DNA of 53,279 nucleotides from a virus (IMGVR_UViG_3300017705_001145:1-53279); one strand, 5' to 3'; positions 1 to 53,279 are shown, counted from the stretch's first letter. Translations and numbers: made by a program. The notes: a model not told the origin generated them from the letters alone.

Positions 1-307
1 ACAAATTATTAAAGAAGCTATAGAAGAGGGGCTGCCCGGTACCGGGTTAACGGGATCGTCGCGATGGGTTCCCACGCTTCCGGAGCCTTGGACTCCTGAG
101 TCTGCGGAAAAGCAACGAGAAGCTGGTTTCGTAGGCGCAAGTGCGGGAGAACTCAAGGAGAGCAAGGAAATACTTTTAGACAATATGAAAGCTGCTCGCG
201 CCGCAGAAGAATATGGTGTTGCTAGTAGTCTTGAACAGTCTATTATGGCTTTAGAAGAAGCTATATCTGCTCTATCTCATAGCCGTAACGAGCGCGGTAA
301 TAGCTAG
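1..307 (+). CDS. 3' part of a hypothetical phage protein (5'-truncated by window)
   Basis: Frame 2 is open from the window edge (QIIKEAIEEGLPG...HSRNERGNS) to TAG at 305-307; not in the ORF track because the start lies outside the window. Confidence 0.75.
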   Translation, partial: QIIKEAIEEGLPGTGLTGSSRWVPTLPEPWTPESAEKQREAGFVGASAGELKESKEILLDNMKAARAAEEYGVASSLEQSIMALEEAISALSHSRNERGNS

Positions 308-420
308 CTCCTATTTAACTTAGGGTATTTTACATATGAGGACATATGATCTATATATTATATGATCACTGTGGGCGATTTAATATATTTAGCCGCTGAA
401 CAAAGGAGACGCTATAAAGT

Positions 421-2658
421 ATGGGCGGAGTAGCAGGACATTTAGCACATCTTTACGACAATCGTAACTTAACTTATAACAATATGGCGGATATCCTCCA
501 AAAAGCAGCTTCAGGTGAGCTTATTGGAACGGAAAAGACAGACGGTTATAACATTTATCTCGGCTATGTCGATGGAAAACCACGTGCTGCGCGTAATAAG
601 GGCGATATGTCTCGCGGTGGCATGAGTATGCAAGATCTACTTAATCGTAAATTTCAAGGCGGCGAAAATGCAAGAAATGCCTATGTTAAAGCTTTTCAAG
701 CTTATGAAAGTGCAATTAATTCTCTAACAGAAGATGAGCGCACTAATATCTTTGGCCCTTCCGGTGATATTTTCTACAATGCAGAAATTCAAGGGCCAAT
801 GGCTAGCAATGTAGTAAATTATGATGAAAACATAGTAAATATCCATCACATGGGCCATAAAAGATATAACAAAGACACAAATGATATAGAAGCAATTGAT
901 ACTAAGCAACAGTCGGCCGTTTTAGACAGTTTAATCGATCAATTTGAAAATCCCGGCGAGGAACAGCCCTTCAGTATCAAAAGGACAGCGTTCTTAGAAT
1001 TAAATAAGATAACAGATGAGTCAATCGTCGATAAGGCCTTGGAACAAATCCAAGAAACCGGTTATTCTGGGGATATGACCATTGAAGAGTATCTCGAAGA
1101 CAAACTTTGGCCGGAAGTTAACAATCACTTTCCAGAATTTGAAGAGACAACCAAACAACAATTAGTCGATAGAATATTACAAAAAGAAAATCGCTTGACC
1201 CTAGGACAGCTTACCAAAGGTTTAGATAAAGAAACGAAACAAAAAGCATCTCAATTCGTCAAAGACTCAAAGAGTCTTATCGGGAAGCTCATTTGGCCCA
1301 TCGAGTTGGCAATTCATGATTTTGCCGTTGTACTGTTGCGGGGCCTTAAAAGCGCATATATTTTAGACAATCATAAAGAAGTGCAAAGGCTAAAAAACGA
1401 AACCGATGCAGCAATCAAGGCAATCTACTCTTACAAAGGGCCTGCGCAGGAAGAAGCGCATGCAGTATTGGCCCGACAATTATCAAAACTCAAGAAACAT
1501 CAATATATTGATACGGTGGTTGAAGGCTTTGTTTTCGAACATGATGGCCAGATGTATAAGTTTACCGGAAATTTTGCCCCAATGAACCAACTTTTGGGTC
1601 TATTTAAATATGGACGAGGAAATATACCTCGAATGGTAAAAGAATCGATTCTAGAACAAAACGAAGGTCATAATCGTAAAAGAATCATAGCTATTTACCC
1701 GGGAAGGTTCCAGCCAATGGGTGAACATCATGTTAATGCGTTTAATCGCCTTCGCGAAGAGTTTGGCCATGGGAATACTTTTATTTCTACTTCTAACAAA
1801 ACTGATTCGGCTCTCAAGAGTGGAGTACCCAGATCGCCATTTGATTTTCATGAAAAACAAATGATCGCTTCTGCACATGGAATACCAGCAGAGAGCTTTG
1901 TTATGACGTCAAATCCATATAATGCCAAAGAAGTGCTCGATAACTTTGATCCAGAAGACACGTCTGTTATATATTTTGTTGGCGACAAGGATATGCGAAC
2001 AAATCCTAGATTTGCTAATTTAGATGGTTTCACTCAAAAAGGAACTCCAACATATTTTAAAGAATACACCGAAGATCAAACCTTGGAAAATTATAAAGAT
2101 CACGGATATATTGGCGTTGTTCCTCATCAAAAAATTGATTTAGCTGGTGGGGATATGTCTGGTACTTCTCTTCGTATCGCACTTAAAGATGCCGATGAAG
2201 ACGAATTCGAAGATATAATGGGTTTTTATGATCCGGAAATTTATGATTTTGTTAAAGATAAACTTACTCCGACAGAAGATTATGAAGAAATGGGAGAAGA
2301 AGAAAAACTAATGGAGGGAACCCAGCAATTTCTGGGTATCTTTTGTGGGTTAGCCGAAGAAGTACTAGAAGAAATATACATAAAAAGAAAATGTAAGAAG
2401 AAGTCCGGTGAAACTGGTGATTGTGCAGTGATCAGTAAGACAACGGATAAACAAAAAGCTTGTTACGATAATTGTGACGATGCTCGAGCCGTAATGCACC
2501 TTGAAGAAGAGGAATTAGAAGAAATCGCGGTGATGGGTGGCGGTGCAATCGCCTTTGGCGCAGGACAAAATGTCAAAACAAAGCGAAAAGAAAGAAAATT
2601 GAAAGAAGAAGAAGTTAACGAAGCATTAAACTACTTATTACAGAAACTTGGAGTATAA
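421..2658 (+). CDS. Multidomain protein: N-terminal ATP-dependent ligase/nucleotidyltransferase-like domain fused to a HIGH-superfamily cytidylyltransferase/NMNAT-like domain, with a Cys-containing acidic tail
   Basis: EKTDG (KxDG motif I), FYNAEI, VEGFVF and YKFTG resemble ligase motifs I, III, IV and V; then IAIYPGRFQPMGEHH, SPFDFHEK and MSGTSLR; AAGGAG RBS upstream. Confidence 0.65.
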   Translation: MGGVAGHLAHLYDNRNLTYNNMADILQKAASGELIGTEKTDGYNIYLGYVDGKPRAARNKGDMSRGGMSMQDLLNRKFQGGENARNAYVKAFQAYESAINSLTEDERTNIFGPSGDIFYNAEIQGPMASNVVNYDENIVNIHHMGHKRYNKDTNDIEAIDTKQQSAVLDSLIDQFENPGEEQPFSIKRTAFLELNKITDESIVDKALEQIQETGYSGDMTIEEYLEDKLWPEVNNHFPEFEETTKQQLVDRILQKENRLTLGQLTKGLDKETKQKASQFVKDSKSLIGKLIWPIELAIHDFAVVLLRGLKSAYILDNHKEVQRLKNETDAAIKAIYSYKGPAQEEAHAVLARQLSKLKKHQYIDTVVEGFVFEHDGQMYKFTGNFAPMNQLLGLFKYGRGNIPRMVKESILEQNEGHNRKRIIAIYPGRFQPMGEHHVNAFNRLREEFGHGNTFISTSNKTDSALKSGVPRSPFDFHEKQMIASAHGIPAESFVMTSNPYNAKEVLDNFDPEDTSVIYFVGDKDMRTNPRFANLDGFTQKGTPTYFKEYTEDQTLENYKDHGYIGVVPHQKIDLAGGDMSGTSLRIALKDADEDEFEDIMGFYDPEIYDFVKDKLTPTEDYEEMGEEEKLMEGTQQFLGIFCGLAEEVLEEIYIKRKCKKKSGETGDCAVISKTTDKQKACYDNCDDARAVMHLEEEELEEIAVMGGGAIAFGAGQNVKTKRKERKLKEEEVNEALNYLLQKLGV

Positions 2659-2661
2659 AAT

Positions 2662-3429
2662 ATGATTGAACGTGACGAATTTTTGCAAGAACTAAAAGAA
2701 GAGAAGCGTTTACGCAAAACAGTCCGTGGACTCCTTAGAACATGGCTTAACGAAAAAACGGTGGCCGAGAAGAAAGGTGCGCTTGAAGAAAGTAGGTTGC
2801 GCACTTTAATTCAACAATTAGTTGTTGAATCTAACGCAACGGATATTGCTGCAGAACAACCTCATGAAAGCACCGGCATAAATGAGCTTAAAAAGCTGCT
2901 GGTCAACATCATTCCTACAATTGAGGACGACTACAAGACTCTCACCAGTAATAAAGAACAAAGATCATCTTTTAGAGCGCACATCCTTAACGCAATACAA
3001 AATTCTTTGGAGCCAGTTGATATTTTAGCCAACGCGGATAGTGAGCCAACTGAAGAATTAGCGGAAGCAGAAGATGACGTCACCATTAAAACAGTATCGG
3101 ATGAAGAAAAATTTATTCCAGTAAGAGATCTCGACCAAGAAGAAGAAGTTGAAGAAGAAGAAGAGGCTTTTAGCACTATTGAAGGAATGGATGAAACTGG
3201 CCGAAATTTCGCTGCGAATACTTATAATAAAATTGAAAAACAAATTTTAAGTACTTATGAAAGTTTAGCTAGTGAAGAAGATCGCGATAAGTTTTATGAT
3301 TATCTATTAACTAACTTAAAATTATACTTTGACAAGTTTGAAGATGAGCTTAAGACAGTAGTACCAGAGCCTGAATCACCAGATTATAATCCTGAATCAG
3401 CAGAAGGCACTGCAGATGTTACTTTATAA
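2662..3429 (+). CDS. Acidic hypothetical phage protein, possibly head-associated
   Basis: 255-aa ORF; repeated E-x-x-LR..I/V..L helices (EEKRLRKTVRGLL, EESRLRTLIQQL) and Glu-rich linkers. Confidence 0.7.
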   Translation: MIERDEFLQELKEEKRLRKTVRGLLRTWLNEKTVAEKKGALEESRLRTLIQQLVVESNATDIAAEQPHESTGINELKKLLVNIIPTIEDDYKTLTSNKEQRSSFRAHILNAIQNSLEPVDILANADSEPTEELAEAEDDVTIKTVSDEEKFIPVRDLDQEEEVEEEEEAFSTIEGMDETGRNFAANTYNKIEKQILSTYESLASEEDRDKFYDYLLTNLKLYFDKFEDELKTVVPEPESPDYNPESAEGTADVTL

Positions 3430-3444
3430 GAAATAATAAATTAA

Positions 3445-3474
3445 TTTAAAAATATTTTATCATAAAAATATACT
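3445..3474 (+). promoter_or_regulatory. Putative sigma70-like promoter (TTTAAA-18 nt-TATACT) for a probably leaderless HTH gene-tmRNA transcript
   Basis: TTTAAA 3445-3450 and TATACT 3469-3474; ATG at 3483 is 8 nt downstream with no Shine-Dalgarno sequence. Confidence 0.4.
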
Positions 3475-3482
3475 TAAGTCAA

Positions 3483-3872
3483 ATGATTTGGAATAAAAAA
3501 AAGAAATCACCTACCAAATACCAAAGCTATAGCACTATTAATAAATTCAAGTCTGAAGGTAAAATTACCTCTGAGTCTTTGAATATCATCAATAACATTT
3601 CGCTGGAAGATCTAATAGCTATTAAGCTAGAGTTGACAACTAGATATTTATGTGGTAAACTCTTTGGAATACCAATTTGGCGTACTGCTCGCTTAGCCGT
3701 TACTGATGCGCTTTTAAAAACCGCACTAAGTATCAGCAGAACTAAGAGAGAAGGTGCTAGATTTTTAGGTATTGATTATATGGATTTTAATAGACTTATT
3801 AAAAAACATAAAACAGAGTCTTTTTTCGAAAATGGGGGTGAAACGGTTTCGACAGAGAAGAAAGAGAATTAA
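3483..3872 (+). CDS. Putative Fis-like helix-turn-helix DNA-binding protein; last 13 codons including the stop overlap the tmRNA
   Basis: C-terminal DALLKTALSISRTKREGARFLGIDYMDFNRLIKKH fits the Fis/NtrC HTH pattern (..L..AL......AA..LGI....L...). Confidence 0.6.
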   Translation: MIWNKKKKSPTKYQSYSTINKFKSEGKITSESLNIINNISLEDLIAIKLELTTRYLCGKLFGIPIWRTARLAVTDALLKTALSISRTKREGARFLGIDYMDFNRLIKKHKTESFFENGGETVSTEKKEN

Positions 3873-4138
3873 TGTGCAAGACTGTGAGAGTAGCACAGTA
3901 AAAATACTCAACTTTTTATAAATGCTAACAATAATGTTGAGCTTGATTACGCACTAGCTGCTTAATCGGAAGTTTTTAGTAACTTTCTTAAGAAATACTA
4001 AACATTTCCAGTTTTAAGAAAAACTGGTGGTACGCGCAGTGGATTTAAAGCTTGTTGGAGCAGAAAACCAACTAATCTTGTGAATGACATGATTTTTAAT
4101 CTTTTTTGGACTCGGGTTCGACTCCCGACACCTCCACC
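3834..4138 (+). ncRNA. ssrA: tmRNA (transfer-messenger RNA), tag peptide ANNNVELDYALAA
   Basis: 5' GGGGGTGAAACGGTTTCGAC; acceptor stem GGGGGTG/CACCTCC with a G3-U wobble and discriminator A4136; T-arm TCGGG-TTCGACT-CCCGA; PK1 (ACTGTG/CACAGT, GAGTA/TACTC, 3881-3909); resume codon GCT at 3924 after ATAAAT; tag ends YALAA-TAA at 3965. Confidence 0.97.
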
Positions 4139-4149
4139 TTATAATTTCC

Positions 4150-4179
4150 TTTAAATTTTTCGTATTTGTATGATAGACT
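4150..4179 (+). promoter_or_regulatory. Putative sigma70-like extended -10 promoter
   Basis: TTTAAA (4150-4155), 18 nt, TGA-TAGACT (-10 at 4174-4179), upstream of the ORF at 4259. Confidence 0.45.
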
Positions 4180-4258
4180 GAGAAACGAAAGATATTGAAG
4201 ATGATTTAAGTTAATAATAATATTAAAGAAAAGATTAATAAATAAAATTGGAGAAATA

Positions 4259-4498
4259 ATGACTGAAGAAGAAAATACTAATATTAAAACTAAAACTTGG
4301 TCTACTATAGCTATATTTGAAACTTATGAAGAAGCGCTATCTCACAAAAATACTATTAAAGATCAACATGAATTAGTTAAAATTAAAGCTTGCGATAAAA
4401 CAAAGGATAAGTGGTCTTATAAAATAAAAACTTGGTCTAAACCGGAAGAAAAGACCAATAAAAAAACTAAGAAAAAAAAGAAAGGAAAAAGTAAATGA
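4259..4498 (+). CDS. Small basic hypothetical protein
   Basis: 79-aa ORF, GGAGA RBS, Lys-rich tail, ATGA overlap with the next gene. Confidence 0.7.
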   Translation: MTEEENTNIKTKTWSTIAIFETYEEALSHKNTIKDQHELVKIKACDKTKDKWSYKIKTWSKPEEKTNKKTKKKKKGKSK

Positions 4499-4710
4499 CC
4501 ACTCGTCGATTTGCATATGATTTAAATGGTGATAAAATAGCCGTTGGTTCGCGGGTCAAATACAAAAATAAAATTTATCTTTTAGAAGATATAGAATACC
4601 TCAGTTGGAATATTAATCAATATTTAACCTTAACTGAGCAAAAAAATAAAAATAAAAAAATTAAATTTGTTTCTTCTAACGAAGTGGCTAAATTTAGAGG
4701 ACGCTCATGA
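4495..4710 (+). CDS. Small hypothetical protein, possible SH3/KOW-like beta-barrel
   Basis: 71 aa; DLNGDKIAVGSRVKY pattern; coupled to both neighbours by ATGA overlaps. Confidence 0.6.
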   Translation: MTTRRFAYDLNGDKIAVGSRVKYKNKIYLLEDIEYLSWNINQYLTLTEQKNKNKKIKFVSSNEVAKFRGRS

Positions 4711-5831
4711 AAAAAAACGTTTTAATAGTTGGTACTGGTACGATTGGCGAGCCTTTGATTGGCTTGTTTGCTGATTATCATGAAAAGCTGGATATCGATA
4801 ACGTTTTCTTTCATAAGCGAACTCCTTTAAAGGACGAAATAGCTAAAGTTAATAGTATGGTAAAGCGCGGCGCAAAACTGGTGGTTGATAAAGAATGTAT
4901 CGATAGTTTTAAGAAAATAGGACACGATCCAAAATTAGATTTCGACACTGCTTTGAATTTAGCTGATGTTATCATTGACTGTACCCCAGCCGGTAACGAA
5001 AACAAAGAAAAATTTTATTTGCCTCTTTTAAAAGCTAAATGTAAAGATAAAGGGTGTATGGTCAATGAGTGTGAGGGAAGATTTTGTGGAAACAAAAGAA
5101 GGTTATTTATCGCACAAGGCAGCGAAAAGAATTTCGGCATGCCTTATGCTTACGGAATTAACGATGAAGCTCTTCAAACCGCAGATTCTAGTTTTATTCA
5201 GGTCGTTAGCTGTAACACTCACAACATCGCTTCTTTAGTCAAAACCCTCTCTTCTGGGGATTTTTATAATATAATTCGAGGTGATTTTACATGCATACGC
5301 AGAGCAAATGATATAAGTCAACATGGCGGGTTTATTTCTTCGCCGGAAGTCGGCATGCATAGCAACGGCCAATATGGTACTCATCACGCAAAAGACGCCG
5401 CAGATCTTTTTTCCACATTAGATTATCACCCGGATATATTCTCCAGTGCTTTAAAAATTAATAGCCAATATATGCACATTATTCGCTTCAATATCGAAAT
5501 TAAAGGATTCGCAATTGAAAAAGACATCATTAATAATTTTATAAATAATAAATTGGTGGCCATCACACATAAAACTTTAGCTAATAAAGTGTTTTCTTTT
5601 GGACGAGATCACGGCTATTATGGGAGAATCTTTAATCATACCGTCGTCGCGACGGATTCTATATTAGCCAAAAGATATTATGGAAACACGAGAGTATCCG
5701 GCTTTTGTTTTACACCGCAAGATGGCAATTCACTATTAAGCAGCGCTGCAGCAACACTTCAGTTTATTCATGGAGAAAGATATTTAAATTATATGAAGGA
5801 GTTTGATGACTATTTATTTCAACAGATATGA
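4707..5831 (+). CDS. gap: Glyceraldehyde-3-phosphate dehydrogenase, archaeal/class II-like
   Basis: GTGTIG Rossmann motif, IIDCTP, IAQGSEK, catalytic VVSCNTH, IRRAND, GTHHAKD and YMH match class II GAPDH signatures (GYGTIG, DATP, FQGGEK, VVSCNTT, RR..D, SHH..D, MH). Confidence 0.8.
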   Translation: MKKNVLIVGTGTIGEPLIGLFADYHEKLDIDNVFFHKRTPLKDEIAKVNSMVKRGAKLVVDKECIDSFKKIGHDPKLDFDTALNLADVIIDCTPAGNENKEKFYLPLLKAKCKDKGCMVNECEGRFCGNKRRLFIAQGSEKNFGMPYAYGINDEALQTADSSFIQVVSCNTHNIASLVKTLSSGDFYNIIRGDFTCIRRANDISQHGGFISSPEVGMHSNGQYGTHHAKDAADLFSTLDYHPDIFSSALKINSQYMHIIRFNIEIKGFAIEKDIINNFINNKLVAITHKTLANKVFSFGRDHGYYGRIFNHTVVATDSILAKRYYGNTRVSGFCFTPQDGNSLLSSAAATLQFIHGERYLNYMKEFDDYLFQQI

Positions 5832-6163
5832 AAAGCTTTTATATAAAAGAAATAGATTACGTTTGCAGCCCTTCTGATTTATATATTCGGATGGTCCATG
5901 ATCCTTCCCATGGTAAGGTTCAAGTTAATTTTCACAATTTCAATTCTAGAAACTTTTTTGTATCCCAAACAATGAGAATAACGGATAAAAAAGAAGATTT
6001 TGATGTACTTCTTAGAGTTATTTTAATATCATTGTTTGAAATGTATGATCGGGCTGGATTCCAAGAGAATATATTGAATGGCGAGATACAGGGTCTCTTT
6101 TTCTATGATAACTTAGAGTGGGTAAAGAGCAAATCTGGATCTCTGATTTGGAAGAGAGGATGA
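5828..6163 (+). CDS. Hypothetical protein
   Basis: 111-aa ORF with an ATGA overlap to the GAPDH-like gene. Confidence 0.65.
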   Translation: MKSFYIKEIDYVCSPSDLYIRMVHDPSHGKVQVNFHNFNSRNFFVSQTMRITDKKEDFDVLLRVILISLFEMYDRAGFQENILNGEIQGLFFYDNLEWVKSKSGSLIWKRG

Positions 6164-6166
6164 AAA

Positions 6167-6931
6167 CTATAATTTGTGGGGAATCTGATAACTATTGGAT
6201 TGATATTTCTCTTGTACATTTTCAATCAAGTTTCGTCTAATAAACTGTTTTAAATCATCATACCTCACAGACAAGACCACTTGTTTCATTCTCATATATA
6301 CCGAATGTAATAAGCCAACCAATTCACCTTTTTCATTTAAGATCATTGAACCGCTTGAACCGGGAGCAGCGGGAAATACGTACATATCGTCGTCCATCGT
6401 CCGACCTATGTATCTTCCTTCAAATAAAGGAATAACGTTATAACTGTGAATGCCATATGGAGAGGCAATATTAAATATTTTATCGCCTTCTTTTGGTCCT
6501 CTTTCTGCGATATTAACTGTTTCCACATCACTGACCATATCCTCGACGAACATTATACACGCATCAATTTTAGAGTTATAATCGAGTATTTTAGCATTAA
6601 AATAACGTCCGGTTAGCGTTTCTACTTTTAGTCTGGTTCGAAGCTTAATTTTTGGATTCGCTCGGAGACTTTTCGCAGGTAAGCACACGTGAGCAGCAGT
6701 AACGACGTAAGAACCTTTATAAGATGTCTTCACTATAAACCCGGAACCAACAGCAACGTATCTATCTTGTATACACTTCTTTTTTTTGCATGCATGGATA
6801 TCTACAATCTTTTTTATAAAAACATATCCCTTTCGCGGCAGCACGTCAGCAGCGGAAAACTTTAAGTAACCACTGTTACAAGAAACACTAAACGCTAGCA
6901 ACAAAATTATTAATATCACCTTTTTAGACAC
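6167..6931 (-). CDS. Trypsin-like (S1) serine protease with N-terminal signal or lipoprotein peptide
   Basis: GSGF, VTAAHVC (His), IDAC (Asp), APGSSGS (Ser); N-terminus MSKKVILIILLLAFSVSC; GTG start with a GGAGG RBS on the minus strand. Confidence 0.88.
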   Translation of the reverse strand: MSKKVILIILLLAFSVSCNSGYLKFSAADVLPRKGYVFIKKIVDIHACKKKKCIQDRYVAVGSGFIVKTSYKGSYVVTAAHVCLPAKSLRANPKIKLRTRLKVETLTGRYFNAKILDYNSKIDACIMFVEDMVSDVETVNIAERGPKEGDKIFNIASPYGIHSYNVIPLFEGRYIGRTMDDDMYVFPAAPGSSGSMILNEKGELVGLLHSVYMRMKQVVLSVRYDDLKQFIRRNLIENVQEKYQSNSYQIPHKL

Positions 6932-7062
6932 TTTCGAATCCTCCTTTTATTCTGTTGAACTTCTTGTTCTTCTAATAATAACTATGAAATAAAAACCTTT
7001 GTTCGTTATTAATGAAATAAAATATGCAAACTATTTATTATATAGCGCTGTAAAGCCGCTAT

Positions 7063-8391
7063 ATGATTGAGAAATTTATGGCTAAAAAAATTTATGTTTT
7101 AGACACAAGCGTTTGCTTAACAGATTCCCATTCTCTCCTTTCTTTTGAAAATAATGACATTGTGTTACCCCTCAAAGTCCTAGAAGAGATAGATAATCAC
7201 AAAAAACGCCAAGATAGTGTTGGAGCCAATGCGCGAGAGGTTATTCGAAAGCTCGATAGTTTGCGAGAAACCGGCAGTCTTTATAAAGGTGTGCGAATTA
7301 GTGACGACAAAGGAAAAATATATGTTAAGCTATGCAAGAGAGAAAACCTTCCGGATGATTTAGATCTTTCCATACCAGATAATGAAATAATCGCCGTCGC
7401 TATTAATCAAAAAGAAGAATATCCTCGAAAAAAAGTAATCGTCGTTACTCGTGATATTAACATGAGGGTGAAGTGTGATGCCCTCGGTTTGATAACAGAG
7501 GATTATCAATCCAATCAAGTAGTACAGGATTCAAATCACCTTTATACTGGATTCGTTGAGCATTTGGTGGACGATCCAAAATTAGATTTGTTTTACAGTG
7601 ACGAAGATATTTTTATAGAAGAAGAAGAGCTAACGTTAATGCCGAATCAATTTGTGATGTTAGTTTCAAATCAAAACGACAAGAAAACGGGGTTGGCCAA
7701 GTTTATTAATTACAACACACCTTTAAAGCGCCTCAATGGTAAATACAAACAGGGCATATGGGGAGTAAAGCCTAGAAACAAAGAACAAATATTTGCCTTA
7801 AGTCTTCTCAAAGATAAAAATGTTGATATAGTAACGTTGGTTGGCAAAGCCGGTTCGGGAAAAACACTCCTCGCAACCGCCGCCGGATTACAACAAGTCA
7901 TGGAATCTCAAGAATACCGTAGACTGGTTATTTCGCGCCCGATACAGCCAATGGGCAAGGATATCGGTTTTTTACCCGGAACAATGGAAGAGAAAATGGC
8001 GCCTTGGGTAGCGCCCATCCAAGATAACCTTAGATTTCTTATGGGCAATGATCGCGAAAATCTTAAGATGTACATGGATAACGGAACAATTGAAATAGAA
8101 GTATTAACTTACATCAGAGGCCGCTCAATATCAGATGCATATATTATAATTGATGAAGCTCAGAATCTAACAGCGCATGAACTAAAAACCATCTTAACTA
8201 GAGTGGGCGAAAATACTAAAATTGTACTTACCGGAGACATCGAGCAAATTGATAACGTATATATTGACGAAACCTCCAATGGTTTAACTCATGCTGTCGA
8301 AAAATTCAAATCATATGACCTTTCAGGTCATGTAACACTAATTAAAGGCGAGCGTTCCAAGATCGCAACACTCGCTTCAAAAATACTTTAA
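7063..8391 (+). CDS. phoH: PIN-PhoH fusion protein (PhoH2/YlaK-like); start may be 7078
   Basis: PIN motifs YVLDTS, VLEEID, PDNEI and VTRDINMRVK; PhoH motifs GKAGSGKT, ISRP, GFLPG, IRGRS, IIIDEAQN and GDIEQID. Confidence 0.93.
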   Translation: MIEKFMAKKIYVLDTSVCLTDSHSLLSFENNDIVLPLKVLEEIDNHKKRQDSVGANAREVIRKLDSLRETGSLYKGVRISDDKGKIYVKLCKRENLPDDLDLSIPDNEIIAVAINQKEEYPRKKVIVVTRDINMRVKCDALGLITEDYQSNQVVQDSNHLYTGFVEHLVDDPKLDLFYSDEDIFIEEEELTLMPNQFVMLVSNQNDKKTGLAKFINYNTPLKRLNGKYKQGIWGVKPRNKEQIFALSLLKDKNVDIVTLVGKAGSGKTLLATAAGLQQVMESQEYRRLVISRPIQPMGKDIGFLPGTMEEKMAPWVAPIQDNLRFLMGNDRENLKMYMDNGTIEIEVLTYIRGRSISDAYIIIDEAQNLTAHELKTILTRVGENTKIVLTGDIEQIDNVYIDETSNGLTHAVEKFKSYDLSGHVTLIKGERSKIATLASKIL

Positions 8392-8392
8392 A

Positions 8393-8421
8393 TTTAAATA
8401 TATTTGTCGTTGTGGTATTAT
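8393..8421 (+). promoter_or_regulatory. Putative sigma70-like extended -10 promoter
   Basis: TTTAAA (8393-8398), 17 nt, TGG-TATTAT (-10 at 8416-8421), then AGGAGA RBS and ATG at 8441. Confidence 0.55.
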
Positions 8422-8440
8422 ACATGTACAGGAGATATCT

Positions 8441-8716
8441 ATGAAAAATAAAATCGATGAAAATCCGGACCTTTTTAAAGTTGTAGGCAAGGAAAATGAT
8501 TTAAAAGAATTGTTAGTAGAATATGTTGGAGATAAAATCAAGCCCGAAAATAACGAAGTAACAGTAGAAATGGTTATTGAAGTAATGTCGGTAGATTTTC
8601 CGGAAATCCTTTTAGTTATAGCAGAAGAAAACTTTGTTCGCGGTTATCAACAAGCGATATACGACGTCGATAATTTAGATCCAAAAGAAGCGACGTCCAT
8701 CATTAAAAATAAATGA
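8441..8716 (+). CDS. Hypothetical phage protein
   Basis: 91-aa ORF with a strong RBS; AEENFVRGYQQA helix. Confidence 0.75.
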   Translation: MKNKIDENPDLFKVVGKENDLKELLVEYVGDKIKPENNEVTVEMVIEVMSVDFPEILLVIAEENFVRGYQQAIYDVDNLDPKEATSIIKNK

Positions 8717-9363
8717 AATCATACATTGTAGAATCAGCCAAGGCTGCTAAACAAACAACATTGTTTGGGAAACCGGTATCTATAGTACACCCTTTCACAA
8801 ATAAGCTAGATTTTGATTCAGTTATACGCCATATAGAAGAAAAGCTTCCCGAGCCTCTTGCTGCTAATTTTGAGGGGATTTATGTGGGAAAATTTAAGGA
8901 TGTACCCTTCAACGCGCTGTTTAAGGATGGCGTTATATATGTAACCAATGATCAAGATAATGAAGTTGATTTATTAGACGATATTATACATGAAATCGCA
9001 CACTCTCTCGAAGAAACGAACGATGATCTAATCTATAGTGATCAGCAGCTAGAAACAGAATTCTTATCAAAGCGCAGAAGAATGCATTATTTAGTTGACA
9101 AGTCGACGATGAATATGGTATACTATTTAAGTCCTGATTATCAAGCCAACTTTGATGATCATTTACATAGAGAATTAGGATACGATTATTTGCGGACATT
9201 AACATCAAACCTATTTTATTCACCATATGCTATTACTTCTTTGCGTGAATATTGGGCTAACGGTTTTGAAAACTATTTATTAGGCGATAAACGAAAGCTT
9301 AAAGACTTAAGTCCGGTTTTATATAGCAAGATAGAACAAATATTTGATAATGTAAAGGAATAA
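8713..9363 (+). CDS. Zincin-like metallopeptidase
   Basis: IIHEIAH (HExxH) and downstream REYWANGFE carrying a third-ligand Glu. Confidence 0.7.
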   Translation: MKSYIVESAKAAKQTTLFGKPVSIVHPFTNKLDFDSVIRHIEEKLPEPLAANFEGIYVGKFKDVPFNALFKDGVIYVTNDQDNEVDLLDDIIHEIAHSLEETNDDLIYSDQQLETEFLSKRRRMHYLVDKSTMNMVYYLSPDYQANFDDHLHRELGYDYLRTLTSNLFYSPYAITSLREYWANGFENYLLGDKRKLKDLSPVLYSKIEQIFDNVKE

Positions 9364-9367
9364 AACA

Positions 9368-9769
9368 ATGCAAGTCAAAATAGAAAAAAAAGGCCATAAG
9401 TTGCATGCATATGTGACGGTAATACCGAGAAGACGCGATCATAAAATGATTAGCTATAAAACACAAGACGTTTTGGATTGGATAAAAGAGAATGCGAAGC
9501 AATACAATTTGGAAAAAGCTAAATTACTGAAAGCGCCAACCGTTCATAATGGTTTGGGGCCAAAATATCTCTCCGGAGAATGGATTTTTGAATTAGAACA
9601 GCCCACTACCAAACCAGCACCACAAAAAACCACACAGAAAAAAGCCGCAGCAAAAAAAGAAACTATATCATTAACCGATGCGCTAGTTGAAGCTGCGCCC
9701 ACAACTCAAAAAACTTCTTATGCTAGCAAATCAAAAAAGAAACGTAAGAGTACAAAAACAGAGGTGTAG
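9368..9769 (+). CDS. Hypothetical protein with Lys/Thr/Ala-rich basic tail
   Basis: 133-aa ORF with an AAGGA RBS. Confidence 0.7.
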   Translation: MQVKIEKKGHKLHAYVTVIPRRRDHKMISYKTQDVLDWIKENAKQYNLEKAKLLKAPTVHNGLGPKYLSGEWIFELEQPTTKPAPQKTTQKKAAAKKETISLTDALVEAAPTTQKTSYASKSKKKRKSTKTEV

Positions 9770-10552
9770 ATGTCCCACATATCTTATTCAGAATTAAAAA
9801 CATGGGTGGAGTGCGCATGGAAGCACAAACTCAACTATATTGAAAGAATTAGCCCATTCAAAGGTAATGAATACACCGCCTTTGGTACAGCTTTACACAC
9901 AGTTTGTGAAAACTTAGTACTTGAAAAAGAAGTCAATTTAAAAACCCTCTTTCAAGAAGAATTTTTAAACAATCTTACAATTCTTAAAAAAGGAGACCCA
10001 GATCTTCAATTTAAAGCCGATTTGATCAGTCAAATGCGAGTGCAAGGAGATCAAATAATAGAACACATCCTTCCGGCGCTAAAACAGTACTTTGGCAACT
10101 TTAAATTGATTGAGGTAGAAGAAAAGCTATTCGAAGATATAGAAGAAAAAGACTATAATTTCAAAGGCTTCATCGACCTTGTGATTCAAACAAAAGACGA
10201 AAAATATCACATTATTGATTGGAAAACATGTTCTTGGGGCTGGGATTCTAGAAAAAAATCTGATAAGATGATTACCTATCAACTTACTCTTTATAAACAC
10301 TTTTGGTGTATAAAGCACAACGTCGACCCGATATCGGTACAAACTCATTTTGCTCTTCTCAAGAGAACCGCTAAAAACAATCTAGTAGAAATCTTTAAAG
10401 TTTCCAGTGGCGCAAAAAAAACCGAGAACGCCCTTAAATTATTAAATAAAGCGATATATAATATTAAAAGAAAAAGCCATATCAAAAACAAACTATCGTG
10501 TCATGGAAGATATGGTACATGCGAGTTTTATAAAACAGAACACTGTCCTTGA
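9770..10552 (+). CDS. Cas4-like/RecB-family PD-(D/E)xK exonuclease with a 4-Cys (Fe-S) staple
   Basis: ISYSELKTWVEC, GTALH, E..L, KGFIDL, IIDWKT, YQLTLY and C-terminal CHGRYGTCEFYKTEHC. Confidence 0.85.
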   Translation: MSHISYSELKTWVECAWKHKLNYIERISPFKGNEYTAFGTALHTVCENLVLEKEVNLKTLFQEEFLNNLTILKKGDPDLQFKADLISQMRVQGDQIIEHILPALKQYFGNFKLIEVEEKLFEDIEEKDYNFKGFIDLVIQTKDEKYHIIDWKTCSWGWDSRKKSDKMITYQLTLYKHFWCIKHNVDPISVQTHFALLKRTAKNNLVEIFKVSSGAKKTENALKLLNKAIYNIKRKSHIKNKLSCHGRYGTCEFYKTEHCP

Positions 10553-10559
10553 GGTTAAA

Positions 10560-11828
10560 ATGAAAAAAATTAAAATTCTTACAATATCGGATATGCCGTT
10601 ATCACCTAGCGGCGTCGGTACTCAAACAAAATATATTTGTGATGCCCTTCTAAACACAGGAAAATTTCAAATTGTTAGTTTGGGCGGCGCCATCAAACAC
10701 CCATCTTATCAGCCGATCAAAACAGATAAATATGGAGATGATTGGGTCATTCTTCCAGTCGATGGATATGGTAACCAAGAAATGTTGCGCTCTATTATTA
10801 GACAAGAAAAGCCGGATATTTTATGGTTTATGACCGATCCACGTTTTTGGGGATGGTTATGGGAAATGGAAAACGAGATTAGGCCTCTCATGCCGATGGT
10901 GTATTATCATGTTTGGGATAACTATCCATATCCTACATATAATAAAAAATTCTACGATTCCAATGACTTTGTTGCATGTATTTCGAAGGTCACTGCTGAT
11001 ATTGTTAAAAATGTCTCACCGGATGTAAAATCGGAATATGTGCCGCACGCAGTCGATGGGAATATTTTTAAACCGGCCGAAGACCTAGAAATGGTAGAAA
11101 ATTTCAAGAAGCAAGTTTTCGGGGATCTTTACGATCCAGAAAAATTTGTTTTCTTTTGGAACAACAGAAACGCCCGGCGAAAGCAAAGCGGTTCATTAAT
11201 CTTTTGGTTCAACGATTTTCTTAAAAAAGTAGGTAAAGATAAAGCCTGTTTAGTAATGCACACAGAAGTAAAAGATCAGCATGGACAAGATCTGCAGGCT
11301 ATTATAGAAGAATTGGGCTTAACAAACGGAGAGGTGCTTTTTAGTCAAGTAAAAGTAGATCTTCCCAAACTAGCACTAATGTACAATATTTCCGATTGTA
11401 CTATTAATATTTCTGACGCAGAAGGCTTTGGCCTCGCAACTCTAGAATCCCTTTCTTCCGGTACTCCCATTATTGTTAATATGACTGGCGGCCTTCAAGA
11501 GCAAGTAACAGACGGCGAAAATTGGTTCGGAATTGGATTAGAACCAGCTTCTAAAGCAGTAATTGGTTCTCAAAATATCCCATGGATATATGAGGATAGA
11601 TTAGACGGCAAGACTGTTACTCAAGCCATGGAAGACGTCTATTCCATGAGTAAAGAAGAACGAGAAGCGATGGGCCTTTTAGGGCGCGAACATGTTATGA
11701 AAAATTATAATTTTGAAGATTTTAATAAAAGGTGGATTGATTTGCTAACAAACCTTCATGAAGAAGAAGGTTCATGGGAGACTAGAAAGGATCGAACCAC
11801 ATGGGTATTAAAGGAGATATCTGCATGA
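10560..11828 (+). CDS. Glycosyltransferase, GT4/GT-B family (start reassigned from 10503)
   Basis: ILTISD..PSGVG, NRNARRK, SDAEGFGLATLESLSSGTPII; GAGG RBS before ATG 10560. Confidence 0.9.
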   Translation: MKKIKILTISDMPLSPSGVGTQTKYICDALLNTGKFQIVSLGGAIKHPSYQPIKTDKYGDDWVILPVDGYGNQEMLRSIIRQEKPDILWFMTDPRFWGWLWEMENEIRPLMPMVYYHVWDNYPYPTYNKKFYDSNDFVACISKVTADIVKNVSPDVKSEYVPHAVDGNIFKPAEDLEMVENFKKQVFGDLYDPEKFVFFWNNRNARRKQSGSLIFWFNDFLKKVGKDKACLVMHTEVKDQHGQDLQAIIEELGLTNGEVLFSQVKVDLPKLALMYNISDCTINISDAEGFGLATLESLSSGTPIIVNMTGGLQEQVTDGENWFGIGLEPASKAVIGSQNIPWIYEDRLDGKTVTQAMEDVYSMSKEEREAMGLLGREHVMKNYNFEDFNKRWIDLLTNLHEEEGSWETRKDRTTWVLKEISA

Positions 11829-13072
11829 AAGTTTTAGTAAGAGGACCAGCATTAACACGTACAGGATACGGAGAACATTGCCGTTTTGTGCTTCGAGCTT
11901 TAAGAGAAGTAGAAGATCTAGATATCTATCTAATACCGGTAAATTGGGGTCAATCCAGCTGGGTTTGGGAAGATAACGAAGAAAGACGATGGATGGATGA
12001 AATTATCAAAAAGACCGCGATGCATAATCAAGCCAAAGGTCAATATGATATGAGTATTCAAGTTACTATTCCTAACGAATGGGAACGAATGGCCCCAATT
12101 AATATTGGCGTAACTGCGGGAATTGAAACTACCAAGATCGCACCACAATGGATTGCGAAAGCCAACGAAATGGATAAAGTTATCACGATCTCCGAACATT
12201 CTAAGCAAACTTTCGTTAATACAGTTTACGAAGGGACCAACCAAAATACCGGCAAAGTAGGATATCTTAAATGTACAAAAGAAGTGGATATAGTCCACTA
12301 TCCCGTCAAACATTATGATGAAATCGATTTGGACTTGGATTTCACAACAGAATTTAATTATCTCACAGTTGCTCAATGGGGTCCAAGAAAAAATATTATT
12401 AATACTGTTTTATGGTTTGTTGAAGAATTTATCGACAATCCGGATGTTGGCTTGGTTGTAAAAACATTTGCCAAAGGCGGCTCTATTATTGATAGACTTG
12501 AAGCAGAAAAACAACTTAATAACTTTTTAAAGAAATACGAACATAGAAAATGTAAAGTTTATCTCCTTCATGGAGACTTGACGGATCAGGAAATGCACTC
12601 TCTTTATAAACACCCAAAAATCAAAGCCTTAGTATCTTTAACTCATGGAGAAGGCTTTGGCCTCCCATTATTTGAAGCAGCTTATTCAGGACTGCCCGTT
12701 GTCGCGACAGATTGGAGCGGACACCTTGATTTCCTTTACGTGCCTGTAAAGGACAAAAAGAACAAGGACAAAGAAAAATATAAAGCTCACTATGGTAAAG
12801 TTGATTACGACCTACAACCTGTACAGAAAACAGCGGTTTGGGATGGGGTTGTTCAAGAAGACTCGATGTGGGCATATGCACAGCAAGGCTCATATAAAAT
12901 GAAGCTTCGCGAAGTTTACAAAGAACATGGGCGATTTTTGAAGCAAGCTAAAGCACTTCAAAAATGGATCCTAAAGAATTTCACCGCAGAACAACAGTAT
13001 GCAGCGTTTAATGATCACGTAAAAAAATATATTGTAGAAGAAGTCAGTGAAGAAATTCAGGTATATGTGTGA
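11825..13072 (+). CDS. Glycosyltransferase, GT4/GT-B family (start reassigned from 11801)
   Basis: TGYGEH, RKN, HGEGFGLPLFEAAYSGLPVVATDWSGHLDF; AAGGAG RBS before ATG 11825. Confidence 0.9.
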   Translation: MKVLVRGPALTRTGYGEHCRFVLRALREVEDLDIYLIPVNWGQSSWVWEDNEERRWMDEIIKKTAMHNQAKGQYDMSIQVTIPNEWERMAPINIGVTAGIETTKIAPQWIAKANEMDKVITISEHSKQTFVNTVYEGTNQNTGKVGYLKCTKEVDIVHYPVKHYDEIDLDLDFTTEFNYLTVAQWGPRKNIINTVLWFVEEFIDNPDVGLVVKTFAKGGSIIDRLEAEKQLNNFLKKYEHRKCKVYLLHGDLTDQEMHSLYKHPKIKALVSLTHGEGFGLPLFEAAYSGLPVVATDWSGHLDFLYVPVKDKKNKDKEKYKAHYGKVDYDLQPVQKTAVWDGVVQEDSMWAYAQQGSYKMKLREVYKEHGRFLKQAKALQKWILKNFTAEQQYAAFNDHVKKYIVEEVSEEIQVYV

Positions 13073-14706
13073 AATTCTTAATAGTAGCAGACGTCTTATC
13101 TAGCGAATTATTAGGCGGCGGCGAAATAAATAACAAAATTCTCTGTGATGAATTAAATAGCAGAGGATATATATCTCAAGAAGTAAAGTCTACTTCCGTT
13201 ACCCCACAATTTATACAAAACAACATAGATAATTATTTTATTGTTTCTAATTTTGTTTTGCTCTCCAAAGAGTCTCGAGAAGAATTAAGAAAAGCAAAGT
13301 ACGTTATTTATGAGCATGATCATAAGTATCTTCCGAATAGAAACCCGAGATCCTACAGAAACTACCGCGCCCCTTCATCAGCAATAATCAACAAGGACTT
13401 TTATAAAAATGCAATCGCCATTCTGTGTCAAAGCAAAGCCCACAGTATGATATTAAAAAATAATCTTTTTTTAGACAACGTTAAAAACTTAGGCGGCAAT
13501 CTTTGGACTGATTATCACTTTGATTTATTAGAAAAAAAAATAAACATTGAGAAGGTCGATAGATTTTCAATCATGGATTCTAAAATAGGCCACAAGAATA
13601 CAAAAGGGTCTGTTAAATATTGTGAACAAAGAAATGCAGACTATCAACTAATATCTTCCGATACGTATGAAGAGTTTTTAAACATGCTAGGTTCGAACTC
13701 AAAATTTTGTTTTTTCCCGAAAGTACCAGAAACTTTTAGTAGGGTAGTATTAGAAGCTAGAATGATGGGTGTAGAAGTTCACACAAATAATCGTGTTGGA
13801 GCAGCAAGCGAAGATTGGTTTTATTTAAAAAAAGGTGAATTGATCACAAAAATGAAAGAAATACGTGATAAAACGATCAATACCTTAGTTGAACTGTTTA
13901 CTGACGAGAAAACTATAAAACTATATGATTATGAGTATAATTCTACTCCAAAAGTTAGTTTAGTCACGTCACTTTATAAAGGTGATCAGTACATAGAAAG
14001 ATTTTTGGAAAACATGACCGAACAAAGCATCTTTGAGCATGCTGAACTGATTATAATTAATGCTAATTCTCCCGGTAACGAAGACGAAATCATTAATGAA
14101 TACTGTGAAAGATACAATAATATAAAATATAAAAAACTGGATTATGACCCGGGCATATATGGATGTTGGAATATAGGCATCGAAATGGCAAAGGGTGAAT
14201 ATATTTCCAATGCTAATTTAGATGATGTTAGATCATTACAACAATTAGAAATTCTCGTAAAGGAATTAGATTTAAACAACGATATTGATTTAGTATACTC
14301 AGAATGCTTTTTAACAAAAAACCCCAACGAAACTTACGAAAATAATTCGTCTAATGGCCAAGTATACCCGATTACGGATTTTAGCGCTGAAAACATGATA
14401 AAATGTTTACCCGGTTGCATGCCTGTTTGGAGAAAGTCCATGCATGATAATATTGGACTATTTGATAATCAGTATGCTTCCGCTGGAGATTGGGAAATGT
14501 GGTTAAGGGCGGTTAAGAACGGTTCGAGCTTTAAAAAAATAGAAGGCATTTATGGCCTCTATTATATGAACCCAGAGGGACTATCAACAGACCCGAAAAA
14601 ACAAAAAGAAAAGTTCAAAGAAGAAAAACTAGTTTTCAATAAATACAAAAAGTTATTTGGCGTTGAAAATATAAAAAAATATAAGGTATACTTTGAACAG
14701 AAGTAG
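13069..14706 (+). CDS. Bifunctional glycosyltransferase (GT-B-like N-terminus plus GT2 C-terminus)
   Basis: N-terminal LGGGEI...PETFSRVVLEARMMG; C-terminal PKVSLVTSLY, NANSP, NANLDD, AGDWEMWLR; GTG start. Confidence 0.85.
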   Translation: MKFLIVADVLSSELLGGGEINNKILCDELNSRGYISQEVKSTSVTPQFIQNNIDNYFIVSNFVLLSKESREELRKAKYVIYEHDHKYLPNRNPRSYRNYRAPSSAIINKDFYKNAIAILCQSKAHSMILKNNLFLDNVKNLGGNLWTDYHFDLLEKKINIEKVDRFSIMDSKIGHKNTKGSVKYCEQRNADYQLISSDTYEEFLNMLGSNSKFCFFPKVPETFSRVVLEARMMGVEVHTNNRVGAASEDWFYLKKGELITKMKEIRDKTINTLVELFTDEKTIKLYDYEYNSTPKVSLVTSLYKGDQYIERFLENMTEQSIFEHAELIIINANSPGNEDEIINEYCERYNNIKYKKLDYDPGIYGCWNIGIEMAKGEYISNANLDDVRSLQQLEILVKELDLNNDIDLVYSECFLTKNPNETYENNSSNGQVYPITDFSAENMIKCLPGCMPVWRKSMHDNIGLFDNQYASAGDWEMWLRAVKNGSSFKKIEGIYGLYYMNPEGLSTDPKKQKEKFKEEKLVFNKYKKLFGVENIKKYKVYFEQK

Positions 14707-14719
14707 GAGGAGTTGATTC

Positions 14720-15628
14720 ATGAAATTCGTCGTTACCGGTGGAAGAGGTTTTATTGGAAGTCACTTTGTAGAAGCTGCCCTTGAAAAAGGGCATAGCGTT
14801 TTTGATATAGATAAAATGACTTATGCTGCTCATAAAACTTTACCGTGGGACAATCATCCGCACTATAAGCTTATTATGGACGATATACAAAATATAACGC
14901 ACCTCCCTCCGTGCGACATAGTAATTAATTTTGCAGCAGAAAGCCACGTCGATAACTCCATTTCGTCTTCAAAAACTTTTGTAGAAAGCAACATTGTCGG
15001 TACACACAATCTTTTAGAGTTAGTTCGTGGGAAGGCATATGAAAGACCATTGTTCTTTCAAATAAGCACGGATGAAGTATATGGAGATACTCCGATTAAA
15101 AGTGATGCTTTTTCTGAAACAGATATGTTGCTCCCTAGTAATCCTTATTCTGCGTCGAAGGCTGCAGCCGAAATGTTGATACTTTCTTATGCAAGGACTT
15201 ATGGGGTTAAATATATTATTACGAGAAGTAGTAATAATTATGGCCACCGGCAATATGAAGAAAAACTAGTTGCCAAGTGCATAAGCTGTTTTAAAGAGAA
15301 AAAACGAATACCTCTCCATGGTTCAGGCAATTATATGAGAGACTGGATTTATGTAGAGGATAATATCGCTGCGATCTTTAGTCTAATCGAATCAGACATC
15401 GCAAATGAAACGTTTAATATCGCCGCAGGCAACGAGCTAAAGAACATAGACATTGTTAAAGAAATAATGAAGTGGTTTGATCTTGACGAAGAGAAGTGGG
15501 AAGATCATGTTAACTTTGTTGATGATCGCTTGGGTCAAGACACACGCTATGCACTAAATTGTGAGAAGATACAGTCTTCTACAGCTTGGAGGCAATCCAA
15601 AAGCAGAGGCCTTAAAAAGCTCATATGA
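14720..15628 (+). CDS. rfbB: dTDP-glucose 4,6-dehydratase
   Basis: VTGGRGFIG, FAAESHVDNSI, ISTDEVYG, PYSASKAA, SNNYG, RDWIYVED, DRLGQDTRYA. Confidence 0.93.
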   Translation: MKFVVTGGRGFIGSHFVEAALEKGHSVFDIDKMTYAAHKTLPWDNHPHYKLIMDDIQNITHLPPCDIVINFAAESHVDNSISSSKTFVESNIVGTHNLLELVRGKAYERPLFFQISTDEVYGDTPIKSDAFSETDMLLPSNPYSASKAAAEMLILSYARTYGVKYIITRSSNNYGHRQYEEKLVAKCISCFKEKKRIPLHGSGNYMRDWIYVEDNIAAIFSLIESDIANETFNIAAGNELKNIDIVKEIMKWFDLDEEKWEDHVNFVDDRLGQDTRYALNCEKIQSSTAWRQSKSRGLKKLI

Positions 15629-16545
15629 GGCATTATTGCACAATATCAGATAAAGAATACCTCCTCTGCGCATTGACTCTTCACGATTCAATGTTAGAAA
15701 ACGAAAAAGAAGAGTTCAGGCTTTATTTTTTATGTTTGGATGATTATACTTATAGCTTTCTTCAAGAGAAAAAATTAAAAAATATTATTCCTTTCCATAT
15801 CAAAGACATTGAGAACCAAGACTTTAAACTAAAAAGCTCCTATTACAATGCCCCGAGCATTGAAGCTTCGGAGAGCGCCAAAAATAAACAAAAGAGCGCG
15901 CACTATATTCAATATTGTTGGTCTCTAGCGCCATATTTTTCTTGGTATCTTTTGATGAATAAAAAAACAGATCATATAGTATATGTCGACTCGGACATTG
16001 TTTTTTACAAAGATATGAAGGGACTTTACAGTGAGGTTGGTGAAAAAAGTGTTGGGATCGTTAGACATAGAATTGATTATCAGGAAAGCTCCGGAGAATA
16101 TAACGTCGGTATTGTATATTTTAAAAATGACGAGATTGGTAAAAAATGCTTAAGCTGGTGGAAGAACATACTTTTAGAGCCAAACAATCCTTATTATAAA
16201 ACTCATGGTATGTGTGGCGACCAAAAATATTTAGAACTTTTTGAACCACTTTTTGGAACTAACAATGTTTGTATTGTCGATAAAACTGTGGGTCACTTGG
16301 CCCCATGGAATGTTACTTATCACAAGTATCATAACGGAAAAATAATTTGGGAAGAACAAGAGCAAGACTTATATTACTTTCATTTTGCGCACTTTGTTCC
16401 TTATTTTGAAAGAAATACGTATAGGACATCATATAAGAATGAGTGGGTTTGGGGCGAACCAGCAGCATCAAATGAGTTTGTTAAACAAAAATATGATGGC
16501 TATTTCATAAAAATGAAAAATATCAAAAATAGGATGGGACTATGA
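15625..16545 (+). CDS. Putative GT-A fold glycosyltransferase
   Basis: YVDSD (DxD), YNVG, GDQKYL, LAPWN, YYFHF. Confidence 0.75.
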   Translation: MRHYCTISDKEYLLCALTLHDSMLENEKEEFRLYFLCLDDYTYSFLQEKKLKNIIPFHIKDIENQDFKLKSSYYNAPSIEASESAKNKQKSAHYIQYCWSLAPYFSWYLLMNKKTDHIVYVDSDIVFYKDMKGLYSEVGEKSVGIVRHRIDYQESSGEYNVGIVYFKNDEIGKKCLSWWKNILLEPNNPYYKTHGMCGDQKYLELFEPLFGTNNVCIVDKTVGHLAPWNVTYHKYHNGKIIWEEQEQDLYYFHFAHFVPYFERNTYRTSYKNEWVWGEPAASNEFVKQKYDGYFIKMKNIKNRMGL

Positions 16546-18098
16546 GTGAATTAAAAATCGCCTTCGGTATGATTATATTTGAGGGTGATTACGTGCTTGA
16601 GGCCTGTTTAGAGAGCATATATCCATATGCTACTCAAATTTTAATATCGGAAGGCCCCGTTTCATTTTGGCAACAACAGGGCAAAACTACGAGCGGCGAT
16701 CAAACAAATCAAATTTTAGAGTCATTCCCAGACCCGGAAAACAAAATCGTCGTCGTCCATGGACAATATGATGAAAAAGATGAGCAATCCAACGCCTATA
16801 TAGAACATCTAAAAGACGATATTGATTATTTATGGCAAGTAGACTCAGATGAGATATATAAGCAAAAAGATATTGAAAAGATGATTGATATTCTTAAAGA
16901 AGAAAAATATACTAGCGTCGGAGTCAAAAGTTGCTCCTTTTATGGAGGGTTCGATAGAATAATCGGTGGATTTGAAGAAAGAGTAGATAACTTCTTACGA
17001 ATCTTTAGGGTGTTTCCCCAAAGCCGCTGGTTAACTCACCGCCCACCAACAATCGAACACACCGGGGAATATAAAGATGTCGAGAAAAAACATTTAGATA
17101 GCGATACTTTGTTTTTTAAACACAACATTCAGATGTATCACTATTCTTATACTTTTCCAAAACAAGTTTCCGATAAGATTAGTTATTATAAAGCAAAGGT
17201 GAGCAGAGAGAACTGCATCGATTTTTATGTTGATAAAGTCTATATTCCATGGATGCAAGCGCAAAATGCTGATTCTAAGTTTGAAGTAGAAAATTTATAT
17301 CATGGCGTGCACGAATTTAAACCTAGAGTACGCGGTGAAGCTTTCACAAGACAATTCCTCGATAAACACCCGGCATCAATAGAAAAAAGAATACCCGAGT
17401 ATAAAAAAAGAATAGAAGAGGAGTTCGACAATCTTTTGCTATCTTGTAAAAAAGAAGCAGCCCAAATAGATGATAAAATATGTTGGCTAGATAACGACTC
17501 TGTACCGGCCGAAATGCTTAAAGGGGCAACAGGAGTATTATGGCCAAAGCTGATACATTCAGATCATGTACACGTGTTATCAACATTGTTAGATTTTTGC
17601 AAAGAGGAAACAGAAAACATTTTGGACCTAGGTTGCGGCGCCGCCGAACTATCATCGTTATTGACTCATAAGTGGCCAAATAAGAAGTTTAATTATTCCG
17701 GCGCAGATCTCCCAAACGTTATTGACTTGGTTGCGAAAAAGCTTCATCCGGATTATGAATATATCAAATTAGACGTCTTAAGCGACGATTTAAATTTTCT
17801 AAATAAGTATGATTTAGTTGTAATGAACGCATTCATAGACGTTATGCAGAACCCCTTAGCCACTCTGCTTAAAATTTTAAAAAACTCTAGTAAAGGTGTT
17901 ATAATACATAGACAAAGATTAACAAAGGATTTTACTGGCTCAAAGTTGATTGATTCTGCATATGGAAAGCAAACTTATAGCTCTTGTATAAGCGAAAGCG
18001 ACTTGATTAGAATATTAAACATGTGTGAGTACAAAGTAGAAAAGTATTCCCACTGGAGTAGTGATTTTTATAGTCTTCTTTTGAAGAAAATTAAATAA
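16542..18098 (+). CDS. GT2-like glycosyltransferase fused to a class I SAM methyltransferase
   Basis: N-terminal WQVDSDEIY and MYHYSY; C-terminal ILDLGCGAAE and YDLVVM. Confidence 0.8.
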   Translation: MSELKIAFGMIIFEGDYVLEACLESIYPYATQILISEGPVSFWQQQGKTTSGDQTNQILESFPDPENKIVVVHGQYDEKDEQSNAYIEHLKDDIDYLWQVDSDEIYKQKDIEKMIDILKEEKYTSVGVKSCSFYGGFDRIIGGFEERVDNFLRIFRVFPQSRWLTHRPPTIEHTGEYKDVEKKHLDSDTLFFKHNIQMYHYSYTFPKQVSDKISYYKAKVSRENCIDFYVDKVYIPWMQAQNADSKFEVENLYHGVHEFKPRVRGEAFTRQFLDKHPASIEKRIPEYKKRIEEEFDNLLLSCKKEAAQIDDKICWLDNDSVPAEMLKGATGVLWPKLIHSDHVHVLSTLLDFCKEETENILDLGCGAAELSSLLTHKWPNKKFNYSGADLPNVIDLVAKKLHPDYEYIKLDVLSDDLNFLNKYDLVVMNAFIDVMQNPLATLLKILKNSSKGVIIHRQRLTKDFTGSKLIDSAYGKQTYSSCISESDLIRILNMCEYKVEKYSHWSSDFYSLLLKKIK

Positions 18099-18114
18099 AG
18101 AATGAGGCAAGGAC

Positions 18115-18861
18115 ATGAACATTTATAATAAAATTGGTACTCCGCCGTGGAACCGGCAAGACTTCTTGGAGAATTTAGAAGAGTTCTCAGAGGTGTATAA
18201 AAACCGGCCCGTAAAGAGCAACGATGGCGGCATGAAAGCCGCACAGCTATTTTATGCTTGGTATACAATAAAAAAGTTGCAACCAAAGGTTATTATAGAA
18301 AGCGGCGTCTGGTATGGGCAAGGCACATGGGCATTTGAACAAGCGGCACCAGACGCCGCTCTACATTGTATAGATCCGACACCTAGGTATAAATCTTTAG
18401 AAGGCTATGAATCTAAAAAAGCAACTTATTATACATCAGATTTTCTTAACTTGGACTGGTCTAAGGTTGAAAAGGATGGCACATTGTGTTTTTTCGATGA
18501 TCACCAAAACGCTCTAGAAAGAGTGCTTCGCTGCAGCCAATTGGGGTTTAAAACTATAATGTTTGAGGATAATTACCCTTTTGGCCAGGGCGATTGTTAT
18601 AGTATAAAAAAAGCGCTTAATAAAAATGAAATAAGAGATATAATCCCGGGGCTAAAAATATCTGACTATATAAAACATATCACAAAAACGTATTTAGAAT
18701 TTCCCCCAATTTTTGCAGCCGAAGAAAACAGGTGGGGTCTTCCATGGGAAACTTATGAAACGCCGGTACCCCTGCTAGAAGAGGTTGAAGAAGAATATCA
18801 AAAAGTTTATTTAGAGGAATTAAAAAATTATACTTGGATAAATTATATGGAGTTAAAATAA
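18115..18861 (+). CDS. Putative methyltransferase-fold protein
   Basis: PKVIIESGVWYGQGT (motif I-like), HCIDP, FFDDHQN, MFEDNY. Confidence 0.55.
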   Translation: MNIYNKIGTPPWNRQDFLENLEEFSEVYKNRPVKSNDGGMKAAQLFYAWYTIKKLQPKVIIESGVWYGQGTWAFEQAAPDAALHCIDPTPRYKSLEGYESKKATYYTSDFLNLDWSKVEKDGTLCFFDDHQNALERVLRCSQLGFKTIMFEDNYPFGQGDCYSIKKALNKNEIRDIIPGLKISDYIKHITKTYLEFPPIFAAEENRWGLPWETYETPVPLLEEVEEEYQKVYLEELKNYTWINYMELK

Positions 18862-19250
18862 TGTTAGATAAGCTCTCTTTTAAAAAAGACAAAAGAGGGG
18901 TTTTGATACCTTTGGACTTTGATAAACTACCTTTTACCCCAAAGAGATCCTTCTTTGTCAAAGACGTTCCAAAAAATACTATTAGAGGCGCGCATGCACA
19001 TTATAAAACCAAACAATTTATAATATGTTTATCCGGCGAGATACAAGCAATTCTGGACAACGGCATAGCAAAGGAAGAAAAAACCTTGAAAGAAGGTGAA
19101 ACACTTTTTCATGATAGTCTAGAGTGGGGCGAATTTACCTTCTTGTCCGGCCAAGAACAAATGTGGGTTTTTTGTTCTACACCCTATGATAGTTCTGACT
19201 ATATTTCTGATTATGAAGAATTTGTTAATATTATTAAAGGAGATGCTTAA
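18861..19250 (+). CDS. fdtA: dTDP-4-keto-6-deoxyglucose 3,4-ketoisomerase (FdtA/QdtA cupin)
   Basis: DKRGVL, PFTPKR, RGAHAH, QFIICLSG, YDSSDYISDYEEF; start reassigned to the TAATG overlap at 18861. Confidence 0.85.
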   Translation: MLDKLSFKKDKRGVLIPLDFDKLPFTPKRSFFVKDVPKNTIRGAHAHYKTKQFIICLSGEIQAILDNGIAKEEKTLKEGETLFHDSLEWGEFTFLSGQEQMWVFCSTPYDSSDYISDYEEFVNIIKGDA

Positions 19251-20066
19251 ATGAATATACCTGTGATATTTTTTCACCTAGGATACCAGAATTATTTATC
19301 AAAAACAATAAGACAAGCAAAACTTAATAACGAGAGGGTTATTTTGCTTGGTGATTCCAACAATAGCCACTTAGATGTAGAACACCATGATATAACAAAA
19401 TATATTAATATGTTCGAAGATTTTAATAAGATATACAGACACATGTCTGCTAATAATCCGCAATTAGAATATTTGTGTTTTATTAGATGGTATATACTTA
19501 AAAATTTCTTAGAAGAGAACAACATCGAAAAATGTTTTTATTTTGATTCAGATATAATGCTATATTCAAACATGTCGGAACAAGTAGATAGTTTTCTTAG
19601 CCAATCAAACGGCTTTTGTGTTCCCTATGAACAACCGGAATTTCGATGGAGCGCTAGCGGCCACAATTCTTTTTGGACCAAACAAACTTTAGGCGAATTT
19701 TGCGAATTTATTTTCAACACATATGCTTCGAAAGAAGGCATAAACAAACTTAAGCAAAAATGGGATCATCATGTAAAAAACAATCAACCCGGCGGAATAT
19801 GTGATATGACATTATTTTGGTTATTTTTCGACTCCAAAAACGGCGAAAACATTGATATACTTAGTGATGTTATTGATGGCTCAACATATGACGATAATAT
19901 TAATTCCTCGGATAATCGCTTTAAAAATGAGTATAGAATGAAAAACAACATCAAAGAAGTTGACTGGAAGGACGGTAAACCTTATTGTTATAATTTAAAA
20001 TTGAACAAATGGATACGCTTTAATACTTTGCACTTTCAAGGCGAGACCGCTAAACTATTATTATGA
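19251..20066 (+). CDS. Putative glycosyltransferase-like protein
   Basis: CFIRW, FYFDSDIMLY (DxD), GGICDMT, LHFQG. Confidence 0.55.
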   Translation: MNIPVIFFHLGYQNYLSKTIRQAKLNNERVILLGDSNNSHLDVEHHDITKYINMFEDFNKIYRHMSANNPQLEYLCFIRWYILKNFLEENNIEKCFYFDSDIMLYSNMSEQVDSFLSQSNGFCVPYEQPEFRWSASGHNSFWTKQTLGEFCEFIFNTYASKEGINKLKQKWDHHVKNNQPGGICDMTLFWLFFDSKNGENIDILSDVIDGSTYDDNINSSDNRFKNEYRMKNNIKEVDWKDGKPYCYNLKLNKWIRFNTLHFQGETAKLLL

Positions 20067-21196
20067 AGTTCAATGATTTAACAAAACAATGGCTAGAGAT
20101 TAAAAAAACCGCTGAGTCTAAAGTGCTTTCTCTGTTAGAAAGCGGTCAATATGTCCACGGCCCCTTGGTAGAAAAATTTGAAAATGAATTTGCTGAATAT
20201 TGTGGAACAGATTATGCAATTGGAGTATCAAACGGCACCGACGCTTTAAAACTGAGCATTGCTGCCCTTGATTTAAGTGGAAAGGTTAACGTGTTGATTC
20301 CTGCTAATACTTTTATAGCGGATATGTTTGCTGTTTCATATCAAAAGAATGCCAATTATGAAGTAGAGCTAATCGATTGCAATGAGTATTATCAAATAGA
20401 TGTCGAATTAGTTGAATCACATCTAGAAGCACATAGAACCAAATTTGATCATTGCATCTTGCTCCCGGTACACCTCTATGGCCACCCAGCCGACATGAAA
20501 AGGATACGCGAGCTAGCAGATAAATATAAATGTTATATCATAGAAGACGGCTCACAGGCTCACGGCGCTAGGTGTTATGGCAAAAGCATAGGTGCCGATT
20601 CCGATATGTGCGCATTCTCTCTTTACCCGGGGAAAAATCTTGGTGCTGCAGGCGATGCTGGGATCATTATATGTAATAATATGGGTTACAACGAAAAATT
20701 AAAATCTCTAAGAAATTTAGGAAGTACAGAGAAATATTATCATGATGAAATAGGGTGGAACAGCCGTTTAGATCCAATACAGGCTGTTGTTTTGTCGGAA
20801 AAGCTACATTTCTTAAACTCATGGACAGAGAAGAAAAAGAATATTGCAAAGAAATATGATGAAGCCTTCTTACAATTAAAAAATATTGAGATATCCAAAA
20901 CTGCCTCTTATGTCGATACCCATGGGTACCATCTGTATATTATTCGAATAAAAAATAAAAATCGAGAAAAGTTAATTGATTGGCTGAAGAAAGATGGAAT
21001 TCCAACAATTGTACATTATCCCATTTTAATTCAAGATAGCGGCGCCTATAAACATTTGAGTAATTCGTATGATTGCCCGCTAGCGAGACAATTTTCTAAA
21101 GAAACATTAAGTTTGCCATTCCACCCCTTTCTCAACAAAGAACAGAGTGCAAAAATTATCGAGTCCATTATCAAGTTTGATCGCGAGTATAATTAA
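20063..21196 (+). CDS. DegT/DnrJ/EryC1/StrS PLP-dependent sugar aminotransferase (FdtB/QdtB-like)
   Basis: VSNGTDAL, PANTFIA, PVHLYGHP, IEDGSQAHGA, FSLYPGKNLGAAGDAG (PLP lysine), GWNSRLD. Confidence 0.92.
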   Translation: MKFNDLTKQWLEIKKTAESKVLSLLESGQYVHGPLVEKFENEFAEYCGTDYAIGVSNGTDALKLSIAALDLSGKVNVLIPANTFIADMFAVSYQKNANYEVELIDCNEYYQIDVELVESHLEAHRTKFDHCILLPVHLYGHPADMKRIRELADKYKCYIIEDGSQAHGARCYGKSIGADSDMCAFSLYPGKNLGAAGDAGIIICNNMGYNEKLKSLRNLGSTEKYYHDEIGWNSRLDPIQAVVLSEKLHFLNSWTEKKKNIAKKYDEAFLQLKNIEISKTASYVDTHGYHLYIIRIKNKNREKLIDWLKKDGIPTIVHYPILIQDSGAYKHLSNSYDCPLARQFSKETLSLPFHPFLNKEQSAKIIESIIKFDREYN

Positions 21197-21205
21197 AAAG
21201 GCTTT

Positions 21206-22165
21206 ATGCAAAATAAATATAAAATTTTTACCGATGCTTCCATCATAAAAGAACAACACATTGAGCTTCTAATTCCATTTTTAGGAGACCTAGACAAAGA
21301 CCGTTCAGATCCGGACTTTGGTAGATTTACTAGGTTCCAAAAAATGGGAAAAGAGTTCCTTGAGTTGGTAGACAATCCTGCAATTGCAGATTTTTTTGTG
21401 TATCCCATGAAATGGGAAAAAGGATCCCGTGACTTAAAAACATTTTTGCAACACGCCTCAAAATACAACAAGAAGACGTTGGTTTTTTTCAACGACGATT
21501 CAGATGAGGATATGGAACTAGAAAAACACGACGTCGGCGTGTTTAGAACTTCGTTTTATAAAAGTACAAAAAAAAATAATGAAATAGCAATCCCGGGCTG
21601 GTCTCAAGATTTTGGCCAACAGCCTTATAGAAGGAAAGGTGACTCCCCTACTGTGGGATTTTGTGGGTGTTATACCAATAATAATTATCGACATCTCTCT
21701 TTGAAGAACTTGAACGACGAAGATAAAATAATAAAAAATTTTGTATTATACAATCAGTTCTGGGCCGGAAGAAATCAACACTCTGAAGAAAAATCGAGCG
21801 GTATATATGCGCAATCAGTCCGCAATAAATTTATTGATAATATAAAAAATTCTGATTATGTTTTGTGTTGTAGGGGTTCGGGCAATTTTTCATATCGTCT
21901 ATATGAAACTTTGAGCGCGGGACGAATCCCGATTATAATAGACACAGACATCGTTTTACCACACGAAGAGAAAATCGCATGGAGTAAAATTTCTGTGTGG
22001 GTTGAAAAAGACAATGTTGCTAACGTTGGCCAAGCCGTACTAAAAGATTATATATCTATGTCTCACAAAGAATTTCTAGAAAGACAAAAAACATGCCGAA
22101 AAATTTATGAAGATTATATTAGACCTACAAGTTATTTTAATAAATGGTTTGAGGAAAATAAATAA
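21206..22165 (+). CDS. Exostosin (GT47)-like glycosyltransferase
   Basis: VGFCG and SDYVLCCRGSGNFSYRLYETLSAGRIPII..D..LP. Confidence 0.8.
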   Translation: MQNKYKIFTDASIIKEQHIELLIPFLGDLDKDRSDPDFGRFTRFQKMGKEFLELVDNPAIADFFVYPMKWEKGSRDLKTFLQHASKYNKKTLVFFNDDSDEDMELEKHDVGVFRTSFYKSTKKNNEIAIPGWSQDFGQQPYRRKGDSPTVGFCGCYTNNNYRHLSLKNLNDEDKIIKNFVLYNQFWAGRNQHSEEKSSGIYAQSVRNKFIDNIKNSDYVLCCRGSGNFSYRLYETLSAGRIPIIIDTDIVLPHEEKIAWSKISVWVEKDNVANVGQAVLKDYISMSHKEFLERQKTCRKIYEDYIRPTSYFNKWFEENK

Positions 22166-22166
22166 A

Positions 22167-22195
22167 TTAAAATATACTGACCAGTGTGCTAAAAT
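22167..22195 (+). promoter_or_regulatory. Putative sigma70-like extended -10 promoter
   Basis: TTAAAA (22167-22172), 17 nt, TGC-TAAAAT (-10 at 22190-22195), upstream of the ORF at 22246. Confidence 0.5.
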
Positions 22196-22245
22196 AGACC
22201 CTATCACAGAAATAATTAATTGTTTTAATATAAAGGAGATTAACA

Positions 22246-22473
22246 ATGACAGAACCACAACACACTAAATTATCAAAACAAGCCGTAGGTGCTCTTATGA
22301 TGGCCCTACAAAAAAGCCTTCTAGAACAAAGCGATATTGTCCCAGTTTTGGATGAGTTTAAGCTTGTTAACTCACCAGAGGGCCTAGTTGTCCTTAACCC
22401 ACCGGTAGTGAAATTCAATGAAGAAACTACCCAACAATTCCAAACTTCTGAAGAAGAAGTCGCAACTGAGTAA
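22246..22473 (+). CDS. Small hypothetical phage protein
   Basis: 75 aa, AAGGAG RBS, TAATG coupling to the next gene. Confidence 0.75.
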   Translation: MTEPQHTKLSKQAVGALMMALQKSLLEQSDIVPVLDEFKLVNSPEGLVVLNPPVVKFNEETTQQFQTSEEEVATE

Positions 22474-22718
22474 TGCCAATATACGTATATAGGTGCGAAG
22501 ATTGTGAGGAAGAGTTCAAAGTAAGCCACAGTATGCATGAGGACCATGAATCTTGTGACTTATGTGACTCTTCTAATGTTGCTCGCAAACCAATGTTTTC
22601 TTTAAACCGAAAGCGGCAAAAAAAGAAGCAAAAGGTTGGCGATGCAACAAACGAATTTATAGAAAACGCTAAGTTAGATCTTAGAAAACAAAAACAAGAT
22701 TTGGATGGTAAAAGATGA
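22473..22718 (+). CDS. FmdB-family zinc ribbon protein
   Basis: MPIYVYRCEDC...CDLCDS. Confidence 0.85.
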   Translation: MPIYVYRCEDCEEEFKVSHSMHEDHESCDLCDSSNVARKPMFSLNRKRQKKKQKVGDATNEFIENAKLDLRKQKQDLDGKR

Positions 22719-23020
22719 TTGAATTAATATTAGGTATATCTTTTGTTGTTAACGTTATCTTAGTTTGGTATATTGTGCAGCTTTTAAAAAGATATCTTTC
22801 TTTTCAAGAAGAGTTAGATTATTTTATGGAGAAGCTTAAAGAATACGAAGGCCATGTAGATACTGTTAACGGTTTAGAAAGATTTTATGGAGATGAAACA
22901 TTAGGTGAATTGGTGCGTCATTCCAAGGACATAGTTAAAGAGTATAAAGATTTAAAGTCGATTGTAGAAGATAACTACGATGAGGATGACGAAGAAGAGA
23001 TGTATGCCGAGGAAGCGTAG
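22715..23020 (+). CDS. Hypothetical membrane-anchored coiled-coil protein
   Basis: N-terminal hydrophobic helix LILGISFVVNVILVWYIV; acidic tail. Confidence 0.7.
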   Translation: MIELILGISFVVNVILVWYIVQLLKRYLSFQEELDYFMEKLKEYEGHVDTVNGLERFYGDETLGELVRHSKDIVKEYKDLKSIVEDNYDEDDEEEMYAEEA

Positions 23021-23717
23021 CAAAAAAAATTACTATTTCACAAAAGTTCATGAAGAAGCAATAATAAATTATTGTAAAACAGAGGACCAAGCTATGAGAA
23101 ACAAGCTCTATAAAGAATTTATAGGGCCGGTTTTCAGTGAAATGGTAGATAAAATAGTCTTTACTTATAAATTCACATCTCTACCAAATATCGATTCTCT
23201 ACGCGATGATTGTAAAAATTGGCTAGTTACCGTTCTAAACAAGTTTGATCCAAGTAAAGGCTCAAAAGCATTTACCTATTTCAGCGTAGTATCTAAAAAC
23301 TGGTTTATTGCCGAGGTTAAAAAGAATAGCAAAAAAGCCAGACGCGAAGTACAATTGGATAATTATTATTTTGAACATAAGTCCGATGAGCGCGCCAACA
23401 AGAAATCTAATCCAAAACAAGATTTAGTTACCTACAACACTTATATTGAAGACAGAACAAAATTTGAGTTTTTTCAACACTTAGGTAAAGAAATTAACCA
23501 ATGGTCTGAATTGCCATTGAGACCTAATGAGAGAAAAACAGTTCAGGCCATACAAATTCTGTTCGAAGACTCTGAAAAAATAGAAATTTTTAATAAAAAA
23601 GCTATTTATTTGTACATTAGAGAAATTACAGGCTTAAACACCAAACAGGTTGTAAGTTCTTTAAATAAAATACGAAAACGTTATGCGGAGTTTAAAAAAG
23701 AATGGAACGACCAATAA
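23004..23717 (+). CDS. Phage sigma-factor-like protein (T4 gp55/late sigma-like); start reassigned from 22980
   Basis: NYYFT N-terminus, region-2-like LNKFDPSKGSKAFTYFSVVSKNWFI, and C-terminal HTH-like IREITGLNTKQVVSSLNKIR. Confidence 0.65.
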   Translation: MPRKRSKKNYYFTKVHEEAIINYCKTEDQAMRNKLYKEFIGPVFSEMVDKIVFTYKFTSLPNIDSLRDDCKNWLVTVLNKFDPSKGSKAFTYFSVVSKNWFIAEVKKNSKKARREVQLDNYYFEHKSDERANKKSNPKQDLVTYNTYIEDRTKFEFFQHLGKEINQWSELPLRPNERKTVQAIQILFEDSEKIEIFNKKAIYLYIREITGLNTKQVVSSLNKIRKRYAEFKKEWNDQ

Positions 23718-24007
23718 AAGACTTTGAAGCTTACATCAAAGAAGCAATAAAGAATATCCGAGATGATAGAGATATCACATCTACATTATTAACGGGAATA
23801 TTCGCAGAAATTCAAAAAGCAGGCAATTCTGAAGCTCATAAAGATTTAGGGCTTATCGCATCAAAATATGTAGAGACCCTGCAAAGATCAAACGAACAAT
23901 TGGTAAAACTCACCTCTATTCTTTCTAAAAAGCAAGAAACAAATGTTGAATTGAATGAAACCGACAAAAAAGAACTTTTTGATATTATTCAAGGAGAAAA
24001 GAAATAG
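23702..24007 (+). CDS. Hypothetical helical protein downstream of the sigma-like gene
   Basis: 101-aa ORF; LQRSNEQLVKL helix. Confidence 0.7.
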   Translation: MERPIKDFEAYIKEAIKNIRDDRDITSTLLTGIFAEIQKAGNSEAHKDLGLIASKYVETLQRSNEQLVKLTSILSKKQETNVELNETDKKELFDIIQGEKK

Positions 24008-25800
24008 TGGGCGATTTCAAGGACATTGTTAACGATACCTTCACAGGTGGTGTTATAGCAGGCGCTGAACAGGTAAAAACGGTTAGCTACGACACACCGC
24101 TAGCAAAACAGCTCAGACAGGTTATGATAGATAGCTATGAGCCAAACAAGCTTTTAAGCCAAAACGAATTCAACGGGGTTTGCCTAATGCAACTGAAGAA
24201 TAAAACTTCCGATGAGAAAGGCACAATTCGATTAAAAGTACGTATACCTGAAATACACTCTCTTCTGCCTATTCCGACGTCAGAAAAAGATTTTCTAAAA
24301 ATATCCCTGTACCCAACGTTTTTTGGTACTGCCGATGATTTATCTATGTCTAGCGCAAACAACACGGTAACGCCGGGAACAAAAGTATCAGTCACCTTTG
24401 ATAACATGACCAATTATGCTTCTGGAAAAGTAGTTAGAATTGTTGGCTTATCAACGGGTACCGTTCCGCCGTCAAAAAGCAGTGATTTATATGGTACTGG
24501 TAAGCGACCAAAACTTAAAAAACCCAGCGGTGGTCCCCACCCTAAGTGCTATTGCTTCGCCAAATCCGCCGCAAAGCCTGGTTGTATCAAAGCAGAAGGC
24601 GGTAGCCCGATGAAAGGCAAACCAATACTCAAACGCGGCTCTGCTTTACCACACCCGCAGAATGGTGAAAAAGCATATAACACAACTACTGCGCGTAAAG
24701 AGAAATATTTAAAAGAACGTGCAAAGGGCAAGAACTCTGATAAAGCAACCGCCCTAGGTTATGCAAACAACATAAAGCTCTCAAATGGTACAACATTTAA
24801 TCATTTTGGTGGCCACGGCTGGAAAAAGACCTACCCCGGCGGTGGCCACCCAAAATTACAAATTGCGCATGGTATAGTAGACAATTATGTGAAGCTAATA
24901 GATGAACTGGTTGTAGGACAAAAATTTTGGACAAAAAAAGACAAAGACGGGATCACACCGTTGAAGGATAAAGATGGTAATACTATGCCGATGATAGGTA
25001 CGCAAGGTGGCTGGGTTGTAAAAGATAACAGCGCGCTCCATCAACTTAAAACTTATTGTGAAACAACGAGCGTGTCGTATCACAATATAGGAAGAGCCTT
25101 TGATTTGGGCACCAGATCTAGTTCTATCACCAGTCCATTTCGCGGTGGAGACGGAAAATCTACCCTAGGCCAAGCCAATTTAGATCATCCGGATATACCT
25201 TTTTTAGTTACGATAGCACCATACGACAAACAAACCAACGCAGACTTGATCAAGGACTATGCTCCTAATTTCTTTTCCCACCCGTTCAGCGGGGCAAAGC
25301 TTGGCGCTGATGGATCATCTGCGAAAAAATATATTCCCGGCCTGAACACCTGGACCGTATGGTTTAAAACAGATGACCCCCTAGCCGAAGTTGAGTTGAT
25401 GGTAGCCAATCCCATCCACCATGGACGCGGCTTCTATACATTTAACGTAAATACGTTTACTCGCTGGAAAGGTAGGGCGCGAAGCTTCACCATGTGGGCC
25501 GCCAAATACGGATTTACCCCCATTCATCCATACCCAGAATGGAGAAAAGGCAGTCCAGACAAATTCGAGGAGGCGGGCACGAACGTTAACGAATGGCATC
25601 ATTTCCAAGCTGTCGATGATTTAACAGAAGGCTCCTCACCACTTGGAAGAGAATTATTAGCGACCGGTTACTCAGAAACAGAGTTGATAACCAATTGGAG
25701 GGATAATTGGGAATTTTATAAAAACGCGCCTTACCGTGGTAAAAGCAAAAGCAAAAAAAGTAAATGGTTCGGTACAAACAACGTATGGGGCCTTTATTAA
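24007..25800 (+). CDS. Baseplate hub (gp5-like N-terminal OB-fold) protein with a C-terminal M15-type Zn peptidase
   Basis: GTIRLKVRIP and PGTKVSVTF resemble the gp5/VgrG OB-fold; SYHNIGRAFD (H-x6-D) and EWHHF (ExxH); GTG start; position before gp25/gp6. Confidence 0.6.
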   Translation: MGDFKDIVNDTFTGGVIAGAEQVKTVSYDTPLAKQLRQVMIDSYEPNKLLSQNEFNGVCLMQLKNKTSDEKGTIRLKVRIPEIHSLLPIPTSEKDFLKISLYPTFFGTADDLSMSSANNTVTPGTKVSVTFDNMTNYASGKVVRIVGLSTGTVPPSKSSDLYGTGKRPKLKKPSGGPHPKCYCFAKSAAKPGCIKAEGGSPMKGKPILKRGSALPHPQNGEKAYNTTTARKEKYLKERAKGKNSDKATALGYANNIKLSNGTTFNHFGGHGWKKTYPGGGHPKLQIAHGIVDNYVKLIDELVVGQKFWTKKDKDGITPLKDKDGNTMPMIGTQGGWVVKDNSALHQLKTYCETTSVSYHNIGRAFDLGTRSSSITSPFRGGDGKSTLGQANLDHPDIPFLVTIAPYDKQTNADLIKDYAPNFFSHPFSGAKLGADGSSAKKYIPGLNTWTVWFKTDDPLAEVELMVANPIHHGRGFYTFNVNTFTRWKGRARSFTMWAAKYGFTPIHPYPEWRKGSPDKFEEAGTNVNEWHHFQAVDDLTEGSSPLGRELLATGYSETELITNWRDNWEFYKNAPYRGKSKSKKSKWFGTNNVWGLY

Positions 25801-25810
25801 CTAAATCATT

Positions 25811-27343
25811 ATGACTACATTTTTACAAGCATATGCCGATCAATGGCCAACAGATCCAAAGAAATTCAAAGTTGTTTTAAAGCAAATCACCGATTTAAAG
25901 CAAATTAAAGAGCACTCCTTTCTTTTACCAACCAACAAATCGGGTTTTAAACTACTTGTTGACGAGCTATATGACGCACCAAAGCCCCCCGAATATGTAA
26001 CAAAGAAGGAATTCAAAAAAGACTTTATTGATTATACGCTAAAACTCGAACCGGGAGCAATGAGCAAAATTGATTTCGATGCGCTTAACGACTATTACAA
26101 TGATCTTTTTAATCTAGATGTGAGCGAAGCTACCGACGCAGCCAAAGCACTCGCTGGACAATTTGAATCAATCTTTGCTAAACAAGAAAAGGAGATAACT
26201 GATTTCCAAGCGAATTTACAGGCAGAGCTAAAATATAACCTTGAATATTACGAAGAGCAAAAAGCGAAAGCAGATAAACTCAAAATACAAAAACAGAAAT
26301 CATCCCCGCCGCCTGTAGTTCCCGGCTTAAAACCCGCAACTAAAACGTCTAGACCGGTCCAAGACTTTTCAACAGCAAGCAGCGCTGATAAAGCCATGAA
26401 AGGAAACTTGCCAAAGGGAATAGCAGCATCGTTAGGCGGAATTGGCGGAGATAAAATGCCTCTCGATCCGGTAGCCGAACCGCTTTTATATCCGGATGAT
26501 GTAATACTGAAAGGTAAAAACAATTCCGGAGTTATCGCGGGAAGAGATGAAATACTTCGTCATAGCGCTCATACCGGAACAGGCGCCTGTTATATGTATG
26601 CTGGTCGTAGCCCCCGCGATATTCAGACCGATAGAAAAGATGGCGAGACCGGCCCGGGCGATAATAGCGCTTTAAAAATAGGAAACAATCTTGTGGAAGA
26701 CGCCGCGTATGTTTATTTATCGCAGAAAGCTAATTCAGATGATCTATTATTTGTAGCTAAAGGAACATATGGTAAAGCAGTCGGCCTACGCAAAGGCCAA
26801 TCTCTCGCAGCAATTAAAGCAGATGATGTCGTTATCATGGCTAGAGAATCCGGAATAAGACTAATTACAGCTACAGATACAAAGACATCAAAATCACCCG
26901 GTTCAAAAAATTCAATTTCTAAATTTGGTATTGATCTAATCGCCGGTAATGATGACCATGATCTGCAACATTTAGTGAAAGGCGAAAATCTCGTAAAATT
27001 TTTAAGAGGGCTTTCAAAATCGGTTGATGATTTACATAGCATAGTTTATACTTTTTTGACTAGTCAAATAGATATGAACGCATCTTTATTGGGTCACACC
27101 CACTACGATCCGTTTTGTATATTGCTGGGACTATTGACTACCGGTAATCCGGTCTCCGTTAACGGGGGAAAAGGTTTTGTTTCTCTCCCTGTTTTCGTCG
27201 CCGGTATAAAGACATTGATGGCGGCAACAGTACAGCAAAAAAGTGCCATTATGCAAATATTGAATAGAGTGAACAATGATATGAATGCGCTGGAGAGATT
27301 CGGCGGCAATTCAATATTAAGCGATAAGAATAGGACAAACTAA
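25811..27343 (+). CDS. Putative baseplate spike (gp5 C-terminal-like) protein
   Basis: Beta-rich AYVYLSQK, AIKADDVVIMARESGIRLIT and LVKGENL followed by an HTH (HxH) tip motif; context. Confidence 0.5.
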   Translation: MTTFLQAYADQWPTDPKKFKVVLKQITDLKQIKEHSFLLPTNKSGFKLLVDELYDAPKPPEYVTKKEFKKDFIDYTLKLEPGAMSKIDFDALNDYYNDLFNLDVSEATDAAKALAGQFESIFAKQEKEITDFQANLQAELKYNLEYYEEQKAKADKLKIQKQKSSPPPVVPGLKPATKTSRPVQDFSTASSADKAMKGNLPKGIAASLGGIGGDKMPLDPVAEPLLYPDDVILKGKNNSGVIAGRDEILRHSAHTGTGACYMYAGRSPRDIQTDRKDGETGPGDNSALKIGNNLVEDAAYVYLSQKANSDDLLFVAKGTYGKAVGLRKGQSLAAIKADDVVIMARESGIRLITATDTKTSKSPGSKNSISKFGIDLIAGNDDHDLQHLVKGENLVKFLRGLSKSVDDLHSIVYTFLTSQIDMNASLLGHTHYDPFCILLGLLTTGNPVSVNGGKGFVSLPVFVAGIKTLMAATVQQKSAIMQILNRVNNDMNALERFGGNSILSDKNRTN

Positions 27344-27345
27344 AG

Positions 27346-30300
27346 ATGCCTGTAAAAGATTATTTGGCCAAACACAAAGGCTCCATTGCCGCCGCTTCGG
27401 GCGGCGGCACAATAAAATATTTTAAGTCGGAAGGGCCAAACGCATTCAAAGAGTTCAATAAAGAAAAAGCTAAAGGGCCATTTTATTCTTCGGCTAAATA
27501 TAACAGCCTCTTCATTGCGAAAAACAAGCATCAAACCATTAATTTTTTCACCAGAATTATAATAGAAGACCTAGAACCCGGCCATGGCGCCACTGAACAA
27601 AATATCAACGATTTGATTTTTACTCACGCACTTCAAAGGTTAACAGACGCACTCTTGAATTACCTATACGTTGTGACTCGTACCGGCATAAAAAAATCTG
27701 CTAACGAAATAGCCGCGTCGTTACGTCAAAAAACTAGACTAATGAAGCAGGAGAAAACAAATGAAAAATATTGGAGCGTTTGGTTGGCTTTCCCATTAGC
27801 AGAACTGTTAGTATTGGGAAATCCCAAAAACGAATATCAAGGGCCAATGGCTTCATCAAGTAAAGCTAACAAAATACCCGACAATAAATGGCACACTGGT
27901 GAGCGCTTGCGCAAGGAGGTGGAAACAAGTAATAGGAAAAAAGGCCTCGCGACCCCCGTTGGAAACGATATGGCCACTAAAAACGTAGATGGCACGAACA
28001 AAGTTATAATAGACTTTGATAATATTGATTTATACGTTGAAGTATTCAAGAACGTGTTTTCACTTCTAGATGAAAAAATTCATTTTTATGATATTGAATT
28101 CGATAAACCATTTAGTGCCGGATATTATGTTAAAGAAATGGATAAATTTAAGTCTGTGCTTTCGCAAATTATTCAAGAAGGCGACAATAAGATTATAGAA
28201 TTAAAAGGTAAAGTAACACTCACTTTTAGCGAAAAATACGACAAGCTTTTATCATTAGAATACAGCGAGAAAGTCGCAGAATTTAAAGAACCCGCTCATG
28301 AGTTCTTTAAGAATCAAACTACAAATGGACTAGTCTTCTTTTTACCTACAATTTACCAAAAATACATCACACAATACACTTTGCAAGGTGGAGTATCATC
28401 AGTCTTTTTATCACAAGAAGAAATTAAGATCATTATTAACAGATATGTTGTTCCTAATCCAACGATTGTAACGTCCGTCGTTACCAAAAGACTATTAGAA
28501 AAGTTTATAATCGGAGATGTGCGATTACTGGAGGATGATTACAAAAAGTATCGACTCACACCTCAACAAATTGACGAACAAACAAAAATTCAATTATCCC
28601 AACAAATTGGCCAACAATATGAACAAATTGGAGATTTTTTAGGACTTAAGTTTGAAAAAGGCGAATTTAAAGAAATCAATAATCTTGATGATTTATATAA
28701 ACAATTATTAGATCATATCGATATGGAAGATTTAATTCAGCTTTCCGCCAAATGTTTGTTAAAAATGGTACCATTAGACAATCTCTTAGATTGGATGTGT
28801 GAAGACGTGCTGGAGGCGTTCGACGACCATCAGGAAAAAATTATACAAGAATTACAGAGCATGGAAGCAGGCCCTGCAAAAGCATTGGCGTCAGAACTCA
28901 CAGAAGTTTATTTAGACTTTATCAACGATACCGGCCCAAAATACACAGAACAGATAATAACTCAAGGTGTTGCTAAAACAGCGGAACTCATGGTAGAGAG
29001 TGTTCAGGCCTCTACATGGTCTAGTTCAGTACAATTCCTAAAGTTTTATGAAAAAAATAAAAATGAAAAAAGTGAACTAGAAAAATTATTGTATGGGCAA
29101 TTTACTGCTTCCACCTTCGCGAAGGAGTCCGCTGCCCTCGACGAAGCAGCAAAGAAAGCAGCAAAAGAGGCCGAAGGAAATCCTAGTAATACAACCGATC
29201 AGGAAACGAAGCAGGAAAATGCCAACCTCAAAAAAGCTTTAAAGGCCAAGGAAGCTGCTGATAACTCTATCATGGGGAAATTAAAGAGAAACACGTTGAG
29301 GAAAGCCGCCAACAAAGAATCAATAGCTAAACAAAAAGACAGGATGAAAATCTTCGGTACGAATCCTCCTTCTGCAGAAAAAACAACTCTAGGTTTTTAT
29401 ACAGACGAAGAAGCCAAATTAAAGACGCGCGACACATCACTACAAAAAATAGTTGATCTAGCGGAAGATAAAATAAAGCTATTAGAACTATTATCCGAGG
29501 CTACATATCATCTTGTGAACCTTAGCCCTTATATTGGCGATTCAGAATTAAAAAAAATACGTGCTTCCAAAGCCATACCCGCCGAAACCAAGAAAGGGGC
29601 TTCGTTAAAGTACTTTACTACGAAAGAAACGCGGCCAACATTAGCAAAACTAGCATTGAAAAATGGAGATTTACTTCCTTCAAACACAAAAACTGGCTTG
29701 TTTACTTTTAAAGACGGTTATCAAGGTATGACCGGAAAAGCAAAGAAAACGCTTTTCGATCAAAACATAAGAAAACTAAAAAAACTACATCAATTGGTAG
29801 GAAGCTTCGAACCTGACCCGGGGCTTTGGGAAGCAGTAAGTAACTTTGGTGAAAAAACGATGAAAGCCTATTTCGACACAGTAATGGGCGACGAAACTAA
29901 AAGATATTATCTATGTTTGGCCATTTATGGCGCTGTTCCTGCTGTAGCTTACATGATATATAATATTATCGACGATCCGGCCGGTGCATATAGATACGTT
30001 AAAAATCAAGGCGCCGCCATTGCCAAAGGATTCAAAAGAAGAATGGAAATTCTTGGCCGAACCGATTATCCGATTTGGGACATCCTAGGAAGTCTCAAAG
30101 ACGTTATGATCCAAGTAGGATATAACCTAGGTCGCGACCTAATCTTGCATGGTATCATGTGGGTGATAGAAAAAATGCGTAAAGCATGCACCGACGACGA
30201 AGAAAAGATTAATGCTCCTTACGATCCAGTCGGCGCCATAGATCTATCCGGCTTTATGGCTAATTCTATTCAAGGTGATCACAAAACAGGCGAAATAGAC

Positions 30301-33300
30301 AACAGTGCGTCTTTCAAAAAATTTGAATTATTAGGCCTCACATTAGATGATTATAGGCTTATTTTGGATACCCTATCCTCCACTTTTACTATTAAAGAAA
30401 TGGCGAGACTTCTGAACAACACAGCTGAATCACACCTTTATGATAAAGCCTTAGAGGCTTTGTTAGAAGTAGAATCATTATTAGGTACACCCTTCGCTGA
30501 TTTCTATCTTAGCAAAGTAGGCATTATAGAGTTCTTTAAGGCTATTTCTAAAGATATTAATCCGGCTTATATTGCACAAGCAATAGAAAACTTTGAAAAA
30601 GAAAAAAGTATCTTAATGAGTTTATGCTACGGCACCGACGATAGTCTGTTGGGCGACGAGTTATCTAAGTTTCTTTCGCCGGAACAAGTAAGGCAAGCTC
30701 TTGCTGATAGGGCCACCGCCCCCAAAGGGATGCTTAAAGATCTGATGAAAAGCCTAGATCATCTTCTAGGCCCACCGGTAGAATTGAATACAAATTGTTT
30801 TGACGAAGATAATGAATATGGCGTCGAGACATATGATGAGTCTCAACAACATTCTGCAAACGTTATTGGAGATGCCACCTTCGGCATATTAGAAGAAGCT
30901 TTTGAGAGAGATATTTCGCGAGTCAAAGAAATCTATCTGGACATAGAAACAAAGCTGGGAGCCTTCCGTTCGCCAGCAATGATACAGATGATGAATCCTA
31001 GTAATCTTTCGAAAGACCAAAAGGATTCAATGGCTGCTGACTACAAAAGCGATATAACGAGTAACGTTGCTATCAAACTTTTGAAGCAAGTAAAAAATAT
31101 TTCTACTTCTATAGGGTTTGTAAGAGCGCCTGAAGGTAACAACGAAGACGAAGTTGGACTGCCCCCGGGTTCTATCACGTTTAATACTGTTATAGGTGAA
31201 ACCGAAACCTCTCTAATCGAGCACCATACCACCGGCTCATATAATCCGGATACTGGATTGATGGAGGTGGAACTAACATACGCAACGCCCGGAAAAACCG
31301 GCATGAGAGAACTAAATTTTGAATATGAGGCGCCTTCCACCGGCCAACCAGCTGCATTTAACACGCGCCTTTCCTTGGAAGATATCTTCCAAGAGAAAAT
31401 TAATATAGATAAAAAGGAACAGCTCTGGGGAATCTCCGAATCGGGTGAAGAACTGTACGTTAAACCAACAGAAATAGCAGCGATTAAAGAAACACTTGTT
31501 CAAACGATATCCAGTAAATATGAAAAAGAGCATCCCGAAACCACTCTCAATGAGTTAATTCTCTTAACGGATGCTGAAAAGGAAACTAAAGAAAAATTAG
31601 TTAAATTATCCAAAAAAAGTGATTTTTATTTGACTCTTATGAATTCTATGTTTAAAGATTTGTTTTTTACTTCTTTTAAAAACGGCCTCTTTAATCAAAA
31701 AATATTTAAGAAATTAACTCTTAACCACAAAATTACTTATGAAAAATGTTTTCTAGGTTTTGTTAATAAGACTATGTTAAACAAAGAAATGCAATCATTA
31801 GCAAAACAGTTATCATGCGTCAGCGATGAATCACCAACTCATTCGCCGGTCAACATAGCTACAATAAAAATTGCTTTAGATTGTTTAATTCGAATAATTG
31901 CGATCAAAGAATTAATGAAATCGCTCTTTGTGTATAATACTTTTGTATCTGAACTGTTCTATGATGAAGATGAGACATTCTATGATGATTTCGTTAGCGC
32001 AGAAATAAGCAAAGCCTTCGCAGAAAATGACGATATCAACTTAAACAACGAAGTGATAATCGATTTTATTACAGATATTATGAGAATCATTTATTCAGAT
32101 GATAGTATCACGGACGAACAGGCCATGGAGTCTATCAAAGCTGCGCAATTAAATTATGTGAAGTACATGGTCTTTAACGCTCTGCCTGATGAGGTTTCAT
32201 ATCCGGCAATAGACGGTGCAAACACATCGCCATTCCAAATAGTTAAAAGCGCAAAGGAGGGATTAGGACAGTCGATTGCTTTAAAAGGCGTCAACATCGT
32301 AGATAAAATAAAATTATTACAAAATGAAGAATTTGCCATGCACGTTGATCGACACTATTCACCAGAAGGTGCAATAACAAAGACAAGATTTAATGAAGAT
32401 GGTGTACCTGGATCAGTAATCTTTGAGCGCTCGAGAAACGAAAAGTTAAAAACTAAATATTTCGATTTTGAGACTTTAGAACTATCTGAAACCTCGATAC
32501 TTAAAAAACTGTTACAAGAAAATAATTCCGGCGTTATTTTAGAAGACACAGTTGAGTTTAAACATAATCCAGCATTTGTATCGTCTATGACTGATGATCA
32601 ACGAAAGCTTTTCGCGAACTTTTTAGTGGCGCTGTTTAGCCAAAAGTTATTTGACGCCACGTCCGGACACCACATCAGGGGCTTTCTCTATGAGTCAAAA
32701 CTGATTATGATGTTTCCACAGCTGAAAAAAATCATTGATATTTCAGCGCAAGAAAGCTCTTCTGAACTTGAAAAAGCTTATAAAGACACCGATATACTGG
32801 TAAAAATGTTTGACTACAATTATAGTCCTGATTCCGACCAGTCTATAGCTGAAGATTGGAGCAAACAAAAAACATCGGAGGAAGCAGTCAAAGGATTTTT
32901 TAAAAAGTTCGTCGGCTCAAAAAACGCTGCATCTAAAATTCTTAATAATGATGATATAGCTTTAAATGACCTAGATATGTCTTTATCCGGAAAGATTTAT
33001 CGTAACGATCTCGCCATTTTGATGGATAGTTTCCTTTATCCATATCAAGATGCGTCCTCTGATTCGGGCACTCAAGCTTATCCGGAAGGCTATAATAGCA
33101 TTTCAGCGCTTGAAATGTACGAAAAACACATCAATGGTATCTCACAAACTTCCGCACTTCTAAACGCGGCCACCAACGCCAATATTACCGGCATCAAAGA
33201 TGCTATTAATAAACCAATATGGCCCAAAGGCACCGCAGCAACAGGCGCAACTCTTCTAGAGTTTCTTTATTTTAGACCAGTATCTGATATTATTAACGTT

Positions 33301-36300
33301 AGTACAGTTATTTCTCTTAATGGTTATATCGATATCAACGAGCAGGAAGACTTCAATACGTTTAAGAATTCCGAGTGGGCCGAAGCAAACACCAAAACCG
33401 GGTCAACCTTTGTAGCCGATAAGCTCAAAAATAAAATTGGTCAAGTATATTTCGATGACGCACCAGCAGGAATAAGATATTTCACTTTTCCAATAGAAGA
33501 GGCCAAAGTAGAAATACCATCCGATCTCACATGGTTTGATTTCTTTGTTAAAACAAACCCCGGCAATCCCGGAAAAGCCTCTTTTTATCAAAAATTCTTA
33601 GGAGACGGTAGCAGCACGTTATATAAGAATGGCGCTTACAAGCTAAACGACGTACTTTTTGCGCCGAAAGAGTCTGATATTTTTTCATATACTGCCGCGC
33701 TAAATGCCATAACCACGTTTGATCTTATTGGTAAAGAGCCAATAGCTGTTTTTAAATATGAATCTACTGATTGGTTTAATATTCGTGGTTGGACCGTCTC
33801 TAAGGAACAAATTTTACAACACGTTGCCGGTCCCGCCACGCAAAAGATACCCGGACTGCACTACGCTAGCGCACCAGCGACTGATCATTGGACTGATAGT
33901 GATCAGTGGGAACCGGATTTCTATAAATTGTTTGGTGACGGCTTTGCTTACTTGACTCGCGGCTCATTAAAGTCTCTAAAGGAGGAAGTTAATTATTTCT
34001 TCGATGAAAAAGGTGATCGCAGGAAAAACGTGAATGGAATTAGGACTGAGCCAGATCCAATGGATGAAGAATGGCTCAAAACGCCCGGAATGGGATATTC
34101 CATAACGGAAGATCCGGAAGATATTTTTGGCCAACCAAAAGTGGTAGTAGGCGAATACATCGCCACCAATCCTGTAACTGGCCAAGAAGAGGTGATGGAA
34201 AAATATATTCAAATTAATCACCGATATCATATACAATTGCCTAATGCGAATATAGAAAGAATCAAAGAACGTTTCGAAACGATTTATATAGGAAAATACG
34301 GGTTCATTCAGGAAACAAATCCCGAACGCAAGGTGGTAGAGATGGAGTTCACAGTACCTGTAGGCGTTGACCACTGGCCTGGATATCCTGCCGCTTCAAT
34401 TTATTTGCAAAATCAGCACGGACTCACAGCCGAATCAGCTGAAGTTTGCGAAACTGATGGCTACGAGTGGCAACTTGTGGGCATTCGAAAATATTCATGT
34501 TGGGTATATATCCCCGGCTCAGACTTCCAAGCACACGAAGGCTGGTCCTCTGCTCGAAAAGGTTTTTATAAATATAATGTTCCCGGCGGCAGCATGCGGT
34601 TTAACGATACATCGGTTACTGGTAAAGAAAACGGTATGACCGAAGTTTATAAACGCAATTCCAGACAATCAACGTGGGGCGCCGCACCCGCGACTGAACA
34701 AGCCAATGTCGGGTTTACAAGAAACGTCCGCCACCGAGCCTTTACATTGGCCACCGAGGCCAAGTATGAGCAAGAGAAAGAAGCAGACGGCACCGGCTGG
34801 CTAGATTATAGTACAGGGGAATGGCATGAGAAGTTTTCGGATCCATATAACAACAACGCTCTACCATGGGCAACAGAAGATAATCAAGACAACGAGGGAA
34901 TGGGCGATTCACCATGGACAACTTTTACTCACTTTATGATTCTGACTGATAGACTTCAACTCTGGACCGTCGACATGTATAACTCTTCAGAAGCAAGCGA
35001 CGGAGTGCTAGGCCATAACCAAGCGATATCGGAAACAGGTACCTATCCATGGGGCACGCTTTACAAAATTGGCTTCCGAAGCGAAGCAGACTACCAGACC
35101 TGTTTTAAAGAAGTAAAAAAAGCTTTCTGGCGCAAAGCTTTTCAGGATCATATGAAATACGACGACGCGGGTCGCGCTTTAGTAAGAAACAATATGACCG
35201 TTAAGCATTCTGATGATCCGCAACATCACGTAGTACGCAGAACAGAGATAAGTCAAGGCTACTATGATATAGATTGGGGTTGGCATAATTGGAGAATCCG
35301 TCAGGAGTTGCACTGGTCGCACGAGGTTGGTAAAAAACACGCGATGACGGGACCGGACAATGGTTACATTAATGCTGCGGCCGGGGGCGGCACTGCCGAT
35401 GATAAACGTTCAGCACTGGCCACAAACGAAAACCGCCTCATCGGATTCGCGAATTATAATCCTATGAAGATTGAGAGCAGCAACATGCCGAATCAATGGA
35501 CTAAAGATGATGTCGCATGGGGAAATAATAAGTGGCCCGGAACGACTTTCATGGTAGGGATGGTGCATGAAGAGGGCGGCGACCGCGATCCTTTTCATAG
35601 AAGGCCACACGGCAATCACCATGCGCCGGGAATAATAAGACCGGGCAACTTCACCGGCACTAAACCGATAGAAGATCAAAAATGGAACAAAGGTGCAATA
35701 CATAGCGGCGTAGCTAGCGCAACAAAAAGCTTTATACCTCTAAAATTAGATGGTGTTGTAAGCTTTAACATATATAATGTCTTCGAAAAGATGTTACTTT
35801 CTTATGGTGAAATGGGCGGATATCGAAGCATAGGAATTAACAATCTCATCAAAAGCTTCTTCGCACTCGAGCAAACAACAATCATATCAGTATTGCATAG
35901 ACTCTATGGCGAGATCTACTACCCAAGTATAGAAGGCTGTTTTAAATCATCAATAAGCAAAGCGTCCGAAGTTTTGCTAGCAGCTGTTGCGTCCGCGAAT
36001 GGAGAGTACAGACGTATATCGCCGTTAGTGGGTCCGGAAAACGACTCCATCGATTGGCCTTCAAGCGAAGATTTACAATCGTTTGGGCTAATAATTACCA
36101 AGGCTTTTGTTACGGCAATAGCAAATACGGTCGATCCAACATGGACCACACCATGGTTCGCCCCGGGACCATTTACCCCATTTGGCGCACTAGCGAAGGG
36201 TCTAAACGGAGTAGACGCACCAGAGGAACCACCAGATCCAGCCAAAATAGCCTACAAGCGACCATTCCTAGGTAATTGTGAAGAACAATTCGAAGATGAA

Positions 36301-36351
36301 TACGCATTGCTCAAGAAAATGACAAAAAATGAGAAACCCGAAGAAGAATAA
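27346..36351 (+). CDS. Giant 3001-aa putative virion protein of unknown function
   Basis: Uninterrupted 9-kb ORF between spike-like and gp25-like genes; mostly helical-looking; C-terminal DPTWTTPWFAPGPFTPFG. Confidence 0.75.
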   Translation: MPVKDYLAKHKGSIAAASGGGTIKYFKSEGPNAFKEFNKEKAKGPFYSSAKYNSLFIAKNKHQTINFFTRIIIEDLEPGHGATEQNINDLIFTHALQRLTDALLNYLYVVTRTGIKKSANEIAASLRQKTRLMKQEKTNEKYWSVWLAFPLAELLVLGNPKNEYQGPMASSSKANKIPDNKWHTGERLRKEVETSNRKKGLATPVGNDMATKNVDGTNKVIIDFDNIDLYVEVFKNVFSLLDEKIHFYDIEFDKPFSAGYYVKEMDKFKSVLSQIIQEGDNKIIELKGKVTLTFSEKYDKLLSLEYSEKVAEFKEPAHEFFKNQTTNGLVFFLPTIYQKYITQYTLQGGVSSVFLSQEEIKIIINRYVVPNPTIVTSVVTKRLLEKFIIGDVRLLEDDYKKYRLTPQQIDEQTKIQLSQQIGQQYEQIGDFLGLKFEKGEFKEINNLDDLYKQLLDHIDMEDLIQLSAKCLLKMVPLDNLLDWMCEDVLEAFDDHQEKIIQELQSMEAGPAKALASELTEVYLDFINDTGPKYTEQIITQGVAKTAELMVESVQASTWSSSVQFLKFYEKNKNEKSELEKLLYGQFTASTFAKESAALDEAAKKAAKEAEGNPSNTTDQETKQENANLKKALKAKEAADNSIMGKLKRNTLRKAANKESIAKQKDRMKIFGTNPPSAEKTTLGFYTDEEAKLKTRDTSLQKIVDLAEDKIKLLELLSEATYHLVNLSPYIGDSELKKIRASKAIPAETKKGASLKYFTTKETRPTLAKLALKNGDLLPSNTKTGLFTFKDGYQGMTGKAKKTLFDQNIRKLKKLHQLVGSFEPDPGLWEAVSNFGEKTMKAYFDTVMGDETKRYYLCLAIYGAVPAVAYMIYNIIDDPAGAYRYVKNQGAAIAKGFKRRMEILGRTDYPIWDILGSLKDVMIQVGYNLGRDLILHGIMWVIEKMRKACTDDEEKINAPYDPVGAIDLSGFMANSIQGDHKTGEIDNSASFKKFELLGLTLDDYRLILDTLSSTFTIKEMARLLNNTAESHLYDKALEALLEVESLLGTPFADFYLSKVGIIEFFKAISKDINPAYIAQAIENFEKEKSILMSLCYGTDDSLLGDELSKFLSPEQVRQALADRATAPKGMLKDLMKSLDHLLGPPVELNTNCFDEDNEYGVETYDESQQHSANVIGDATFGILEEAFERDISRVKEIYLDIETKLGAFRSPAMIQMMNPSNLSKDQKDSMAADYKSDITSNVAIKLLKQVKNISTSIGFVRAPEGNNEDEVGLPPGSITFNTVIGETETSLIEHHTTGSYNPDTGLMEVELTYATPGKTGMRELNFEYEAPSTGQPAAFNTRLSLEDIFQEKINIDKKEQLWGISESGEELYVKPTEIAAIKETLVQTISSKYEKEHPETTLNELILLTDAEKETKEKLVKLSKKSDFYLTLMNSMFKDLFFTSFKNGLFNQKIFKKLTLNHKITYEKCFLGFVNKTMLNKEMQSLAKQLSCVSDESPTHSPVNIATIKIALDCLIRIIAIKELMKSLFVYNTFVSELFYDEDETFYDDFVSAEISKAFAENDDINLNNEVIIDFITDIMRIIYSDDSITDEQAMESIKAAQLNYVKYMVFNALPDEVSYPAIDGANTSPFQIVKSAKEGLGQSIALKGVNIVDKIKLLQNEEFAMHVDRHYSPEGAITKTRFNEDGVPGSVIFERSRNEKLKTKYFDFETLELSETSILKKLLQENNSGVILEDTVEFKHNPAFVSSMTDDQRKLFANFLVALFSQKLFDATSGHHIRGFLYESKLIMMFPQLKKIIDISAQESSSELEKAYKDTDILVKMFDYNYSPDSDQSIAEDWSKQKTSEEAVKGFFKKFVGSKNAASKILNNDDIALNDLDMSLSGKIYRNDLAILMDSFLYPYQDASSDSGTQAYPEGYNSISALEMYEKHINGISQTSALLNAATNANITGIKDAINKPIWPKGTAATGATLLEFLYFRPVSDIINVSTVISLNGYIDINEQEDFNTFKNSEWAEANTKTGSTFVADKLKNKIGQVYFDDAPAGIRYFTFPIEEAKVEIPSDLTWFDFFVKTNPGNPGKASFYQKFLGDGSSTLYKNGAYKLNDVLFAPKESDIFSYTAALNAITTFDLIGKEPIAVFKYESTDWFNIRGWTVSKEQILQHVAGPATQKIPGLHYASAPATDHWTDSDQWEPDFYKLFGDGFAYLTRGSLKSLKEEVNYFFDEKGDRRKNVNGIRTEPDPMDEEWLKTPGMGYSITEDPEDIFGQPKVVVGEYIATNPVTGQEEVMEKYIQINHRYHIQLPNANIERIKERFETIYIGKYGFIQETNPERKVVEMEFTVPVGVDHWPGYPAASIYLQNQHGLTAESAEVCETDGYEWQLVGIRKYSCWVYIPGSDFQAHEGWSSARKGFYKYNVPGGSMRFNDTSVTGKENGMTEVYKRNSRQSTWGAAPATEQANVGFTRNVRHRAFTLATEAKYEQEKEADGTGWLDYSTGEWHEKFSDPYNNNALPWATEDNQDNEGMGDSPWTTFTHFMILTDRLQLWTVDMYNSSEASDGVLGHNQAISETGTYPWGTLYKIGFRSEADYQTCFKEVKKAFWRKAFQDHMKYDDAGRALVRNNMTVKHSDDPQHHVVRRTEISQGYYDIDWGWHNWRIRQELHWSHEVGKKHAMTGPDNGYINAAAGGGTADDKRSALATNENRLIGFANYNPMKIESSNMPNQWTKDDVAWGNNKWPGTTFMVGMVHEEGGDRDPFHRRPHGNHHAPGIIRPGNFTGTKPIEDQKWNKGAIHSGVASATKSFIPLKLDGVVSFNIYNVFEKMLLSYGEMGGYRSIGINNLIKSFFALEQTTIISVLHRLYGEIYYPSIEGCFKSSISKASEVLLAAVASANGEYRRISPLVGPENDSIDWPSSEDLQSFGLIITKAFVTAIANTVDPTWTTPWFAPGPFTPFGALAKGLNGVDAPEEPPDPAKIAYKRPFLGNCEEQFEDEYALLKKMTKNEKPEEE

Positions 36352-36400
36352 TAACTAAAATGTTCTTTTAGTCTAATTATATTTTAAGAGGATAAAGTAA

Positions 36401-36781
36401 ATGGCATTCGGATTTTCACCAATCATACCTTTACAAAAAGATGATGAAGACGGTTTTTACGCTTTAACGAAAACTTTAGCAGATAATGTAAAGCAAAATT
36501 TTAAGAATCTTTTGTTGACTGCCCCCGGCGAAAGAGTGATGATTCCGGAGTTTGGAGTCGGGTTGAGAAACTTTCTTTTCGACAATAGTGTGGCTGAAAT
36601 GGAGAACGATATTATTCGTGCAGTAGACGAACAAACAAAGCTTTATATGCCATTCGTAGAAATAAATGATTTAGAAGTGATCGATACAGAACTAGATACT
36701 GTCGCATTAAACATATTCTATTCTGTACCATCGGTTGGAATATCCGACTTAATAACAATTTCTAAAAATAACATTGTATAA
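36401..36781 (+). CDS. Baseplate wedge protein, gp25/GPW-like
   Basis: VKQNFKNLLLTAPGERVMIPEFGVGLRNFLFD...YMPFVEI. Confidence 0.92.
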   Translation: MAFGFSPIIPLQKDDEDGFYALTKTLADNVKQNFKNLLLTAPGERVMIPEFGVGLRNFLFDNSVAEMENDIIRAVDEQTKLYMPFVEINDLEVIDTELDTVALNIFYSVPSVGISDLITISKNNIV

Positions 36782-36798
36782 AATATGGAAAAACTAAC

Positions 36799-38595
36799 AT
36801 GCCGAAAATAAACAAGCCAATTATAAACTACACCGGACGCGATTTTGCTTCTATAAAGCAACAATTGGTTGATTATGCAGAAAAATACTATCCCGAAACC
36901 TTTAGAGACTTCAACGAGGCCTCCTTTGGTTCTTTAATGCTCGATATGGTCTCATATGTTGGCGACATAATGTCCTTTTATACAGACTATCAAGCCAATG
37001 AATCGTATCTCGAAACGGCTTTAGAGTTCAAAAATGTATTAAAAATCTCCAAGCAATTGGGATACAAATATCGACCAAACGCCGCCTCTTTTGGCGAAGT
37101 TAGTTTCTTTGTTGCAGTTCCCTCTATATTAAATGGAATAGGGCCGGATTATTCTTACGCGCCAATTATTCGGAAGGGTACAACTCTAGCAAGCAACAAT
37201 AATATAATGTTCACTCTCGTTGAAGACGTAGTATTTTCTAATTCAGACGACTCCGTTTTAGTAGCTAGCTCAAATACAGATGGGACAGCGCCAGATAAAT
37301 TTGCCATGAAAGCTAAGGGAATTGTTGTTTCTGGAGAATTATACAAAGAAGAATTTAGTGTAGATGCGTATGAAAAGTTTCTGCAGTTAGAAGTATTTGA
37401 CCAAAATCTAACCGAGATCATTTCCGTGACTGACTCTGAAGGAAATAATTATTATGAAGTTGATTATCTTTCACAAGATGTTATATATGTACCGGTCTTA
37501 AATACAAAATCCAATAAAGAGTTTGCTAAAAACATTTTAAAACCTGTTGCGGTTCCTCGTAGATTTGTCGCAGAACATGGCCCCGTCACAACCACTCTTC
37601 AATTCGGATTTGGTACAGAGGACAATGAAGAAAAGGTATTAGATCCAGCAACTGTTATTTTGGATGTGTTTGGTAAAGACTATATAACAGACAAATCTTT
37701 CGATCCAACTGTTTTAACAAAGACCACTAAACTAGGAATTGTCCCCAGCAATACAGTGATAACCGTAATATACAGGCGCAATTCTGAGCAAGACGTTAAC
37801 GTCCAGCCAAATTCAATTGTAAAAGCGGTCAATCCAATAATAAAATTTATAGACGAGGCCACTTTAAATAAAAACACTATTTCAGCTGTTATGAAAAGTT
37901 TAGAATTAACAAATGAAAAAGCAGTGTCTGGCGATGTTAGCAATATTTCTTCGCAAGAATTGAAATTAAGAGCGCAATCGGCCTTTGCTGCGCAAAATAG
38001 AGCAGTGACCAAAGAAGACTATATAAGTTTAGCTTATAATATGCCTTCAAACTTTGGCCAAATAAAAAAGGCAAGCATAACAAAAGACGAAACGTCATTT
38101 AATGGTAAAAACTTAAATCTATACGTAATTTCTGCTGATTCAAACGGCAAACTAGTAACAGCGAATGATATCATTAAACAAAACTTAAGAACTTGGATAA
38201 GCCGTTATAAAATGATTGGCGACACAATAGACATATTAGATTCGCGGATTATCAATCTAGAAATTAAATTTTCTGTTGTAGGGTTTGCAAATATTAATAG
38301 ATATGATGTGATAAATGATTGTGTTACCACTCTCTCTTCCTATTATGCTAGCAATTATTATGATATCGGAGAACCCTTCAAGATTACAGATGTATATAAG
38401 TTGTTAAATAACATTAATAGTGTGGTAGATACAAAAAACGTAGAAGTAGTGCCCACAACGTCACCCGGTTATACAGATTTCGGTGTCTCCTTTGAGGACT
38501 TAATTTCAGACGATGGAAGATATTTAATCGCTCCTGAAGACACTATTTTCGAAATCAAATTTCCTTCCATCGATATCACCGGAGAAGTGGTTTAA
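36799..38595 (+). CDS. Baseplate wedge subunit, T4 gp6/baseplate J-like
   Basis: YTGRDFASIK, DFNEASFG, NESYLETA, LGYK, LQFGFG, AQNRAVTKEDY. Confidence 0.9.
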   Translation: MPKINKPIINYTGRDFASIKQQLVDYAEKYYPETFRDFNEASFGSLMLDMVSYVGDIMSFYTDYQANESYLETALEFKNVLKISKQLGYKYRPNAASFGEVSFFVAVPSILNGIGPDYSYAPIIRKGTTLASNNNIMFTLVEDVVFSNSDDSVLVASSNTDGTAPDKFAMKAKGIVVSGELYKEEFSVDAYEKFLQLEVFDQNLTEIISVTDSEGNNYYEVDYLSQDVIYVPVLNTKSNKEFAKNILKPVAVPRRFVAEHGPVTTTLQFGFGTEDNEEKVLDPATVILDVFGKDYITDKSFDPTVLTKTTKLGIVPSNTVITVIYRRNSEQDVNVQPNSIVKAVNPIIKFIDEATLNKNTISAVMKSLELTNEKAVSGDVSNISSQELKLRAQSAFAAQNRAVTKEDYISLAYNMPSNFGQIKKASITKDETSFNGKNLNLYVISADSNGKLVTANDIIKQNLRTWISRYKMIGDTIDILDSRIINLEIKFSVVGFANINRYDVINDCVTTLSSYYASNYYDIGEPFKITDVYKLLNNINSVVDTKNVEVVPTTSPGYTDFGVSFEDLISDDGRYLIAPEDTIFEIKFPSIDITGEVV

Positions 38596-40079
38596 TGGCT
38601 ATAAAAAGATATTACGCTACAAAAGATAATACAATCACAAATGCCTACAAAGCAAATTTGACCATACGCGGCGTCAGCGGAAATATGGGCCAATCTGATA
38701 TTTTAGAAGCATTTCACATATACGCTCAAGCCAATTCTGCATCCAGCGAAAATGCGCGCATTCTCCTTGAGTTTGATTTAGACGAAATAACAACAGACCG
38801 CACCGCAAATGATTTGCCCGCTAGCGGCAGCGTAAATTTCTTTTTAACTTTATATAATGCACCACATACACAAACAACCCCGAAAAACTTCACAATGGTT
38901 GCGACGGCGGTATCTCAATCTTGGGACGAAGGACTCGGTTTGGATATGGAAGAATATGCAGATCTAGATGCATCCAATTGGCTTTCAGCTTCGGCAGGAA
39001 CTAGTTGGGTTGATTATGCCGACACAGAATTATCAGGCGGCAGCTACATTACAGGATCCGATGCATCCGAATTTGAATATACGTTTACTCAAGATTTTGA
39101 TAGTGGGTTTGAAAATTTAGAAATTGACGTAAGCCATCTTGTGGAAGATTGGATTGATGGTACCATTGATCATAATGGATTCGGAGTACAATTATCTAGC
39201 AGCATAGAGACTGCAACCGATTCATATTACACTAAAATGTTCTTTGCGAGAGGATCTCAACACTTTTTTAAACGACCGATTATCGAAGCACGATGGGACA
39301 ATAGCAAAAAAGACAATAGAGGAAGCTTTTATTTAAGCTCCTCATTGGTACCGGCTTCAGATAATTTAATGAAACTTTACTTATATAATGTTGTGAGAGG
39401 ACAATTAACAAACATACCAGACGTTGGCACCGGAAACATGCTCGTTAGTATCTATTCAGGTAATTTAGCCAATACTGCACCAGATGGCTCTGAAATAGGC
39501 CTTTCTATTGGTGGAGGCACCGTAGCCTCCGGTGATACCAACACAACGGCTTCTTACATAGAAACTGGTATATATTCGTGTTCTTTTGCCTATACTTCAT
39601 CAGCCATAACAACTATTTTTGATGTTTGGCATAGCGCGTCGGTTGAATATCATACCGGCTCGGCAATCACAGTAAAAACATTTAACAGTCAAGATTATAA
39701 TTTAGATCAGAAATATGTTTCGAAAATAACCAATTTAAAGCCGCGATATTCAAATGACGAAACTGCTCGTTTTAGACTTTTTACTCGTAAAAAAGATTGG
39801 TGTCCGACAGTATATACGAAAGCTACTCAAACTATCGCCACAGATATCGTTGAAGATACCTATTATAAAGTTGTTAGAGTGCCGGATAATTTAGAAGTTA
39901 TTCCTTACGGTACCGGCTCTTTAAATCATACGCGCTTATCATATGATACTTCTGGTAGTTATTTTGATTTAGATATGAGCCTGTTGGATACTGATACGGT
40001 TTATGAAATTGATCTCACTTATATAATTAATGGCGAATACACTGAACAAACAGAAAAATTTAGATTTAGAGTTGAATAA
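38595..40079 (+). CDS. Putative virion structural protein (DNRLRE-like beta domain plus Ig-like C-terminus)
   Basis: ATKDNTI, ARILLEFD, VSQSWDEGLG, IDVSHLVEDW, NGFGV, RPIIEARWD; TAATG coupling to gp6. Confidence 0.6.
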   Translation: MAIKRYYATKDNTITNAYKANLTIRGVSGNMGQSDILEAFHIYAQANSASSENARILLEFDLDEITTDRTANDLPASGSVNFFLTLYNAPHTQTTPKNFTMVATAVSQSWDEGLGLDMEEYADLDASNWLSASAGTSWVDYADTELSGGSYITGSDASEFEYTFTQDFDSGFENLEIDVSHLVEDWIDGTIDHNGFGVQLSSSIETATDSYYTKMFFARGSQHFFKRPIIEARWDNSKKDNRGSFYLSSSLVPASDNLMKLYLYNVVRGQLTNIPDVGTGNMLVSIYSGNLANTAPDGSEIGLSIGGGTVASGDTNTTASYIETGIYSCSFAYTSSAITTIFDVWHSASVEYHTGSAITVKTFNSQDYNLDQKYVSKITNLKPRYSNDETARFRLFTRKKDWCPTVYTKATQTIATDIVEDTYYKVVRVPDNLEVIPYGTGSLNHTRLSYDTSGSYFDLDMSLLDTDTVYEIDLTYIINGEYTEQTEKFRFRVE

Positions 40080-40081
40080 AA

Positions 40082-43000
40082 ATGTCCTTAAAAGATTTAT
40101 TTAAAGAAGATAAAAATTTAAAGTCCTTTGAACCATTATCAAAAAGTGATTTTGATACTGAGATAGAGTCTTTTGATTATGCAGATGCTGTTCGTAAGCG
40201 AGATGAAAGATATCTAGCAACAGAAAAGTTCTATAATCCCGTCAACTTCGCTCGTTTTGGTTCTGCAGAAAAGTATTATGAAGACTCAATTAAAAGAATT
40301 TATAACACGTATCCTTATGATGGTTCTCTAAAAGAAAAAGTTTTGTGGGAAGTCTCCTCTTCTTTACTTGATCTTTATCTTTTCGAAAACGGTTATCCCA
40401 GAACAACCGGTTATGCTAATTTTTTAACTTCCGTCGCAACGTCTGGAGAAGAAGGGTCTGATTATTATCCACCTTCTGGCGACGATGAATATATTTTAGC
40501 AATTGGTGGTCCGCATGCAGGACAAGGTAATTCCCTTTACTACGATCCAATACAAAAAGAGATGGTATATCGTCAAGATGCGAACGTTTGGGATACAGAC
40601 AATAATAGAGAAAACAATCTTAAAATCGGCGGCGACGACGGAAACACAATTGAATTTTGGCTAAAAAAAGATGCCTACGTCACAGACCAAGATTACTTTG
40701 AATTCATTTTCGATGCGCATGTTACAGGAACAGTTGAAACGGAACTTGGTTATGGTCGCTTTAATATTGCGTTAGCAACCACCGGCACAGTGGGAAACAC
40801 CTCCGACCAAGCAATTGCTTTTGCATATGCTTCCGGAACCACATCCATCGCAGCCCCAATGGCTTATATCGGTTCTACGTCGCTAACAACTGGAACTATT
40901 GCAGACGGCAATTGGCATCACTATGCTTTGCGATTAAAATCATCTGGTACAGATACTATAGCTGATTTATTTGTAGATGGTATATACAACGATACAACTG
41001 TTGCTAGCAATAATATAAATTATGTAAGTGGCGCAATCGTCGCAACAGTTGGTTCAATGGCGGCCCCAATAGACTCTGGCCCAACCTATGGAGAACGCGG
41101 CTGGTCAAAATTCTCTGGTTCTCTCGATGAACTTCGGTATTGGAAAACTTGGCGAACATCCAAACAAATCCAACGTTATTGGTTTGATCAAGTCGGCGGA
41201 GGCACCAACACCGATCTCTCAAACACAGATTTAGGTGTCTATTATAAGTTTAATGAAGGTATAGTAGGAGATGCAGCAACAGACTCTATAGTATTAGATT
41301 ACTCAGGCCGCGTTTCAAATGGCGCATGGGCAGGTTATGACTCTTCCTCCAGAACAATAGGCTCAGCTATTACAGATTCAAACTCAAGTAAATTCGAATT
41401 TAACGATCCAATCATTTATTCAACACATTCAGATGTATCCTCTTATCTAGCAAATATGAAAGGAAGCGGCAGCGTTCACGATAAAACAAATGCCAATTCC
41501 ATGCTTTCCTATATTCCAAACTGGATTATACAGGAAAACGAAACCGATCATGATCTAGCCGATAAAAATCATCTATTAAATCTACTACAGATTATATCAA
41601 GCTATTTTGACGAAGCGTCAACTCTATTACAGAAGCTTCCACAACTTACTCATAAAAAGTATTATACTTCCGGCTCAAGCCCGCCACCATTTAATAAATT
41701 TGCACTCGAATCAGCAGGCTTCGCAGTTCCCGATATTTTCATTAATTCTACTCTTTTGGAAAAGTTTGAAAATCGCGATGATGAAATAAAATTTGAAACT
41801 TCTTTGCAAGAGGTGAAAAACATCATCTACCAAAACATCTATAATAACTTAGACTTTATCTATAAATCTAAAGGTACCGAAAAAGCATTTCGAAATCTAT
41901 TTCACTGTTTTGGTTTTGGCGACGACACATTAAAATTCAACATATATGCGAACAACTCCAATTACAAATTGGAAGAAAATCTAAAGTTCGTCACCAAAGC
42001 AAAAAACTACATTAACTTCAATGACGTCGAAAACGCAGATGCATCCGTCTACCAATACCAAATCGATTCAAATTCAACATCTTATATTTCAGCCAGTCAA
42101 GATTTTACATCGGGCGAAGAAACAGAAGGATTAGCATTTACTTTAGAGAGCAACGTTTTATTACCAAATCGCGTATCTATCGATAGCTATTCCACCGTAA
42201 AAAAAGGTTATGAGAATAAGATAGCCAATATCTATCCACTAATAACGGATTCTTCATTGTTTGGACTTCATACTGCTGACGGTGAAACCGAAAACGATTT
42301 AACATGGAACACTAATGATTACGCTAACTTCCAAGTGTTAACGGTTAAAGACGACAAGTTCTCAAGTAATGCTTATTTTAAATTAACCGGTTCTGCCGGT
42401 GGTTTCATTCCTAGCCTCACATCTTCTATCTTTGAGGACGTATATGACGAACAATTGTGGACAATAGCAGTTACCGTAAAACCGGGCGATTACCCACAAA
42501 CAAATGAAGTCGATGGCTCTGCTGACGGCGAAGATACATACACAGTCCAATTCTATGGTGTAAACCATATGGCCGATTATAAAGCACAATCTTTCTCAGT
42601 CACAGGAACTATGACCCGCGATGAAGGTAGAAAGTTTCTCGCAAGCCACAAAAGAGTGTATGTTGGAGCACACCGTACAAATTTCACGGGAAGTCTCCTT
42701 CATTCCTCAGATATTAAAGTAAATTCTTGCAAAGCTTGGATGAAAGATATCTCAACAGACACTTTAGATCTGCACAACAAGAAAATAGGAAATTATGGTT
42801 CTGATTCACCAACAAATAGCGCCTTCCTATACCAAGACTCAATTAACGATTTAAACGTCCCAGAGAATGAAACTTTAGCGTTATTATGGGACTTTTCACA
42901 GGTCACAGCATCCAATGCTGTTGGCCAATTCTCGGTAGAAGACGAAACTTCCGGAAGTGCAGACGACGAAAGATATGGCTGGTTTAGTGGAGTCGTTTCG

Positions 43001-46000
43001 AGAAGACACACAGCAAGTGGTAGCTTCTTCGATACTACTTCTACAAATGTGGTGGAATCCTTAGAAAGAAGCACATATCAATCACAAGTGCCGGAAGTCT
43101 TAAATGATTCGAATCTAGTAAGAGTTTTGTCTCAAGATGATGAATTCTTTAATAGAAATACACGACCAACCACTTATCATATGTCAATAGAGAAAAATAT
43201 GTTCCAAGATATATCGGAAGATATGTTAAACATGTTTGGTTCCGCTGTATATTTTAACAACTTGATTGGAGATCCGGTAAATTTATATCGAGGCGAGTAC
43301 AAAGAATTAAAGAAAGCAGCAGATCTTTACTTTGAAAAAGTCGACAATGACTATGATTTCGATAAGTATATAGAATATTTCAAGTTTATTGATTATGCGG
43401 TCTCTAGATATATCGCAAAACTCATTCCAGCGTCGATGAATACATTTAAAGATGGGATATCAACTATTGTTGAGAATTTTGCTTTAGGTGATAGAAGCAA
43501 ATACCAAAATAAGTTTCCAATTATAAAAGACGTCAAGCCTAAAAAAATAGAAGGTTTGATGATAGGGCATAGCCTACCGCCCAAATTCGCTTGGAAAGAG
43601 TTGCATGCTCCATTACCACAATCACCTTTGAATGAAGATGAAAATTGCATATGGTGGAAAGAAAGAGCAAAAAAAACACAAACAGAAATATCTTCGAGTA
43701 ATGCTTTTGTTAACGCGGATAAGCAACAAATCCAGAATGTCATCAACAACTTAACAAACTTCCCCGCTACAACATTAAGCGGTACTGAAGGAACCTACGA
43801 AGCTTCAACATATGTTCTGCGTAAACAAGGAAAACCTGTGCGCTATAGCGTTGATGAAACGGAAACTTACCATGGCGGCACCAACTTTAATAAGGGCAGA
43901 AGAATTGATTATTGGGCAAATGGTTATCGCACGGATTTGTTAGCAACCACATACGCCTTCATTGATGAGAATGATTATATCGCAACAGCATCTTGTGATG
44001 ATATAGTAAAACCAAATCAAAAAGTTTTTAGACATTACTTTTTTAACAACGACGACATCCGCAGTAATATCACGTCGCCATTTAACATTATAAGCTCATC
44101 GCTAGATACAGTTGGTGTTTATGGAGCAGATAGCGATCTACAAATCGTTAACCTTCACTATGATACTTATGGAGATTCACCCGCGACTCCACTTCAAGGC
44201 CCATTTACTGATGCGCATGTCGGTGGCCACCAGCGAAGTCACATAACATTCAACACCGGAAGCGATACTATTGCGAACCGGCCAGAGCACTTTCGTTTAG
44301 TTCCACGCGGCGGAACCGATACTCTTTATGTTTATGGTGCAGACCAAGATAATGCGGGCGATCCGAATGTAAACCTTCCTCGTGCCGATTTTCTTCGCGA
44401 CGGAACGTCAAAACGCCCCGTAAACATTGCTAATATTCAATCTTTAACCGGCACTCGTATTTTAGGAAACTATAATCAAGCTTATGATATTGTCATGACC
44501 AATGGTCGATCAATCAACAACAAGTTTATGGTCAGATCGGAAGGCGATATAGTCACAAGCAGCGCCGATTCCTATTATCTTTCAGGAGTTGTCGATTTTG
44601 TATTGCCTCAAAGAAACTTAACCGGTAGCAATCAATATATTATTGTTAACCGTTTTAGCGCTCCCGGTGACCCCGCAACAATGGCCGAAGGAATGCTCGA
44701 TGTAACATCCGGAGAGTACAGTGTATACAATGCCTTGCCATGGCGAAATCTGAGCGTAATTACGCCAATGAACGAGCTTCTCTCTGATCATTGTAAGCAG
44801 TTTGGATATTTTAGTGATGCCTTCGATTCAGCCAGTTATGTATTAGCAGGAGAAACCTATCCCGGAACAAGCGGTTCTGTAAGCGAACTCAATTATGAAG
44901 GGTCTGCTTCTTTCCATAAAGTTAATAGAAACACGAGAAAAGTTTTACAATATACAGATGAATATACCGGAGATGCCGGTACCGTTATAACTGCATCTTT
45001 TCACGACAATGCTTTCGTAACTCATTTAATTCCGCAATCTGATATGCAATATGCATGGATCACAGCTTCTGCCGAAGATGTTATTTTAGGTTATGAAACT
45101 AGAGATTTGGATCGAAAAGATTATGCTTCAAGCGATATTATTTTTACTACGGCCAGCAGCCTTGTTTTAACCTGGGACGGCGGCCTCGCAGATCCCTACT
45201 TTGGTGTAGATGAAAGAGATCAAGGAGAACTTCTTGATGGCCAGTGGAATTTTGACTTTGTTGGCTTAAACTATGTTACGGTAGATCCCTTGTCTTTAAG
45301 TTCTAATACTATTGGCTTTGAATATAATACGCCCATTTCAAATTATATCAGCGGCGCAGCCATTGTTAAGGCAGAAGCACTAGCAGGCGCAGTTAATTTT
45401 TCAAATGGCGCCGGAACCACTGCGATTTTAAATGCCCTCTTACTTCACCGCACCGGGCCATATGGCGGCGCCAATTGGAAACTCTATAAAAAAGATGCGC
45501 ATCCAATCGTAAGACACCAAAGAAACAACAATATTATAGGCACACCAGTTGGAAAAGTTGTGGGAATATCATCCTTCGGCGGCGGCATCCTTCCAACATT
45601 TAAAGTAGCCAATGATTATGAAATCTTGAATTTCACTGAACCGGTAATCACTTCGAAGTTTAAACCGTTAATTTACAGCTTATCTTCAAGTGAAGGGAAA
45701 GGCGTAGAAAATGTAGTTTCTTCTCTGGGCAATCTACAAGGTCACTTTACAAATCACACTCAAGGACCAGATAGAAAAAACTTAAACATCCTTTTACCAA
45801 CCGGCAAATCAAGAGACAACATTAAGAAAATCACTTATTCACCTTATAGCGCCTTTAAGCTTTATATTGAAAAGTATAACAACAAAGAAGATGTACAAGT
45901 GGTTTATTCAGAAACGATTTACCCCAAAGAACAATACACTTATCTTTCCGGGACTCGTAAAAGAATCGACTTCATAAATGACTTTTGGAGAGATGATAGA

Positions 46001-49000
46001 GACGACAGAACTAGCTTAAATTATGATAACTCTGCTGCTAATAGCATCGATATCGCAAGTATTTGGAAATTAGATGCTCATACAAATTTTGTTGATAGTT
46101 ATATTAATGTCCCTTATAGTGGCGGGATGCCAACGGAAGACGGCGCAGGCGAATTACAAAATTGTTATTCTCTTTTCCACTATGCCGCAAGCGCTGGAGG
46201 TGGCCTTCGAAGCGATATCCTTTCTGCTGTAAACTATAATAGAAGGATTAAACTAATTTACCCAGTGCGCACCGACCTGATCACAATCGTACCAACAGAT
46301 TTTTATCTTGCACAAAACGCTATTCCCTCTAGTCGAATGCCTTCGTTTTCTGATCTCACCGATTCGTCCAATCCCTCTCGTTTTTCAGCTTCTGTGGGCG
46401 ATACTCTTTGGGAAGTCACTACGAGCGCTGGCGAAAAACCATTTTATGATAGTTACGATGATTATGCCGAAGAAGGGTTTAGAAGCATGAAAGACGGCAC
46501 AATTTTGCCGGAATACAGGATCAGCGAAAAGATTGATGATTTCGTTTCTTTGGGCACTAGTTTAGAGTATAGCTCGTATTCGCCGCTATCGTTCTTCGAT
46601 AAAGAAAAGATCAACGGTAATACACTGAAAATCGAAACTGGCGCAATGTCTCTAACCGGTTCACAAGTTGCTAGCACCGATATAACCAACTTCTTAGAAA
46701 GACACGTATTCTCAGATTTTTACGAGTATTTCAATTTTGTAGAAACAGACTATACATACGACCCGCCACAATCTGAAGGTATCAAAGAAGATGTAGGACA
46801 GCTTACAAAACACAAACTTGCTTGTGATGCAATCCTCAAGTTTTTACCATACGATGGCTTTTATCCATCGGAAAGAACATTACAATTAGGATCTCTGTTT
46901 TCACAATCCCTTAACAATGTTTCACTATCAGGAGATGATGGTAATTTAAGAACGCTTATGCAACCTTATTTCGCCCCGGGAGTTCTGTTTAACTCAATTA
47001 AATCGGGCATCGCAGTCGATTATCCGGTTGCCAACTCCGCTACTTCTTTAAGTCAAACTTCTTCGCTAATTTGGGGCACGTGCATCTCCGGAAATTTCGA
47101 TAGTCGCTACAATATGGATTCTTTAATAGAGCCAAAATTCTCTTTGGTATATGATGCGGAAACCGACAGCGATCTAAATTTAGACTCAACAGCCAGCTTC
47201 AAAGGGAAATTAGATTCTCAATATACTTTTGCTATGAGTAACTTTTTAGCTGCGACAATGGACACATTTATTGGTAAAGATTATTATTCTTCCATTAACT
47301 CGGCATGGTTCGATTCGGGGGACTCAATTATTCCAACACAAGATGGAACCTACACAATGGATATTGTTTTGCGCAATTCTACAAATATCGACACAGATTC
47401 TGAGTTTGAAACAGCAAAGACCAACATGATAAACGTAATCGACCCCGACTCTGGCTCACCGCCAACCGTTGTTTATCCCAGTCTTACCAGTAGTTTACAG
47501 GTAAATACCTCTTCTATAACAATGTATGATCGAGCGATTACTGGTTATAATATAGACCCGTTCCTTTATGGTTCTTCTTTTGGCCCACCAGTACACAGCG
47601 GTGAAATCGCAGCCACCTTAGAAGGCTCTCCAGTGAACGTATATATTACGGCATCAGGGCAACCTCATGGAACTAGTTTTGATCCATTTACTCCTTCCTA
47701 TTATAATGGCTATTCTCGCGCAAGAATCTCTGTTACATTAGAGGCCAACGAATATTATGATTTACCTCAACTTGTTAGTATGATGTCTCATTCATACGAT
47801 AGAATAAATACTTTCTTATATCCTGCATTTCCACAATCTTTAGACTCAGCGGCTGAAGCAACAGTCGCTCAAGCAGTGAATGAAATCTATTCAACAACAG
47901 CTTATAAAAACGCAATGCAGCTTTCCGCTTCGTTGTTTTTAGGCGATGCTAATCCAAATCAGATTATTTTCGAAAAAGAAATGAGAAAAACACCGCAATC
48001 GCCAGACACAGTAAAGAGACAAACTATATCATTCAGGCCACGCTTTGAATGTCCAGTGTTGGATTTTGAAGATACATCTCCAACTTCAGGCTATCTTAAT
48101 GGAAACGTAGCAAAAGGAATGTGGCATCAATACGGCGAGATAATCACAGGACAAGGAATTCAACTCGAAGTAAAAGAACCGGAAAACATCAGTCTATCTT
48201 TAGCCAGATTGCTTAAAATAAACGTAAAGGCATCTCAAAAAATCGGAAAAATAGAAGGCGATAACAACGCCACTTTTAGTGAGGCCATAGTCGCAATTCC
48301 ATTTAAATATGATAATCTGAAAAAAGAAACAGTTCTTTATGATGTTGATACCACATTAACAAAAAATATTAAAGACAAGCTTTACTTTGATGATTCAAAG
48401 CGTCTGGATCCATTTTCACCAGTAGCATCTTTTGAAGAAGTCCAAACAGCTAATGAAGCCATTGAAAAATTTCAAAGTAATTTTGGTGAATCAGCAATTC
48501 AGAATAAACACACAGACAAAGAGCTTTATGATTTATTCATGATGATGCGCAAATATGTTATTCCGCCGCACTTAGATTTCTTACATAACAAAAATACAAA
48601 TCCCTTTGTAATGTTTATGATGGAGTTCGAACTAGATTTAAACCAAACAGACCTACAAAATGTTTGGCAAAATGTTGAGCCAACGTTTGCTAAAAAGGCC
48701 ATAAGAACCAGAACAGAAACAAATTCCCACTCTCTACCCGGAAACATCATTCAGGGCGCAATGGCCACCAATAATAAGGATCCGTTCTTTGCTACTGATG
48801 TTTTTAAATCACAAGATACAAGATGGGCAGTCTTCAAAGTAAAGAAGCGAGCGAAAACAAATTTCAATGCAGCGGTCGGCAAGACAAAAGATGGTTTCAC
48901 CCGCCGCGACCTCACCGGCCCGGGCCAAACTGATGAGTTCCTTTATTCATACAACTGGCCACATGATTTTTATTCTTTGATTGAGTTAGCTAAAATTGAT

Positions 49001-49051
49001 TCAATAACCACCTTTAATCCTATTTATAGTGAAGAAAAGGATAAAACATAA
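40082..49051 (+). CDS. Giant 2989-aa baseplate/tail protein with LamG (concanavalin-like) domain(s) and a wedge-like motif
   Basis: TIEFWLK, DGNWHHYAL, FSGSLDELRYW and YYKFNEG (LamG); IYKSKGTEKAFRNLFHCFG resembles the KGT motif of gp7/P2 gpI-type wedge proteins. Confidence 0.7.
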   Translation: MSLKDLFKEDKNLKSFEPLSKSDFDTEIESFDYADAVRKRDERYLATEKFYNPVNFARFGSAEKYYEDSIKRIYNTYPYDGSLKEKVLWEVSSSLLDLYLFENGYPRTTGYANFLTSVATSGEEGSDYYPPSGDDEYILAIGGPHAGQGNSLYYDPIQKEMVYRQDANVWDTDNNRENNLKIGGDDGNTIEFWLKKDAYVTDQDYFEFIFDAHVTGTVETELGYGRFNIALATTGTVGNTSDQAIAFAYASGTTSIAAPMAYIGSTSLTTGTIADGNWHHYALRLKSSGTDTIADLFVDGIYNDTTVASNNINYVSGAIVATVGSMAAPIDSGPTYGERGWSKFSGSLDELRYWKTWRTSKQIQRYWFDQVGGGTNTDLSNTDLGVYYKFNEGIVGDAATDSIVLDYSGRVSNGAWAGYDSSSRTIGSAITDSNSSKFEFNDPIIYSTHSDVSSYLANMKGSGSVHDKTNANSMLSYIPNWIIQENETDHDLADKNHLLNLLQIISSYFDEASTLLQKLPQLTHKKYYTSGSSPPPFNKFALESAGFAVPDIFINSTLLEKFENRDDEIKFETSLQEVKNIIYQNIYNNLDFIYKSKGTEKAFRNLFHCFGFGDDTLKFNIYANNSNYKLEENLKFVTKAKNYINFNDVENADASVYQYQIDSNSTSYISASQDFTSGEETEGLAFTLESNVLLPNRVSIDSYSTVKKGYENKIANIYPLITDSSLFGLHTADGETENDLTWNTNDYANFQVLTVKDDKFSSNAYFKLTGSAGGFIPSLTSSIFEDVYDEQLWTIAVTVKPGDYPQTNEVDGSADGEDTYTVQFYGVNHMADYKAQSFSVTGTMTRDEGRKFLASHKRVYVGAHRTNFTGSLLHSSDIKVNSCKAWMKDISTDTLDLHNKKIGNYGSDSPTNSAFLYQDSINDLNVPENETLALLWDFSQVTASNAVGQFSVEDETSGSADDERYGWFSGVVSRRHTASGSFFDTTSTNVVESLERSTYQSQVPEVLNDSNLVRVLSQDDEFFNRNTRPTTYHMSIEKNMFQDISEDMLNMFGSAVYFNNLIGDPVNLYRGEYKELKKAADLYFEKVDNDYDFDKYIEYFKFIDYAVSRYIAKLIPASMNTFKDGISTIVENFALGDRSKYQNKFPIIKDVKPKKIEGLMIGHSLPPKFAWKELHAPLPQSPLNEDENCIWWKERAKKTQTEISSSNAFVNADKQQIQNVINNLTNFPATTLSGTEGTYEASTYVLRKQGKPVRYSVDETETYHGGTNFNKGRRIDYWANGYRTDLLATTYAFIDENDYIATASCDDIVKPNQKVFRHYFFNNDDIRSNITSPFNIISSSLDTVGVYGADSDLQIVNLHYDTYGDSPATPLQGPFTDAHVGGHQRSHITFNTGSDTIANRPEHFRLVPRGGTDTLYVYGADQDNAGDPNVNLPRADFLRDGTSKRPVNIANIQSLTGTRILGNYNQAYDIVMTNGRSINNKFMVRSEGDIVTSSADSYYLSGVVDFVLPQRNLTGSNQYIIVNRFSAPGDPATMAEGMLDVTSGEYSVYNALPWRNLSVITPMNELLSDHCKQFGYFSDAFDSASYVLAGETYPGTSGSVSELNYEGSASFHKVNRNTRKVLQYTDEYTGDAGTVITASFHDNAFVTHLIPQSDMQYAWITASAEDVILGYETRDLDRKDYASSDIIFTTASSLVLTWDGGLADPYFGVDERDQGELLDGQWNFDFVGLNYVTVDPLSLSSNTIGFEYNTPISNYISGAAIVKAEALAGAVNFSNGAGTTAILNALLLHRTGPYGGANWKLYKKDAHPIVRHQRNNNIIGTPVGKVVGISSFGGGILPTFKVANDYEILNFTEPVITSKFKPLIYSLSSSEGKGVENVVSSLGNLQGHFTNHTQGPDRKNLNILLPTGKSRDNIKKITYSPYSAFKLYIEKYNNKEDVQVVYSETIYPKEQYTYLSGTRKRIDFINDFWRDDRDDRTSLNYDNSAANSIDIASIWKLDAHTNFVDSYINVPYSGGMPTEDGAGELQNCYSLFHYAASAGGGLRSDILSAVNYNRRIKLIYPVRTDLITIVPTDFYLAQNAIPSSRMPSFSDLTDSSNPSRFSASVGDTLWEVTTSAGEKPFYDSYDDYAEEGFRSMKDGTILPEYRISEKIDDFVSLGTSLEYSSYSPLSFFDKEKINGNTLKIETGAMSLTGSQVASTDITNFLERHVFSDFYEYFNFVETDYTYDPPQSEGIKEDVGQLTKHKLACDAILKFLPYDGFYPSERTLQLGSLFSQSLNNVSLSGDDGNLRTLMQPYFAPGVLFNSIKSGIAVDYPVANSATSLSQTSSLIWGTCISGNFDSRYNMDSLIEPKFSLVYDAETDSDLNLDSTASFKGKLDSQYTFAMSNFLAATMDTFIGKDYYSSINSAWFDSGDSIIPTQDGTYTMDIVLRNSTNIDTDSEFETAKTNMINVIDPDSGSPPTVVYPSLTSSLQVNTSSITMYDRAITGYNIDPFLYGSSFGPPVHSGEIAATLEGSPVNVYITASGQPHGTSFDPFTPSYYNGYSRARISVTLEANEYYDLPQLVSMMSHSYDRINTFLYPAFPQSLDSAAEATVAQAVNEIYSTTAYKNAMQLSASLFLGDANPNQIIFEKEMRKTPQSPDTVKRQTISFRPRFECPVLDFEDTSPTSGYLNGNVAKGMWHQYGEIITGQGIQLEVKEPENISLSLARLLKINVKASQKIGKIEGDNNATFSEAIVAIPFKYDNLKKETVLYDVDTTLTKNIKDKLYFDDSKRLDPFSPVASFEEVQTANEAIEKFQSNFGESAIQNKHTDKELYDLFMMMRKYVIPPHLDFLHNKNTNPFVMFMMEFELDLNQTDLQNVWQNVEPTFAKKAIRTRTETNSHSLPGNIIQGAMATNNKDPFFATDVFKSQDTRWAVFKVKKRAKTNFNAAVGKTKDGFTRRDLTGPGQTDEFLYSYNWPHDFYSLIELAKIDSITTFNPIYSEEKDKT

Positions 49052-50217
49052 TGGAGTTTTTTGATAAAAAACAAGACGTTATAGACTTACAACTCACCAA
49101 TTATGGTAAGCAGTTGCTGTCTCGGGGTCTCTTTAAACCATCTTATTATGCTTTTTCCGACGATGGTGTTATATATGACAATAGATGGGTAAGCGGTACT
49201 GTCGGAGAAGAACAACAATCAAAAGCAGAAAGAAGAATTCAAGAAGATACACCTCGTCTAAAAACACAGTATACGAAGGTTGGAGCCGAAAGAGGAATCA
49301 ACAACATTTTTAATTCCGCCCCCGGCACCTCTCAAAAACAAAACATAATCGATTTATTTGAATTCACTAGTGAACAAGATTACATAGACCAGCTAGCTAA
49401 AGCCAATGCGAGTCCTTTGTTCGCAGAAACAGAAAAGCTACTAGAAAACGTTTTAGGTACCAAAAAATATTTTAACAATTATAACGTTGCTTGGAACATT
49501 TTATTTTACAATGGCTTAATAAGTGATTCTACTCCATATTATCAAAAAGATGATATAACGACTTTAGTTCCTCAAATCAATTGCTCTCTAAGTGACGTGG
49601 CTTATAAAGTAGAACTTGATTTTGATGTGTTCGAAGATATCAAAGAAGTCAAAAATATAATGGAAAAAATAGCCCAAACCGACGTCGGAGACTTCGATTC
49701 TCACGCCGGAGAGCTTCTTGACGATGAAGACGACGAGTTAATGGATCCCGGTGGCCACGCCGAAGGGGCACTTCCCGATACATCGGATGCTTTTTTTGAA
49801 TATTGGGAACTCGACGACGGTGCAGTTTTCTTTAAAAAGGATTTTTTGTTTCTTTCCGTAGAGGAATTAAACTCACAATATTCCGACGACAATTTTTCTA
49901 TAGAGGTTTTTGAAATTACCGAAGCTGCTAAAGAAGGGGATAAACAAGAAATGAAAAAGATGTATTTTTCTGAGCTTTCTAACGTCCCAACCGCCGGATC
50001 AGATTCTTCTCTTGCTGTTGAAAACGTTTTTGAAATTTTAATGGATAGAGAAATAGATAATGAACTTGCATGCTCTCTTATAGGCTTCGATAAACAGCTT
50101 AAAGCACAAAGCGTTTATAATACTAACATCTATGATTGTACGCCATTCTCTGACGACGTAGCAATCTCCGATCCTTATGATAATCTACCGCCAGTTGATG
50201 CAGAGGATGTTTGCTAA
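49051..50217 (+). CDS. Putative baseplate/tail-associated structural protein
   Basis: N-terminal IDLQLTNYGKQLLSRG...YAFSDD; acidic; TAATG coupling on both sides. Confidence 0.6.
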   Translation: MEFFDKKQDVIDLQLTNYGKQLLSRGLFKPSYYAFSDDGVIYDNRWVSGTVGEEQQSKAERRIQEDTPRLKTQYTKVGAERGINNIFNSAPGTSQKQNIIDLFEFTSEQDYIDQLAKANASPLFAETEKLLENVLGTKKYFNNYNVAWNILFYNGLISDSTPYYQKDDITTLVPQINCSLSDVAYKVELDFDVFEDIKEVKNIMEKIAQTDVGDFDSHAGELLDDEDDELMDPGGHAEGALPDTSDAFFEYWELDDGAVFFKKDFLFLSVEELNSQYSDDNFSIEVFEITEAAKEGDKQEMKKMYFSELSNVPTAGSDSSLAVENVFEILMDREIDNELACSLIGFDKQLKAQSVYNTNIYDCTPFSDDVAISDPYDNLPPVDAEDVC

Positions 50218-53200
50218 TGATAAAAGGCCTAGACGCAACCCCCAAACCATGCATTAATAATGTCTTGATTGAAGCCGCTAAACAAAAAGAATATACCCCA
50301 AAGGGCTATATCGATTTATATACGGATTCTAATTCTCAAGCGGCTACGTCCAAAAATCCGAATGCCAAACATTCTATTAGAATAACTTTGACGTGCGCAC
50401 TCAAGTCTTTGTTCTCTTCCAAGTCGCTTGACGTCGCAAAAAAAGCAAAACTAACAAAGTCTTATAAAGGGATATTATCGAAAATACATTTGGTCACTAG
50501 AGAATTTACTTCCAAGGGCGAGTATACAAAATTTTTAACCGCTGCTGATAGAGTTTCTTTTTTAAAATCAAAAAAATCATTTTTAGATCACTCCACCAAC
50601 GTCCCTAACATAGCCAACCTAGCCGATTATACTTACACCGAAGATGGAAAAGAATATATAAATATACCAATAACTTACTCAGTTTACCACAATCTTAGCT
50701 CAGAAGGTGCAACACCGGGCTTTTTAGCATATGTTGTTAGTGTTGAATCTAACGGCACCATTCTACCCGGACAAATAACCAGCGAAGTCATCTTTGATGG
50801 AGGCAATATCCCCGAAAAAACAGGATATTTCAGAATCTCAGATTCATATGAAGACGGTGCGCAAGGTGGGCAAATTGGTTCAATTTACGGTGGCCCGGGC
50901 GACATTTGGGTGGGTGCTTATCATTTTAAGCCGACAGGGGGTGAAAATTATCGTGCTATGGCCGGATCCAAACATGATCCGGATATTTCCCATCCTTATT
51001 TAGATTTTGTTATTACATCGAATAATAAAATTTTAGATGCCCGGGCCACCTCAGAAATAGAAAGTTTGTTTACATATAAATCGAGTGACTTTCAAAATGC
51101 ACAAAAGAATATAGCTTCTGTGATTTATAGCGGCCTTAAAAAGAAAAATACGGTTGATGAATACGTAGCCAATAAAGGAATTGTTTCTGAAATTTTTTAT
51201 TCGATTGATCCGGCCGATACTGAAAAAAAAGGGTTAAACAATAATAATTTGTTTTTTGCAATTGATAAAATGAAATTGTTGAAAGAGAACACTAAGCTCC
51301 CGGGCCTATTGGACAATTTAATCACAGCCAACGGCGGTATCGGAACCAAATTGGCGGCCAGTATCAGTATATTTTATTTTGAAATATCAAAAATTAATAA
51401 ACAGACCGGCGTAAAACAAACATTAATAACCGGAAATAATGATACTAGCTTTAGCGATATCGGTGAAACAACCTATTTGCGCAACAAAAAAGAAAAAGGC
51501 TATAAATTAAGAAAGAGAACTTCTAAAATATTTGTTGACAATAAAACAAATGTTGATTTTTATGATTTTAGAGATGCAGTAATTGATAAATATGATGGCG
51601 CCGCGTATGAATACGAGATTAAACTTAAGTTTAAAGATCCGATGCTGCTTTATCTTACTCAAAAACTATCGCAGACAAGAAGAGCCATGGCTAATATCAC
51701 TGAACTTCAGACAAAATTCACTTATAAGTTTTATGATAAATCTAAAAATAAGCACACTAGTGTTTTTGACGTCCATCAAAATAGAATAAATAAGGAATTT
51801 CTAAAAGAAAGATTGGAAGGGACGCCCCAAATCCCTTTTACTTTTCCCTTTTCGGCTAATAATATTCCAGCTAGCATAGAGCATGCATTTCCTCCACCCG
51901 GTTCTCTTTATTTCCTTTCATTCGAAAGCTTAAATTCTTTACTTTTTGGCTTGAATGTAACCAACGATCTGCAGCCGATCAGTGATTATCTTTCTCTTGG
52001 GGGCGAAGCAGGCATAACCCAGCTAAACGAATATATAAGAAAATCACTGAAGCTAACAACCACAACGCCATCTTTGATCGGTAGAGTTCTTTCTCTACTT
52101 TCTTTAATAGAGAATAAATTGGAAGAGATGCTAATGTTATATACAACAGAGAAAATGACCAAAAAATCATCCGGATACACATCGACCGACCATGAAAAAT
52201 CCCTTGGAAATACAGCATCCACCGCAGAACATGTTCTAGAGTTTACTCATAGGTTTAAAAAGCCGTTAGTTCTTTCAAAAACAAAAAATAGTTTTAATTG
52301 GGTTAATACCCTTAATGCCGGAAAAGCAGATACTATAAAAACAGTTTCTAGAGATTCTTATATCGCATCGATACAGGCGATAGGAGGCATGCTCTTATCC
52401 GACAAAGGTAAAGAAAAGTTCGGTGCAGCAACATCCTTTAGTTATTCCTTTTTACCGTATTCTGGAAAGACTCTGGAATTATTTAATAGTTCAGAACCGG
52501 GATACAAAACAAAGCATATGCAAACAATCAAAAAAATGTTAACCAGTGAAGTATCGGATACGCCAGAGTCAGTTGTAACTCCCGAAGTATTGGCTCAATT
52601 TGGCATGCGCTTCCCAACATCTATTAAAGAAGCGCTATCGGTCAACTCAGATACAATGGCTAAAGCTCTTAGTTTAATTTCATTTAAAGATAACTTTGGT
52701 GAGCCATACGAAGCACAACCACAAAAACGATCTACCGGAGATCAAAATGATAGTTTTAATAATTCTTTTGGCGAAACAAGAGATCCCAAATATGATTGGG
52801 CTGGCGATTCTTTAGACAACTATCCATTACCATTGGCCGATTCGCTAATCAACATGATCTTTTCCGATAATACTAAAAGGTCCAGGGATTTAAACTATTT
52901 TAATAAACACTATGTTAATACAACACCCGATGTGTTCCAAAATAAAGAATTACCTTATTTGATTAATCTGTTTTCGACAGCAGCAATATCTAGCCCGACA
53001 TCTATAAAAGAAAATTTTAGTCCCGGTGGTCAAGCTCTATATAAAGCTCTCTTCTCAGAAGAAGATGGAAAATTAAAAATAAATAATTATGCTTTATATG
53101 TTACACTGTTTGGGCTATATGGTAGAGTACACTATTTAAAAGGATTTGAACAAAGATCTCAGAGCAACAAACTGACTCCATCTTCGTTTAAAAACACGAA

Positions 53201-53279
53201 TATGATTAAGTCTGCACAATGGACTCCCGTTACAAAAGAAGTCCTAGACAGTTTAGCGATGAATCAATCACTTTTTTGC
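50217..53279 (+). CDS. Large hypothetical, probably structural, protein; 3'-truncated by window (>1020 aa)
   Basis: ATG at 50217 overlaps the TAA of the previous gene (MIKGLDATPKPCINNVLIE...); the same frame reads WTPVTKEVLDSLAMNQSLFC at the window edge; spot-checked, not read codon by codon; absent from the ORF track, consistent with no stop. Confidence 0.8.
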   Translation, partial: MIKGLDATPKPCINNVLIEAAKQKEYTPKGYIDLYTDSNSQAATSKNPNAKHSIRITLTCALKSLFSSKSLDVAKKAKLTKSYKGILSKIHLVTREFTSKGEYTKFLTAADRVSFLKSKKSFLDHSTNVPNIANLADYTYTEDGKEYINIPITYSVYHNLSSEGATPGFLAYVVSVESNGTILPGQITSEVIFDGGNIPEKTGYFRISDSYEDGAQGGQIGSIYGGPGDIWVGAYHFKPTGGENYRAMAGSKHDPDISHPYLDFVITSNNKILDARATSEIESLFTYKSSDFQNAQKNIASVIYSGLKKKNTVDEYVANKGIVSEIFYSIDPADTEKKGLNNNNLFFAIDKMKLLKENTKLPGLLDNLITANGGIGTKLAASISIFYFEISKINKQTGVKQTLITGNNDTSFSDIGETTYLRNKKEKGYKLRKRTSKIFVDNKTNVDFYDFRDAVIDKYDGAAYEYEIKLKFKDPMLLYLTQKLSQTRRAMANITELQTKFTYKFYDKSKNKHTSVFDVHQNRINKEFLKERLEGTPQIPFTFPFSANNIPASIEHAFPPPGSLYFLSFESLNSLLFGLNVTNDLQPISDYLSLGGEAGITQLNEYIRKSLKLTTTTPSLIGRVLSLLSLIENKLEEMLMLYTTEKMTKKSSGYTSTDHEKSLGNTASTAEHVLEFTHRFKKPLVLSKTKNSFNWVNTLNAGKADTIKTVSRDSYIASIQAIGGMLLSDKGKEKFGAATSFSYSFLPYSGKTLELFNSSEPGYKTKHMQTIKKMLTSEVSDTPESVVTPEVLAQFGMRFPTSIKEALSVNSDTMAKALSLISFKDNFGEPYEAQPQKRSTGDQNDSFNNSFGETRDPKYDWAGDSLDNYPLPLADSLINMIFSDNTKRSRDLNYFNKHYVNTTPDVFQNKELPYLINLFSTAAISSPTSIKENFSPGGQALYKALFSEEDGKLKINNYALYVTLFGLYGRVHYLKGFEQRSQSNKLTPSSFKNTNMIKSAQWTPVTKEVLDSLAMNQSLFC

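Follow-up and report, generated by a model that had tools for sequence, protein, structure and literature searches.

The closest described relatives of the protein reported here are the archaeal class II GAPDHs (EC 1.2.1.59), for which structures have been solved from M. fervidus (1CF2), S. solfataricus (1B7G), P. horikoshii (2CZC) and M. jannaschii (2YYY). These enzymes have a Ser-Cys-Asn-Thr strand, a His219-type base, paired Arg-Arg and His-His sites, and a lysine at an NADP-type position. In a 2025 review that quotes Charron et al. 2000 (PMC12041015), the same residues are described as the nucleophile strand and activating base of class II GAPDH, as its G3P-phosphate and inorganic-phosphate sites, and as its NADP-type Lys. 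The class I GAPDHs (GapA, and the NADP-dependent gluconeogenic GapB of Bacillus; model TIGR01534) belong to the same superfamily and the same reaction class, but they rely on another catalytic histidine according to that review (PMC12041015).

Marine phages are known to carry genes of carbon metabolism, such as the cyanophage genes CP12, talC, zwf and gnd and the glycolysis families of the Pacific Ocean virome. Giant-virus GAPDH genes have also been discussed in the literature. The concept that phage carbon genes steer the supply of NADPH, ATP and precursors during infection is set out in PMC4053976, the available text of which names no GAPDH, although one may be named in its supplementary gene tables. 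The gene described below is likewise a phage-borne central-carbon gene that could plausibly steer such supply, but it codes for a different enzyme, belongs to a different phage lineage, and its host is probably heterotrophic.

The window, by which we mean the whole stretch of DNA analysed here, is a contig of 53,279 nucleotides (IMGVR_UViG_3300017705_001145), a linear IMG/VR virus record estimated by CheckV to be about 30% complete, which corresponds to a full genome of about 175 kb. The contig is that of a phage, and it encodes T4-type baseplate wedge families, a gp55-like late sigma factor, a PIN-PhoH protein and a large glycosylation cluster. The original prediction had cited a tmRNA and sigma70-like promoters as indicators of a bacterial host. 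The tmRNA was recovered by ARAGORN at 3834–4138 with a tag ending in ALAA, and by Rfam model RF00023 at 114.9 bits (gathering score 47); tmRNA is not known outside bacteria, their organelles and phages. The promoters are not above chance, with 15 found between 3400 and 7100 as compared with 15.0 ± 3.6 in shuffled sequences.

The GAPDH-like gene occupies 4707–5831 on the plus strand, starts with ATG and encodes 374 amino acids. It is the sole long frame in this interval, the other frames being of 50–64 amino acids, and its ends are exactly those first proposed. All of the motifs that had been quoted for it are present in the translation (IAQGSEK at residues 135–141, VVSCNTH at 166–172, RRAND at 198–202 and THH at 225–227); the class I motif SCTTNC is absent from the 374 residues, and SCNTH is found at that site. 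The start of the gene overlaps by four bases a small upstream ORF of 71 amino acids (4495–4710, plus strand), and its stop overlaps by four bases a small downstream ORF of 111 amino acids (5828–6163, plus strand), neither of which matches a Pfam family. The G+C content of positions 4001–6000 is 0.33, near the values of 0.35 and 0.365 in the neighbouring segments.

Profile searches place the encoded protein with class II rather than class I GAPDH, albeit below the canonical cut-offs. The best of the NCBIfam models is NF003251, for type II GAPDH, with 73.7 bits against a cut-off of 185 (E 1.3e-20), and not a model of another Rossmann family. A second type II GAPDH model, TIGR01546, yields 44.3 bits against a cut-off of 232.9, and the class I model TIGR01534 yields 24.6 bits against a cut-off of 367.2. 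A Pfam search gave nothing above threshold, the best match being NAD_binding_3 at 16.9 bits, and a PHROGs search gave no meaningful match. The closest solved structures by sequence, as ranked by HMMER, are the archaeal class II GAPDHs 1b7g, 1cf2, 2yyy and 2czc. The predicted fold has the same nearest neighbours: with an AlphaFold model derived from an alignment of 44 sequences (pLDDT 90.8, pTM 0.90), the six best Foldseek matches in the PDB are all archaeal class II GAPDHs (1b7g, 2yyy, 2czc and 1cf2), at TMq 0.72–0.75, E-values of about 1e-20 to 1e-21, and 19–21% identity. Class I GAPDHs rank behind them, at a TM of about 0.56. Among the viral structures of BFVD there was no similar fold, and the best matches (TMq 0.37) were generic Rossmann oxidoreductases.

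The protein is one of a large family. At least 6989 database proteins match it at E≤0.001 among 8000 candidates scored, with the best being 95% identical and the next 55–73%; against representatives of clusters at 50% identity, 609 match at E≤0.001 and 110 at E≤1e-30. An alignment of 44 sequences, A1, contains 59 invariant columns, and the family-invariant columns held by the phage protein include GTGTIGEP, AQGSE, SCN-H, RR--D-S, GTH, N-QYMH, FSFGR-HG--GR and T-QDGN. We built a family HMM from A1, with the phage protein included. Family members score 455–590 bits on it, canonical archaeal class II proteins (n = 14) score 57–81, and the gap between is empty. The phage protein's own score of 589.8 bits is partly circular because it is among the 44 source sequences; loci outside A1 score in the same range as members. 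The converse comparison gives the same division, with NF003251 scoring canonical archaeal genes at 418–515 bits and family members at 43–117.

Phylogenetic trees were constructed from rows thinned at 78% identity from an initial 292, using FastTree on 176 rows and IQ-TREE with a mixture model on 65 rows. In both trees the canonical class II proteins form their own clade beyond the longest branch, with a support of 100, and the phage protein falls outside this clade. The phage protein resembles the class II enzymes in fold and, save for one loop insert, in length, but it is only 19–21% identical to them. The family reads SCNTH where class II reads SCNTT, and GTHH where class II reads PSHH, and the motifs FSFGRDHG..GR and TPQDGN occur in the family only. 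Its members are mostly bacterial and viral, unlike the archaeal canonical class II enzymes. These comparisons show a distinct, large and well conserved family, best described as an unmodelled sister of canonical class II GAPDH. What had been called an archaeal-type enzyme is thus class II-like in its fold and motifs, but it is not the canonical archaeal enzyme, both of the type II model scores lying far below their cut-offs and the protein belonging to a separate sister family.

Residues of the phage protein were paired with those of 1b7g and 1cf2 using HMMER alignments, and conservation was compared between 163 family rows and 13 canonical class II rows; the sites described here are all on the plus strand. 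The Rossmann glycine motif G9-T-G11-T-I13-G14 (4731–4748) is predicted from conservation to bind the dinucleotide, and G9, G11, I13 and G14 are each present in at least 90% of both groups and invariant in A1. Lys37 (4815–4817) is the counterpart of M. fervidus Lys33 in the 1cf2 alignment, an NADP-type position, and is likewise at least 90% conserved in both. In the active-site strand S168-C169-N170-T171-H172 (5208–5222), the first four residues align with Ser139-Cys140-Asn141-Thr142 of 1cf2 and are conserved across both groups, C169 (Cys140 of 1cf2) being the predicted catalytic Cys. H172 is specific to the family, being His in 98% of family rows and Thr in class II. The 1cf2 alignment and conservation further identify R198-R199-A-N-D202 (5298–5312) as the counterpart of Arg167/Arg168, predicted phosphate sites; H226-H227 (5382–5387) as the counterpart of His193/His194, a predicted inorganic phosphate site; and H257 (5475–5477) as the counterpart of His219, which in class II is the base activating the Cys.

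Among these paired residues only H227 falls below 90% in either group, at 81% in the family and 100% in class II. The positions common to both at 90% or more comprise the Rossmann glycines, K37, D91, Y104, Q137, G138, the SCNT strand, R198, R199, D202, H226, D230, H257 and Q338. Motifs found in the family only are H172, G224, FSFGRDHG-x2-GR (residues 296–307) and TPQDGN (336–341). Across the 18 phage-context copies, 20 key residues show no variation, among them all of the paired catalytic, phosphate-site and Lys residues. Residue by residue, the alignments show a class II-type active site that is intact in a maintained phage gene.

The loop insert that distinguishes the phage protein contains four cysteines, C112, C117, C122 and C127 (C-x4-C-x4-C-x4-C; 5040–5090, plus strand). 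It is lineage-specific, and among the 18 phage-context copies it is found only in this phage and in the 95%-identical locus L118. In the AlphaFold model, pLDDT is below 50 at residues 112–116 and 118–127 of the insert.

The gene is carried by 16 IMG/VR contigs. In the FastTree phylogeny the phage protein falls in a clade of 65 rows (support 99) without any genome-resolved cell, made up of eight viral-contig sequences, 55 metagenome proteins, the phage protein itself and one unlabelled cluster representative (P0121). IQ-TREE recovers a matching phage clade (support 94) beside, and not inside, a cellular clade (support 85). The viral contig L095 groups with Marinimicrobia and could be explained as a prophage, a gene captured recently or a mis-call.

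Comparison of 96 viral and metagenome loci shows the same gene position and neighbours in 27, although this is not a count of independent contigs because some records occur in both collections. The gene is 54–97% identical among these loci, and the shared order is of small ORFs, the GAPDH-like gene, an opposite-strand trypsin-like protease, PIN-PhoH, a nuclease and glycosyltransferases. The 71-residue upstream ORF is kept before the GAPDH-like gene in most of the syntenic loci (48–97% identity), and the 111-residue downstream ORF recurs in some (25–80% identity). PhoH is 62–100% identical across them, a divergence about like that of the GAPDH-like gene. A further 15 loci (63–66% identity) have a different neighbourhood with a phage endonuclease, a methyltransferase and phage-only families, and are those of a second phage lineage.

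Relative to L118, the gene has a dN of 0.022 and a dS of 0.573, giving a dN/dS of about 0.04, and it is under purifying selection in phages. Its location on a genuine phage genome, its conservation among related phages and the selection acting on it together place it among phage auxiliary genes. No pgk gene was found in five partial records of related phages (17–60% complete), and since these are fragments this does not establish its absence from the relatives. Cultured phages are distant, the closest having a baseplate protein of only about 30% identity. The 50,697 GenBank phage records yielded a single weak match to the GAPDH-like protein (21% identity over 60% of the query), and there is therefore no isolate relative. 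Looking up the clusters yielded almost no names; one relative, at 76% identity, is assigned to a Nitrospinaceae bin, but its contig is no longer than 5.6 kb and gives too little support for naming the host. A search of sequencing runs found no RNA run, and one DNA run, besides a possible source sample, with at least half of the sampled words.

Distribution of the family among cells was determined by a pattern scan in which each prokaryotic species was represented by a single genome. This gave 79 loci at 38–52% identity, mostly in Thermoanaerobaculia and other Acidobacteriota and in Marinimicrobia (Fidelibacterota), with further bacterial carriers in Spongiisociaceae, Acidimicrobiia (Actinomycetota), Binatia and Lentisphaeria. 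A few archaeal carriers were found in bins of Heimdallarchaeota, Bathyarchaeia, Thermoplasmatota and Methanobacteriota. The genome-resolved members are mostly bacterial, and with this largely non-archaeal distribution the presence of the gene in a bacterial phage needs neither a cross-domain story nor a link to Archaea.

All five of the bacterial carriers tested have a class I GAPDH above cut-off, and each has a second class I-type paralog, so that the family enzyme would be dispensable for basic glycolysis in these cells. A bacterium that combines a class I enzyme with a family member would parallel the division of labour between GapA and GapB. In the Marinimicrobia, Acidobacteriota and phage loci a glycolytic gene never adjoins the family gene. 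The Marinimicrobia neighbourhood includes ccm genes, an MBL-fold hydrolase, MTHFR, tilS, hpt and ftsH, and that of Acidobacteriota includes RNR, a tRNA methyltransferase, OmpA and VWA; neither gives a clue to a pathway, and the MBL-fold hydrolase gene is a recurrent neighbour in both groups. An apparent conserved neighbour (cluster 1) was rejected as an antisense artefact of the ORF caller in high-G+C DNA.

The archaeal carriers are more informative about the pathway. Among 41 genomes of one archaeal phylum, all of them metagenome bins whose completeness is not established, canonical class II GAPDH is present in 24, only the family type in eight (99–117 bits), and both in none. The probability of zero overlap by random assortment is about 2.5e-4, a value that overstates independence if the carriers are one lineage; as this may be so, the exclusivity does not count as eight independent events. 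Six of the archaeal carriers (G028, G044, G017, G039, G034 and G011) have no class I GAPDH either, and four others do hold one. PGK is present in all five of the tested archaeal carriers that have no other GAPDH, and in G034, G044 and G011 the family gene immediately follows pgk in the same orientation, as confirmed with Pfam on the DNA. These pgk-linked copies are 45–47% identical to the phage protein, score 537–548 bits on the family HMM, and sit among bacterial copies within the cellular clade of the IQ-TREE phylogeny.

It is mainly because of these archaeal pgk pairs, and of the archaea with no other GAPDH, that we assign G3P dehydrogenase activity to the family. Taking the fold, the residues, the separation of the family, its distribution, the synteny and the purifying selection together, the best reading is that the phage probably uses this gene for auxiliary metabolism and that its product is a functional phosphorylating GAPDH of the NADP(H) type. 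The chemistry would be that of the class II (archaeal-type) enzymes, with Cys169 forming the thiohemiacetal and thioester and His257 acting as the base, and with the two phosphates bound by Arg198/Arg199 and His226/His227; the presence of Lys37 points to a possible use of NADP(H). During infection the enzyme would interconvert G3P and 1,3-bisphosphoglycerate with NAD(P)(H) at the triose-phosphate node, leaning on the phosphoglycerate kinase of the host. The flux might be oxidative, from G3P to 1,3-bisphosphoglycerate, with a yield of NAD(P)H and then ATP, or it might be gluconeogenic and feed the synthesis of nucleotides and sugars with triose and hexose phosphates. The gene would then be an auxiliary metabolic one, retained by marine tailed phages of at least two lineages. 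The original prediction of an auxiliary metabolic gene is plausible, and it is strengthened by the synteny, the invariant catalytic residues and the purifying selection.

A cluster of glycosyltransferase, dehydratase and aminotransferase genes starts about 4.7 kb downstream of the GAPDH-like gene. The further suggestion that the enzyme feeds this sugar pathway finds no specific support; unrelated genes lie between, and the cluster is absent from the second phage context.

A possible, though rather unlikely, alternative is that the protein uses the same fold and thioester chemistry on another substrate, for example erythrose-4-phosphate, another phosphorylated or acidic aldehyde, or an acyl-phosphate, and that its use by the phage is non-glycolytic and possibly the making of a precursor for the glycan cluster. 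It stays a rival chiefly on two grounds, active-site surroundings that are peculiar to the family and redundancy with class I in bacteria: the protein is below threshold on both type II GAPDH models, family-only invariant residues lie near the active-site strand and in two C-terminal motifs, and bacteria that carry the family gene possess one or two class I-type GAPDHs in any case. In Marinimicrobia and Acidobacteriota, the gene that recurs beside it is also that of an MBL-fold hydrolase and not a glycolytic one, and the sugar cluster is not far downstream in the phage. Nevertheless, all of the residues for the G3P phosphate and the inorganic phosphate of class II are retained, three archaeal genomes pair the gene with pgk, and six archaeal carriers have no other GAPDH, with those archaeal copies sharing a cellular clade with the bacterial ones. 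The protease, PhoH and nuclease genes moreover separate the sugar cluster from the gene, and the two are not co-inherited in the second phage context.

The family's own invariant motifs, H172 beside the catalytic Cys, G224, FSFGRDHG-x2-GR and TPQDGN, could change specificity. A bolder form of this idea, which we regard as doubtful, is that in bacteria and phages the family is not glycolytic at all and has a new GAPDH-superfamily specificity set by His172, FSFGRDHG-x2-GR and TPQDGN. The phage enzyme might then catalyse a non-glycolytic step, such as the production of a phosphorylated sugar-acid or aldehyde precursor for the glycosylation cluster, and the four-cysteine insert might serve for zinc or redox control.

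It is very improbable that the phage acquired a canonical class II GAPDH gene from an archaeon, which would imply cross-domain transfer or an archaeal host. The class II motifs and fold, and the presence of some family members in archaeal bins, are what such an origin would have in its favour. It is contradicted by the HMM scores, with NF003251 giving 73.7 bits here as opposed to 418–515 for canonical archaeal genes and the family HMM giving canonical class II proteins only 57–81; by the longest branch that splits the two groups in both trees with a support of 100; by the mostly bacterial genome-resolved members; and by the tmRNA of the phage, a kind of RNA not known outside bacteria, their organelles and phages. 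It is also most unlikely that the gene is a remnant without activity, that it codes for a moonlighting structural protein, or that mis-assembly joined it to the contig from a cell: no RNA run was among the sequencing runs searched, but decay and mis-assembly are contradicted by selection and synteny, with an intact frame, the 20 key residues invariant in 18 of 18 phage copies, a dN/dS of about 0.04, the gene order repeated in 27 of the 96 separately assembled loci, four-base overlaps with each neighbour, and a G+C content like that of the flanks.

Returning to the reading of the protein as a phosphorylating GAPDH, some family members are already labelled GAPDH (NAD(P)) or type II by JGI and KEGG-style pipelines, and the broad kind of the family is therefore already known. 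In the literature covered, which includes text of PMC4053976 (its supplementary gene lists may name a GAPDH), neither the family nor a comparable phage GAPDH is described. On that footing three points appear new: that this separate, unmodelled family can be recognised, that it probably supplies the only GAPDH of some archaea, and that it resides stably in marine phages.

Should the predicted activity hold, the family would constitute a third, widespread and unmodelled lineage of phosphorylating GAPDH, with 609 clusters at 50% identity. Some archaea would apparently have no other GAPDH, and abundant uncultivated bacteria, among them Marinimicrobia and Acidobacteriota, would possess it as an additional one. 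The Pfam and NCBIfam thresholds miss the family, and pathway reconstructions that rely on those models would therefore miss it too. Open-ocean tailed phages would carry, and vertically maintain, a core enzyme of glycolysis and gluconeogenesis, and the reprogramming of carbon metabolism by phages would extend past the pentose-phosphate and Calvin-cycle genes of cyanophages to the triose-phosphate node, and to hosts that are probably heterotrophic.

The GAPDH-like protein carries a 14-residue loop insert with four cysteines in a C-x4-C-x4-C-x4-C spacing (window 5040-5090, residues 112-128 of the protein). Among the 18 phage-context copies of the family gene that were compared, this insert is present only in the window and in the copy at locus L118, which is 95% identical; all four cysteines are retained in L118, even though two substitutions separate the two proteins in this segment. 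The insert region is modeled with low confidence in the predicted structure, and the insert may form a small zinc or redox site.

Several other genes near the GAPDH-like gene are shared with related phages. A protein joining a PIN domain to PhoH (PhoH2 type) is encoded at 7063-8391 and has 62-100% identity among the related phage contigs; its closest relatives in isolates are from Bacillus and Xanthomonas jumbo phages, at approximately 35% identity. The 216-aa open reading frame at 8713-9363 is also kept in the related phages (41-61% identity), and its match to PF07737 (20.3 bits versus a cut-off of 27.4) is sub-threshold and too weak for naming. A large glycosylation cluster occupies 10503-21196 and encodes glycosyltransferases of the families GT4 (two), GT2 (two, of which one is a fusion with a methyltransferase) and GT8 (one), together with an SDR of the 4,6-dehydratase/epimerase type and a DegT-type aminotransferase. 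The GT4 genes immediately follow a nuclease gene, an arrangement conserved in related phages. Within the structural region, two open reading frames coding for approximately 3000 residues each (27346-36351 and 40082-49051) lie on either side of the baseplate wedge genes; a PHROG search with the first of these returned no match.

Outside the phages, a lactamase-fold gene is a recurring neighbor of the family gene across phyla. A metallo-beta-lactamase-fold gene adjoins it in 16 Marinimicrobia loci and in one archaeal bin, and a Lactamase_B_2 gene does so in nine Acidobacteriota loci; such neighbors are found at 1381-2028 of locus L030 and 3794-4798 of L006, in the relatives of each, and in L063. 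One copy, at 6001-7110 of the 156,696-base IMG/VR viral contig L095, clusters with Marinimicrobia genomes and outside the phage clade. L095 may be a prophage, a recent capture from a host, or a cellular contig called viral. In the bacterial carriers (genomes G001-G005), class I-type GAPDH genes occur as a tandem pair, with one member scoring above the cut-off of the class I model TIGR01534 and the other below it. In two genomes the open frame surrounding the first gene of the pair is 696-838 aa, suggesting either a gene fusion or a frame that extends far upstream.

The window also encodes a tmRNA (3834-4139; Rfam 114.9 bits) with the tag peptide ANNNVELDYALAA, and this could help to trace the lineage of the phage's host.
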